In this document: in pieces, positions 1 to 32,000 of the stretch
How the letters are laid out: every line of letters begins with the position of its first letter
Numbering within the stretch: the first letter of the stretch is position 1
NCBI RefSeq assembly: GCF_000014785.1
Contig: NC_008340.1
Span: 30,001-62,000 of the forward strand
Source: Alkalilimnicola ehrlichii MLHE-1
GTDB lineage: Bacteria; Pseudomonadota; Gammaproteobacteria; Nitrococcales; Halorhodospiraceae
Direction of reading: 5' to 3'
Length of the DNA stretch: 32,000 bases
Made by a program: the position numbers and the translations under genes
Notes under the pieces: generated by a model
Databases searched by the model: none
What the model was told of the DNA's origin: nothing
Seen by the model: the letters and a program-made list of their open reading frames with translations, nothing else

Positions 1-165
1 GACCGCGAGAGCGCCATCGCGCGCATGCGCACGGCCCTGTCCGAGGTGGTGATCAGCGGCATCAAGACCAACATCCCCCTGCACCAGGACATCATGGATG
101 ACGCCGGCTTCCAGGCCGGGGGCATGAATATCCATTACCTGGAAAAGAAGCTGGGCCTGAGTTGA
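1..165 (+). CDS. accC: Biotin carboxylase (acetyl-CoA carboxylase subunit), C-terminal end; 5' part lies outside the window
   Basis: Frame 1 translates to [54 protein letters not shown], stop TGA at 163-165. This matches the conserved AccC C-terminus. Confidence 0.85.
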
Positions 166-212
166 CGCGAGGCTCAGGCCGGTCATCTGGGCCGTCATTG
201 AGAGGAGTAACC

Positions 213-788
213 ATGGTTCGTAAGCTTTTAGTCGCCTGTCTGGCCCTCACCGCCGCCAGCGGTGTCTCGGCCCGGGAGCTGGACATCGGCCTCAGTGATG
301 AGGTGGCGGAGATCAACTTCTCCATGCCGGCCGGTCAGCCCTTCCAGGCCAGCCAGGCCCGTTGGGGACTGGGCTTTCTGTACAACGACAACGATGACTA
401 CGTGGCCACCGGCTCGCTGTCGGTCCGCGGTCACGCCCGTGAGGGGTACCGCCCGGTGCAGCTGGGCGCCGGGGTCAAGGCCTACGGCGGCCGGCTGGAC
501 CGGCCCAGCAAATCCGTCGGCGCACTGGGTGTGGGCGCCTCGGCCCGGTTCGGTATCCCCACGGACATTCCCCTGGCGCTGATCCTCAGCGGCACGGTTG
601 CACCGAAGATCACCACCTTCGGCGACGCCGATCGGGTCACCGATCTCACCGGGCGGCTGGAGGCACAGATCACCGAGGCGGCCAGCCTGTATGCCGGCTA
701 TCGCTACCTGCGTTTCAACATGGAGCGCGGGTTGCGGGATGAGCGCGTGGCCGACGGCTTCCAGGTGGGGGTTAGCCTGCGCTTCTGA
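213..788 (+). CDS. YfaZ-family outer membrane beta-barrel protein (signal peptide, C-terminal Phe)
   Basis: ATG at 213 is preceded by GAGAGGAG. The N-terminus MVRKLLVACLALTAASGVSA is signal-peptide-like. The C-terminus AGYRYLRF...VADGFQVGVSLRF resembles E. coli YfaZ (AGYRYL...VADGPYVGVNASF). The ORF-track start at 162 is probably too far upstream. Confidence 0.7.
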   Translation: MVRKLLVACLALTAASGVSARELDIGLSDEVAEINFSMPAGQPFQASQARWGLGFLYNDNDDYVATGSLSVRGHAREGYRPVQLGAGVKAYGGRLDRPSKSVGALGVGASARFGIPTDIPLALILSGTVAPKITTFGDADRVTDLTGRLEAQITEAASLYAGYRYLRFNMERGLRDERVADGFQVGVSLRF

Positions 789-818
789 GCACGAGCGGCT
801 TTTCTGGCGGCGCCCGCC

Positions 819-1629
819 TCAGCCGCTGAGGAGCAGTGGACGCAGGAGGTTCAGGCCCAGCACGATCAGGAGCAGCGCGAAGGCGCGCTGCAGGATGTGT
901 TGGGGTAACCGGTGCGCGAGCCGGGCGCCGAGCGGTGCGGTGAACAGGCTCATAGCGATGATCCCCAGGAAGGCGGGCCAATAGACATAGCCGATGGCCC
1001 TCTGCGGCAGGTCGGGATGACCGAACCCGGTTGCCATGAAGGCCGCCGCCCCCACCAGCGCGATGGGCAGCCCACAGGCGGCCGAGGTGCCCACCGCCTG
1101 GCGCATGGGTATCCCCAGGCGGGCCAGCAGCGGCACGGTCATCGCCCCGCCGGCGATCCCCAGCAGCGACGAGACCGCACCGATGGCCGAGCCGGCAGGC
1201 GCCAGGATGAGGGCGCTGGGCGTGGCCGGGCGAGGGCCGGGGCGCGGCCCTCGCCCGAAGGCGAGCTGAAGACCGAGCGCCAGCAGGAAGACCCCGAACG
1301 CCGCCTTGAGCAGTGCCCCGCTCATCTGGCCGGCGATCAGCGCCCCCAGCACGGAACCCAGGCACATCCCCGCCGCCAGGCGGAGGAACACCGGCACGAG
1401 CACTCCGCCGCGCCGCCAGTGGGAGCGGACCGAACTGATGGCCGTGAAGACGATGGTGGCCAGGGAGGTGCCCACCGCCATGTGCATGATCACCGATGCC
1501 GGCACCTCGCGCAGGGCGAACAGGGCTAGCAGCACCGGGACGATAATGACCCCACCGCCGATGCCGAACAGCCCCGACAGCAGACCGGCGACGGCGCCCG
1601 CGGCCAGGTAGACCAGGATATCAAGCAAC
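819..1629 (-). CDS. TauE/SafE (DUF81) family sulfite/anion exporter membrane protein
   Basis: Polytopic hydrophobic protein with the family motif LSGLFGIGGGVIIVPVLL. The open frame extends to 1697, but the conserved protein begins near LLDILVYLAAG (TTG at 1629), so the start is uncertain. Confidence 0.8.
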
Positions 1630-1747
1630 GTGTCTCTCCCGTTGGGGCGGTGCTTTTTCCCCCAGTCGCGGTGGCTTACAATGCCTGGATAAGCCACACC
1701 GTCTGCGAAAGCGTTTAACGATAACAGAAAGAGGCAGGGACCGACTC

Positions 1748-2710
1748 ATGGCCAAGCACACCATCTGTATCCTCGGCGGCTCCGGGTTCATCGGCACCAC
1801 CATCGCCGGGCGGCTCGGCCGCGACGGTCACCGGGTGATCGTGCCCACCCGCCACCGCGAGCGCAGCCGCCACTTGCTGCCGGTGCCCAATGTCGAGGTG
1901 GTGGAGCTGAACGTCAACGACGAGGACGCGCTGGTCGAGGCCTTCCAGGACTGCACCGCGGTCATCAACCTGGTGGGTATCCTCAACGAGCTCTCCGGTC
2001 CCAAGGGTGAGGGCTTCCGCCGCGCCCACGTGGAGCTGCCGCGCCGGGTCATCTCCGCCTGTCAGCGGGCCGGCGTCGGCCGTTACCTGCACATGAGCGC
2101 ACTGGGGGCCGACCCCGAGGGTCCGAGCCTCTACCAGCAGACCAAGGGCGAGGGGGAGCGGCTGGCCATAGCGGCCCACGGCGACGGGTTGTCTGTGACT
2201 GCCTTCCGGCCCTCGGTGGTGTTCGGCAGCGGAGACAGCTTCTTCAACCGCTTCGCCGGCCTGCTCCGGCTCTCCCCCGGGTTCATGTTCCTGCCCACCC
2301 CGCATGCGGAGTTTCAGCCGGTGTGGGTCAACGACGTGGCCAGCGCCTTCATCCGTTGCCTGGAGGATCAGGCCACCGGCGGCCAGGTCTACGACTTGGT
2401 GGGCCCGAAGCGCTACACCCTGGAGGCGTTGGTGCGATACACCGCGCGCATCGCCGGCATCCGGCGCCACATCGTGCCGCTGTCCGACGGCATGTCGCGG
2501 CTGAACGCCCGCCTGCTCGGCCTGGTCCCGGGCAAGCCCTACAGCCTGGACAACTACCTCTCGGCCACCGTGCCCAATGTCTCCGACGACAACGGCCTGC
2601 CCAAGCTGGGCATCCACCCCACGGCGGTGGAGGCGGTGGTCCCGACCTTTCTTGGCCCGCACGAGAAAAACAACCGCTACCAGTCCCTGCGCCGCGAGGC
2701 CCGTCGCTGA
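1748..2710 (+). CDS. NAD(P)H-binding SDR, complex I NDUFA9-subunit-like family protein
   Basis: N-terminal Rossmann motif ILGGSGFIGTTIAGRL. Length 320 aa with high GC3 codon usage. Confidence 0.8.
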   Translation: MAKHTICILGGSGFIGTTIAGRLGRDGHRVIVPTRHRERSRHLLPVPNVEVVELNVNDEDALVEAFQDCTAVINLVGILNELSGPKGEGFRRAHVELPRRVISACQRAGVGRYLHMSALGADPEGPSLYQQTKGEGERLAIAAHGDGLSVTAFRPSVVFGSGDSFFNRFAGLLRLSPGFMFLPTPHAEFQPVWVNDVASAFIRCLEDQATGGQVYDLVGPKRYTLEALVRYTARIAGIRRHIVPLSDGMSRLNARLLGLVPGKPYSLDNYLSATVPNVSDDNGLPKLGIHPTAVEAVVPTFLGPHEKNNRYQSLRREARR

Positions 2711-2713
2711 CCC

Positions 2714-3955
2714 GTGAAGGTCTACCTGGTCGGTGGCGCCGTGCGGGACCAACTCCTGGGCCGTGAGGTCCGGGAGCGCGACTGGGTGGTGGTGGGCGCC
2801 CGGCCTGAGGACCTGAAACAGCGCGGCTACCGCCCGGTGGGTCAGGACTTCCCCGTCTTTCTCCACCCCGAGACCCACGAGGAGTACGCCCTGGCGCGCA
2901 CCGAGCGCAAGACCGGGCGTGGCTACCACGGCTTCGCGTTCCACGCCAGCCCGGAGGTGACCCTGGAGCAGGACCTGGCCCGGCGGGACCTGACCATCAA
3001 CGCCATGGCCCGTGCCGACGACGGCACCCTGATCGATCCCTACGATGGTCGCCGCGACCTGGAGCAGCGCCTGCTGCGCCACGTCTCCCCGGCCTTCGCC
3101 GAGGACCCGGTGCGGATCCTCAGGCTGGCCCGCTTCGCCGCCCGCTTCCAGCCGCTGGGTTTTCGCGTCGCCCCCGAGACGCTGGCGCTCTGTCGCAAGA
3201 TGGTTGCCGATGGCGAGGTGGATGCCCTGGTCCCCGAGCGGGTCTGGCAGGAACTCTCCCGCGCCCTGCTCGAGGACACACCGGTCCCGTTCTTCCGGGT
3301 GCTGCGCGAATGCGGTGCGCTGGCCCGGGTGCTGCCGGAACTCGACCGGCTGTTCGGGATCCCCGAGCCGGAGGCCTACCACCCGGAGGGGGATACCGGC
3401 GAGCACACCCTGTTGGCGCTGGCGCAGTCGGCCCGCCTGGGCGGTGACCTGCCGGTGCGCTGGGCGGTGTTGCTGCACGATTTGGGCAAGGCGACCACGC
3501 CCTCGCAGGTCTGGCCCCGCCATCCGGCCCACGAACACCGCGGCGTGCCCCTGGTGGAGGCGCTTTGCGAGCGCCTGCGTGCCCCCCGCGAGTGCCGCGA
3601 CCTGGCCCGCCTGGTCTGCCGGTATCACCTGCAGGCCCACCGGGCCTTCGAGCTGCGCGCCAGCACCCTGCTGAAGTTGCTCGAAGGGCTCGATCTGTTC
3701 CGCCGGCAGGCCCGCCTGGAGCCCTTCCTACTCGCCTGTGAGGCCGATGCCCGCGGCCGACTGGGGTTGGAGGATCAGCCCTATCCCCAGGCCAGGTTTC
3801 TGCGCGAGGCTTACCGGGTCGCCGCGGCGGTCACCGCCCGGCCCTTCGTCCAGGCCGGGTTCAAGGGCCGCCAGATTGCCGAGGCGGTGACCCGGGAGCG
3901 GATCCGGGCGCTGGCGGCGCTGCAGCGTGACTACCCGCGCCCGGAGGCGCACTGA
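2714..3955 (+). CDS. cca: Multifunctional CCA-adding tRNA nucleotidyltransferase with HD domain
   Basis: GTG start. [17 protein letters not shown]...RDLTINAMA is the nucleotidyltransferase head. LLHDLGK is the HD-domain signature. Confidence 0.9.
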
Positions 3956-3967
3956 GCCCCGCGGGCG

Positions 3968-5407
3968 CTACGCCCGCTCCCGCCCCAGGCCGGTGATGGT
4001 TGCCATCGCAGCCCCGGCGACCATCCATGCCGGGGAGCCCGTCTCCCTCGCCCCGTGATTGGCGCACAGGCGAGCCAACCATAGCGCCAGGGTGGCCCAG
4101 CCGCTGTCGATCACTTGCCGGCCCAGGGCCCGCTCCGCGGTGCTGTCACCCAGCAGGCCGCGATTGGCGCAGGCGTTGGTCAGTGCCATTCCGGCCATCA
4201 GCAAAGGCGGGGCCTCCGCACCCTCCTCCAGCCAGTGGCGTAAGGCCGGGTGGGTGGGCTTATCGGCGCCAATGGATGCGGCCACGGCACTGCCCTCGGT
4301 TCTGTCCAGGACTGCCAGCAGGGCCCGCGCCCGGGCCCCGGGGTCGCGCGACAGTGCGCCGGGTCGTACCACCGTGAACCGTTGGGGGGCGGCCAGCAGC
4401 AGGCGGCGAAGGTTTTTCCGGTAGAGGGTCAGCAGCGCCCGCGAGCGGCTGTGCTCCCGGGCCTGCCAGGGGGCGTCCCGCACGGGCGCACAGCCCTGGA
4501 GGCATTGCGCACGGCTTTGGACAGCGCCCTGGAGCAAGAAAGGGTGGCGTCGCCAGGCCCGGTGGCACTGCACATGGTGATCGTCGCGCTGGAGCTCGAG
4601 CGCCGTCCCGATCGTGCGGGAGCCCTGGGTCAGGAGGACCAGTAAGGAGAAGGCGAGGCTGTGCCGCCCGTCCGCCTCCCGGCAGAGCGCCGGCAGCAGA
4701 TAGCCGGCCAGGGCCTCCCAGCTGGTCGGCTCCGGTCCACCTGCCACCCGGCGCAGGGCGCGGATGGCGGCCCGGGTTCTCTCGGGCAGGGCCCGGTAGA
4801 GGGGATGGGCCTGCAACGCCTTCAGGTCCAGCACGGTCTGGGGAGCGGGCCGGTCCCCACCGGGGTGGGCGGATGGGAGGCCGCTGCCTCCGCCGCCAGC
4901 GGGCCGCTGGAGGCGCCCGGCCAGTGCGTCCAGCAGCCGTGCCAGCGCCGGCTGGAAGTTAAAGGGGGCCAGGCCCAGCAGGCCGCTGCGATCCCGCAGC
5001 CGGCGATAGAGCCAGCGGCGGCCCATCGGGTCGCGGGCCAGGGTGGCCGCAATCAGCGCGCAGTAGTCGAGCAGCGCCCGGCACTGGCGCACATCGGTGA
5101 CATCCAGCCCCAGCAGACCCGGCTCGGCGGGCAGACCGTCCAGGGCCTTTATCAGTGCCGCAACGCTGCTCTCCCCCGCGCCGTCGGGCCGCGTCCGGGC
5201 CTGCCCGCCGGTGGTGCTCCAGCGGGCAGGCGCCCCGCCGCCCGGCGGTGGGGGGTGAAGCCGGTGCAGGTGCTCGTTGACGGCGGCCAGCGGTCCGGTC
5301 GTGGCATCGTGCAAGGGCTCAGAGAGAAGCGAGGGTGCGGGGGTGCCCCGCGGCGCGGCCGCAGCGGCCGGGCGGACCGGGGAGGGGTTGAGCGTCGGAT
5401 CATCCAT
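3968..5407 (-). CDS. Hypothetical protein, Pro/Ala-rich N-terminus, no recognisable domain
   Basis: The long minus-strand ORF has strong GC3 bias typical of real genes here. ATG at 5407 (MDDPTLNPSP...) is preceded by GGAGG. The open frame extends to 5467. I recognised no family motif. Confidence 0.6.
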   Translation of the reverse strand: MDDPTLNPSPVRPAAAAAPRGTPAPSLLSEPLHDATTGPLAAVNEHLHRLHPPPPGGGAPARWSTTGGQARTRPDGAGESSVAALIKALDGLPAEPGLLGLDVTDVRQCRALLDYCALIAATLARDPMGRRWLYRRLRDRSGLLGLAPFNFQPALARLLDALAGRLQRPAGGGGSGLPSAHPGGDRPAPQTVLDLKALQAHPLYRALPERTRAAIRALRRVAGGPEPTSWEALAGYLLPALCREADGRHSLAFSLLVLLTQGSRTIGTALELQRDDHHVQCHRAWRRHPFLLQGAVQSRAQCLQGCAPVRDAPWQAREHSRSRALLTLYRKNLRRLLLAAPQRFTVVRPGALSRDPGARARALLAVLDRTEGSAVAASIGADKPTHPALRHWLEEGAEAPPLLMAGMALTNACANRGLLGDSTAERALGRQVIDSGWATLALWLARLCANHGARETGSPAWMVAGAAMATITGLGRERA

Positions 5408-5511
5408 GATCACGCCTCCGGGTGGATGCTGGGTAGGGTTAGCACGTCGCGTCGTCCTTGACAGCACTAATCCTAGGGTGTGCCCCGGACGCGGTCAACC
5501 GCGCTGCCCTA

Positions 5512-6552
5512 TCAGGGGCAGGGGTTGGGGTTGCCGGCGTGGACGGCGTCGATGGCCTCCAGCAGCTCATCGTCCAGGGTCAGGTCCATGCTGTCGATGT
5601 TGGTCTCCAGCTGGTTCAGATCGGTGGCACCGATGACGGTGCTGGTCACGAAGGGGCGTGAGGTGGCCCAGGCCAGGGCCATCTGTGCCGGATCCAGGCC
5701 AAAGCGGTGGGCCAGGGCCACATAATCGGCGGTCGCCTGCACCCCGCGCTGCCCGGTGTAGCGCTGGAACTGTTCGAACAGCGACAGACGGGCCCCCTCG
5801 GGCCAGCGGCCGTCCAGGTACTTGCCGCTGAGCACCCCGAAGGCCAGTGGCGAGTACGCCATCAGCCCCACACCCTCGCGGTGGGAGACCTCGGCGAGAC
5901 CCACCTCGTAGCTGCGGTTGAGCAGGTTGTAGGGGTTCTGGACACTGACCACGCGCGGCAGATCCTGCTGCTCGGCCAACCACAGGCAGCGCATCACCCC
6001 CCAGGCGGTCTCGTTGGACAGCCCGATGTGGCGGATCTTGCCCGCCTCCACCAGGTCATAAAGCGCCTCCAGGGTGGCGCGAAGCTGCGGGATGGGGTCC
6101 GGCTCCCGCGGATCGGGCTGGTAGCCCAGCTTGCCGAAATAGTTGGTCTTCCGCTCCGGCCAGTGCAGTTGGTAGAGGTCGATATAGTCGGTCTGCAACC
6201 GTTGCAGGGAGCCCTCCACCGCCTCCACCAGGTGGGCGTGGGTGTAGCGGGTCCTCCCCTCACGTACCGTCTCCAGGCCCGGCCCCGCGATCTTGGTGGC
6301 CAGCACCACGTCCTCGCGGCGCCGGCGCCGCTTCAGCCAGCTGCCGATATAGCGCTCGGTGCGGCCGCCGGTCTCGCTTTTGGCCGGCACCGGGTACATC
6401 TCGGCGGTGTCGATGAAGTTGATCCCCCGGGCGAGGGCCTGGTCCAGTTGCTCATGGGCCTCGGCCTCGGTGTTCTGCTCGCCGAAGGTCATGGTGCCCA
6501 GGCAGAGGGCGCTGACCTCGATATCGGTATGACCCAGTTTGCGGTACTCCAT
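5512..6552 (-). CDS. tas: NADP(H)-dependent aldo-keto reductase, Tas-like
   Basis: MEYRKLGHTDIEVSALCLGTMTFGEQNTEAEAHEQLDQALARGINFIDTAEMYPVP closely parallels the E. coli Tas N-terminus. Length 346 aa. Confidence 0.85.
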   Translation of the reverse strand: MEYRKLGHTDIEVSALCLGTMTFGEQNTEAEAHEQLDQALARGINFIDTAEMYPVPAKSETGGRTERYIGSWLKRRRRREDVVLATKIAGPGLETVREGRTRYTHAHLVEAVEGSLQRLQTDYIDLYQLHWPERKTNYFGKLGYQPDPREPDPIPQLRATLEALYDLVEAGKIRHIGLSNETAWGVMRCLWLAEQQDLPRVVSVQNPYNLLNRSYEVGLAEVSHREGVGLMAYSPLAFGVLSGKYLDGRWPEGARLSLFEQFQRYTGQRGVQATADYVALAHRFGLDPAQMALAWATSRPFVTSTVIGATDLNQLETNIDSMDLTLDDELLEAIDAVHAGNPNPCP

Positions 6553-6585
6553 GAGCCCCCCTTGTTCCTCGGGCGCGATGTGGTG

Positions 6586-7299
6586 TCAGCCTGGATGCTC
6601 GCGCTTGCGATAGTAAAGGTCGAACACCTGGTGGCCTTTGCGCAAGCCCCGCCGCTCGAACTTGGTCTCGGGACGCTCACCCCGCGGGCTGAACTGGCGC
6701 GGGCCGCAGGTGTTCTCCAGGTCCGGCTCCGCCTCCAGCACATCCAGCATGTGCTCGGCATAGTCCGCCCAGTCGGTGGCCAGGTGCAGAAAACCGCCGG
6801 GTGCGAGCTTGGCCGCCACCGCCCGCACCCACTGTGGCTGAACCAGCCGGCGTTTGTGGTGGCGCTTCTTCGGCCAGGGGTCAGGAAAGAAGAGCTGCAC
6901 GCCGTGCAGGCTCCCGTCCGGGATATGGTGCGCCAGCACCTCGGCGGCATCGGCCATCATTACCCGTACGTTGCCCAAGTGGCGCTTTTCCACCTCCATC
7001 AGCAGGTGACCGACGCCGGGCCGGTGCACCTCAATACCCAGGTAATCCCGCTCCGGGTGGGTGGCCGCCTGCTCGGCCAGCGACTCGCCGTTGCCGAAGC
7101 CGATCTCGAGGATCCTCGGCGCCCGCCGGCCGAAGGCGCGATCCAAATCCAGCGGCTGGCCGGCAGGCGGCCGTTCCAGCCCGAACGCCGGCCAGAGCAG
7201 CTCCAGTGCCCGTTGTTGCCCGGCGGTCAGCCGCCCCTCCCGGCGCACGAAGCTGCGGATCGGGCGCTTGCCGGTGGCAGCGTCTGCGCGGCGCTCCAT
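6586..7299 (-). CDS. trmB: tRNA (guanine46-N7)-methyltransferase
   Basis: Motifs LEIGFGNGE and FFPDPWPKKRHHKRRL. ATG at 7299 lies 1 nt downstream of the thiG stop (7301-7303). The ORF-track start at 7341 would overlap thiG by 41 nt. Confidence 0.9.
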   Translation of the reverse strand: MERRADAATGKRPIRSFVRREGRLTAGQQRALELLWPAFGLERPPAGQPLDLDRAFGRRAPRILEIGFGNGESLAEQAATHPERDYLGIEVHRPGVGHLLMEVEKRHLGNVRVMMADAAEVLAHHIPDGSLHGVQLFFPDPWPKKRHHKRRLVQPQWVRAVAAKLAPGGFLHLATDWADYAEHMLDVLEAEPDLENTCGPRQFSPRGERPETKFERRGLRKGHQVFDLYYRKREHPG

Positions 7300-7300
7300 G

Positions 7301-8089
7301 TCAGAAAAAGGTGCCTTCCAGCGGACTGGAGGCACTGGCAAACCGCTTGCGCGGGATGCGCCCGGCCAGGTAGGCCTCGCGCCCTGCCTCGACCGCCTTG
7401 CGCATGGCGCTGGCCATCAGCACCGGTCTTTGGGCCCCGGCGATGGCGGTGTTCATCAGCACCCCGTCACAGCCCAGCTCCATGGCCTCGGAGGCATCGG
7501 AGGCGGTCCCCACGCCGGCATCCACCAACACCGGCACCGAGGCATTCTCGACGATGGTCAGGATGTTCCAGTGGTTCTGGATACCCAGCCCGGAGCCGAT
7601 GGGCGCCCCCAGGGGCATCACCGCGACACAACCGACCTCCTCCAGGCGCTTGGCGGTGATCGGGTCGTCGCTGGTGTAGACCATCACGTCAAAACCGTCC
7701 GCCACCAGCTGCTCCGCCGCCTCCAGGGTGGCGGGGATGTCCGGGTAGAGGGTCTTCTCGTCGCCGAGCACCTCCAGTTTGACCAGGTTGTGCCCGTCCA
7801 ACAGCTCCCGCGCCAAGCGGCAGGTGCGCACCGCGTCTTTGGCGGTGTAGCAACCGGCGGTGTTGGGCAGGAGGGTGTAGCGCTCGGGGGAGATGACGTC
7901 GAGCAGGTTGGGCTCGTCCGGGTTCTGGCCGATATTGGTGCGGCGGATGGCGACGGTGACGATCTCCGCACCGCTGACCTCGATGGCCTCGCGGGTCTCG
8001 TCCAGATCGCGATACTTGCCGGTACCCACCAGCAGACGGGACTGAAAGGTTCGGCCGGCAACGGTGAAGGTGTCCTGCGAGGCTTCCAT
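7301..8089 (-). CDS. thiG: Thiazole synthase
   Basis: [19 protein letters not shown]...[14 protein letters not shown] is typical ThiG. ATG at 8089 is preceded by AGGAG. The ORF-track start at 8125 is a TTG and less likely. Confidence 0.9.
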
Positions 8090-8146
8090 GGGCCAATCTG
8101 CTCCTGAATAGAGGGGCTGGAACAAGGGGTGCGATAACGCTGCGGG

Positions 8147-8368
8147 TCAGCCGCCGCCGATGGCCTGGACCACCTCGACGCGGTCGCCGGGTTGCAGGCG
8201 GTGCTGCTCAAAGCGGCTGCGCGGGACGATGTCCTCGTTGACCTCCAGGGCCAGTCGCCGGCCGCCCAACTGCATCTCCTCCAGCAACTCGGCGGCGGTG
8301 ATGCCGGTGCGGACCTCGCGGTCCTCTCCATTGACCCGGATGTGCATGGTATCGCTGTGCTCAGTCAT
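8147..8368 (-). CDS. thiS: Sulfur-carrier protein ThiS
   Basis: Small ubiquitin-like protein ending in GG (VVQAIGGG), directly upstream of thiG. The real start may be the internal MHIRVNGE (ATG at 8347). Confidence 0.85.
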   Translation of the reverse strand: MTEHSDTMHIRVNGEDREVRTGITAAELLEEMQLGGRRLALEVNEDIVPRSRFEQHRLQPGDRVEVVQAIGGG

Positions 8369-8589
8369 GGGCCCGATTGTACAACAGGTTTTTTGTTGGT
8401 TTCCGCGTGAAGGCTTTCGGCTTGCCCGAGGGGGTAGGCGATCAACCTGCGACGGCGGTAGCCGGAAGGAGGGAGGTGTCCATGATGGGGGAGTGCAACG
8501 AGGAACCCGACCAAACCAACCGGTTGGCGGGTAGCCGGGTTTCGACTACCTTCATTGAAACCCGCCCCGTAGGAGTGATGCCCACTTAG

Positions 8590-8739
8590 ATCGGGACGAC
8601 TGCCCTGCGACGTCCTGGATTGAGCCTGTGCCGGCTACGGCATCTACTGGCCGGAATTCGACGAAGACCTCAGTACGGAAGGTATGTTTCGGGGGCGCCA
8701 GCGCCTAGCAAGTCGTATATGGACTCCTCCCGCAAGTAG
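8590..8739 (+). pseudogene. Remnant of a DUF2442-family gene (C-terminal part only; in-frame stop and frameshift)
   Basis: The translation GYGIYWPEFDEDLSTEGMF matches the conserved DUF2442 C-terminal motif (G.GIHWP.LDEDLS.EGLL). A TGA at 8621-8623 lies just upstream. The expected tail (GAPAPSKS...) is reached only after a frameshift at the G5 run 8691-8695. No N-terminal half is present. Confidence 0.4.
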
Positions 8740-8794
8740 CAACGGCGGATGCACGGGCGACTTTGCTTAAGCGGATCTAAACGGGGAGAGAATA

Positions 8795-9163
8795 GTGATT
8801 GAAGGTATCGTTGCGATACTTGCGGGGTTGCTGCTGATTACACCCATCATTGGTAGGGGGTCGGCTGGGGCCAAGGTCGTTGGCAAGCTTACCCCTTTCG
8901 AGGCCGTGATCGGTGTTGTCGCTCTGATAGTCGGTGTGCTTAACGTTATGAGTGTCACGGGGCTGGTGCTAATTGTGGCTGGCCTCCTATTAGCGGCCAG
9001 CGCGCTTGCGAAGATCCCCGCCATTGGTAGTCACCTCGCGCGTGCAGGCAAGGCTCTCAAACCGTTCCGGGTCGTAATTGGTGTGGTTGTGTTGGTGATC
9101 GGCGTGTTGGTTTTGCTTGGGATCGTCGGCGGGGGCCCGCCGCCGGGTCTCCGCACCGGCTGA
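8795..9163 (+). CDS. Small hydrophobic membrane protein with an internal duplication
   Basis: GTG start preceded by GGGGAGAG. 122 aa, about 4 predicted TM helices. The segments KLTPFEAVIGVVALIVGVLNV and ALKPFRVVIGVVVLVIGVLVL are repeated. Local GC is lower than in the flanks. Confidence 0.5.
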   Translation: MIEGIVAILAGLLLITPIIGRGSAGAKVVGKLTPFEAVIGVVALIVGVLNVMSVTGLVLIVAGLLLAASALAKIPAIGSHLARAGKALKPFRVVIGVVVLVIGVLVLLGIVGGGPPPGLRTG

Positions 9164-9195
9164 TGCTGTCCGTGCGCCAACCCTCCCTGGTGTTC

Positions 9196-9785
9196 CGCTC
9201 CAATGCCTTGGAACATCTCGTGCAGGTCGACGGTGGAACGCTCGCCGATGCCAGCGAAGTTCTCGTCCAGCCAGCGTGTCGCGGTGTCGCGGCCCATGTC
9301 ACGCAGCTTGGTGAGAAACGCCCATTCGACGTTCATACACGACGAGGCGCTCAGCGGCTTCAGCTCCCGCCTGGTTTTCGATGATATGCACGCGCACCTA
9401 AGGGTGGTCGTCTGTCGAAAGCTTGCCCTGGCGGATCAAGCGATCGACGAAGTCTATCGAGCCAAGTTCCCTTAGCAGGCTGCCGTTGAAGCTGATCTCG
9501 TTCATCCGGTGCTCAATCTCCTGCGGCGTCCTTGGTGTGCCCTTGCGCTTGATTGGATTGATCTGGATCACCACGACATCGTCGGTGTCGGTCGCGCCAT
9601 GAAAGGGGAACAGAGACGGATTGCCCATGTAGCCACCATCCCAGTACGGCACACCATCGATCTCAATGGCCTGATATGGACAGCCGGCCGTCCTCGAGAA
9701 TGCGGTCCAGCACCGCCCAGGTGAACGCACCATGCGCGCCACCGCCCTGCAGGGCAAGATTCACGGCTTTCAGATTGGTTGTCAT
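9196..9785 (-). pseudogene. Patatin-like phospholipase pseudogene (internal deletion of the GxSxG region plus a frameshift)
   Basis: ATG at 9785 is preceded by AGGAG and gives MTTNLKAVNLALQGGGAHGAFTWAVLDRILEDGRLSI (oxyanion-hole GGG motif), then a stop. A different frame continues with YQAIEIDGVPYWDGGYMGNPSLFP (catalytic DGG motif) ...INPIKR...NEISFN. A third frame carries the DUF3734-like tail NVEWAFLTKLRDMGRDTATRWLDENFAGIGERSTVDL. The lower boundary is approximate. Confidence 0.65.
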
Positions 9786-9861
9786 CGGATTTTAGCTCCT
9801 AAACCAGAGCCCGAGTCTCGCATCATGACGCTTAAGCTACTGACTCTACGCCACAATAGGG

Positions 9862-9880
9862 CGACCCCAGCCTGGGGTCG
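9862..9880 (-). terminator. GC-rich hairpin, possible end of the minus-strand effector/immunity operon
   Basis: CGACCCCAG-C-CTGGGGTCG is a perfect 9-nt inverted repeat, 24 nt beyond the last minus-strand ORF stop. No clear U-tract follows, so an intrinsic-terminator call is weak. Confidence 0.25.
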
Positions 9881-9903
9881 GTACGCTCGCGAACATACCG
9901 AGA

Positions 9904-10152
9904 TCACACACGAATACAGCGCTCTTCCCGCTGCCAGTTCGGCATTGAGGCGTGGACTTCGGGCTGGGCAACTCGATGGCGATTTCCGAGCAGAAAGCCC
10001 AGGCCGGCAGCCGAACCCAACAGCGCCGGGGACGTCATCCGGTCATGGATTCGGTGGCGCAGCATGGCGCCCTGCGCGCCCATCGATCGCTGGCGCTCGG
10101 CGCCATTGATGCGTGCTGCCAGCGATTCGGAGTGGGGTGCGTTGCGGATCAT
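9904..10152 (-). CDS. Possible small single-TM protein (82 aa from the internal ATG); may be non-functional
   Basis: MIRNAPHSESLAARINGAERQRS...MTSPALLGSAAGLGFLLGN has one hydrophobic helix. The annotated 129-aa ORF (to 10293) starts inside the effector-derived 95-bp repeat and is therefore chimeric. Confidence 0.3.
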   Translation of the reverse strand: MIRNAPHSESLAARINGAERQRSMGAQGAMLRHRIHDRMTSPALLGSAAGLGFLLGNRHRVAQPEVHASMPNWQREERCIRV

Positions 10153-10230
10153 GATGACGTGTCCGTTTCGGGGGTCAGACTGCGCACGGTGGCGGGGAAC
10201 TGCAGATTTGGGCGTTGCTGGCGGATCGCC

Positions 10231-10325
10231 CAGCCACTCAGGAATATTGCCGTCGCCTGCATTGGCAACGTGAGGCGCCAGGTTCAACGACATCAGGCCT
10301 TCGATGGTTCGTGCGGAGAAGAGCG
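10231..10325. repeat. 95-bp copy (93/95 identical) of an internal segment of the effector gene
   Basis: I aligned cagccactcaggaatattgccgtcgcctgcattggcaa[c/t]gtgaggcgccaggttcaacgacatcaggccttcgatggttcgtgc[g/c]gagaagagcg by eye against 15702-15796. The flanks are unrelated. Confidence 0.9.
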
Positions 10326-11309
10326 ACGCTGGGTGTGGGGATCGAGGGTTTGCGGGGCGTCGGGGTGCAGGCCCTGGTCGCGCTCAATGTCGTAGAGTCG
10401 GGAGGTGGGGCCGTCGGCGCGGCAGCGTTCGCGCACGAGCGGGTGCCACTGGCTGCGGGCGGCGCGGCGCTGGGCCAACTGCCAGACAAAGTCGCGCAGG
10501 ACGAGGGCGGGCAGCATGACGGCCTGGAAGGCGTTGGTGAACCACATGCGGTCGCGGGTCATGATGCCCATGTCGACCAACTCCCGGTGGAGTTCGATGT
10601 CGATCTTGCCCGTGCGATTGCGCTGGGCGAAGCGTTTGCGCACCGCCTGGCGGGTGGATTCGGGGGTGTTTCGGCCCTGCTCGTCGAACCAGGGGCCGTT
10701 TTCCATGTAACAGCGTAGGTACTCCCAGAGCATGGCCTGGGTCTGGGCGGTGTGGCCCATGGGAAGGTTGAGATTGACGGCGATGACCTCGTCGGGCTGC
10801 TGGAAGCGCTGGAGGAGGATCTGCAGGGGGGTGAGCCGGTTGACGCCGGCATGGTGGGTGACCTGGCGGGTTTCCTGCAGCCATGCGACGGCCTCGTCCC
10901 AGGGGGTGTGGTAGAGCTTTTTGCCGTCCTGGAAGTAGACCTCGCGGGTGCGGCGATTGAAGCGCAGGGGCAGGGCCGCGGGCCAGAAGACCTCGAGCAG
11001 GAAGAAGACCAGGGTGACGCCGGCCATGGCTCCATTGACCTGCAAAGCGAATACCGCTCTCTCTCCCCCGTGGAAAAAGTTGGGTGACATCACTACTAGA
11101 CCCATCAGCGTTCCCCATCCCCAAAACCCGGTCCACAGGCCCCTTGAGCTTCCGGTGGTGATATCGAGGTAGTGCTCGGTCTGGTCCTGGACGTCGCCGG
11201 CCTGCATGGGCTGGGCGGCCGCGCGCCGGTCGGGGCGCAGGGTGATGACCTCGTCGGCGAGCCCGATATTGCGGGAGAGATCGGCGAAGAACCGGCGCAG
11301 GTGGTGCAT
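10293..11309 (-). CDS. Polytopic membrane protein, paralog of 11926-13257; candidate (orphan) T6SS immunity protein
   Basis: 338 aa. Shares PLRFNRRTREVYF, TPWDEAVAW and MLWEYLRCYMENGP with PIRLHRQRREVAF, VPWEDVIAV and AQWEYIRRFMEEGP of the 444-aa protein. Its ATG is 2 nt after the stop of the preceding ORF. Its last ~10 codons lie inside the 95-bp effector-derived repeat. Confidence 0.7.
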   Translation of the reverse strand: MHHLRRFFADLSRNIGLADEVITLRPDRRAAAQPMQAGDVQDQTEHYLDITTGSSRGLWTGFWGWGTLMGLVVMSPNFFHGGERAVFALQVNGAMAGVTLVFFLLEVFWPAALPLRFNRRTREVYFQDGKKLYHTPWDEAVAWLQETRQVTHHAGVNRLTPLQILLQRFQQPDEVIAVNLNLPMGHTAQTQAMLWEYLRCYMENGPWFDEQGRNTPESTRQAVRKRFAQRNRTGKIDIELHRELVDMGIMTRDRMWFTNAFQAVMLPALVLRDFVWQLAQRRAARSQWHPLVRERCRADGPTSRLYDIERDQGLHPDAPQTLDPHTQRRSSPHEPSKA

Positions 11310-11311
11310 GG

Positions 11312-11827
11312 CTAGTTGATCCGGATGGGAGGCAGGGTGAGATCGGGGAACGGGCGATAGTACAGGGTGCCGGAGAGGGAGCTCAGCCGGTCGCCGTCCC
11401 GGGTGTCGTGGTAGATGAGTCGGTAGACGGGGCCGTCGGGCGCCTCCGCCCCACCGATGTCGAGGTCGAGATCCTTTTCGGTGATGGTCCGGCTGCGTTC
11501 GTCATGCCGGACCAGCCCGGTGCGCCAGCGCTCGGTGGCCTCCAGAGTGAACATGCCCGGGAAGGGCGTGGCGCCGGGGAAGGTGACCAGCAGGACACGG
11601 TAGTGGTGGACATCGCCGGAGCGGGGGTTACGGGCCTGGCGGGCCTCCAGCCGGATGCGCGGCTCGTAGAGCAGCCGGTAGAGGTGGCCGAGTTCCTCGT
11701 CCAGGTCGCCGGCCCAGTCGGCCAGCCGCGGGAGTCGCCCGCGAACGCCGCGTAGGCCGTGCCACGCAGGACGCCATGGCCCGGGGTTGACCGCCCCATC
11801 GATCATCATCCATGAGCCTTGGTCCAT
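11312..11827 (-). CDS. 171-aa soluble protein of unknown function; possibly derived from the C-terminal domain of a displaced VasX-like effector
   Basis: ATG at 11827 is preceded by AAGGAG (the open frame extends to 11851). It is tightly coupled to the downstream membrane protein (TAG-CC-ATG). By-eye similarity to the last ~175 aa of the 1099-aa effector is described in the findings. Confidence 0.55.
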   Translation of the reverse strand: MDQGSWMMIDGAVNPGPWRPAWHGLRGVRGRLPRLADWAGDLDEELGHLYRLLYEPRIRLEARQARNPRSGDVHHYRVLLVTFPGATPFPGMFTLEATERWRTGLVRHDERSRTITEKDLDLDIGGAEAPDGPVYRLIYHDTRDGDRLSSLSGTLYYRPFPDLTLPPIRIN

Positions 11828-11925
11828 GGCCTTACTCCTTTGCCGCCGCATACCTTTTACAGGCCAGCTCTGGGCTGGGCAGCCTGGAGCAGCGTAACGG
11901 TTGGTGTCTGGCTCATGGCGCCGGC

Positions 11926-13257
11926 TCAGGCCGCGCTGGCCGCAAATGGCAGTGTGCGATAAGCCGTACCTGGGGAGGGCTCCACCTCGACCCCAAAGCG
12001 TTTCTCGATATTGCCCATCTCGATGAACTTCTCGCCGCGCTGGTAGGCCTGCCGCAGCTTCTCGCCGAGTTCAGTGAGTTCGCGCGAAGGTCGGGCCCAC
12101 TGGTCCCGGGGAAGGGGCCTGGACCATCCCGCCAGCCAGCCCTTGGGCACCGCCTTGGGCAGCACATGCTTCATGCGGTACTCGGTGTACCAGTGGGCGA
12201 AGCGTGCATGATTCCACCACTGCTCGCGCCGAAAGCGCCGCCAGCGGGCCTTGTCGTGGGTGCGTTCGCACTCGGCCTTTTCCCGGGCCACGTAGGCGTC
12301 GTACCACTCGAGGCCCCACTCCCGGGCGGAAGAGGTGATGGCCTCGGGCCCCTCCTCCATGAAGCGGCGGATGTACTCCCACTGGGCCAGCGCGCCCGGG
12401 AGGCCGCCGACCCCGACGATGATGCCGGCCCCGGGCAGGGTATAGCCGGGTCGTTCCGGATCGGGCGGCATCAGAGCGAAGTTCCAGCCGAAGCCGGTGA
12501 CGGCCCCGGCGCTGAGGCTGGGGTTGAACCCGCAGACCGCGATCACGTCCTCCCAGGGCACCAACACGGTCTGGCGCTGTTGGCCGACGAGCTTGCGGCA
12601 GAAGTCATGGAAATAGGGATAGAGAGGCAGGAAGGCCAAGGAGGCGATGTGGATCAGCAGTACCTTGAGAGGGAAGACCGTATCTGGATTCGCCATCCAT
12701 TCGAACACGTCCACAAAAACCATAATTCCGGTCAGCGAGGCAATGACACCCGAAGAAGCCATCAACCACATGTTGGTTGGGTCGGGCAGCCAGAAGCGCC
12801 GCCCGGGGGCATCCACGACGAAGGCCACCTCCCGGCGTTGGCGATGGAGGCGGATGGGGGGGATGCGTCTCAGTACGACATCGGGATAGAGAATGCCGGC
12901 AAAAAGAGGAAACAATATAACCGCGTAAATGCTTCCCAGCCCCCCTGCAACCAACTCCAAGGGCAGTGAGCCCTTGTACACCGCACTCAGGGAGAAAAGG
13001 AGCCCCAGTCCCGAAATTAGCGTCAGGCCGACACTAAAGATATGCCCCGTAATCAGGACGCTATCGAGGCTGGCAGCCTGGCGCAGGTCCATCGTGACCT
13101 CGTCGCGGCGAACGTCGATGTGGGCCACGTCCACGCCATGTTCGCTGTCGGTGGGCAGCGGCAGAGGGCTGAGACAGTACTGCTCGCCGCCGGCGCGGCT
13201 TTCCCGTTCGCCGGCGCGCATAGGGGGTAACGTATCGTCGATGGTTGATCTGGGCAT
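11926..13257 (-). CDS. Polytopic membrane protein immediately downstream of the effector; candidate cognate immunity protein
   Basis: ATG at 13257 (MPRSTIDD...) is 20 nt after the effector stop. The ORF-track start at 13368 would overlap the effector by 90 nt. Several TM helices are predicted. It is a paralog of 10293-11309 with an extra TM-hairpin insertion. Its position corresponds to tsiV2 after vasX in V. cholerae. Confidence 0.7.
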   Translation of the reverse strand: MPRSTIDDTLPPMRAGERESRAGGEQYCLSPLPLPTDSEHGVDVAHIDVRRDEVTMDLRQAASLDSVLITGHIFSVGLTLISGLGLLFSLSAVYKGSLPLELVAGGLGSIYAVILFPLFAGILYPDVVLRRIPPIRLHRQRREVAFVVDAPGRRFWLPDPTNMWLMASSGVIASLTGIMVFVDVFEWMANPDTVFPLKVLLIHIASLAFLPLYPYFHDFCRKLVGQQRQTVLVPWEDVIAVCGFNPSLSAGAVTGFGWNFALMPPDPERPGYTLPGAGIIVGVGGLPGALAQWEYIRRFMEEGPEAITSSAREWGLEWYDAYVAREKAECERTHDKARWRRFRREQWWNHARFAHWYTEYRMKHVLPKAVPKGWLAGWSRPLPRDQWARPSRELTELGEKLRQAYQRGEKFIEMGNIEKRFGVEVEPSPGTAYRTLPFAASAA

Positions 13258-13277
13258 GGAGGTCCTGTCCCTTGTTG

Positions 13278-16200
13278 TCACGGCCAGGGCGTCAGGGGCA
13301 TGTCCGGCCAGTTGCCCACTTGGTACCGCGTGAGGAAACGATCGCCGAGGGCGGAGATCTCCCTCCACTCATCGGAGAGCGATGTGCCGCGGCGATGCAA
13401 CTGGAAGACCCGGGTGGTGGATGCTTCGGGGCCCTTCGTGCGGATGACGAGGCGGAACTCGTGGCATTCGGCCAATGTTTCGGGATCGAAATGGTAGTGC
13501 AGGGCATAGCTCGAGCCCTGGTTTTCGAGCTCGGCATGTTCGAGAAAGTCTCGGGTCATTTCCTTGAGGCGAGGGGTGACGCCCCAGAGGCCCAGCGCGA
13601 GGTTTTCCGCATTGGGGGCGTCAAGCCCGGGCAAGCCAATGCGTATGGCGAGGTCGGTGCCTGCCGGCCCGGGCCCCGGGCCGCCATGGGGCTCGGCCTG
13701 CCCCTGCCGTTCCACCGTGAGATCGGTATCGCCAAGTCGGGCCAGTTCCCGCTCGTGGGCCTCGCGATCCCAGCCCTGATCTTCTCGCCCCCAGTGACTG
13801 CGCTGGCACCAGCGCTGCACAGGGCTCAACGAGAAGCGATTGGCCAGCACCTCGCCGATGATCAGCAGGGCGGTGCCAACCGCCACCACCCAGCCGGCGG
13901 GGCCGGCGAATTTCAGCAGCAGCAGTCGCCAGGCGACTGCGGGCTTGCCCAGCATCCTGCCAAGCGCGCTCATGCCGCCGATTAAGAAGCCACCACCGGC
14001 GACTCCGGCCGCACCTGTAAAGGCAACCTGTAAGGCCAGTCGCTCCGCCTGGGTTTCTGATCCCTGCATTCGTTTGTACTGCTTGTAGGTTTCTAAGAGA
14101 CCTGCAAAGCCACCCAGTAGGGCCACGGCCCCCATCGCCCCATTGGCAACCCTTGCCCAGCGCTCCAGTTGCGCGGGGCTTCCGGCGGCGGCGCGGGTCT
14201 CGGCCAAGGCCACCTGCTGAAAGCCCCGCCCCTGGTAGAGGTTGCGATGGCGGGCGTCGATGATCATTTCTCGTATTGCCATGATGCTCGCTGCCGCCCC
14301 TGTCGCGTGAGAGCCCGTCGCGAAGGCGTGCTCCATGAGGCGTTCTTCGCCCCAGGCATCAAGCGTATTGCGCAGGGCCACGCCGGTCATGATCATACCC
14401 AGCATCGACAGGCTCCCATTAACCAGCACCCCCAGGCTCCGACTCGCCGACAGCTCGCCCTGTTCGTCGCGCACCAGGGTGTTCAAGGTGTCGTTCAGGG
14501 TCGCGGCTGGTTGACGGGCAACGGCCCGGTCGGCGGCACGCTCGGCCAGGGCGGCACGGGTGGCGGCCAGGCTCAGGCCGCCGACCTGGACGGCGTGGCC
14601 ATTGGCCTTGTCGACGGGGAAGCTGTGTTCGGCCAGGGCGTCGAATGCCTCGCCCAGCAGGCGCCTGTGCCGGTTGATGTCGGCCTGGCTTTCGCGGATT
14701 TTGCGGGCATTGAACCGGTCGGCGGCCCGGCGATGCGCCTGGCTGGTGCCGCGCCTGGACGCCCGTGCCAACTCGACCTGGCGCTCCTGGTAGAGCTGCT
14801 CGAGCCTGCGCTCAAGGGTTGCCAGGTTGGCCACGGCCGAGTCCGCCTGGTCCAGTGCTTGCTGGATGCGGCCCAGTACGGAGCGGTCGGGGATGGCCCA
14901 GCCGAGCTCGAGCAGCCCCAGACGTTCGGCAAACATCAGCCGTTGCCCATCGGGCAAGCGCGAAGCCAGGGTAGTGATGCGCTGCCCCAGGTCGACATCC
15001 TGTACGTCATCGAGCAACGTCCCGAGCACCGCCTGCCCCAGCAGCTTCTCCTTGATTTGCACTTCGCCCGCGATGGCGGTTCGGGCTTCGTCGGAGAGGC
15101 CCTCGACGCTGCGAAAGCGCAGCCCGGTCTGATGTTCAACCTCGCCCCGCCACTGCTGGTAGCGGCTGAGTGCGCCCTGGGCGCCCATCAGTGCGGACGC
15201 CTGGGTGAGCGCTTTCTGGAGGCCAGTGTTTTGGGAAAGGAATCCCTCCACGAAGGACGCGGTGGGGACGTAATGCATCAGGTGTGCCGGTACCGGGTCG
15301 TCGCCGGCGTAGTAGCTCGACAGGAAGTCCTCCTGCCCGCAGGCCAGCAGGGTCTCGACGGCCTGCTTTTCCAGCAGGCAGGTCAGCAGGATGTGATGCT
15401 CCTCTTCGCGGTCGAGCAGCAGGGCCTGGGTGTGCCAGGTGGGCAGTATGGCGGCCAGGTCGGCCCCGATACGGTGATACTCGCTCTGCCACTGCGCCTG
15501 CATCGGGGTGGCATAGGCCAGGAAGTCTTCCATCGCCTGCCGGCGGATCACGTCGACGATGCCGTTGGGCGCCAGCGCCCCGCCAATGAAGCCCGGGTGG
15601 CCGCCTGAACGGGCAGTGACCTGCTCTATGGCTTCGCGATGCTGCGAATAGAGCTCGGCGAGCGACTCCAGGTCGTTACGCTCGGCATAACTGGCTTCGC
15701 TCAGCCACTCAGGAATATTGCCGTCGCCTGCATTGGCAATGTGAGGCGCCAGGTTCAACGACATCAGGCCTTCGATGGTTCGTGCCGAGAAGAGCGCCAC
15801 CGCGTTCTCGTCGACCCACTGGCCCTGTTGTTCCGCCAGGCAGGCCCACGCCTGGGCGAGGTCCTTGATACGTCCGGCGATATCGTCCACTACCAGGCAG
15901 GCGCTGTCTTGCTGAAAGCCCCCCTGGATAGCCGCCTTGATCTCGGCGGCGCGCGCACGCTGCCACTCGGCGTGTTCGCCTTCCGCGTCGCACCAGGCGT
16001 AGCTGCCCGGGTCGAGCGGGTCGCCGTCCTGCTCGGTCGGGGCGCTGGGGGTCGCGCGGTGTTCGCCATGGTCGTCCGCCAGGACGTCGGCCAGGGCATC
16101 GGGATCGAGCAGGTGAGCGGTACCCGCCCCCGGACAGTAGGCGCCAACGTTGACCCGCGTCATCACCTGATCGCGGAAGGCAGGTTTAAGCAGCATCGAT

Positions 16201-16577
16201 TGGTGCACGGCCGTCAGCGCCAAGGGACTGAACAGCACCTGGATGCTGCCCTCGCGCTCGACGATGATCGCATCGCCGCTGCCATCGGGTTTGACCTCGA
16301 AGACCTGCAGCTCATCGGGCGTTGAGCTGTGTACCAGGTAGAGCCAGCCTTCCCGTACCGGCCGTACGCCACAGCGACGGAAACTGCCGTCATGAACGGG
16401 CCGGAAGCCCGGCGTGCCCGAGGCCCGATCCGCCTCGGGCGCCTCGACCAGGGCATACCGCACCGGGACCAGCTGCAGCTCACCGCGCGTAAGAGGGCAG
16501 AGCCCCTGCTCTTGGCCCGGGTCGTTATCGTTCCGGCTCTCCGCGACGCGGTTGGCGGCTTCCATGTCGGTGCTCAT
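13278..16577 (-). CDS. T6SS effector, VasX / BTH_I2691-like (N-terminal loading region, coiled-coil middle, C-terminal cluster of TM helices, about 175-aa terminal domain)
   Basis: 1099 aa, directly after vgrG and the DUF4123 adaptor with a 4-nt ATGA overlap. The N-terminus GLCPLTRGELQLVPVRYALVE resembles the VasX N-terminal region. Glycine-rich hydrophobic helices near the C-terminus include LSMLGMIMTGVAL, GAVALLGGFAGLL, FTGAAGVAGGGFLIGGMSALG and WVVAVGTALLIIGEVL. Confidence 0.8.
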   Translation of the reverse strand: MSTDMEAANRVAESRNDNDPGQEQGLCPLTRGELQLVPVRYALVEAPEADRASGTPGFRPVHDGSFRRCGVRPVREGWLYLVHSSTPDELQVFEVKPDGSGDAIIVEREGSIQVLFSPLALTAVHQSMLLKPAFRDQVMTRVNVGAYCPGAGTAHLLDPDALADVLADDHGEHRATPSAPTEQDGDPLDPGSYAWCDAEGEHAEWQRARAAEIKAAIQGGFQQDSACLVVDDIAGRIKDLAQAWACLAEQQGQWVDENAVALFSARTIEGLMSLNLAPHIANAGDGNIPEWLSEASYAERNDLESLAELYSQHREAIEQVTARSGGHPGFIGGALAPNGIVDVIRRQAMEDFLAYATPMQAQWQSEYHRIGADLAAILPTWHTQALLLDREEEHHILLTCLLEKQAVETLLACGQEDFLSSYYAGDDPVPAHLMHYVPTASFVEGFLSQNTGLQKALTQASALMGAQGALSRYQQWRGEVEHQTGLRFRSVEGLSDEARTAIAGEVQIKEKLLGQAVLGTLLDDVQDVDLGQRITTLASRLPDGQRLMFAERLGLLELGWAIPDRSVLGRIQQALDQADSAVANLATLERRLEQLYQERQVELARASRRGTSQAHRRAADRFNARKIRESQADINRHRRLLGEAFDALAEHSFPVDKANGHAVQVGGLSLAATRAALAERAADRAVARQPAATLNDTLNTLVRDEQGELSASRSLGVLVNGSLSMLGMIMTGVALRNTLDAWGEERLMEHAFATGSHATGAAASIMAIREMIIDARHRNLYQGRGFQQVALAETRAAAGSPAQLERWARVANGAMGAVALLGGFAGLLETYKQYKRMQGSETQAERLALQVAFTGAAGVAGGGFLIGGMSALGRMLGKPAVAWRLLLLKFAGPAGWVVAVGTALLIIGEVLANRFSLSPVQRWCQRSHWGREDQGWDREAHERELARLGDTDLTVERQGQAEPHGGPGPGPAGTDLAIRIGLPGLDAPNAENLALGLWGVTPRLKEMTRDFLEHAELENQGSSYALHYHFDPETLAECHEFRLVIRTKGPEASTTRVFQLHRRGTSLSDEWREISALGDRFLTRYQVGNWPDMPLTPWP
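15702..15796. repeat. Master copy, inside the effector CDS, of the 95-bp repeat found at 10231-10325
   Basis: Encodes effector residues ~261-292 (LFSARTIEGLMSLNLAPHIANAGDGNIPEWL). 93/95 identical to the distal copy. Confidence 0.9.
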
Positions 16578-17473
16578 GCCTTGCTCTCCCTGCTCGCTAG
16601 CCGCCGGGCCTCGGTGGCGGCGGCCTTGAGTCGCTCCATGGGGGTGCCGCTGGTCTGGGTGACGTGCCGAGCCAGATCCGGCATGCGCTGTTCATCCAGG
16701 GCCGCCGGACCATAGGCCCCCAGGATGTTGGCCATGTAGTAGTGGGCGCGCCGACCGGTGAAGCCCAGCTCCCGTGTGGTATCGATGACCCGCCGAGCGG
16801 CCATGCCAGCCGTCCCGCATTCGCTGATCAGCGGGCCGTGGGCGAAGAATGCCTGGAGGTGCTGTGCCAGCTCTCCGGCGAAACGCTGCCAGGCGATACG
16901 ACTCAGCGATTCGAGATGTGCTGGCTGCAGCCTGAAGCGCTTCCGGTGCCGTACCGGCTCACCCTGGGTGTTGGTCAGATGGCGCCAGGTGATGCCGTCG
17001 TCTTCGGCTATCGGCAACCATAGCGCGCCGATCACCCCCAGGAGCGGGCTTTGCGAGGGCTCCGGCTCCGCCTCGAGCAGGCAGTGCACGACTTGGGCCG
17101 AGGCCAGCCGTAGTATCTTTTCGCCTTCCAGGGGGTGCTCGACAAACAACAGCCAGCGCAGATGCGCCGCGAGTTCCTCCAGCGAGGCATCGCTGGCCAT
17201 GAGCCAGCCCCAGCTCTCGACCGCGCCCTGTTCCAGGAACCTCTCCCAGACCAGGCTGCCCGGCTCCAGAGCCACCAGGCATGGCGAGAGCTTTCGACAC
17301 GCTTCCAGCGGCGTGTGCAGGTAGAGCGGCTCATAGACGGGTGTATCGAGGTGCTCGTAGAGCCAACGTTCCAGAGGTTCGAGCGCTATGCCGTCGAGCA
17401 GCAGGTAGTGCTTCCCGTCACCGAGGGCAGCCGCCGACGGTGGCGCGCTATTGGGGAGTGCCCCCGTGGTCAT
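16574..17473 (-). CDS. DUF4123 T6SS effector adaptor/chaperone (VasW/Tap/Tec-like)
   Basis: [14 protein letters not shown]...[12 protein letters not shown]...[23 protein letters not shown] fits the DUF4123 pattern. Start and stop overlap the vgrG stop and the effector start by 4 nt each. Confidence 0.8.
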
Positions 17474-18725
17474 GCCGATCCCTCGTCATCGCCAGTGGGT
17501 GTGCAGGGCTGTGTCAAAGCCATCGCCTGGCGCAGGGCTGCCTCCTGCCGAATCGGCTCAATACGCGGCACGTTAGGGGCCGGCTCCACCTCCCTTTGCG
17601 ATGCCAACTCCGCCTCCCGCGGCACCTCCGGTGCGAGGGCCGCCTGGCCCGAGCCCGATCCAGGGCTGCCCCCGGAGTTCATGCGGATGCCGGGGCCGCT
17701 GAGGGTGATGCCCGAGGGATCGACCTTGATGAAACTGCCGCCCGCCTGGAGGGTGATCTCGGCACCGGCGTCGATGACCGCCTTGTGCCCCGACTTGACG
17801 TGCAGTTCCCGGCCGCATTCGCTCAGCCAGGCCTCACCGGCTTTGAGATGCAGGGTGCCCTCCACGCTGAGATGCTGATCCCCACCGGTGCGCTCGCGCC
17901 GCTCGCCCTGCACGGTGAGGTGCTCGTCGCCGTGGATCTCCGCGAGCCGGTCGCCGTGGACGCCCAGGTGGCTGTGGCGGCCGATGGTCTCGGAGCGGTC
18001 GTTGCGGGTGTGCAGGTCGAGATCGCGCTGGGCGTGCAGGTGGATGCGCTCGGCCTCGCGGGCATCCTCGAAGTGCAGTTCGTTGTAGCCCTCACCGTCC
18101 TGGCTGCGGCTGCGCAGCACGCTGCGGGTCTTGTGCGCGGGCAGCGGATAGGGCGGGGTGTTGTGGCCATCGTAGACCCGGCCGGTGATCACCGGCTGAT
18201 CCGGGTCGCCGGCCAGGAAGTCGACGATCACCGCATGGCCCACCCGGGGCAGGAACAGCCCGCCGTAGCCGGGCCCGGCCCAGGGCTGGGCGACGCGCAG
18301 CCAGGCGCTGGCGTGCTCGTCATCGGCGGCGTAGCGGTCCCAGGGGAAACGGACCTTGACCCGGCCGTGCTCATCGCAATGGATCGCCTCCCCCTCGGGG
18401 CCCACCACCCGGGCGATCTGCGGGCCCTCCATCCGCGGGCCGGCGTCCGGGTCGTGGGGCGGGCGCCGGTGCGGCCGCGCTGGAACTCGGTGACGATGCC
18501 GTGGACCCGGCGGGTGACCGCACCCCCCTGATGGATCACCAGCGCCAGGCCCTGCTCAAGCCAGTCGTCGGGGGCGATATCGGGCGAGGGGTGGACCAGG
18601 TCCAGGGTCAGCGTGAAGGGCCGGGAGAGGTGCTCATCCAGCAAGAACCCGGTGACCCGGGGCAGGTCGGCCTCCGCCGCGCCGGGGCGCGAGAGGGCGA
18701 GGTACAGTCCGTTGTCCGTAGGCAT
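17470..18725 (-). pseudogene. vgrG: vgrG with a large internal deletion (most of the gp27-like domain missing) and a frameshift
   Basis: The N-terminal ORF (from 18725) gives about 85 VgrG-like residues ending [16 protein letters not shown] different frame then starts with [32 protein letters not shown], a motif that normally sits near residue 390, and continues through the gp5-like repeats to the [10 protein letters not shown] tail. The locus spans only 1256 nt, versus about 2 kb for an intact vgrG. Confidence 0.75.
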
Positions 18726-18760
18726 GGCCAGTCCGTTGGCATGGGAATCCGATTCGGAGC

Positions 18761-18789
18761 AGCCTAAGAGGGGGCCCCGGACCTGTCAA
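18761..18789 (-). promoter_or_regulatory. Candidate sigma70 promoter for the vgrG-effector operon
   Basis: On the minus strand: TTGACA (18789-18784), 17-nt spacer, TAGGCT (18766-18761), about 35 nt upstream of the vgrG ATG. Motif match only. Confidence 0.3.
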
Positions 18790-18817
18790 GCAAACCACCG
18801 GGGCAGCGTGTGGGGGG

Positions 18818-18829
18818 GGCTTGCAAGCC
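18818..18829. promoter_or_regulatory. Perfect 12-bp palindrome GGCTTGCAAGCC abutting a G8 tract in the divergent T6SS intergenic region
   Basis: Read directly from the sequence. G8 spans 18812-18819. Possible regulator binding site. Confidence 0.25.
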
Positions 18830-18938
18830 GGAATCGGTCCGTGCTAATCCTAAAACGTAGCCAGGAAGGCTACCCGATCCAGTCAACGCGGTTTGCTGTG
18901 CTGCAGTGGGCCGCGCCGAATCAAGGAAGAGTAAGTCA

Positions 18939-18952
18939 GACAATGGATTGTC
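18939..18952. promoter_or_regulatory. Inverted repeat GACAAT-GG-ATTGTC, possible operator upstream of tssB
   Basis: Read directly from the sequence, 127 nt upstream of the tssB ATG. Confidence 0.25.
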
Positions 18953-19078
18953 TCCCTATTCATGCCACCGGTATACCCGGTATCCCCGTTCAGCCGCACC
19001 CCATGAGGGTTGTGGATCGCCCTTGCGTGCGTGCTGTCCCCCGCTCCGTTCTGCGAGCCCACCACAGGGAGTGAAACG

Positions 19079-19588
19079 ATGTCCGACCAAGGAACGGTCG
19101 CGCCCAGAGAGCGCATCAATATCCGTTATGTGCCCGCCACCGGAGACCAGGCGTCCGAGGCCGAGCTGCCACTGAAGCTGCTGGTGGTTGGCGACTTCAA
19201 GGGCGGTTCCGAGGAGACGCCGATCGAGGAGAGAACGGCGGTCTCCGTGGACAAGAACAACTTTCACTCCGTGCTCGCCGAGTCGGGCCTGGGCCTGGAG
19301 GCCTGCGTGCCCAACCGGCTGCAGGCCGGTGACGAGGTCAGCGATCTGCCCGTCCGCCTCTCCTTCAAGGCGCTGGATGACTTTGCCCCCGACCGGTTGG
19401 CACAGCAGGTGCCGGAACTCCGCAAGCTGGTGGCCCTGCGTGAGGCCCTCGTGGCCCTGAAAGGGCCGCTGGGCAATATCCCGGCGTTCCGCAGGCAGTT
19501 GCAGGACCTGCTGGAGAGCGAGTCGGTCCGGGAACGGTTGCTGGAGGAACTGAAGCGCGTCACGTCCCCTGAGGACGACACCGAGTGA
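19079..19588 (+). CDS. tssB: T6SS contractile sheath small subunit TssB (VipA)
   Basis: MSDQGTVAPRERINIRYVPATGDQASEAELPLKLLVVGDFKG is canonical TssB. ATG at 19079 is preceded by GGGAG. The ORF-track start at 19010 is too far upstream. Confidence 0.9.
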   Translation: MSDQGTVAPRERINIRYVPATGDQASEAELPLKLLVVGDFKGGSEETPIEERTAVSVDKNNFHSVLAESGLGLEACVPNRLQAGDEVSDLPVRLSFKALDDFAPDRLAQQVPELRKLVALREALVALKGPLGNIPAFRRQLQDLLESESVRERLLEELKRVTSPEDDTE

Positions 19589-19622
19589 TCGGTGCCCGCA
19601 ACGGAAGCGAGGAGTCACCCCA

Positions 19623-21101
19623 ATGAACGAAATGGTAGCCGAGCACACCGCGTCAGCGGCATCGGACGGCCCCCTGCTGGACCAGATCATGGCCAAGACC
19701 CGCATGGCGCCCAGCGACGAGGGCTACGATATCGCCCGGCAGGGTGTTGCGGCCTTCATCAGCGAGCTGCTCAAGGGTGAGGGGGAGGAGACGCCGCAGG
19801 TCAATAAAGCGGTGGTCGACCGGATGATCGTCGAACTGGACCGCAAGATCGGGCAGCAGGTGGACGAGATCCTTCATCTGCCCGAATTCCAGCGCCTGGA
19901 GTCCGCCTGGCGTGGCCTCAAGCTGTTGGTCGATCGCACGGACTTCCGCGAGAATATCCGCCTGAACCTCCTCCATGCCAGCAAGGAGGAATTGCTGGAG
20001 GATTTCGAGTTCTCGCCGGAACTGCCCCAGAGCGGGTTGTACCAGCACGTCTACGCCTCCGGTTACGGTCAGTTCGGCGGCGACCCGGTGGCGGGGGTCA
20101 TCGGGGTCTACGACTTCCAGCCCACCACCCCGGACATCAAGCTCCTCCAGTACAGCGCCGCCGTGGGGGCCACCGCCCACGCCCCCTTCATCTCGTCGGT
20201 GGCCCCGGAGTTCTTCGGTATCGAGCGTTACCAGGACCTGCCCAACATCAAGGACCTGGCCGCCACCCTTCAGGGGCCCAAATACGCCCGTTGGCGCAGC
20301 CTGCGTGAGAGCGAGGATGCCCGATACCTCGGCCTCACGGCCCCGCGCTTTCTGCTGCGCATGCCCTACGACCCGGTGGAGAACCCGGTAAAGACCTTCA
20401 ACTACCGGGAGTCGGTCAGCGAGAGCCACGAGCACTACCTGTGGGGCAACACGGCCTATCTGTTCGCCGAGCGGCTTACCGACAGCTTCGCGCGTTACCG
20501 CTGGTGCCCGAACATCATTGGCCCGCAGAGCGGCGGTGCCGTGGAGCACCTGCCGGTGCATACCTTCGAGTCCATGGGCCAACTGCAGGCCAAGATCCCT
20601 ACCGAGGTGCTGATCACCGACCGGCGGGAGTACGAACTGGCCGAGGAAGGGTTCATCGCCCTGACCATGCGCAAGGACAGCGACAACGCCGCCTTCTTCT
20701 CGGCCAACTCGGTGCAGCGGCCCCGGCGCTTTCCCAACACGGCGGAGGGCCGCGCGGCGGAGACCAACTTCAAGCTGGGCACGCAACTGCCCTATCTGTT
20801 CGTCGTCAATCGCCTCGCCCACTACATCAAGGTGCTGCAGCGCGAGCAGATCGGTGCCTGGAAGGAGCGCCAGGACCTGGAGCGGGAGCTGAACGACTGG
20901 ATCCGGCAGTACGTGGCGGACCAGGAAAACCCGCCGGCGGAGGTGCGCAGCCGGCGCCCCCTGCGCGCCGCCTCCATCCAGGTCTCCGACCTGGAGGGCG
21001 ATCCGGGCTGGTATCAGGTCTCGCTGGCCGTGCGTCCCCACTTCAAGTACATGGGGGCCAACTTCGAGCTCTCCCTTGTCGGTCGACTGGACAAGGAGTA
21101 A
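19623..21101 (+). CDS. tssC: T6SS contractile sheath large subunit TssC (VipB)
   Basis: 492 aa with TssC motifs: LPEFQRLESAWRGLKLLV, APFISSVAPEFFG, RFLLRMPY. Confidence 0.95.
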   Translation: MNEMVAEHTASAASDGPLLDQIMAKTRMAPSDEGYDIARQGVAAFISELLKGEGEETPQVNKAVVDRMIVELDRKIGQQVDEILHLPEFQRLESAWRGLKLLVDRTDFRENIRLNLLHASKEELLEDFEFSPELPQSGLYQHVYASGYGQFGGDPVAGVIGVYDFQPTTPDIKLLQYSAAVGATAHAPFISSVAPEFFGIERYQDLPNIKDLAATLQGPKYARWRSLRESEDARYLGLTAPRFLLRMPYDPVENPVKTFNYRESVSESHEHYLWGNTAYLFAERLTDSFARYRWCPNIIGPQSGGAVEHLPVHTFESMGQLQAKIPTEVLITDRREYELAEEGFIALTMRKDSDNAAFFSANSVQRPRRFPNTAEGRAAETNFKLGTQLPYLFVVNRLAHYIKVLQREQIGAWKERQDLERELNDWIRQYVADQENPPAEVRSRRPLRAASIQVSDLEGDPGWYQVSLAVRPHFKYMGANFELSLVGRLDKE

Positions 21102-21107
21102 CCGGCC

Positions 21108-21536
21108 ATGGCGTTGTCCCGGTCCTATCCGAGGGGTCCCCGGCTTTTCGAGCGTCTGGGGGGGCTGCCGCTGGACCCCGGCCCGTCCGCCGCCGACGGT
21201 GGTGTCCTGATCGAATCGATCAAGGCGCACCTGGCGGACCTGCTCAACAGCCACCCGGGGCACTGCGCCTGCGCCCCCGGGCTGGGCCTGGTGGACTTCA
21301 ACGACGCCACCCTGGGGGCGTTGGACCTGAGGTTAAGCATCCGGCGGGCTGTCCGCGACTGCATCGAGCGCTACGAGCCGCGTATCCGCCAGGTGTCGGT
21401 GGAAGTGATGGATCAGGGCAGCGAGCCGGCCGCGCTGCGGTTCAAGCTCCACGCGGTCCTCAACACCGATCGGGGAGACCAACGCACCACGCTGGACCTC
21501 ATGCTCAGCGACCGTCATTACCGGTTCATCGACTGA
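21108..21536 (+). CDS. tssE: T6SS baseplate subunit TssE (gp25-like)
   Basis: 142 aa. LFERL...SIKAHLADLLNS...IERYEPRI pattern, positioned between tssC and tssF. Confidence 0.8.
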   Translation: MALSRSYPRGPRLFERLGGLPLDPGPSAADGGVLIESIKAHLADLLNSHPGHCACAPGLGLVDFNDATLGALDLRLSIRRAVRDCIERYEPRIRQVSVEVMDQGSEPAALRFKLHAVLNTDRGDQRTTLDLMLSDRHYRFID

Positions 21537-21549
21537 AGGCGGATCGGAG

Positions 21550-23319
21550 ATGACCATGCTGAACCGCTACTACCGGGACGAACTCAACTTCCTTCGCCAG
21601 GAGGGCAGGGCGTTCGCTCAGGCGTATCCGCACCTCAGCCGTTTCCTCTCGGAGCCGGGGGACGACCCGGACGTGGAGCGGTTGCTGGAGGGCTTCGCCT
21701 TCCTCACCGGACGCATGCGCGAGAAGGTGGAGGATGAGTTCCCGGAGCTCACCCACTCGCTCATTAGCATGCTCTGGCCCAACTATCTGCGTCCGGTCCC
21801 GAGCATGACCATTGTCCGTTTCGATCCCCGGTGGCATGCGTTGCGTGCCGGGCACCGGCTGCCGCGCGGCACCGCGCTGCGGAGCCAGCCGGTACAGGGT
21901 ACCCCCTGCCGATTCCGGACCAGTCACGACGTCACCCTGTATCCGTTGGAGGTGGCCGGTGTTGACACCGCCCGTTCACGCAGCCGGTCCCAGGTGACGT
22001 TACGGCTTGCCGTGCACAGTGATCAGCCGCTCGCGGACCTGCCGGCCGATCCGCTGCGTTTCTATCTTGGCGGTGACGGCTATACGGCGCGCACGCTCTA
22101 TCTCTGGCTGCAGCATTATCTGGAGGGCGTGGATCTGGAGGTGGCCGGCGAGCGTCGCAGCCTGCCGGCGGACGCTATCAGTCCGGTCGGCTTCGAGCGT
22201 GATCAGTCCCTGCTGCCCTACCCGCGCAATAGTTTTCAAGGGTATCGCATCCTCCAGGAATACCTCTGTGTCCCGGACGCATTCCGTTTCCTTGACTTGC
22301 AGCGCTTGTCTGCCGCCCTGCCCCACGAGGCGGCCGACGAGATCCGGCTGGTGTTCCGTTTCTCACGCACCCTGCCGAGGGATGCCCGCCTGTCGGTGGA
22401 CCACTTCCAGCTCCATTGCACCCCGGCGGTCAACCTCTTCGAGCAGGACGCCGACCCGATTGACCTGACCGGCGAGCGTGCCGAGTACCCGATCCTGCCC
22501 AGTAGCCGTAACCCCGCCCACTACGAGGTCTATAGTGTCGATGCGGTGGAAGGGTGGCTCACCACGGGCAGCGGCCGGTTCCGCGGCGAGCCCCGCCGTT
22601 ATGTGCCCTTCGAGAGCTTCCAGCACCAGCTCGAGCGCGACCGTGGAGGGGATGCGCGCTACTACCGGCTCCGCGTACGGGAGAGCGTGCGCGACGACGG
22701 CTTCGCCCACGATATCGCCTTCGTACGGGAGGACGAGGTCTACCGGTTGGCGCACCATGAGACCGTCTCCTTGCGCCTGACCTGCACCAACCGGCGGTTG
22801 CCCGAATCCCTGGGCGTGGGTGACATCACCGACTTTGCCGACGACAGCCCCGCCCTGGTCACGGCCCGCAACATCACCCGGCCCACCCCTGCCCTCAGGC
22901 CGCAACTGGACGGCGGCCTGCTGTGGACGCTGATCTCCAATCTCGCCCTGAACTATCTCTCGCTGTTGCATACCGACGCGCTCCGTTCGGTCCTGCGGGC
23001 CTACGATTTTCGCGCGTTGGTGGACCGTCAGGCCGAGCGCGCCTCGCAGCAACGCCTGGCGGGCATACGGGCCATCGACACCGTGCCGGTGGATCGTTTG
23101 CACCACGGCCTGCCGGTGCGCGGGATGCGCTCGGTGGTAACGTTGGACGAAGCCGCCTTCGGTGACGAGGGCGGGCTCTACCAGTTCGGCTGCGTGCTGG
23201 CGCGCTTTCTGGCGCTGTACGCCAGCATCAACGCCTTTCACGAGCTGCAGGTCGTCAATCTCAGAAACCAGGAGCGCTACACATGGAAGTGGCAGCCCGG
23301 TCAGCAACCGCTGATGTGA
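21550..23319 (+). CDS. tssF: T6SS baseplate subunit TssF (VasA/ImpG)
   Basis: The N-terminus LNRYYRDELNFLRQEGRAFAQAYPHLSRFL is canonical TssF. 589 aa. Confidence 0.9.
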   Translation: MTMLNRYYRDELNFLRQEGRAFAQAYPHLSRFLSEPGDDPDVERLLEGFAFLTGRMREKVEDEFPELTHSLISMLWPNYLRPVPSMTIVRFDPRWHALRAGHRLPRGTALRSQPVQGTPCRFRTSHDVTLYPLEVAGVDTARSRSRSQVTLRLAVHSDQPLADLPADPLRFYLGGDGYTARTLYLWLQHYLEGVDLEVAGERRSLPADAISPVGFERDQSLLPYPRNSFQGYRILQEYLCVPDAFRFLDLQRLSAALPHEAADEIRLVFRFSRTLPRDARLSVDHFQLHCTPAVNLFEQDADPIDLTGERAEYPILPSSRNPAHYEVYSVDAVEGWLTTGSGRFRGEPRRYVPFESFQHQLERDRGGDARYYRLRVRESVRDDGFAHDIAFVREDEVYRLAHHETVSLRLTCTNRRLPESLGVGDITDFADDSPALVTARNITRPTPALRPQLDGGLLWTLISNLALNYLSLLHTDALRSVLRAYDFRALVDRQAERASQQRLAGIRAIDTVPVDRLHHGLPVRGMRSVVTLDEAAFGDEGGLYQFGCVLARFLALYASINAFHELQVVNLRNQERYTWKWQPGQQPLM

Positions 23320-24302
23320 GCCCGGGGCATCTCGCCACCCGCGCCCGGCACTACGATTTCTATCAGCTGGTGGAACTGCTCTTCCAGCAATGGGGCTGGC
23401 AGCCGGAAGCGGGGAGCGGAAGCGGTCCCCAGGTGGAAGGGGTGCGCTTCCGGGCCTCCGCGTCGCTGGGTTTTCCCGGCACCGACGTGGTGGCGCTGCG
23501 GCCCTGCCCGCGGGAGGGCCATATCCTCGAGGTCAGTTTTCTCGGGCTGCACGGCGCCCAGTCCCCGCTCCCTGGTTACTACCTGGAGCACTTGGCGCAC
23601 GCCAGTGCTCACGGTGAGGGGGCGGCCGTTGACCTGCTGAATTTCTTCCACCACCGGTTATTGACCCTGCTCCATTTCGCCTGGCGCAAGTATCGCCACT
23701 ACGTGCGTTACCAAGACGGGGCGCGCGACGGCTTCTCGGCGGCGTTGTTCGCCTTGAGCGGGCTGGCGGACAAGGACCTGCGGGCGGAAAGCCCGATCAA
23801 CTGGAGCAAGCTGCTGGCGTACGCCGGCCTGGTGGCGGGGCGGTCACGCTCGCCCGAGGTGGTGGGCGGCATCCTCGCTCATTGCTTCGACCTGGAGGAG
23901 GTGGCGATCGTGCCCTGGCAGGCGCGGTGGGTGGCGGTGCCCGACGACCAGCGCAGCCGGTGCGGCACGGCCTGTATGAGCCTGAACCGCGATCTCACCA
24001 TTGGCGACCGGGTGGTGGACATCAACGGCAAGTTCCTGATCCGCATTGGCCGGTTGTCCCGTCGCCGGATGGCGGATTTTCTCCCGGATGGGCGGGATTT
24101 CGCTCCGCTAAAGGCCGTGGTCGATTTCCTGTTGCGCGAGCCCCTGGCCTACGACCTGGAGTTGGAGCTGATGAGCGACCAGGTCCGGCCGATGCGTCTC
24201 TCCGCGCGGGACCCCGAGCGACTGGGCTGGACGACCTTTCTTGATCCACGAACCGATGCCATGCGCCGCCAGCGGCGCGTGCGCCTGCAGATAAGGGGGT
24301 AA
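23283..24302 (+). CDS. tssG: T6SS baseplate subunit TssG (VasB/ImpH)
   Basis: YDFYQLVELL motif near the N-terminus and about 330 aa. An alternative GTG start at 23316 forms a GTGA overlap with the tssF stop. Confidence 0.85.
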   Translation: MEVAARSATADVSPGHLATRARHYDFYQLVELLFQQWGWQPEAGSGSGPQVEGVRFRASASLGFPGTDVVALRPCPREGHILEVSFLGLHGAQSPLPGYYLEHLAHASAHGEGAAVDLLNFFHHRLLTLLHFAWRKYRHYVRYQDGARDGFSAALFALSGLADKDLRAESPINWSKLLAYAGLVAGRSRSPEVVGGILAHCFDLEEVAIVPWQARWVAVPDDQRSRCGTACMSLNRDLTIGDRVVDINGKFLIRIGRLSRRRMADFLPDGRDFAPLKAVVDFLLREPLAYDLELELMSDQVRPMRLSARDPERLGWTTFLDPRTDAMRRQRRVRLQIRG

Positions 24303-24306
24303 CAAC

Positions 24307-25017
24307 GTGTCCCTGCAAGCACCCACGGTGACCTTGGTGGTCATCAATCCCGAGATCATGGACGGCCGGGCCGCTGGCGCCCACGTCTTCGACACCCGGG
24401 GGGGCTGCCTGGGCAGCGACCCCGCCCTCAGTGACTGGTGCCTGCCGGATGCCGGGGGCCGTGTCCATGGGGTGCACGCTGCCCTGCGCTACGAGCAGGG
24501 GCGGTTCATCCTGGATGATGAATCCGGTGACACCCGCATCAATGGTGTCAGCCGGCCCCTGGGCCGCGGGCAGCGGGTGCTGCTCTCGGAGGGGGATGTG
24601 CTGGCGGTGGGCAACTACCGGCTTCGGGTGCTGTTCGGGGGCGCCGGCGACGCGTGCCCCGCGGCCGATCTGGCCGCCCTTGCCGGAGAACCAGAGGCGG
24701 TCATGACCAGCGAACGTCCGCCTTTGATGGCGGAGCGGGCGGACGCGGGGAGCGACCCCCTGGCGGCCCTGGGGGCCCCTTCGGTCGCCACCCACACGGT
24801 GGCCGACCCGCTGCGCGCCCTGGATGCCGCCACGACCTTCCCGCAGGAAGAGCGGCCCCTTTACGGGCCGGAGGTGCCGGCCGGCGATCAACACGCCATG
24901 ATGATGCCGTCCCGGCCCAGATACGGGCAGGATCGGCCCCGTTGCCCCCAGGCGGCCGAGGCGGCCATTGAGGCCGGGTTGCAGGCCGCGCGGCGCGAGC
25001 AGGAGGAGGGGGTATGA
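24307..25017 (+). CDS. fha: FHA-domain T6SS-associated protein (Fha/TagH-like, short form)
   Basis: The N-terminal FHA core is GRFILDDESGDTRINGVSRPLGRGQRVLLSEGDVLAVGNYRLRV. Same position as fha (VCA0112) in V. cholerae. Confidence 0.75.
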   Translation: MSLQAPTVTLVVINPEIMDGRAAGAHVFDTRGGCLGSDPALSDWCLPDAGGRVHGVHAALRYEQGRFILDDESGDTRINGVSRPLGRGQRVLLSEGDVLAVGNYRLRVLFGGAGDACPAADLAALAGEPEAVMTSERPPLMAERADAGSDPLAALGAPSVATHTVADPLRALDAATTFPQEERPLYGPEVPAGDQHAMMMPSRPRYGQDRPRCPQAAEAAIEAGLQAARREQEEGV

Positions 25018-25586
25018 CCATCAGTGGGTGTGCCCGTCCTGGCCGGCGCGGGTCGGTCCGGCTGTTGGCCCTGCTGGCCTGCCTGGTCATGGCGCCGGGG
25101 CTGTCCGGGTGCGCAGCGCCGTTGGAAGCGGCCGGAAAGGTGGGCCGGGTGCTTTGGGACCCGTCGATCCCGGTGGGCGAGCCGGAGGACCGGCCGTCCA
25201 CAGCGAGCCTGAGCCTGGTGGCCGATGGGGACGTGAACCCCAACCTGGTGGACGAGGGGACCCCCCTCATGTTCCGGGTCCTGCAGCTTCGGGATGACTC
25301 CATGCTAATGGCTGCCGACTATGGCCAGATGAAGGATGATCTGGAGGAGGCCCTGGGCACCAATTACCTGTCCCACGATGACTTCACCCTGCTGCCCGGC
25401 CAATTCAAGGTCTTCCAGCTGAAGGCACTGGAGGAGGATGCGCGCTACCTCGGCCTGGTGGCCTATTACGCCGAGCCGGATCGGGCGCAATGGAAGAAGG
25501 TGCTGCGCGTGGAGTCGCGCGGCCAGGACTACCACGTACTGGTGCATCTGCGCCGGCACGAAGCCGAACTCAAGGACGAGAGCTGA
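25014..25586 (+). CDS. tssJ: T6SS outer-membrane lipoprotein TssJ (VasD)
   Basis: Signal peptide with lipobox LSGC. SLVADGDVNPN and FRVLQLRDDS are TssJ-like. ATGA overlap with fha. Confidence 0.75.
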   Translation: MTISGCARPGRRGSVRLLALLACLVMAPGLSGCAAPLEAAGKVGRVLWDPSIPVGEPEDRPSTASLSLVADGDVNPNLVDEGTPLMFRVLQLRDDSMLMAADYGQMKDDLEEALGTNYLSHDDFTLLPGQFKVFQLKALEEDARYLGLVAYYAEPDRAQWKKVLRVESRGQDYHVLVHLRRHEAELKDES

Positions 25587-26923
25587 TGGTCTGCCGTAAC
25601 CGAGTCGTTTGGCGTGAAGGGGCGTTCATCAAACCGCACCACTTCCAGCAACAACAGCGCAGCCTCGAGGGGCTGCTGGACCTGCGGCTGCAGGCGGTCA
25701 GCGGCTACAGCCACGGCTTCCTGCAACTGGAACTGAACAGCGAATTCCTGGGCTTCGGCCGGATTGCGCTCACCCGGGCCCGCGGCATCATGCCGGACGG
25801 CACCGCCTTCGACCTGCCGGGCGATGACCTGGAGCCACCACCACTGGCCGTGGACGAGGCCGGCATGGCCAACCAGCGGGTCTACCTGGGGCTGCCCCTG
25901 GCCGGTGATGGCGTGGCCGAGGTCAGCGACGAGGACGCCATCAGGGATGATGGCCGCTACCGCCTGCATCGCCGGGAGATCTGGGATCTTCACACCAGTC
26001 CTGGAGATGTCGCTGAACTGGCGGTGGCCCGCGCCGCCCCGCGCCTGCTGTTGGAGCACGATGACCGCAGCGGTTATGCCTGCCTGGCAGTGGCGCGGAT
26101 ACTGGAGCGGCGCCCGGATGGTTCACTGGTACTCGATCCCGACTTTATCCCCACCACCCTGACCACCCGGGTGGCGCCCGGCCTGCAGCGGTTCATTGGT
26201 GAGGTGGCCGGGTTGATGCAGGCGCGAGCGCGTCGGATCGCACAGCGGCTGGCCGCTCCGCAGCAGGCCGGGGTGGCTGATGTCTCCGACTTCATGCTGC
26301 TGCAATTGCTGAACCGCCTGCAGCCCCGGTTCCAGCACCTGCAACAGCACCGGCGGCTGCACCCGGAGGCCCTCTACAGCCACATGCTGGAGGCCTGCAG
26401 CGAACTGGCGACCTTCACCGACGAGTCGCGGTTGCCCCGGCGCTATCCTCCCTACGACCACGATGCCCCCGATACCGCCTTCCGTGCGCTCATGCAGGGG
26501 CTCCGTCAGGCTCTCTCCACCGTGCTGGAGGCCCGAGCGGTGGCCATTCCCCTGGAGGCCCGCCGTCACGGGCTCATGCTCGCGCCGCTAAGCGATTCGA
26601 CGCTGCTGGACGAGGCCGAGTTCGTGGTCGCCGTGCGCGCGGACATGGCGGTGGAGACGCTGCGCCGACAGTTCATCCAGCAGACGAAGATCGCCGGTAT
26701 CGAACGCATCCGCGACCTGGTCAGTCTGCAACTGCCCGGCATTCCGCTCGTTCCGCTGCCGGTCGCGCCGCGCCAGCTCCCCTATCACGCGAGTCATATC
26801 TACTTCCAGCTCGACCGTCGCAGCGAGGCCTGGGGCCTGCTGACCGGTGCGAGCGGTTTCGCCTTCCACCTGGGTGGTGACTTCCCAGGGCTGGATCTCC
26901 AGTTCTGGGCAATAAGGAGTTGA
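25586..26923 (+). CDS. tssK: T6SS baseplate subunit TssK (VasE/ImpJ)
   Basis: MVCRNRVVWREGAFIKPHHFQQQQRSLE is canonical TssK. ATG at 25586 overlaps the tssJ stop; the ORF-track start at 25490 is too far upstream. Confidence 0.9.
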   Translation: MVCRNRVVWREGAFIKPHHFQQQQRSLEGLLDLRLQAVSGYSHGFLQLELNSEFLGFGRIALTRARGIMPDGTAFDLPGDDLEPPPLAVDEAGMANQRVYLGLPLAGDGVAEVSDEDAIRDDGRYRLHRREIWDLHTSPGDVAELAVARAAPRLLLEHDDRSGYACLAVARILERRPDGSLVLDPDFIPTTLTTRVAPGLQRFIGEVAGLMQARARRIAQRLAAPQQAGVADVSDFMLLQLLNRLQPRFQHLQQHRRLHPEALYSHMLEACSELATFTDESRLPRRYPPYDHDAPDTAFRALMQGLRQALSTVLEARAVAIPLEARRHGLMLAPLSDSTLLDEAEFVVAVRADMAVETLRRQFIQQTKIAGIERIRDLVSLQLPGIPLVPLPVAPRQLPYHASHIYFQLDRRSEAWGLLTGASGFAFHLGGDFPGLDLQFWAIRS

Positions 26924-26925
26924 TC

Positions 26926-27741
26926 ATGTCGATGACAGCGCCCATTGCGGGCCCGGAGACCGTGCCAGCGGAGGCACCCGAACCCGCGGGCGGTCGGGGT
27001 ACGCTCGTACCCGAGGAGCCGCACACCGCCTTCCGCCTGCGTGGCCACAGCCCGAATCCGCTGGTGGACGCGGCCAGCCCGCTGCTGGGCCTGGTCATCC
27101 GAGTCCGCGAGCTGGAGGTGCTGGACGATGTGGCCGCGCTCTACCGGCAAGTGGTGGAGGACATCGGTGCCATCGAGCTCGAGCTCACCGAGCAGGGTCT
27201 CGACCGCCCCACGCTGCTGGCCTATCGCTACGTCTTGTGCACCTTCGTCGACGAGGCGGTGATGGGGACCGAGTGGGGCCAGCAGAGCGATTGGTCCCGG
27301 CACTCGTTGCTGGCCCGGTTTCACAACGAGACCTGGGGCGGCGAGAAGGTCTTCGCCATCCTGGCCCGGCTGCAACAGGAGCCCCAGCGCTACGAGCCAC
27401 TGCTCACCTTCATCTACATCTGCTTCAGCCTGGGTTTCCAGGGGCGCTACCGCATCCGCCCCGACCGACGCGAGGAGTACGAGCGGATCGTCCGTTCATT
27501 GGGGGAGCAACTCTCTAGCCTGCAGCCGTCCGGCGACGAGAACCTGACCGAACCCGAGCGCCATATCGCGCCCGCCGGCTGGCGATCCGGCGAGGGGGTG
27601 CCGGCCTGGTTGATCCCGGCCTTGTCCGTCCTGGTCGCAGTCGGCCTGTACCTGGCCATATCCTGGTCCTTGGACCAACAGGCCGCCGAGGTCCACGCCT
27701 TCCTGCACCAGGTCTTCGCGGACATGGGTGACGCATCGTGA
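26926..27741 (+). CDS. tssL: T6SS membrane-complex subunit TssL (DotU/VasF), no peptidoglycan-binding extension
   Basis: NPLVDAASPLLGL...YRYVLCTFVDEAVM...WGGEKVF is DotU-like, with a single C-terminal TM. ATG at 26926 is 7 nt after AAGGAG. Confidence 0.85.
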   Translation: MSMTAPIAGPETVPAEAPEPAGGRGTLVPEEPHTAFRLRGHSPNPLVDAASPLLGLVIRVRELEVLDDVAALYRQVVEDIGAIELELTEQGLDRPTLLAYRYVLCTFVDEAVMGTEWGQQSDWSRHSLLARFHNETWGGEKVFAILARLQQEPQRYEPLLTFIYICFSLGFQGRYRIRPDRREEYERIVRSLGEQLSSLQPSGDENLTEPERHIAPAGWRSGEGVPAWLIPALSVLVAVGLYLAISWSLDQQAAEVHAFLHQVFADMGDAS

Positions 27742-29315
27742 GTGCAGCGGGCCGGAGCGTGACAGACGGGGATCACGGGCAGGCCCTCGGCGCGCTCGCA
27801 GGGCTTGACGCCGCCCTACCGCTGGTGGAGAGCGAGGCCCCCGCGCAGCTCCGCCGGCGCGCGTGCCGATTGCTTGCCCGCGCCCGGGGCCTGCCGCAGG
27901 TAGACTGCCTGGCGCTGGATACCGATGGCCGGAGGCTGTCTGCAGGTGCCGGCAATGCGGCGTATCGGTGCGACGACTTCCGCCATCCCTACGCCCACGT
28001 GATCCGCAGTGGGGCCCCCCTGCAGGCGTGCATCGGCACCCTGCGCGCCCGAATGGATCATCCCGACTTTCAGGCCGGGATGGCCGGCCTGAAAGGGGAC
28101 TGGGAACTCCTCTGCCGCCCCTTGTGCGACCCGGATGCCCCGCGCGGCTGGCTGGGGGTCTGGGCGCTGGTCGGTCCGCGGGAGGTGGTGGCTGCCCTGG
28201 ACGGCGATCCCGGCTTCATGGCCCTGGAAGGGCTCCTCTGCCGGTTGTGGTGCCGGTTGCTGACAGCGGCGAAGGCGCACCGCCAGGGCCAGGATCTGCG
28301 CCACTCCCTGCAACGGTTGGGGCGGGACACGCGAGCGCATGCGCTGTCCGGCGCCTTGAGCCGCGAATTGATTGGCAGCTCTCCGGCCATGTCCCGGTTG
28401 CGCGATCAGGTGATCCGCGCGGCCGGCACACGCCTGGCCGTCCTCCTGCAGGGCGAGACCGGGACCGGCAAGGAGCGTGTCGCCCGCGCGATTCACCGCC
28501 ACTCGGCACAGGGCGATGGGCCCTTCGTGGCGATCAACTGTGCGGCGATCCCGGAGACGCTGCTGGAGTCCGAGCTCTTCGGCCACGTGCGCGGCGCCCA
28601 CTCCAGCGCCACCCGGGATCGCACCGGTCTGCTGGCCGCGGCCGACGGCGGCACCCTGTTCCTGGACGAGATCGGCGATATGCCGCCAGCCTTGCAGGCC
28701 AAGCTGCTCCGGGTGCTGGAGAGTGGGTGGTACCGGCCGCTGGGTGGCGGACGCGAGCGGCGTGCCGACCTCCGGCTGGTGTCCGCCACCCACCAACCCT
28801 TGACGGCCCGCATCCGTGAAGGCCGGTTTCGTGCCGATCTCTATTACCGACTGAACCAGTTTCCGCTTCGTCTGCCCGCGCTGCGGGAACGCCGGGCGGA
28901 CATCCCCGAACTGGCGGATCATTTCGCGGCCGCCTACGCCGCCAGAGAGGGGCGCCCCCGGGCCAGCCTGAGTCCGACGGCGCTGACACACCTGGCGGCC
29001 CGGGACTTTCCCGGGAACCTGCGGGAACTGCGCAACCAGGTGGAGTATGGCTGTGCCATGGCCCCGGCCGGTCAGCCCATCGGGCCGGCGGACCTGCCGC
29101 TGAGCGAGACCCGGGAACGGACGCCGGTGGAGGGCCTGCCGGGCCCGGCGTTCAATCTCCGGGAGGTGGTGCGTGACTACGAGGCCCGCCTCATCCGCGA
29201 AAAACTGCGCCAGTTCAACGGCAACCGGGCCAAGACGGCGGTCAGCCTGGGGCTCCCGAAGAGGACGCTGGCCCACAAGTGCCGGAAGCTGCAACTGGAT
29301 GAGGACCCGGCATGA
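27738..29315 (+). CDS. vasH: Sigma54-dependent enhancer-binding protein, VasH-like, with an atypical L1 loop
   Basis: AAA+ core: Walker A GETGTGKE, Walker B GGTLFLDEIG, ESELFGH, RFRADLYYRLN. C-terminal HTH: AKTAVSLGLPKRTLAHKCRKL. GAHSSA replaces GAFTGA. GTGA overlap with tssL. Confidence 0.8.
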   Translation: MSAAGRSVTDGDHGQALGALAGLDAALPLVESEAPAQLRRRACRLLARARGLPQVDCLALDTDGRRLSAGAGNAAYRCDDFRHPYAHVIRSGAPLQACIGTLRARMDHPDFQAGMAGLKGDWELLCRPLCDPDAPRGWLGVWALVGPREVVAALDGDPGFMALEGLLCRLWCRLLTAAKAHRQGQDLRHSLQRLGRDTRAHALSGALSRELIGSSPAMSRLRDQVIRAAGTRLAVLLQGETGTGKERVARAIHRHSAQGDGPFVAINCAAIPETLLESELFGHVRGAHSSATRDRTGLLAAADGGTLFLDEIGDMPPALQAKLLRVLESGWYRPLGGGRERRADLRLVSATHQPLTARIREGRFRADLYYRLNQFPLRLPALRERRADIPELADHFAAAYAAREGRPRASLSPTALTHLAARDFPGNLRELRNQVEYGCAMAPAGQPIGPADLPLSETRERTPVEGLPGPAFNLREVVRDYEARLIREKLRQFNGNRAKTAVSLGLPKRTLAHKCRKLQLDEDPA

Positions 29316-29959
29316 GCCGCCCCCGTCTCCTGCCCCTGCTTGTGCTCCTGCCGTTGCTGGCGATGCCTGCGGCCCAGGGCGCCGATGGGGAAAGCGGCCC
29401 CCCGGCCCACCGCTGCGCCGCCATCGAGAGCCGGGCCGAGCGACTGGCCTGCTACGACGCCCTCTTCCCCCCTGACGCCGTAGCGGCCGGGGCGAAGGCC
29501 TTGGCCGCGCCCCCGCTGTGGCAGGCCGCGGCACGCCAGGAGCGACGCCGGGCGGCGGACGACCGGGGGCTGGCGGTCGATACGACGGAGGGTGAGGGTG
29601 TATTGCTCACGGCCCCGGCCCTGGGCACCGCCCCGCCACGGCCCACGCTGGTCCTTGCCTGCCACAACGCCATCACCCACTTCGAGCTCCACCTGCCCGA
29701 GGCCGGTGGCCGGGGGCGGGTGGAACTCACCCTGGCCCGGGGTGAGACCCGGCTGCGGCAGACCTGGCAGATGCGGGCAGACGGGCATGTGCTCAGCGGC
29801 GGGCGTGGCCTGCCGGCCATAGCGACCCTGCGTCAGCTGCTGCCCGGCGGCACCCTGACCCTCCGCAGCGACGATGCGCCCGCGCTGGACGGACTGCGTT
29901 TCCAGCTGGGTGACCTTCGGGAAGCCCTGAAACCGCTGAGGAACCAATGCCAATGGTAG
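29312..29959 (+). CDS. vasI: T6SS-associated periplasmic protein, VasI/TagO-like (VC_A0118 family)
   Basis: Signal peptide LLPLLVLLPLLAMPAAQGA followed by CAAIESRAERLACYDALF, the family's N-terminal motif as I recall it. Syntenic position between vasH and tssA. Confidence 0.55.
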   Translation: MSRPRLLPLLVLLPLLAMPAAQGADGESGPPAHRCAAIESRAERLACYDALFPPDAVAAGAKALAAPPLWQAAARQERRRAADDRGLAVDTTEGEGVLLTAPALGTAPPRPTLVLACHNAITHFELHLPEAGGRGRVELTLARGETRLRQTWQMRADGHVLSGGRGLPAIATLRQLLPGGTLTLRSDDAPALDGLRFQLGDLREALKPLRNQCQW

Positions 29960-31389
29960 CGCTGCCCCACCGGATCAACCGAGAGCCGGACCTGGCCCTG
30001 GTGCTGGCGCCCCTGTCAGCGGACCGGGTCGCCGGTCAGCCGGTGGCGGAGGACCCGGATTACGCCTGGCTGGACGAGGAGCTGATAAAGGTCGGCTCCC
30101 TGCAGCACGGCGGGATCGACTGGGCGGGCGCCGAGCGCCGGGCGATCCGGTTGCTGAGCGGGCTTGGCAAGGACCTCCGGGTGCTTGCGCACCTGCTCCA
30201 TTGCCTGCAGCGGGAGGGCGACGCCACGCGTTTCGAACTGGCGCTGCTGCTGTTGCAGCGTTGTCTTGGCACCTGGTGGTCCGAGGCCCACCCGGCGCCC
30301 GGGGACCGGGGGAGTCGTTGGCGTACCCGCCTGTTCAGCACCATCGTCCGGCGGGCGGCCGCCCTGGCGGAGGGACTGGAGGGCGCTGCCGCGCCGACCC
30401 TCCGTCGGTGTCGGCATGCTGTCGATGGGCTGCGATCGGCAACGCAGGATGCCGGCCTGTCTCCGCACCCCCTGGCTGAACTGGACCAGGCGCTGGTCCG
30501 CGTCACTCCGGCGCCTCGCACAGCCCCGCCGGCGGACGACCCGGGACAAGGCGAGCAGGCGCCCCGGCATCAGCCGCCCGCCCCGGAAAAGCCGTCGGCC
30601 GGCGCGCGCATTCCGGAACTGCGGCCGGGCAACGAGCGAGCCAACCGCGAGGCCCTGCAGCGCGTGGCCGATCACCTGAACGACCAGAGCCCGGACCACC
30701 CGCTGGGTTACCGGTTGCGCCGCTATGCGCTCTGGCGGTCCATCGACACGCTGCCCCCGGCCCGGGATGGTCAGCGCACCGAGCTGGCGCCTATGGCCGC
30801 GGACCTCGCGGCCCGCTACCGCGAGGCCGTTCAGGGCCGTGGGGATCACGCCCTTTGGGCCCGCCTGGAACAGAGTCTGGCGGTCAGTCCCTTCTGGCTG
30901 GAGGGCCATCGCCTGAGCGCCGAGATGGCGCGGCAGCTGGGCCATGAGCCCTGCGCCAGGGCCATCCGGGAGGAGACGGCCCATTTCATCGCCTGCCTTC
31001 CCGGTCTGGTGGACCTCCGGTTCAGTGACGGCAGCCCCTTCGCTGACGAGGCCACCCGGTGCTGGCTGGCAGAAGAGGCCGCCGCCGGGATTGCACAGAA
31101 CGGGGCCGGTGAACCCTGGGACCGGGCCCTGGCCGAAGCCCGGGAAAGCCTGGCGGAGGACGGACTGGCCGCGGCATTGGAACGGCTGGATCGCGGCCTC
31201 GCGGCGGCCGGGTCCCCGAGGGCATCCGCCTACTGGCGCCTGGCCAGTGCCGATCTGTTGCACCACGCGGGCCTACAGGCCCTGGCGCACCAGCAGTACC
31301 AGGCCGTGCACAGTGTCGTACGGGGGCTGGCACTGGAGCGGTGGGAACCGCACCTGGTCAAGCGCCTGGAGGCCATCGGTCCCCGGTGA
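29947..31389 (+). CDS. tssA: T6SS protein TssA (ImpA N-terminal domain, VasJ-like)
   Basis: ImpA_N pattern: GQPVAEDPDYAWLDEELIKVGSL...IDW...GKDLRVLAHLL...WW..AHP. Confidence 0.8.
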   Translation: MPMVALPHRINREPDLALVLAPLSADRVAGQPVAEDPDYAWLDEELIKVGSLQHGGIDWAGAERRAIRLLSGLGKDLRVLAHLLHCLQREGDATRFELALLLLQRCLGTWWSEAHPAPGDRGSRWRTRLFSTIVRRAAALAEGLEGAAAPTLRRCRHAVDGLRSATQDAGLSPHPLAELDQALVRVTPAPRTAPPADDPGQGEQAPRHQPPAPEKPSAGARIPELRPGNERANREALQRVADHLNDQSPDHPLGYRLRRYALWRSIDTLPPARDGQRTELAPMAADLAARYREAVQGRGDHALWARLEQSLAVSPFWLEGHRLSAEMARQLGHEPCARAIREETAHFIACLPGLVDLRFSDGSPFADEATRCWLAEEAAAGIAQNGAGEPWDRALAEARESLAEDGLAAALERLDRGLAAAGSPRASAYWRLASADLLHHAGLQALAHQQYQAVHSVVRGLALERWEPHLVKRLEAIGPR

Positions 31390-31434
31390 GCACACCTCGA
31401 AAACCAATGCAGGAAGCAGAACGAATGTCGGACA

Positions 31435-32000
31435 AGGCAAGGAATCGCGTGGCAGGACGCCTGCGCGGCACCATGGGCAGCGTAACGGGAGGGCGGGTCA
31501 GCCGCTATTCGGGGTGGGTGGGCGCGCTCCGTCGCGGGTGGCCCTGGGTCGTGGGGCTGCTGGGGATAGCATTGCTGGCGGTGGTCTGGATCTGGGGGCC
31601 GGCCTGGCAGATCGGTGGCGCCCGGCCCCTGGCCCCCTGGCCGAACCGGCTGCTGGTCATTCTCTGCGCGGTGCTGGTCGTGCTGGTGATTATTGGGCTC
31701 CGCCTCAGGGCCCGCCTGCGCGATGCCGAACCCCCCCGCGACGAGGCTGAGATCCCCGACCCGGTGGCCCAGGCAACCGCCGGGCAGGAGCAGGGCCTGA
31801 ATCATTGCTTGGACCAGTTGCGGCGCCAGCGCGGGCGCCACGCCCTGCAGGCATTGCCCTGGTACCTCGTGCTGGGTCCGGAGGGCAGCGGCAAGACCAG
31901 TCTGGTGCAGCGCTCGGGCCAGCGCTTTTCACTCACCCGGAGCCTCCACCCGCAGGGCGGTGAGGCCTCGGATAGCGGGCTGCGCTGCTGGGCCAGTGAC
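31435..32000 (+). CDS. tssM: T6SS membrane-complex ATPase TssM (VasK/IcmF), N-terminal 188 codons; continues past the window end
   Basis: My own translation from ATG 31435 gives MSDKARNRVAG..., two TM helices (WVVGLLGIALLAVVWIW, LLVILCAVLVVLVIIGL), then PWYLVLGPEGSGKTSLV (Walker A). It is absent from the ORF track because no stop is reached. Confidence 0.85.

Follow-up and report, generated by a model that had tools for sequence, protein, structure and literature searches.

Two DUF6708-like membrane proteins behind a VasX-type effector of Alkalilimnicola ehrlichii: predicted cognate and orphan immunity

Why are two different polytopic membrane proteins encoded behind a single predicted pore-forming effector, and how did their genes come to lie in one operon? 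The question is raised by a locus of Alkalilimnicola ehrlichii MLHE-1 in a window of 32,000 nucleotides (contig NC_008340.1, positions 30,001 to 62,000), in which an initial annotation had singled out the pair as a candidate immunity family arranged as an array. The explanation that we regard as very probable is that both genes form the effector-immunity tail of a vgrG-adaptor-effector operon, where a 443-aa protein would be the cognate immunity protein of the adjacent effector and a 338-aa protein an orphan immunity protein left behind by effector displacement.

Layout of the operon

The operon lies on the minus strand, is oriented divergently from the T6SS core cluster of A. ehrlichii, and reads vgrG (internally deleted), DUF4123 adaptor, 1099-aa VasX_N effector, 443-aa membrane protein, 179-aa ORF and 338-aa membrane protein. 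Its annotated parts are:

17470..18725, minus strand: vgrG remnant, with a gp27-like N-terminal fragment and a gp5/C-terminal part in different frames
16574..17473, minus strand: DUF4123 (Tap/VasW-type) adaptor, 299 aa (PF13503 at 86.9 bits)
13278..16577, minus strand: VasX-family effector, 1099 aa, predicted pore-forming (PF20249 VasX_N at 81.2 bits)
15697..15805, minus strand: segment of the effector gene (aa ~258-294) repeated downstream (direct repeat D1)
11926..13257, minus strand: 443-aa four-TM protein of a divergent DUF6708-like clade, predicted cognate immunity (position, profiles, linkage)
11312..11851, minus strand: 179-aa ORF, 3'-end vestige of a displaced VasX_N effector of the 868/957-aa type (BLASTP)
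10293..11309, minus strand: 338-aa DUF6708 membrane protein, predicted orphan immunity (PF20455 at 44.4 bits)
10226..10334, minus strand: ~100-nt vestige from the interior of a 1099-type effector gene, aa ~260-295 (repeat D1, alignment, phmmer map)

The initial annotation had located both membrane-protein ORFs, which lie on the minus strand, accurately, but gave the larger one 444 residues because the stop codon was counted; 11926-13257 encodes 443 aa and a stop codon. As it had also noticed, the ATG of this gene lies exactly 20 nt past the TGA of the effector gene, where it is preceded by AAGGGACAGGA. Since M1 is invariant in 17 homologues, this ATG, and not the upstream GTG at 13368, is taken as the start.

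The 1099-aa effector combines an N-terminal VasX_N/MIX region with hydrophobic helices at about 715-915 (hydropathy), and it is predicted to be pore-forming. Against the NCBIfam model BTH_I2691_fam it scores 93.7 bits, under the cutoff of 150. The DUF4123 adaptor is kept upstream of the effector in related loci. By contrast, the local vgrG has lost about residues 94-331 of a normal VgrG: Pfam Phage_GPD is represented by its positions 2-61 only, on 18228-18725, while Phage_base_V and Gp5_trimer_C fall on 17470-18432, and the 691-aa VgrG of Halomonas sp. SpR8 (locus L037) matches the remnant in tblastn with aa 11-93 in frame -1 and aa 332-691 in frame -3. Because of this internal deletion, the effector may not be fired from its own locus, in which case selection might act on immunity alone, or the locus as a whole might be in decay. 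Downstream there is a fragmented patatin-like gene. Promoter and terminator scans over 8300-19100 returned counts no higher than in shuffled sequence and are thus uninformative on co-transcription.

Homology of the two membrane proteins

The initial annotation could not assign the shared motifs to any named family. Nevertheless, such a family exists, namely Pfam PF20455 (DUF6708), which the 338-aa protein matches at 44.4 bits (E 2.2e-11, profile positions 5-196 of 200, cutoff 27 passed) while keeping all family-invariant residues in the alignment. The 443-aa protein, in turn, reaches 16.4-16.7 bits, below the gathering threshold of 27, and only its WEYIRRFMEEGP stretch is matched. At the level of the clade the relationship is clearer, as 14 of 17 members match PF20455 at E<=0.01 (best 2e-5), and a few of them carry a precomputed Pfam tag. 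None of the 443-aa protein, the 338-aa protein and the 179-aa ORF matched an NCBIfam family.

A pairwise BLASTP between the two proteins is weak, with two collinear HSPs at E 0.003 and 0.008. Profile methods go further: hhalign of the two family alignments gives a probability of 89% (E 2e-6, over 51-154 against 43-133), and the 338-type HMM matches 16 of the 17 443-type proteins as two collinear pieces that hold the first and third of the motifs initially proposed as shared. Moreover, phmmer with the 443-aa protein reaches Pfam-tagged DUF6708 proteins of Pseudomonas (E 3.5e-12 and 4.6e-11 in a database of 5.8 billion sequences). The 443-type profile retrieves 131 cluster representatives, most of them 340-390 aa long and matching in two stretches around the inserted hairpin, and some of the proteins retrieved pass PF20455 themselves (P0225 at 29.9 bits, P0232 at 36.1 bits). 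Altogether, these comparisons indicate that the two proteins are true but distant homologues within the same DUF6708-like superfamily.

Alignments, hydropathy and AF2 secondary structure disclose a common architecture, in which an N-terminal TM hairpin is followed by a basic P-I/L-R-x-N/H-R-x-x-R-E motif, a beta region with PW(D/E), and a WEY(L/I)RxxMExGP helix. In the 443-aa protein these elements appear as a TM hairpin, the conserved basic motif PIRLHRQRREV, a beta-rich region and the conserved WEYIRRFMEEGP helix, and hydropathy places TM segments at about 66-90, 100-128, 163-187 and 192-215. The extra TM hairpin that had been ascribed to the larger protein is indeed seen, at about residues 163-215 by hydropathy and AF2 secondary structure; it interrupts the beta-rich region of the conserved core and sits between the basic motif and the PWE motif, the first and second of the initially proposed set. 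Judged by profile score and architecture, the 443 type is a divergent clade that falls under the Pfam threshold and carries this additional hairpin in the conserved core. Relatives in Halomonas and Thioalkalivibrio are 74-87% identical. A second genomic copy of the type (P0002) is 85% identical.

The AF2 model of the 443-aa protein is poor (pLDDT 56), too poor for a fold search, so that only the order of its secondary-structure elements was used. That of the 338-aa protein is better (pLDDT 79.8) and found no Foldseek match in the PDB at E<=0.001, giving no mechanistic lead from the fold; likewise, the DUF6708 alignment profile found nothing among PDB sequences at E<=1.

Effector vestiges and linkage in other genomes

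The second diverged copy announced as part of an array does lie downstream, although it is not adjacent: the 179-aa ORF intervenes, and the ATG of the 338-aa gene is found 2 nt past its stop codon. Over aa 44-179, about 11315-11722, this ORF is homologous to the end of a foreign effector type: in BLASTP, aa 731-866 of the 868-aa effector from Halomonas sp. SpR8 are 55% identical (E 9e-46), and the 957-aa effector from Metapseudomonas otitidis (L040) is 35% identical at its C-terminus (E 4e-13). It has no Pfam match, and it is absent from the 36 loci carrying 443-type genes. The idea of a third immunity or accessory gene was discarded, since the ORF has no TM segment and matches an effector C-terminus. 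Within 8001-19000 of the window, no match to the 868-type effector exists besides this remnant of ~136 codons. An arrangement of effector stub and DUF6708 gene is likewise present in Marinobacter.

A further vestige is provided by the direct repeat D1, which spans 109 nt (94% identity) and whose core of ~100 nt is ~97% identical and has sharp edges. Its downstream copy, labelled Eff1099[260-295] in the phmmer map, runs in a different frame across the final 14 codons of the 338-aa gene and reaches only the variable C-terminal tail of the protein.

The initial annotation regarded the 443-aa gene as occupying the classic position of an immunity gene and called for a survey of co-occurrence with VasX_N effectors. 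Such a survey bears the position out. Across 36 genome loci, 443-type genes come after a full 1099-type effector gene or a C-terminal stub thereof: the full-length effector directly precedes them in eleven (L001, L002, L007, L009, L012, L013, L022, L023, L032, L034, L035), and the stub alone does so in L004, L005, L008, L018, L020 and L028 and before second copies in L001, L022 and L023. Over the 11 intact pairs, the identities of effector and immunity protein to the window pair are correlated (r = 0.98), a correlation that may stem from co-inheritance alone. The 443-aa protein is therefore the likely cognate immunity protein of the 1099-aa effector, as far as gene position, profiles and linkage indicate.

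Canonical DUF6708 genes follow VasX_N effectors in three further genera. In Halomonas sp. SpR8 the order is VgrG, DUF4123, VasX_N (868 aa) and three DUF6708 genes, in M. otitidis VgrG, DUF4123, VasX_N (957 aa) and three DUF6708-like genes, and in a Pseudomonas contig DUF4123, VasX_N (1155 aa) and DUF6708, while in Billgrantia a DUF6708 gene stands as an orphan behind a Tle1-like module. The 338-aa protein is 54-57% identical to the Halomonas DUF6708 proteins encoded directly after the 868-aa effector. The view of the second copy as a retained orphan immunity gene is thus reinforced, a remnant of a different VasX_N effector preceding the 338-aa gene and its relatives following the intact effector in Halomonas sp. 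SpR8 and M. otitidis; in fact, the gene fits this model better than the initial annotation could know.

That annotation had also called the two proteins paralogous. Their similarity is beyond chance, but as to an origin by tandem duplication and divergence within the operon, a reading that we consider scarcely credible, the foreign effector-type stub that separates the two genes points instead to separate acquisition with different effector modules. Moreover, the pairwise similarity is marginal and each protein has far closer relatives in other genera (74-87% for the 443 type, 54-57% for the 338 type), and local duplication was rejected on these grounds despite the homogeneous DUF6708 tandem triplets that exist in L037 and L040. 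It is also very unlikely that DUF6708-like proteins are accessory factors of VasX-type effectors, such as membrane chaperones or partners in loading or activation. Linkage alone does not separate a helper from an antidote, and a conserved domain on the cytoplasmic side, as predicted, would be well placed to meet the effector ahead of its export; nevertheless, where the effector has been lost or cut to a stub, orphan copies are still present and have grown into arrays, as is expected of antidotes and not of helpers, the adaptor job is already taken by DUF4123, and for those VasX-family toxins that have been characterised a membrane immunity protein is encoded at exactly the same position.

Decay deserves more attention, even if it appears improbable to us. 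On this view the 338-aa gene, possibly together with the rest of the locus, would be decaying recombination debris that still awaits inactivation, and not selected orphan immunity, as might be read from the internal deletion and frameshift of vgrG, the effector stub upstream of the gene and the scar over its end, the fragmented patatin-like gene, and the many 443-type genes that are frameshifted in Halomonas arrays. However, the ORF has remained unbroken for 338 codons in a genome of 67% GC, its product lacks none of the family-invariant residues and has the Pfam domain in full, the scar is confined to the variable tail, and the start codon is coupled to the stub ORF.

Predicted mode of action and known systems

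In the explanation preferred here, of cognate and orphan immunity, the 443-aa protein would most likely be an inner-membrane protein that, once expressed, binds the incoming toxin at or in the cytoplasmic membrane, and this binding would block the insertion or the opening of the C-terminal hydrophobic helices of the toxin. Specificity would be set by co-diversification of immunity subtype and effector subtype. The 338-aa protein, of the canonical DUF6708 subtype, would be the partner of a different, shorter VasX_N effector, which was presumably displaced by recombination, its last ~136 codons staying directly upstream of the retained immunity gene; the latter would protect against neighbours still firing the displaced effector type.

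Because the motif after TM2 is strongly basic, the positive-inside rule would put the conserved soluble region on the cytoplasmic side. Toxins of the VasX family act from the periplasmic side, and this predicted orientation is a point against the preferred explanation. More tentatively, and as a rather doubtful proposal, the 443 clade might form a branch of its own, so far unannotated, within a wider DUF6708-like immunity superfamily that the Pfam model covers in part. These proteins, with a conserved soluble domain facing the cytoplasm, would then stop toxins of the VasX type from inside the bilayer or from its inner face, and the extra hairpin would be the specificity element for the 1099-aa subtype. 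Such blocking differs from the periplasmic capture modelled for Pti2.

TsiV2 (against VasX), Tki5 (against Tke5) and Pti2 (against Ptx2) have been validated by experiment as immunity proteins of VasX-family toxins. As is predicted for the proteins considered here, they reside in the inner membrane, and their genes come right after that of a DUF4123-dependent MIX/VasX_N pore-forming effector. Pti2 protects against Ptx2, and its modelled contact with the toxin runs through a beta-sheet, whereas charge bias predicts the beta region of DUF6708 proteins to be cytoplasmic. Among 120 of 410 matches listed in the DUF6708 profile search, none was from P. putida KT2440 or P. aeruginosa PA14 by name. The immunity proteins of pore-forming colicins (Cai/Cei-type) are small polytopic inner-membrane proteins that recognise the incoming pore-former in the membrane by helix-helix contacts, with narrow subtype specificity; DUF6708 proteins resemble them by description, as putative polytopic inner-membrane antidotes to a predicted pore-former, and differ by a sizeable soluble beta/alpha domain. 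As for Tki5, it co-purifies from membranes together with Tke5, to which it binds there, and it prevents depolarisation (PMC13133200).

The pairing had been presented as undescribed, yet DUF6708 proteins had been put forward before as immunity against a BTH_I2691/VasX-like effector in Stenotrophomonas rhizophila CFBP13503, where Tsi3a and 12 homologues form a 13-gene poly-immunity array after the BTH_I2691/MIX effector Tse3, an assignment predicted from position and proteomic detection (PMC13340143; bioRxiv 10.1101/2023.07.21.549874). In the literature searched, no protection assay was found for any protein named DUF6708. Both systems share the Pfam family of the 338-aa protein, the operon logic of vgrG, DUF4123 adaptor, VasX-like effector and DUF6708, and the tendency to immunity arrays. 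Unlike that array, the one of A. ehrlichii is heterogeneous, with a 443-aa subtype bearing an inserted TM hairpin and one canonical member, and carries explicit effector remnants.

The pattern of cognate plus orphan immunity is a known one, and no new kind of system is revealed. Nonetheless, an unannotated clade of "hypothetical" 443-aa membrane proteins from Halomonadaceae and Ectothiorhodospiraceae becomes linked with DUF6708 and a particular VasX-type effector subtype, and matched subtypes of effector and immunity (1099 with 443; 868/957 with ~330) become available for studying how pore-forming T6SS toxins are told apart by membrane immunity proteins.

Finally, sequential effector displacement giving rise to orphan immunity arrays has been described in the T6SS clusters of Vibrio cholerae (Kirchberger et al., 2017, PMC5361080). 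There as here, a resident effector-immunity pair is followed at its 3' side by an immunity gene with relatives in intact pairs elsewhere (in other strains there, in L037 here), and shifted 3' ends of old effectors remain. The A. ehrlichii case differs in coming from the Ectothiorhodospiraceae/Halomonadaceae gene pool, in having an extra internal effector scar downstream of the orphan, and in that its resident and orphan immunities would serve subtypes of one effector superfamily; it offers an example, at the sequence level and outside Vibrio, of the displacement route to orphan immunity in which both scars are still readable.

The effector operon and its two membrane proteins

The two polytopic membrane proteins are encoded in a minus-strand operon that diverges from the T6SS core cluster, which begins at 19010 on the plus strand (tssB, tssC, tssE, tssF, tssG, tssJ, tssK, tssL, a sigma-54 activator, vasI and tssA).

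Features of the effector operon, in operon order
17470-18725, minus strand: vgrG remnant, first in the operon; of a normal VgrG (~690 aa) it retains only residues ~11-93 in frame -1 and ~332-691 in frame -3
16574-17473, minus strand: DUF4123 adaptor, second
13278-16577, minus strand: 1099-aa VasX_N effector (PF20249, 81 bits; NCBIfam BTH_I2691_fam, 93.7 bits, under the family cutoff of 150)
11926-13257, minus strand: 443-aa membrane protein, fourth
11312-11851, minus strand: 179-aa ORF, effector remnant, between the two membrane-protein genes
10293-11309, minus strand: 338-aa membrane protein, DUF6708, sixth

About residues 94-331 are missing from the vgrG and the remainder is split between frames, the gp27-like domain being largely deleted. 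With its vgrG damaged in this way, the operon may have lost delivery of the effector by its own spike; the 1099-aa protein may need a different VgrG, or its delivery from here may be impossible.

In the vicinity, a patatin-like phospholipase gene (9020-9788, minus strand) lies in pieces, in different frames and with stops; among these pieces, a GGGAHG motif marks the N-terminal part at ~9788, ORF 9398-9757 holds a block with the DGG motif and ORF 9031-9336 holds a C-terminal one. No Pfam matches at E<=1e-3 were found in this region, which looks like a degraded gene just 3' of the putative immunity array. A very hydrophobic 122-aa ORF (8795-9163, plus strand; MIEGIVAILAGLLLITPIIG...), also without Pfam match, overlaps it on the opposite strand and is a candidate gene. 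Within the core cluster, the tssG-tssJ interval holds a 236-aa ORF (24307-25017, plus strand), again without Pfam match.

Both membrane-protein ORFs were correctly located in the initial annotation, although the larger encodes 443 residues and not 444, the stop codon having been counted. Its ATG lies 20 nt past the effector TGA, preceded by the purine-rich AAGGGACAGGA, and M1 is invariant in 17 homologues, which establishes this ATG as the start and excludes the GTG further upstream (13368). For each of the two proteins, the databases contain an entry from A. ehrlichii MLHE-1 with 100% identity.

The two are membrane proteins and belong to a single superfamily. Their pairwise similarity is marginal by BLASTP (two collinear HSPs, E 0.003 and 0.008), and their homology is settled by profile methods. 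Indeed, hhalign of the family alignments, one of relatives of the 443-aa protein (443-type) and the other of relatives of the 338-aa protein (338-type), gives a probability of 89% and E 2e-6, and the 338-type HMM matches 16 of the 17 443-type proteins; the match falls in two collinear stretches, at profile positions 43-127 and 194-208, which hold the PIRxxRxxREV and WEYxRxxMExGP motifs. Furthermore, phmmer with the 443-aa query reaches, among 5.8 billion sequences, Pseudomonas proteins tagged by Pfam as DUF6708 (E 3.5e-12 and 4.6e-11). The family had been considered unnamed and undescribed; however, Pfam DUF6708 fits the 338-aa protein and has already been proposed as immunity. By its near full-length match to PF20455 (DUF6708; 44.4 bits, cutoff 27), the 338-aa protein is a clear member. 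The 443-aa protein (16.4-16.7 bits, under the same cutoff) is a DUF6708 homologue but a non-member by the Pfam criterion; it falls within a wider DUF6708-like superfamily, of which the Pfam model represents only a portion. A 443-type clade profile recovered 131 relatives from 1.84 billion cluster representatives, most of them of 340-390 aa and matching ~12-150 and 228-412, with the inserted segment skipped; when ten were scanned with Pfam, two scored above the PF20455 threshold, four below it and four gave no match. A second 443-type protein of A. ehrlichii MLHE-1 (P0002, ACN2MM_04850), 85% identical to that of the window, is encoded elsewhere in the genome, so that this strain presumably carries another effector-immunity locus of VasX type.

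By hydropathy, the 443-aa protein has four TM segments (~66-90, 100-128, 163-187 and 192-215), and canonical DUF6708 proteins have a TM hairpin (~57-118) together with, in most members, a weaker third hydrophobic segment. The extra hairpin noted in the larger protein is real by both hydropathy and AF2 secondary structure, the latter situating it at 163-223, where it interrupts the beta region after the basic motif and ahead of the PWED motif. The AF2 model of the 338-aa protein (pLDDT 79.8, pTM 0.75) comprises a TM hairpin, an eight-strand beta region, the WEY helix and a long helix (252-286); it has no significant structural neighbour in the PDB, and the family profile matched no PDB sequence. 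A basic cluster right after TM2 is invariant; it holds five to six K/R residues in these two proteins and their close relatives, and two to four in remoter members of DUF6708. Under the positive-inside rule, this cluster argues that the conserved beta/alpha domain would be cytoplasmic.

Effector subtypes, partners and remnants across genomes

Across genomes, each subtype of these membrane proteins goes with a single subtype of VasX_N effector. In a survey of one genome per GTDB species, with loci mapped by the window proteins and family HMMs, 443-type genes occur in 36 loci of Halomonas, Vreelandella, Billgrantia, Franzmannia and one Thioalkalivibrio. A full-length effector like the resident one (1099-type) ends just 5' of the 443-type gene in 11 loci, with DUF4123 and VgrG upstream; across these intact pairs, effector and immunity identities to the window pair correlate at r = 0.98, a value compatible with co-inheritance or co-diversification alike. 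Many other loci retain only the last 36-500 effector residues ahead of the 443-type gene (L004, L005, L008, L018, L020 and L028; second copies in L001, L022 and L023), and most of these stub-preceded genes sit behind another VasX_N subtype with its own DUF6708-like genes. DUF6708-like copies persist after the effector has been cut to a stub. Arrays of two to six such genes are common in these loci, several copies being frameshifted. In Halomonadaceae arrays, many 443-type genes are split in two frames at similar positions (around residues 70-150; L006, L016, L018, L020, L021, L022, L023, L025, L027, L028, L031 and L035), a pattern that suggests either that orphan copies often become pseudogenes or that assembly or homopolymer errors recur.

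In turn, the close relatives of the 338-aa protein are found in Halomonas (54-57% identity). Halomonas sp. SpR8 presents the order VgrG, DUF4123, an 868-aa VasX_N effector and three DUF6708 genes; in Metapseudomonas otitidis a 957-aa VasX_N effector precedes three DUF6708-like genes. Canonical DUF6708 genes keep such company in remoter taxa too, as on a Pseudomonas contig that carries DUF4123, VasX_N (1155 aa) and DUF6708. Between the shorter effector of the 868-aa kind (868-type) and the 1099-type, no BLASTP similarity was found at E<=1e-3. Orphans exist here as well: in Marinobacter sediminicola a DUF6708 gene, within an island of immunity-like genes, follows a 104-aa ORF that is an 868-type C-terminal stub (E 4e-7), and in Billgrantia tianxiuensis another lies behind a Tle1-like/DUF3304 module. 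The M. sediminicola locus (L042, 1-11134) sets its orphan among genes of TPR_27/Sel1-like and TM2-domain types, which recur and are separated by small ORFs, and resembles a multi-family orphan immunity island.

The window keeps comparable remnants around the 338-aa gene. The 179-aa ORF aligns with the 868-aa effector of Halomonas sp. SpR8 over its final 136 residues (731-866; 55% identity, E 9e-46) and with the C-terminus of the 957-aa effector of M. otitidis (35% identity, E 4e-13). The ORF ends 2 nt ahead of the 338-aa ATG, a junction equally tight in Halomonas sp. SpR8. It is thus the tail of the former partner effector of the 338-aa gene, of a subtype other than the resident one. A second scar of ~100 nt (10226-10334), with a core ~97% identical to resident effector codons ~260-295 (15697-15805), has sharp borders. 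In another frame it overlaps the final 14 codons of the 338-aa gene, where nothing but the variable C-terminal tail has been replaced; the conserved QWxxLVRERxRxDGPTxRLxD(L/I)E block is intact. In Halomonas sp. C05BenzN (L013, 9206-9475), an internal 1099-type fragment (aa 549-614) lies 3' of the effector-immunity pair, so that internal effector scars such as the one at 10226-10334 recur alongside C-terminal ones.

Predicted function and relation to known systems

Copies that are kept and multiplied after effector loss are expected of antidotes, not of effector helpers. The earlier reading of cognate plus orphan immunity stands as a prediction, without its claim of an undescribed family. VasX-family toxins act from the periplasm: their C-terminal helices insert into the inner membrane, and the membrane potential is dissipated. 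In this family the immunity gene lies directly 3' of the toxin gene and codes for a membrane protein. Tki5 co-purified with Tke5 from membranes and prevented depolarisation (PMC13133200). At or in the inner membrane, the 443-aa protein would bind the 1099-aa toxin and block its insertion or opening, and the 338-aa protein would likewise neutralise the displaced 868-type toxin coming from neighbours. If the conserved domain is cytoplasmic, recognition within the bilayer would be favoured over a periplasmic capture of the toxin as modelled for Pti2. The immunity proteins of pore-forming colicins recognise their toxins within the bilayer, a likeness that may extend to the DUF6708-like proteins.

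The accessible text of a study on Stenotrophomonas rhizophila CFBP13503 proposes the DUF6708 protein Tsi3a, detected by proteomics, as the immunity of a MIX/BTH_I2691 pore-forming effector, with 12 homologues lined up after its gene in a poly-immunity region of 14 kb; no protection assay for Tsi3a was found in that text (PMC13340143). In V. cholerae, orphan immunity arrays have been attributed to effector displacement, with shifted effector 3' ends (PMC5361080). The window shares with the former a DUF6708 protein as proposed immunity, and with the latter a predicted orphan immunity gene beside the 3' remnant of a putative displaced effector; given these precedents, it is a further instance of known phenomena. 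What it adds is an unannotated 443-aa clade, now recognised as related to DUF6708, bearing an inserted hairpin and specific to one effector subtype, two effector scars in the form of the 179-aa ORF and the ~100-nt repeat, and the pairing of effector and immunity subtypes across genera.

Follow-up and report, generated by a model that had tools for sequence, protein, structure and literature searches.

The 100 bp at positions 10226-10325 (minus strand) of a 32-kb stretch of Alkalilimnicola ehrlichii MLHE-1 DNA, called the window here at its whole length, are very probably the 5′ stub of a 5′-truncated orphan vasX_A gene, and as such a functionless relic, left behind when a cassette of a T6SS effector-immunity array was displaced or duplicated. 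The finding is a new example of a known phenomenon, the orphan effector-immunity array, and involves no new mechanism or class of element. Its one unusual feature is the reciprocal, cyclically permuted arrangement of the cassettes at two vgrG islands of the same genome.

Extent and reading frames of the repeat

Pairwise alignment of 10231-10325 with 15702-15796 gave 93 of 95 identical positions in the same orientation, as an earlier note on this DNA had described. Blastn of the window against itself, a comparison which that note proposed, reproduced the repeat and widened it to 100 bp: 10226-10325 matches 15697-15796 at 97 of 100 positions (E = 4.8e-42). In a repeat search this pair, spaced by 5471 bp, was the sole long direct repeat of the window, and the next-best repeat family reached 47 nt at 72%. 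The flanks of the two copies are non-homologous on either side, based on pairwise and three-way alignment.

In the effector frame, the segment at 15697-15796 (minus strand) lies within the intact vasX_A gene and encodes codons 261-294 (..ALFSARTIEGLMSLNLAPHIANAGDGNIPEWL..), where residues ~261-292 had been estimated before. The distal copy is used in another frame. It supplies the final 10 codons and the TGA stop of a 338-aa ORF (10293-11309, minus strand) and the opening 21-22 codons, beginning at Met272 of vasX_A, of a 129-aa ORF (9904-10293, minus strand), both as first reported. The upstream edge of the stub, at 10325/10326, is a junction with the immunity gene immB, which we call J1. The downstream edge, at 10226/10225, would be the product of a later deletion.

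The 129-aa ORF (annotated as ABI55395.1), described as chimeric in the earlier note, lacks the coding signature: GC3 over the whole ORF is 0.68, compared to 0.79-0.86 in the adjoining genes. It runs from the stub into unrelated DNA, it has no Pfam or NCBIfam match, and the members of its cluster come from the same strain only. The ORF is spurious.

An assembly chimera or mis-join in a repeat-rich region, against which the earlier note had cautioned, has next to no probability as a source of the repeat. Short-read contigs do end within it: Logan assembly contigs from two runs of the same strain (L005 and L006) have their position 1 at window 10260, inside the 100-bp repeat, as is expected where a repeat exceeds the k-mer. 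Against a mis-join, all five proteins encoded here, among them the 338-aa protein with its repeat-derived tail and the 129-aa ORF, have accessions in both the ABI553xx and the XQT863xx series. We take the first series to be the original deposit of the genome and the second to come from a later re-sequencing, so that the proteins across or next to the junctions are present in both. The same two short-read assemblies, which are independent of each other (SRR32708590 and SRR9436228), are 100% identical to the window across the junction between stub and flank. Finally, an identical J1 is present at another locus of the genome (see below).

Organization of the window cassette

The effector encoded in the window is 100% identical to the 'toxin VasX' of A. 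ehrlichii MLHE-1. The T6SS core genes tssB, C, E, F, G, J, K and L run on the plus strand from about 19 kb. On the minus strand we found a cassette consisting of a vgrG pseudogene, a DUF4123 adaptor gene, vasX_A and immA, followed by a decayed second cassette (pseudo-DUF4123_B, pseudo-vasX_B and an intact DUF6708 immunity gene, immB) and then by the distal copy of the repeat.

The vgrG pseudogene (17470-18725, minus strand) carries an 833-bp frameshifting internal deletion that leaves two ORFs corresponding to VgrG model positions 13-79 and 358-512. Comparison with the vgrG of the second island by blastn places this deletion at an 8-nt microhomology, GGCGCCCG. It removes most of the gp27-like domain, and compared with the vgrG of Billgrantia about 855 bp are absent as well. 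Because vgrG is broken, delivery of VasX_A from the window cassette is doubtful. Next comes DUF4123_A, the adaptor/chaperone gene for vasX_A (16574-17473, minus strand; Pfam DUF4123, 86.9 bits with a cut-off of 25.8 bits).

The vasX_A gene (13278-16577, minus strand; ABI55399.1) encodes a predicted membrane-disrupting T6SS effector of 1099 aa, similar to VasX and BTH_I2691. Its VasX_N match scores 81 bits (cut-off 27 bits) and is best over residues 27-100, upstream of the repeat segment. The C-terminal part resembles the BTH_I2691 family below the threshold: the NCBIfam model BTH_I2691_fam scores 93.7 bits, under its cut-off of 150, and is matched at model positions 502-849 only. Of the features of a VasX-like cassette, the VasX_N domain, the DUF4123 adaptor gene upstream and the vgrG upstream are present, the last as a pseudogene. 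VasX_A lacks 47 residues near or after residue 333 (window ~15570) that are present in all of its orthologs (1146-1151 aa).

Directly behind vasX_A lies immA (11926-13257, minus strand; ABI55398.1), which encodes a 443-aa membrane protein with weak similarity to DUF6708. Synteny makes it the presumed cognate immunity gene, as it is found directly 3′ of the vasX_A orthologs in Thioalkalivibrio ALE10 and Billgrantia kenyensis, and it is 85% identical to the gene behind the truncated effector of the second island. It is followed directly by a second junction region, J2 (11773-11892, minus strand), made of a vgrG 3′-end remnant and the first 17 codons of DUF4123_B.

The earlier note spoke of two immunity candidates between the copies of the repeat. 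The next ORF, of 179 aa (11312-11851, minus strand; annotated as 171 aa, ABI55397.1), was rejected as an immunity gene, since blastn pieces and alignment resolve it into DUF4123_B codons 1-17, vasX_B residues 250-260 (an 11-residue match) and vasX_B residues 733-868 (97% identity). This mosaic pseudogene is a repeatedly deleted relic of a whole B cassette. The actual immunity genes would be the ORFs of 443 and 338 aa.

The latter, immB (10293-11309, minus strand; ABI55396.1), is a predicted DUF6708 immunity gene (PF20455, 44.4 bits with a cut-off of 27) whose last 10 codons and stop derive from the stub. It is 90% identical to Mlg_0841, the gene that directly follows an intact vasX_B at the second island. 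The window copy is an orphan, its effector vasX_B having decayed in this island. The replaced tail is probably tolerated by the protein, given that the DUF6708 core ends at GLH and that the C-termini of homologs vary beyond this motif.

Scans of the surroundings of the stub gave no promoter, terminator or Rfam match. Further along, window ~9150-9783 (minus strand) resembles by eye a frameshifted gene for a patatin-like phospholipase that has suffered internal deletions (MTTNLKAVNLALQGGGAHGAF..., ...DGVPYWDGGYMGNP...), a reading unconfirmed by Pfam and PDB sequence searches.

The same junction is found at a second vgrG island

A homology search with the effector recovered a second A. ehrlichii protein (P0024) of 669 aa, of which a 685-aa version is Mlg_0842. 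It begins with MPEW..., precisely where the repeated segment ends, and shares 93% identity with residues 288-650 of VasX_A and 89% with residues 768-1099. The gene belongs to a second vgrG island of the same genome (Mlg_0840-0843; CP183314.1:1034052-1056061, hereafter L002), which has the order vgrG, DUF4123_B (173 aa), vasX_B (868 aa), immB (338 aa), a vasX_A fragment and immA′ (444 aa).

By blastn, window 11723-10226 is colinear with L002 8523-10020, a match that starts with the final 410 bp of vasX_B, covers immB completely and ends after the first 100 bp of the vasX_A fragment. Window 15796-14629 and 14210-11816 in turn correspond to L002 9921-11088 and 11078-13475. A three-way alignment of the stub, the intact vasX_A and L002 9921-10020 revealed that immB of L002 meets vasX_A codon 261 at the same nucleotide as in the window. 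Upstream of J1 the two islands have the immB sequence in common; after GGCGA the window diverges, while L002 carries on in vasX_A for about 2 kb beyond J1 as the orphan Mlg_0842, before its own immunity gene immA′.

J1 reads ...CACCCAG-CGT-CGCTCTTCTC... (full string CACCCAGCGTCGCTCTTCTCC) and joins immB, three codons short of its native stop, to vasX_A codon 261. The join is illegitimate and non-homologous, with 2-3 filler or ambiguous bases, and the filler is identical in both islands. The description of the repeat as a recombination scar thereby holds, in the sense of an illegitimate join between the 3′ end of immB and the middle of the effector gene. As J1 occurs at two loci, with the window version truncated, the apparent fusion of an effector segment onto an immunity gene is one junction. 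In the window the truncated effector homolog lies 5.47 kb downstream of the full-length vasX_A, in the same orientation and in the same vgrG cluster. No immA-related sequence lies beyond the stub in the window; a cognate immunity gene in this position is seen only at L002, where immA′ follows Mlg_0842.

At L002 the stop codon of immB and the Met272 codon of the orphan overlap (TGATG), which gives rise to the 685-aa ORF. Mlg_0842 also has a 418-bp deletion in its membrane-active, pore-forming region, at the 7-nt microhomology TGGCCGA (L002 11078-11088, window 14211-14628).

The stub is neither recent nor a crossover hotspot

The earlier note explained the repeat as a recent copying, in situ, of an effector segment onto the end of the immunity gene, and suggested that the segment may mark a boundary between a conserved loading region and a variable toxin part, which would be preferred for effector swapping. 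The high identity, the short tract and the unrelated flanks fit this explanation, as do the position of the segment downstream of the VasX_N match and the start of the L002 orphan at the same point. Nonetheless, the data below have already largely refuted it, and we consider it improbable.

As to age, the stub has the base of the Thioalkalivibrio ALE10 ortholog at all three mismatches between stub and effector, and the L002 orphan has the stub base at two of the three. With ancestral bases in the stub, it is the effector that has changed, and the stub is no newly made copy. Cassette DNA of the window and L002 is 97-98% identical outside one replaced patch, so the 97% of the stub is the general identity of paralogous cassettes and unremarkable. 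Together with the identical J1 at the second island, this leaves no ground for calling the event recent. The 47-aa deletion of VasX_A is also present in the L002 orphan, which indicates that the copies separated after the deletion arose.

As to a domain boundary, conservation over 19 VasX_A homologs is flat across residues 241-320 (0.60, 0.62, 0.63 and 0.55). VasX_A and VasX_B have no shared sequence at the repeat segment, with a weak VasX_N match at their N-termini only, making homologous swapping between the two types impossible at this site. The L002 orphan is no second, independent use of a hotspot either, as its junction is the same event, filler bases included.

Nor do related loci join at exactly this segment, as the earlier note had suggested looking for: the array of Thioalkalivibrio ALE10 breaks at about codon 1019, and that of a metagenome contig (L007) at the 3′ end of DUF4123_A. 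The sole candidate for an independent orphan at the same site was a homolog starting at Met272 (P0031); its contig (L008) carries a frameshifted full-length gene, and we rejected it. The stub marks neither a domain boundary nor a preferred crossover point.

Two islands are cyclic permutations of one unit

J2, like J1, is common to both islands. It joins immA to the vgrG 3′ end and DUF4123_B; the window remnant is 82.5% identical to L002 5745-5864, and the same remnant is found behind immA′ at L002 13399-13508. The deletions beyond J2 are nested and differ between the islands. In gene direction, the window reads A - immA - J2 - pseudoB - immB - J1 - A(stub), and L002 reads B - immB - J1 - A′ - immA′ - J2 - pseudoB - immB (17 nt). 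The two islands are hence cyclic permutations (A-B-A versus B-A-B) of one ~5.5-kb unit, [vasX_A(261-end) - immA - J2 - pseudoDUF4123_B/vasX_B - immB - J1], each comprising slightly more than one turn and each with a different intact front end.

That two identical illegitimate junctions formed twice is implausible, and each would therefore have arisen once and then spread by homologous recombination. One conceivable route, which we put forward tentatively and hold to be rather unlikely, is that units are excised as circles via their flanking direct repeats and re-integrate by homologous recombination in another vgrG island. Cyclically permuted islands are the footprint expected from such excision and re-integration. 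If true, this model would provide an integrase-free way of spreading T6SS cassettes and orphan immunity genes between the islands of one genome.

Related arrays in other genomes

The genomic context of homologs was drawn from the loci of P0024, P0005, P0134 and P0142. In a scan of genome contigs, the effector matched in Thioalkalivibrio sp. ALE10 only, and a codon-degenerate pattern for ARTIEGLM(S/T)LN(L/F)xPH found no match in the metagenome contig scan.

The metagenome contig mentioned above (L007, from JGI metagenome 3300000447) comes from a close relative and carries vgrG, DUF4123_B, vasX_B and a 330-aa immB with the native tail ..TQGPH*. It is this tail that places J1 three codons before the native stop. 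Behind the intact B cassette (4784-5634) come the opening 205 bp of another immB, joined to the final 80 bp of DUF4123_A, and then a vasX_A that is present from its start codon. The order B-to-A is thus the same as in L002 with a different junction, which makes this order older than J1 and J1 a derived deletion or join. Judging from this comparison, J1 is consistent with a deletion or an illegitimate join of ~1 kb.

Billgrantia kenyensis has a plain A cassette. In Thioalkalivibrio ALE10 the A cassette is followed by an orphan composed of vasX_A residues 1019-1100 and a second immA (immA2). On the contig concerned (L003, 4723-8027 and 8177-10129), the last 240 bp of vasX_A plus immA are tandemly duplicated, with 88% identity, and further on 279-bp direct repeats (96%) bracket a 464-aa minus-strand ORF, possibly a mobile element.

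Proposed origin and role of the stub

We propose that J1 was created once, by an illegitimate recombination that linked immB, short of its native stop by three codons, to codon 261 of vasX_A. J1 and J2 would each have a single origin, as when an incoming cassette takes the place of a resident one in homology-facilitated displacement. Both junctions may then have been spread by homologous recombination among the repeated cassettes, for which unequal crossover, gene conversion, or a circle that is excised and re-integrated would each suffice. Such a spread would explain the A-B-A order of the window as opposed to the B-A-B order of the other island.

In the window, the rest of the orphan would have been lost, from about 100 bp in, through a deletion of the microhomology type, of which these loci have three other documented cases. 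This deletion is inferred rather than seen, as the DNA to the right of the stub (10225-9784) has no recognisable homolog in blastn-short and tblastx searches of 9300-10225 against the window, L002 and L003. Identity between the window and L002 is patchy, with a 62% patch inside immB. Some parts have accordingly been replaced by other alleles, and simple descent fails in places.

As to consequences, the element of biological importance beside the stub is the intact orphan immB, which, as the family context suggests, would shield the cell from VasX_B, whether this toxin is fired by kin or from the other island. The stub itself would do no more than provide a 100-bp stretch of homology at which deletions, or recombination between the islands, could take place on rare occasions. 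As the earlier note had anticipated at about 5.5 kb, a RecA-type deletion between the two copies would take out 5471 bp.

The stub might instead be maintained as a functional recombination handle, either to switch or delete the expressed effector-immunity set or to exchange cassettes between vgrG islands, in the manner of orphan Rhs/CdiA modules. Direct repeats 5471 bp apart are able to recombine, the cyclic permutation of the islands requires homologous exchange at some time, and toxin switching driven by orphans is documented for Rhs of Salmonella, as cited in PMC5361080. With no toxin domain or immunity gene downstream of the stub, however, recombination here can only destroy vasX_A and delete immA and immB. 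The partner vgrG is already a pseudogene, and the L002 orphan has lost 418 bp of its pore-forming region.

The surrounding DNA is itself decaying, as seen in the microhomology deletions of vgrG (833 bp) and of the orphan (418 bp) and in the 47-aa loss in both vasX_A and the orphan. A maintained handle is for these reasons quite improbable, and we retain the reading of the stub as a decaying relic.

Comparison with known systems

Orphan toxin fragments are known from Rhs-CT and CdiA-CT systems, where 5′-truncated toxin fragments lie downstream of the full gene, share homology with it, can recombine with it and normally keep their immunity gene. Such orphan toxin-immunity modules are reportedly the subject of work by Jackson in 2009, Poole in 2011 and Koskiniemi in 2014. 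The boundary at which the orphans of Rhs and CdiA begin is a conserved motif (PxxxxDPxGL or VENN), and it has been reused many times.

The stub resembles these orphans in being a 5′-truncated toxin-gene fragment downstream of the full gene with shared homology. In contrast, it begins at an illegitimate join that happened only once, within a stretch of even conservation, and it comes without a toxin part and without an immunity gene. The mark of a switchable orphan of the Rhs/CdiA type, a reused domain boundary followed by an alternative toxin and its immunity gene, is absent here.

A further parallel is the T6SS of V. cholerae, for which Kirchberger et al. 2017 (PMC5361080) describe orphan immunity arrays that result from sequential effector displacement. 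In that model, a new effector-immunity module with a homologous anchor is joined illegitimately on the downstream side of that anchor, and the resident effector loses its 5′ part to it, while the old immunity gene, and sometimes the 3′ end of the old effector, is left downstream, at the 3′ end of the vgrG cluster (PMC5361080). The arrays described here likewise fit sequential displacement by homology-facilitated illegitimate recombination. They differ in that the window retains a 5′-proximal internal fragment of 100 bp rather than a 3′ end, and in that the same junction occurs at two islands of one genome with reciprocal relics (A-B-A versus B-A-B), which points to intragenomic homologous exchange rather than serial import alone. 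The host is also different, a soda-lake member of the Ectothiorhodospiraceae rather than a Vibrio.

In its gene content, with vgrG, a DUF4123 adaptor gene, a large VasX_N effector and a membrane immunity protein, the cassette is like the VasX/VasW/TsiV2 system of V. cholerae and the BTH_I2691 systems. DUF6708 proteins are annotated as the immunity partners of pore-forming effectors of the BTH_I2691 type and form long tandem arrays in Stenotrophomonas, for example Tse3/Tsi3a-j of Stenotrophomonas rhizophila (PMC13340143). The tandem multiplication of DUF6708 genes is shared with these systems. Unlike in them, the effector stays below the BTH_I2691 cut-off, immA is marginally DUF6708-like and the vgrG of the cassette is broken.

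These results correct how five genes of MLHE-1 are annotated, with ABI55395 being spurious, ABI55397 a mosaic pseudogene, vgrG a pseudogene, Mlg_0842 an orphan toxin fragment, and ABI55396 an orphan immunity gene with an effector-derived C-terminal tail. They also extend the orphan-array phenomenon known from Vibrio, Rhs and CdiA to the VasX-type pore-forming effectors of soda-lake Gammaproteobacteria. The junctions common to two islands provide a clean natural case in which two illegitimate joins can be separated from their later homologous spread, of use for modelling the evolution of T6SS effector and immunity repertoires.

Allele patches in immunity and effector genes

At the DNA level the immB paralogs of the two islands share 97-98% identity outside a patch of ~200 bp, the predicted membrane segment, where identity falls to 62-89%. 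The patch lies at window ~10900-11130 (residues ~60-100) and L002 ~9110-9330, and the window copy of it matches the metagenome contig L007 at 99%. Residues 98-235 of immA diverge in a similarly patchy way, and so does the pore-forming part of vasX_A in comparison with the orphan. This pattern suggests allele replacement or a co-diversification of toxin and immunity specificity.

Follow-up and report, generated by a model that had tools for sequence, protein, structure and literature searches.

The T6SS locus of Alkalilimnicola ehrlichii MLHE-1 raises the question of whether the vgrG gene that lies beside it (Mlg_0043) still encodes a spike and, if it does not, how the gene was broken and what remains for the effector module that it heads. 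The window, i.e. the whole stretch of 32,000 nucleotides analysed here, corresponds to bases 30001-62000 of CP000453, and positions are given in window coordinates unless stated otherwise (Table 1). We find that this vgrG is very probably a pseudogene, made by one illegitimate internal deletion that left the two remaining parts out of frame: its frame is broken relative to full-length homologues and an essential domain is gone, as judged by Pfam, TIGR03361 and alignment to a full-length paralogue. The lesion is recent and is ordinary gene decay, within a toxin island that is rich in deletion scars.

The main value of this result is for annotation and function prediction. Mlg_0043 stands in the databases as a T6SS tip protein and would be tallied among the spikes in automated surveys. 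The main texts of the literature on Alkalilimnicola and T6SS or VgrG held nothing relevant, the locus being listed only in the supplement of Boyer et al. (2009; supplementary file 154), which places Mlg_0043 at genome positions 47470-48432 and assigns it to COG3501 with a coverage of only 30%; this low coverage thus already stood in the 2009 survey table, uncommented there.

Table 1. Features of the vgrG module and the surrounding island, in window coordinates.
Feature	Position	Strand	Evidence
Stray internal vasX fragment, residues ~261-294	10226..10334	-	Repeat search, tblastn, translation
imm_b, second DUF6708 gene	10293..11309	-	Pfam DUF6708 E=2.2e-11
p179, 5' end of second DUF4123 gene fused to 3' end of second VasX-like gene	11312..11851	-	tblastn, blastn vs L013
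Second vgrG relic: last ~20 codons, B-type tail as in full-length paralogue, in-frame stop	11836..11892	-	tblastn
imm_a (Mlg_0040), presumed immunity, weakly DUF6708-like	11926..13257	-	Homology to Billgrantia gene
VasX-like effector gene Mlg_0041, 1099 aa, intact	13278..16577	-	Pfam VasX_N E=1.1e-22
DUF4123 adaptor gene Mlg_0042, intact	16574..17473	-	Pfam DUF4123 E=1.5e-24
vgrG 3' part: OB-fold, gp5-like beta-helix, A-type C-terminal tail	17470..18465	-	Pfam, TIGR03361, paralogue
Annotated 320-aa ORF Mlg_0043	18432..17470	-	ORF list, Boyer 2009 table
Out-of-frame read-through of 5' ORF, 76 nonsense codons, TGA at 18230-18228	18228..18458	-	ORF list
Deletion junction, 10-nt GGCGCCCGCC, inferred microhomology	18458..18467	-	Paralogue matches in both frames
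vgrG 5' remnant, codons 1-89, start of gp27-like hub	18459..18725	-	Pfam, TIGR03361, paralogue identity
tssB/vipA and tssC/vipB, start of T6SS core cluster, divergent from vgrG module	19082..21101	+	Pfam, Logan contig L009 gene calls, Boyer 2009 table

The lesion in vgrG

Both surviving pieces of the gene can be placed on the full-length VgrG of the same genome (ABI56192.1, P0121 in our set; 697 aa), in which the domain models are unbroken (Phage_GPD at residues 31-331, Phage_base_V at 401-468) and residues 31-638 align to P. aeruginosa VgrG1 (PDB 4UHV/4MTK). The 5' ORF (18725-18228, minus strand) is identical to this paralogue at 83 of 89 residues. Its residues 31-90 match Phage_GPD (PF05954), the model of the gp27-like hub, at profile positions 2-61 of 305 (E=2.2e-11), as against positions 2-303 in the paralogue, and it matches TIGR03361 at positions 13-79 of 513 with 39 bits; past residue 90 neither Pfam nor TIGR03361 gave a domain match, and the 165-aa ORF had no entry in the protein collection searched. 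The 3' part lies in another frame. It retains the OB-fold (Phage_base_V, PF04717; E=2.6e-16, covering profile positions 12-75 of 75, just as in the paralogue) and the gp5-like beta-helix (Gp5_trimer_C, PF22178; E=5.5e-23, positions 1-106 of 112), with DUF2345 also found by Pfam, and over paralogue residues 371-637 it shows three differences (L/M, A/E, S/R) in 267 residues (99% identity), after which, beyond 'MNSGG', the two tails are unrelated. The 320-aa product, identical in ABI55401.1, WP_011627797.1 and XQT86387.1, scores 256.5 bits against TIGR03361, above the cutoff of 186.35, and so is named VgrG in the databases, with a match that covers only positions 358-512 of the 513.

What is missing between the two pieces is paralogue residues 90-370, i.e. 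at least 850 nt (3n+1) or 283 1/3 codons, corresponding to Phage_GPD positions ~62-303 and TIGR03361 positions 80-357. Read from these alignments, the loss is about 80% of the gp27-like hub together with the linker to the OB-fold, with the frame shifted. Homology in the second frame restarts at 18465 (paralogue residue 371), 12 codons upstream of 'GPQIARVV'; vgrG holds no other stop or frameshift, so that the deletion is its sole lesion. At the junction, 7-10 nt of GGCGCCCGCC read as paralogue sequence in both frames, as G-A-R (residues 87-89) in the 5' frame and as (W/R)-R-P-P (residues 370-373) in the 3' frame, a pattern indicative of deletion between two short direct repeats; the 10-nt length of the repeat derives from these two-frame amino-acid matches, with 7 nt supported at the amino-acid level. 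The breakpoints would then lie in two copies of this repeat, which suggests replication slippage or microhomology-mediated recombination. A transfer of the hub to another place in the window was also considered and rejected, since tblastn found no trace of paralogue residues 92-363 anywhere in it.

These results agree with the core reading of the earlier note, made from the sequence alone, that the gene has lost most of its gp27-like domain and kept its gp5 part, tail and overlap with the adaptor gene: Pfam, TIGR03361 and the paralogue alignment all support it. The alignment to full-length VgrG and Pfam models that the note proposed as a check mapped the deletion and gave no complete gp27-like domain in a single frame. 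Of its finer claims, the ~85 VgrG-like codons at the start are borne out as codons 1-89, the predicted junction around 18455-18470 encloses the one mapped here (18467-18458), and ~300 missing codons was about right.

Seating of the spike on the baseplate and nucleation of the Hcp tube both depend on the hub. With the hub missing, neither vgrG product should be able to form a normal spike, and trimer seating and Hcp nucleation by the window vgrG would be lost. Translation from the native ATG (18725) would yield an 89-aa VgrG stub followed by 76 nonsense residues, the 5' frame stopping at 18228, about 750 nt short of the adaptor gene. No sigma-70-like sites were found within 17300-19150, and no convincing sigma-54 -24/-12 element in the intergenic region between vgrG and vipA.

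Compared with the orthologous metagenome contig L014, the 3' part has a dN/dS of 0.2, near the values of its intact neighbours (0.35 and 0.07), so that the gene has been constrained for most of its history. An open ORF of 320 codons without relaxed selection fits a recent lesion and is also compatible with retained function.

An intact effector module in an eroded island

Downstream of the lesion, the module itself is complete: vgrG is followed in order by DUF4123, VasX_N and immunity-type genes, in synteny with Billgrantia and L014. The ATG of the adaptor gene overlaps the vgrG stop codon (ATGA, 17473-17470) and has a Shine-Dalgarno (SD) pairing of -6.4 kcal/mol; Mlg_0042 shares 62% identity with the adaptor of Billgrantia and 87% with its L014 orthologue. 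Mlg_0041 aligns collinearly from end to end with the VasX-like protein of Billgrantia, and its N-terminal part has a dN/dS of 0.07 against the L014 orthologue. The last gene, imm_a, shares 41% identity with the gene of DUF6708 type located after vasX in Billgrantia, although its own Pfam DUF6708 match is weak, and its start at 13257, taken from SD pairing, agrees with the table of Boyer et al. (2009). The Mlg_0043 tail, 'PRIEPxRQExALRQxMALTQPC', recurs in conserved form in both L014 and Billgrantia P0002, and by this conservation it is the C-terminal motif of a cognate VgrG, with adaptor binding predicted. Beta-helix repeats, tail and 4-nt adaptor overlap, all described earlier as intact, are thus all kept. 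In Billgrantia the unbroken order is PAAR, vgrG (695 aa), DUF4123, VasX_N, DUF6708, and the ancestral state here was a full-length 'vgrG-A' heading an operon of vgrG, DUF4123 adaptor, VasX-like toxin and immunity gene.

Which spike could carry this effector today? The divergent core cluster continues from tssB and tssC with tssE, F, G, a fha-like gene, J, K, L, vasH, vasI, tssA and tssM to the window end, and clpV is absent from its usual place in it (Pfam; Boyer 2009 table). With neither a usable vgrG nor clpV in the main T6SS locus, any activity must rely on the distant paralogue for its spike. Of the vgrG, hcp and PAAR genes that the earlier note wanted looked for elsewhere in the genome, a full-length vgrG exists (ABI56192.1) and hcp and PAAR lie just past the right end of the window (Boyer et al., 2009), which favours its suggestion that the module depends on a vgrG elsewhere; the differing tail of the paralogue speaks against it. 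As the C-terminal tail of VgrG sets DUF4123 adaptor specificity (PMC11582642), the paralogue is not an obvious carrier for this effector. T6SS firing would have to use this protein, 99% identical in OB-fold and beta-helix and with a different adaptor-binding tail; because the core is alike and the tail is not, the cognate spike of the intact DUF4123/VasX-like/immunity module is probably gone. The result is a small natural experiment, a module minus its cognate tail next to a surviving spike that carries the tail of a module present only as relics, and it could serve to test tail-adaptor specificity. With the paralogue as query, a scan of reference genomes yielded only relatives at the 29-32% level, on three contigs of Sphingomonas and in one MAG of Polyangiaceae.

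The deletion would be one of several scars in an effector island that has been turned over and eroded. Mlg_0043 is the only vgrG in the window, as had been claimed, in so far as a gene is meant: a second vgrG survives at about 11892-11836 as a decayed relic of ~20 codons, 'LLQAAQPRAGL*KVCGGKG' against 'LLHQAAQSGAGLCEVCSGKGE' in the paralogue, in a region with an ungapped 82.5% nucleotide match to positions 599-718 of contig L013. The adjoining p179 lacks about 2.6 kb relative to L013; it has no Pfam match itself, and the L013 ORFs that it matches are DUF4123 and VasX_N by Pfam. Next to it, imm_b is 94% identical to the L013 gene that follows VasX-B and is probably an orphan immunity gene of the relic module, no intact VasX-B from this genome being among the protein-database matches. 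The DNA of the stray vasX fragment is 94% identical to 15697-15805. Among the explanations offered earlier, decay of the locus is the best supported, by the second-module relic, the stray vasX fragment and the absence of clpV from its usual place. The case is an ordinary example of deletion-driven turnover of T6SS effector islands.

Other explanations for the broken gene

The two pieces could derive from two genes, the 5' end of one vgrG having been joined to the 3' part of a tandem second vgrG with loss of the whole intervening effector module. We regard this as unlikely. Identity to the paralogue is 93% for the 5' piece (6 of 89 residues differ) and 99% for the 3' core (3 of 267), as expected if the pieces have separate histories; on metagenome contig L015 the 3' end of one vgrG is followed by a VasX_N-like gene and the 5' end of another vgrG, i.e. 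tandem modules, and second-module relics lie in the same island. However, gene conversion of the core by the paralogue explains the unequal identities equally well, and no relative recovered here preserves the pre-deletion layout at the locus, L014 itself starting at window position 18188, downstream of the junction. An artefact of assembly or cloning, with an intact vgrG in the real genome, is very improbable. A near-identical paralogue does hamper assembly: short-read contigs from three public runs (Logan) match the flanks at 100% and break off at 18722 and 17701, at the borders of the paralogous repeat and short of the junction, a search for independent contigs spanning the junction gave none, the junction 26-mer had no match in metagenomes, and every contig of the metagenome relatives, which served for context and dN/dS, starts downstream of it. 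Yet a collapse of the paralogues during assembly would not produce an out-of-register link between codons 89 and 371 over an overlap of 10 nt, the coordinates of Mlg_0043 have been stable since the finished genome of 2006 and are the same in the 2009 table, and GenBank records the identical 320-aa product in two accession series (ABI55401.1 and XQT86387.1), which may not be independent.

An internal deletion within one vgrG, the reading that we prefer, leaves the question of whether the 320 codons are still used. Hub-less spikes exist in phages (T4 gp5, P2 gpV), the ORF is open with OB-fold, beta-helix and conserved tail complete, its dN/dS is 0.2, and the rest of the module (adaptor, toxin and immunity gene) is intact. 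DUF4123 adaptors, moreover, bind a C-terminal motif of VgrG (PMC11582642). A functional gp5-only protein from ATG 18432, whether a needle binding PAAR and the adaptor-VasX complex, a partner that supplies the A-type tail by co-assembly with the paralogue, or a decoy, is nevertheless improbable, and this product, one of the options of the earlier note, has no positive evidence on its side. ATG 18432 corresponds to the Met383 codon of the ancestral gene, which the paralogue shares, and the anti-SD pairing at this ATG (-3.3 kcal/mol) is at the level of random ATGs in the region (-3.9 +/- 2.4), as against -6.4 to -8.4 kcal/mol at the starts of DUF4123, vasX, vipA, vipB, tssF and tssG; ribosomes on the upstream ORF cross it in another frame. 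The 120 closest VgrGs listed are all of 674-709 aa except for one partial entry of 482 aa and Mlg_0043 itself, and thus include no short-form family; the window holds no separate hub gene, and the constraint measured against L014 mostly dates from before the deletion. That vgrG gives no functional product would follow indirectly from the background-level pairing at ATG 18432; the native start is also weakly paired (-4.1 kcal/mol), so the SD argument alone is weak. The 320-codon frame would persist only through the recency of the lesion, behind an ATG without a ribosome-binding site of its own. We place slightly less weight still on the particular proposal that the fragment co-assembles with the paralogue into a mixed A-tail spike loading DUF4123/VasX, or sequesters PAAR or adaptor as a decoy; if true, it would be a natural 'split' use, with a truncated VgrG as tail donor. 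A programmed -1 ribosomal frameshift at the CCCC run (CGC CCC ACG), fusing the 89-aa stub to the gp5 part as a 'mini-VgrG', is scarcely credible: a -1 slip of tRNA-Pro on C CCC lands exactly in the 3' frame by our reading of the sequence, but the canonical X XXY YYZ heptamer is absent, no stimulatory structure is evident, and the fusion would still lack the hub. Since the 3n+1 deletion relative to the paralogue fully accounts for the offset, we rejected frameshifting as unnecessary.

Comparison with known systems

Measured against canonical VgrG/TssI proteins (P. aeruginosa VgrG1, PDB 4MTK/4UHV; ABI56192.1), the N-terminal 89 residues, OB-fold, beta-helix and DUF2345 of the window vgrG are homologous and collinear, whereas residues 90-370 are missing and the remaining parts lie in different frames. 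The order and domain families after vgrG are those of the Billgrantia tianxiuensis module, with which the tail motif is also shared, and of V. cholerae auxiliary cluster 2, which we take to consist of vgrG-2, vasW (DUF4123), vasX and tsiV2; unlike in these modules, the window vgrG is broken and has no hcp or PAAR gene before it, and the module runs divergently from tssB rather than being placed after tssM. Spikes without a hub are known in phage T4 (gp5), phage P2 (gpV) and the short VgrG of Francisella, where the hub or its equivalent is encoded separately. Like them, the 320-aa ORF consists of OB-fold and beta-helix only, but the window has no separate hub gene and the short form derives from a full-length gene.

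In a published model that invokes homology-facilitated illegitimate recombination, orphan immunity arrays arise by sequential displacement of T6SS effector modules (Kirchberger et al., 2017; PMC5361080). As in these arrays and in orphan Rhs/CdiA 3' cassettes, the island keeps downstream immunity-type genes and 3' relics of effector and vgrG genes; in contrast to the arrays, the lesion is an internal deletion, the resident vgrG keeping its own 5' end without displacement by an incoming module. The closest parallel to the tails is provided by VgrG6 and VgrG14 of P. aeruginosa with Tap6 and Tap14, near-identical VgrGs that differ only in the C-terminal adaptor-binding motif (PMC11582642). Here, too, the 3' core is 99% identical to that of the paralogue before the tails become unrelated, and in relatives each tail type precedes its own DUF4123 gene; unlike in P. 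aeruginosa, each pair has a broken partner, with the A-type spike truncated and the B-type adaptor and toxin persisting only as a relic.

A vgrG divided between two reading frames

The vgrG gene upstream of the adaptor gene had been described in the earlier note as truncated and frameshifted, and domain profiles confirm this far beyond chance (see table). By Pfam, the gp27-like hub is represented in the 5' ORF by its beginning alone (Phage_GPD positions 2-61 of 305 at residues 31-90, E=2.2e-11), while the 320-aa ORF holds the OB-fold Phage_base_V (E=2.6e-16), the gp5 beta-helix Gp5_trimer_C (E=5.5e-23) and DUF2345. The 513 positions of NCBIfam TIGR03361 are likewise split, with 13-79 covered by the 5' ORF and 358-512 by the 320-aa ORF. 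The latter is identical to ABI55401.1, WP_011627797.1 and XQT86387.1, all from A. ehrlichii MLHE-1, and is Mlg_0043 of Boyer et al. 2009 (BMC Genomics 10:104, supplementary file 154; genome 47470-48432), with a COG3501 coverage of only 30%; the window accordingly spans CP000453 30001-62000. The locus tag Mlg_0044 is missing from that table and was presumably given to the 5' fragment as a non-CDS or pseudogene feature. Databases currently name the fragment VgrG, with the truncation unflagged.

Features of the effector island (window coordinates)
Feature	Position	Strand	State
vgrG 5' ORF, 165 aa	18725-18228	-	start MPTDNGLYL..., then low-complexity nonsense
vgrG 3' ORF, 320 aa	18432-17470	-	overlaps 5' ORF
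DUF4123 adaptor gene	17473-16574	-	intact; ATG overlaps vgrG stop codon
VasX_N toxin gene, 1099 aa	16577-13278	-	intact
Presumed immunity gene, DUF6708-like	13257-11926	-	intact
Second vgrG relic, last ~20 codons	11892-11836	-	in-frame stop
p179, 179-codon chimera	11851-11312	-	adaptor 5' end + toxin 3' end
Second DUF6708 immunity-type gene (imm_b)	11309-10293	-	94% identical to relative's contig L013
Internal vasX fragment, 109 nt, residues ~261-294	10334-10226	-	94% identical to 15697-15805

A full-length paralog of 697 aa in the same genome (ABI56192.1), which shares a 90% protein cluster with the 320-aa ORF, provides the reference for the missing part. Its domains are unbroken (Phage_GPD 31-331, Phage_base_V 401-468, Gp5_trimer_C 485-589), and its residues 31-638 align to P. 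aeruginosa VgrG1 (PDB 4UHV/4MTK). Codons 1-89 of vgrG match residues 1-89 of the paralog at 83 of 89 positions; homology restarts in the other frame at residue 371, from which only three differences (L/M, A/E, S/R) occur in 267 residues, before the two tails become unrelated beyond 'MNSGG' and a short common Gly/Ser stretch. Residues 90-370 have no counterpart anywhere in the window. The gap amounts to 850 nt (3 x 283 + 1), a length that explains the shift of frame, and a search of both vgrG parts for further stops or frameshifts found none. We conclude that this vgrG is very probably a recent pseudogene produced by a single deletion.

Origin and age of the junction

At the junction (18467-18458, GGCGCCCGCC) the 5' frame reads G87-A88-R89 and the 3' frame (W370)-R371-P372-P373. 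Both parental readings therefore cross the same 7-10 nt, a hallmark of deletions that arise between short direct repeats, and this double reading suggests that the repeat was present at both ancestral sites. The 850 nt are a minimum, allowing also for a larger deletion between two tandem vgrG copies; both the unequal identity to the paralog (93% in the 5' piece, 99% in the core) and the occurrence of vgrG modules in tandem in relatives are in keeping with such an event. That the junction is instead an assembly artefact we regard as extremely improbable, as a collapse of paralogs would not yield an out-of-register join through 10 nt, the same 320-aa product appears under two GenBank accession series (from assemblies that may not be independent), and contigs from SRR32708590, SRR9436228 and SRR9436229 match the flanks at 100%. 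These contigs break off exactly where the paralog repeat has its borders (18722 and 17701), so that no contig spans the junction, and the junction 26-mer had no match in metagenomes. The same ends imply that the two copies are identical at the DNA level, starting ~26 nt before the ATG and again up to the point of tail divergence.

A comparison with L014, a metagenome contig orthologous to window 18188-16025 (90% nucleotide identity), gave dN/dS values of 0.07 at the 5' end of vasX, 0.20 in the 3' part of vgrG and 0.35 in DUF4123; relaxed constraint on the vgrG 3' part was thus not seen. We favour a lesion younger than the divergence from L014, the less likely alternative being a fragment still in use.

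The earlier proposal that a gp5-only product is made from the internal ATG (18432) found no positive evidence. This ATG corresponds to Met383 of the paralog, an ancestral codon (Val in Billgrantia), and anti-SD pairing of the 20 nt before it reaches -3.3 kcal/mol, a background value (random regional ATGs, mean -3.9 +/- 2.4; real genes in the region, -6.4 to -8.4). Ribosomes from the native start would cross it in another frame, until 18228. The closest VgrG relatives listed (n=120) measure 674-709 aa, this ORF and one partial entry being the exceptions. Consensus sites for sigma-70 or sigma-54 were not found, which says little. A role for the fragment as tail-donating subunit or decoy is very unlikely.

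Secretion cluster and a probably stranded effector module

Hcp tubes are assembled on the gp27-like hub as their platform (review PMC10433429), and neither vgrG product should therefore yield a normal spike. Each DUF4123 adaptor binds a short motif at the C-terminus of its cognate VgrG, and near-identical VgrG paralogs are distinguished by this motif alone (PMC11582642). The suggestion that the module relies on an intact vgrG elsewhere thus holds in that the full-length paralog exists, but not in its tail, which differs from the A-type tail of the 320-aa ORF; with the same core and a different tail in the paralog, the intact adaptor/VasX module is probably left without a carrier. Translation would now stop ~750 nt short of the adaptor gene, and downstream expression may be lowered through lost translational coupling and polarity. 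The intact equivalent in Billgrantia tianxiuensis comprises PAAR, vgrG (695 aa, with the same tail motif), DUF4123, VasX_N and DUF6708 genes.

Divergently from vgrG runs a T6SS core cluster of the V. cholerae type, in the order tssB/vipA, tssC/vipB, tssE, tssF, tssG, an FHA-like 236-aa gene, tssJ, tssK, tssL, vasH, vasI, tssA/vasJ and tssM; hcp (Mlg_0058) and PAAR (Mlg_0059) lie 3.3-4.2 kb past the right window end (Boyer 2009 table). The cluster lacks clpV, which Billgrantia has between tssL and vasH. Here tssL (26926-27741) and vasH (27738-29315) overlap by 4 nt (27738-27741), a join also found in an independent Logan contig (assembled from public runs) and in the 2009 locus table, which has no COG0542 entry. 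The 236-aa gene that separates tssG from tssJ (24307-25017, +) matches no Pfam family, has a partial COG3456 (FHA) match (43% coverage, 2009 table) and may be a shortened Fha/VasC.

Relics and turnover in the island

Of a second module only relics persist in the window when compared with L013, a contig from metagenome SR_TP_S13sol whose module has a vgrG with the paralog-type tail followed by DUF4123, VasX_N and DUF6708 genes. The vgrG relic, between the first immunity-type gene and p179, reads 'LLQAAQPRAGL*KVCGGKG' against 'LLHQAAQSGAGLCEVCSGKGE' at the paralog C-terminus. In p179, which has no Pfam match and is ~2.6 kb shorter than its L013 counterpart, the first ~18-24 codons of the second DUF4123 gene are joined to the last ~155 of the second VasX-like gene. 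Among the protein-database matches, none named from MLHE-1 was an intact VasX-B homolog. The vasX fragment forms a direct repeat, located at the 3' end of imm_b and in another reading frame, and accounts for the end of Logan contig L001 at 15756. Between thiS/thiG and the island, ~1.8 kb (8400-10225) of G+C 0.60, against ~0.68, holds short ORFs only, without Pfam matches, and may be further degraded island sequence.

The same parts are arranged differently in close relatives: in the same metagenome, L013 (1-5634) carries vgrG-B, DUF4123-B, VasX-B and imm_b in order, then an imm_b 5' fragment, a DUF4123-A 3' fragment and vasX-A, and L015 (1-6658) carries vgrG modules in tandem. Recurrent rearrangement of the island within this lineage seems likely. 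Of the earlier explanations, decay of the locus is the best supported, by the second-module relics, the vasX fragment and the missing clpV; the effector island is one undergoing deletion and turnover. The vgrG pseudogene adds one more case to a familiar kind of event, and the overall pattern is similar to that described for V. cholerae, with its sequential displacement and its arrays of orphan immunity genes (PMC5361080).
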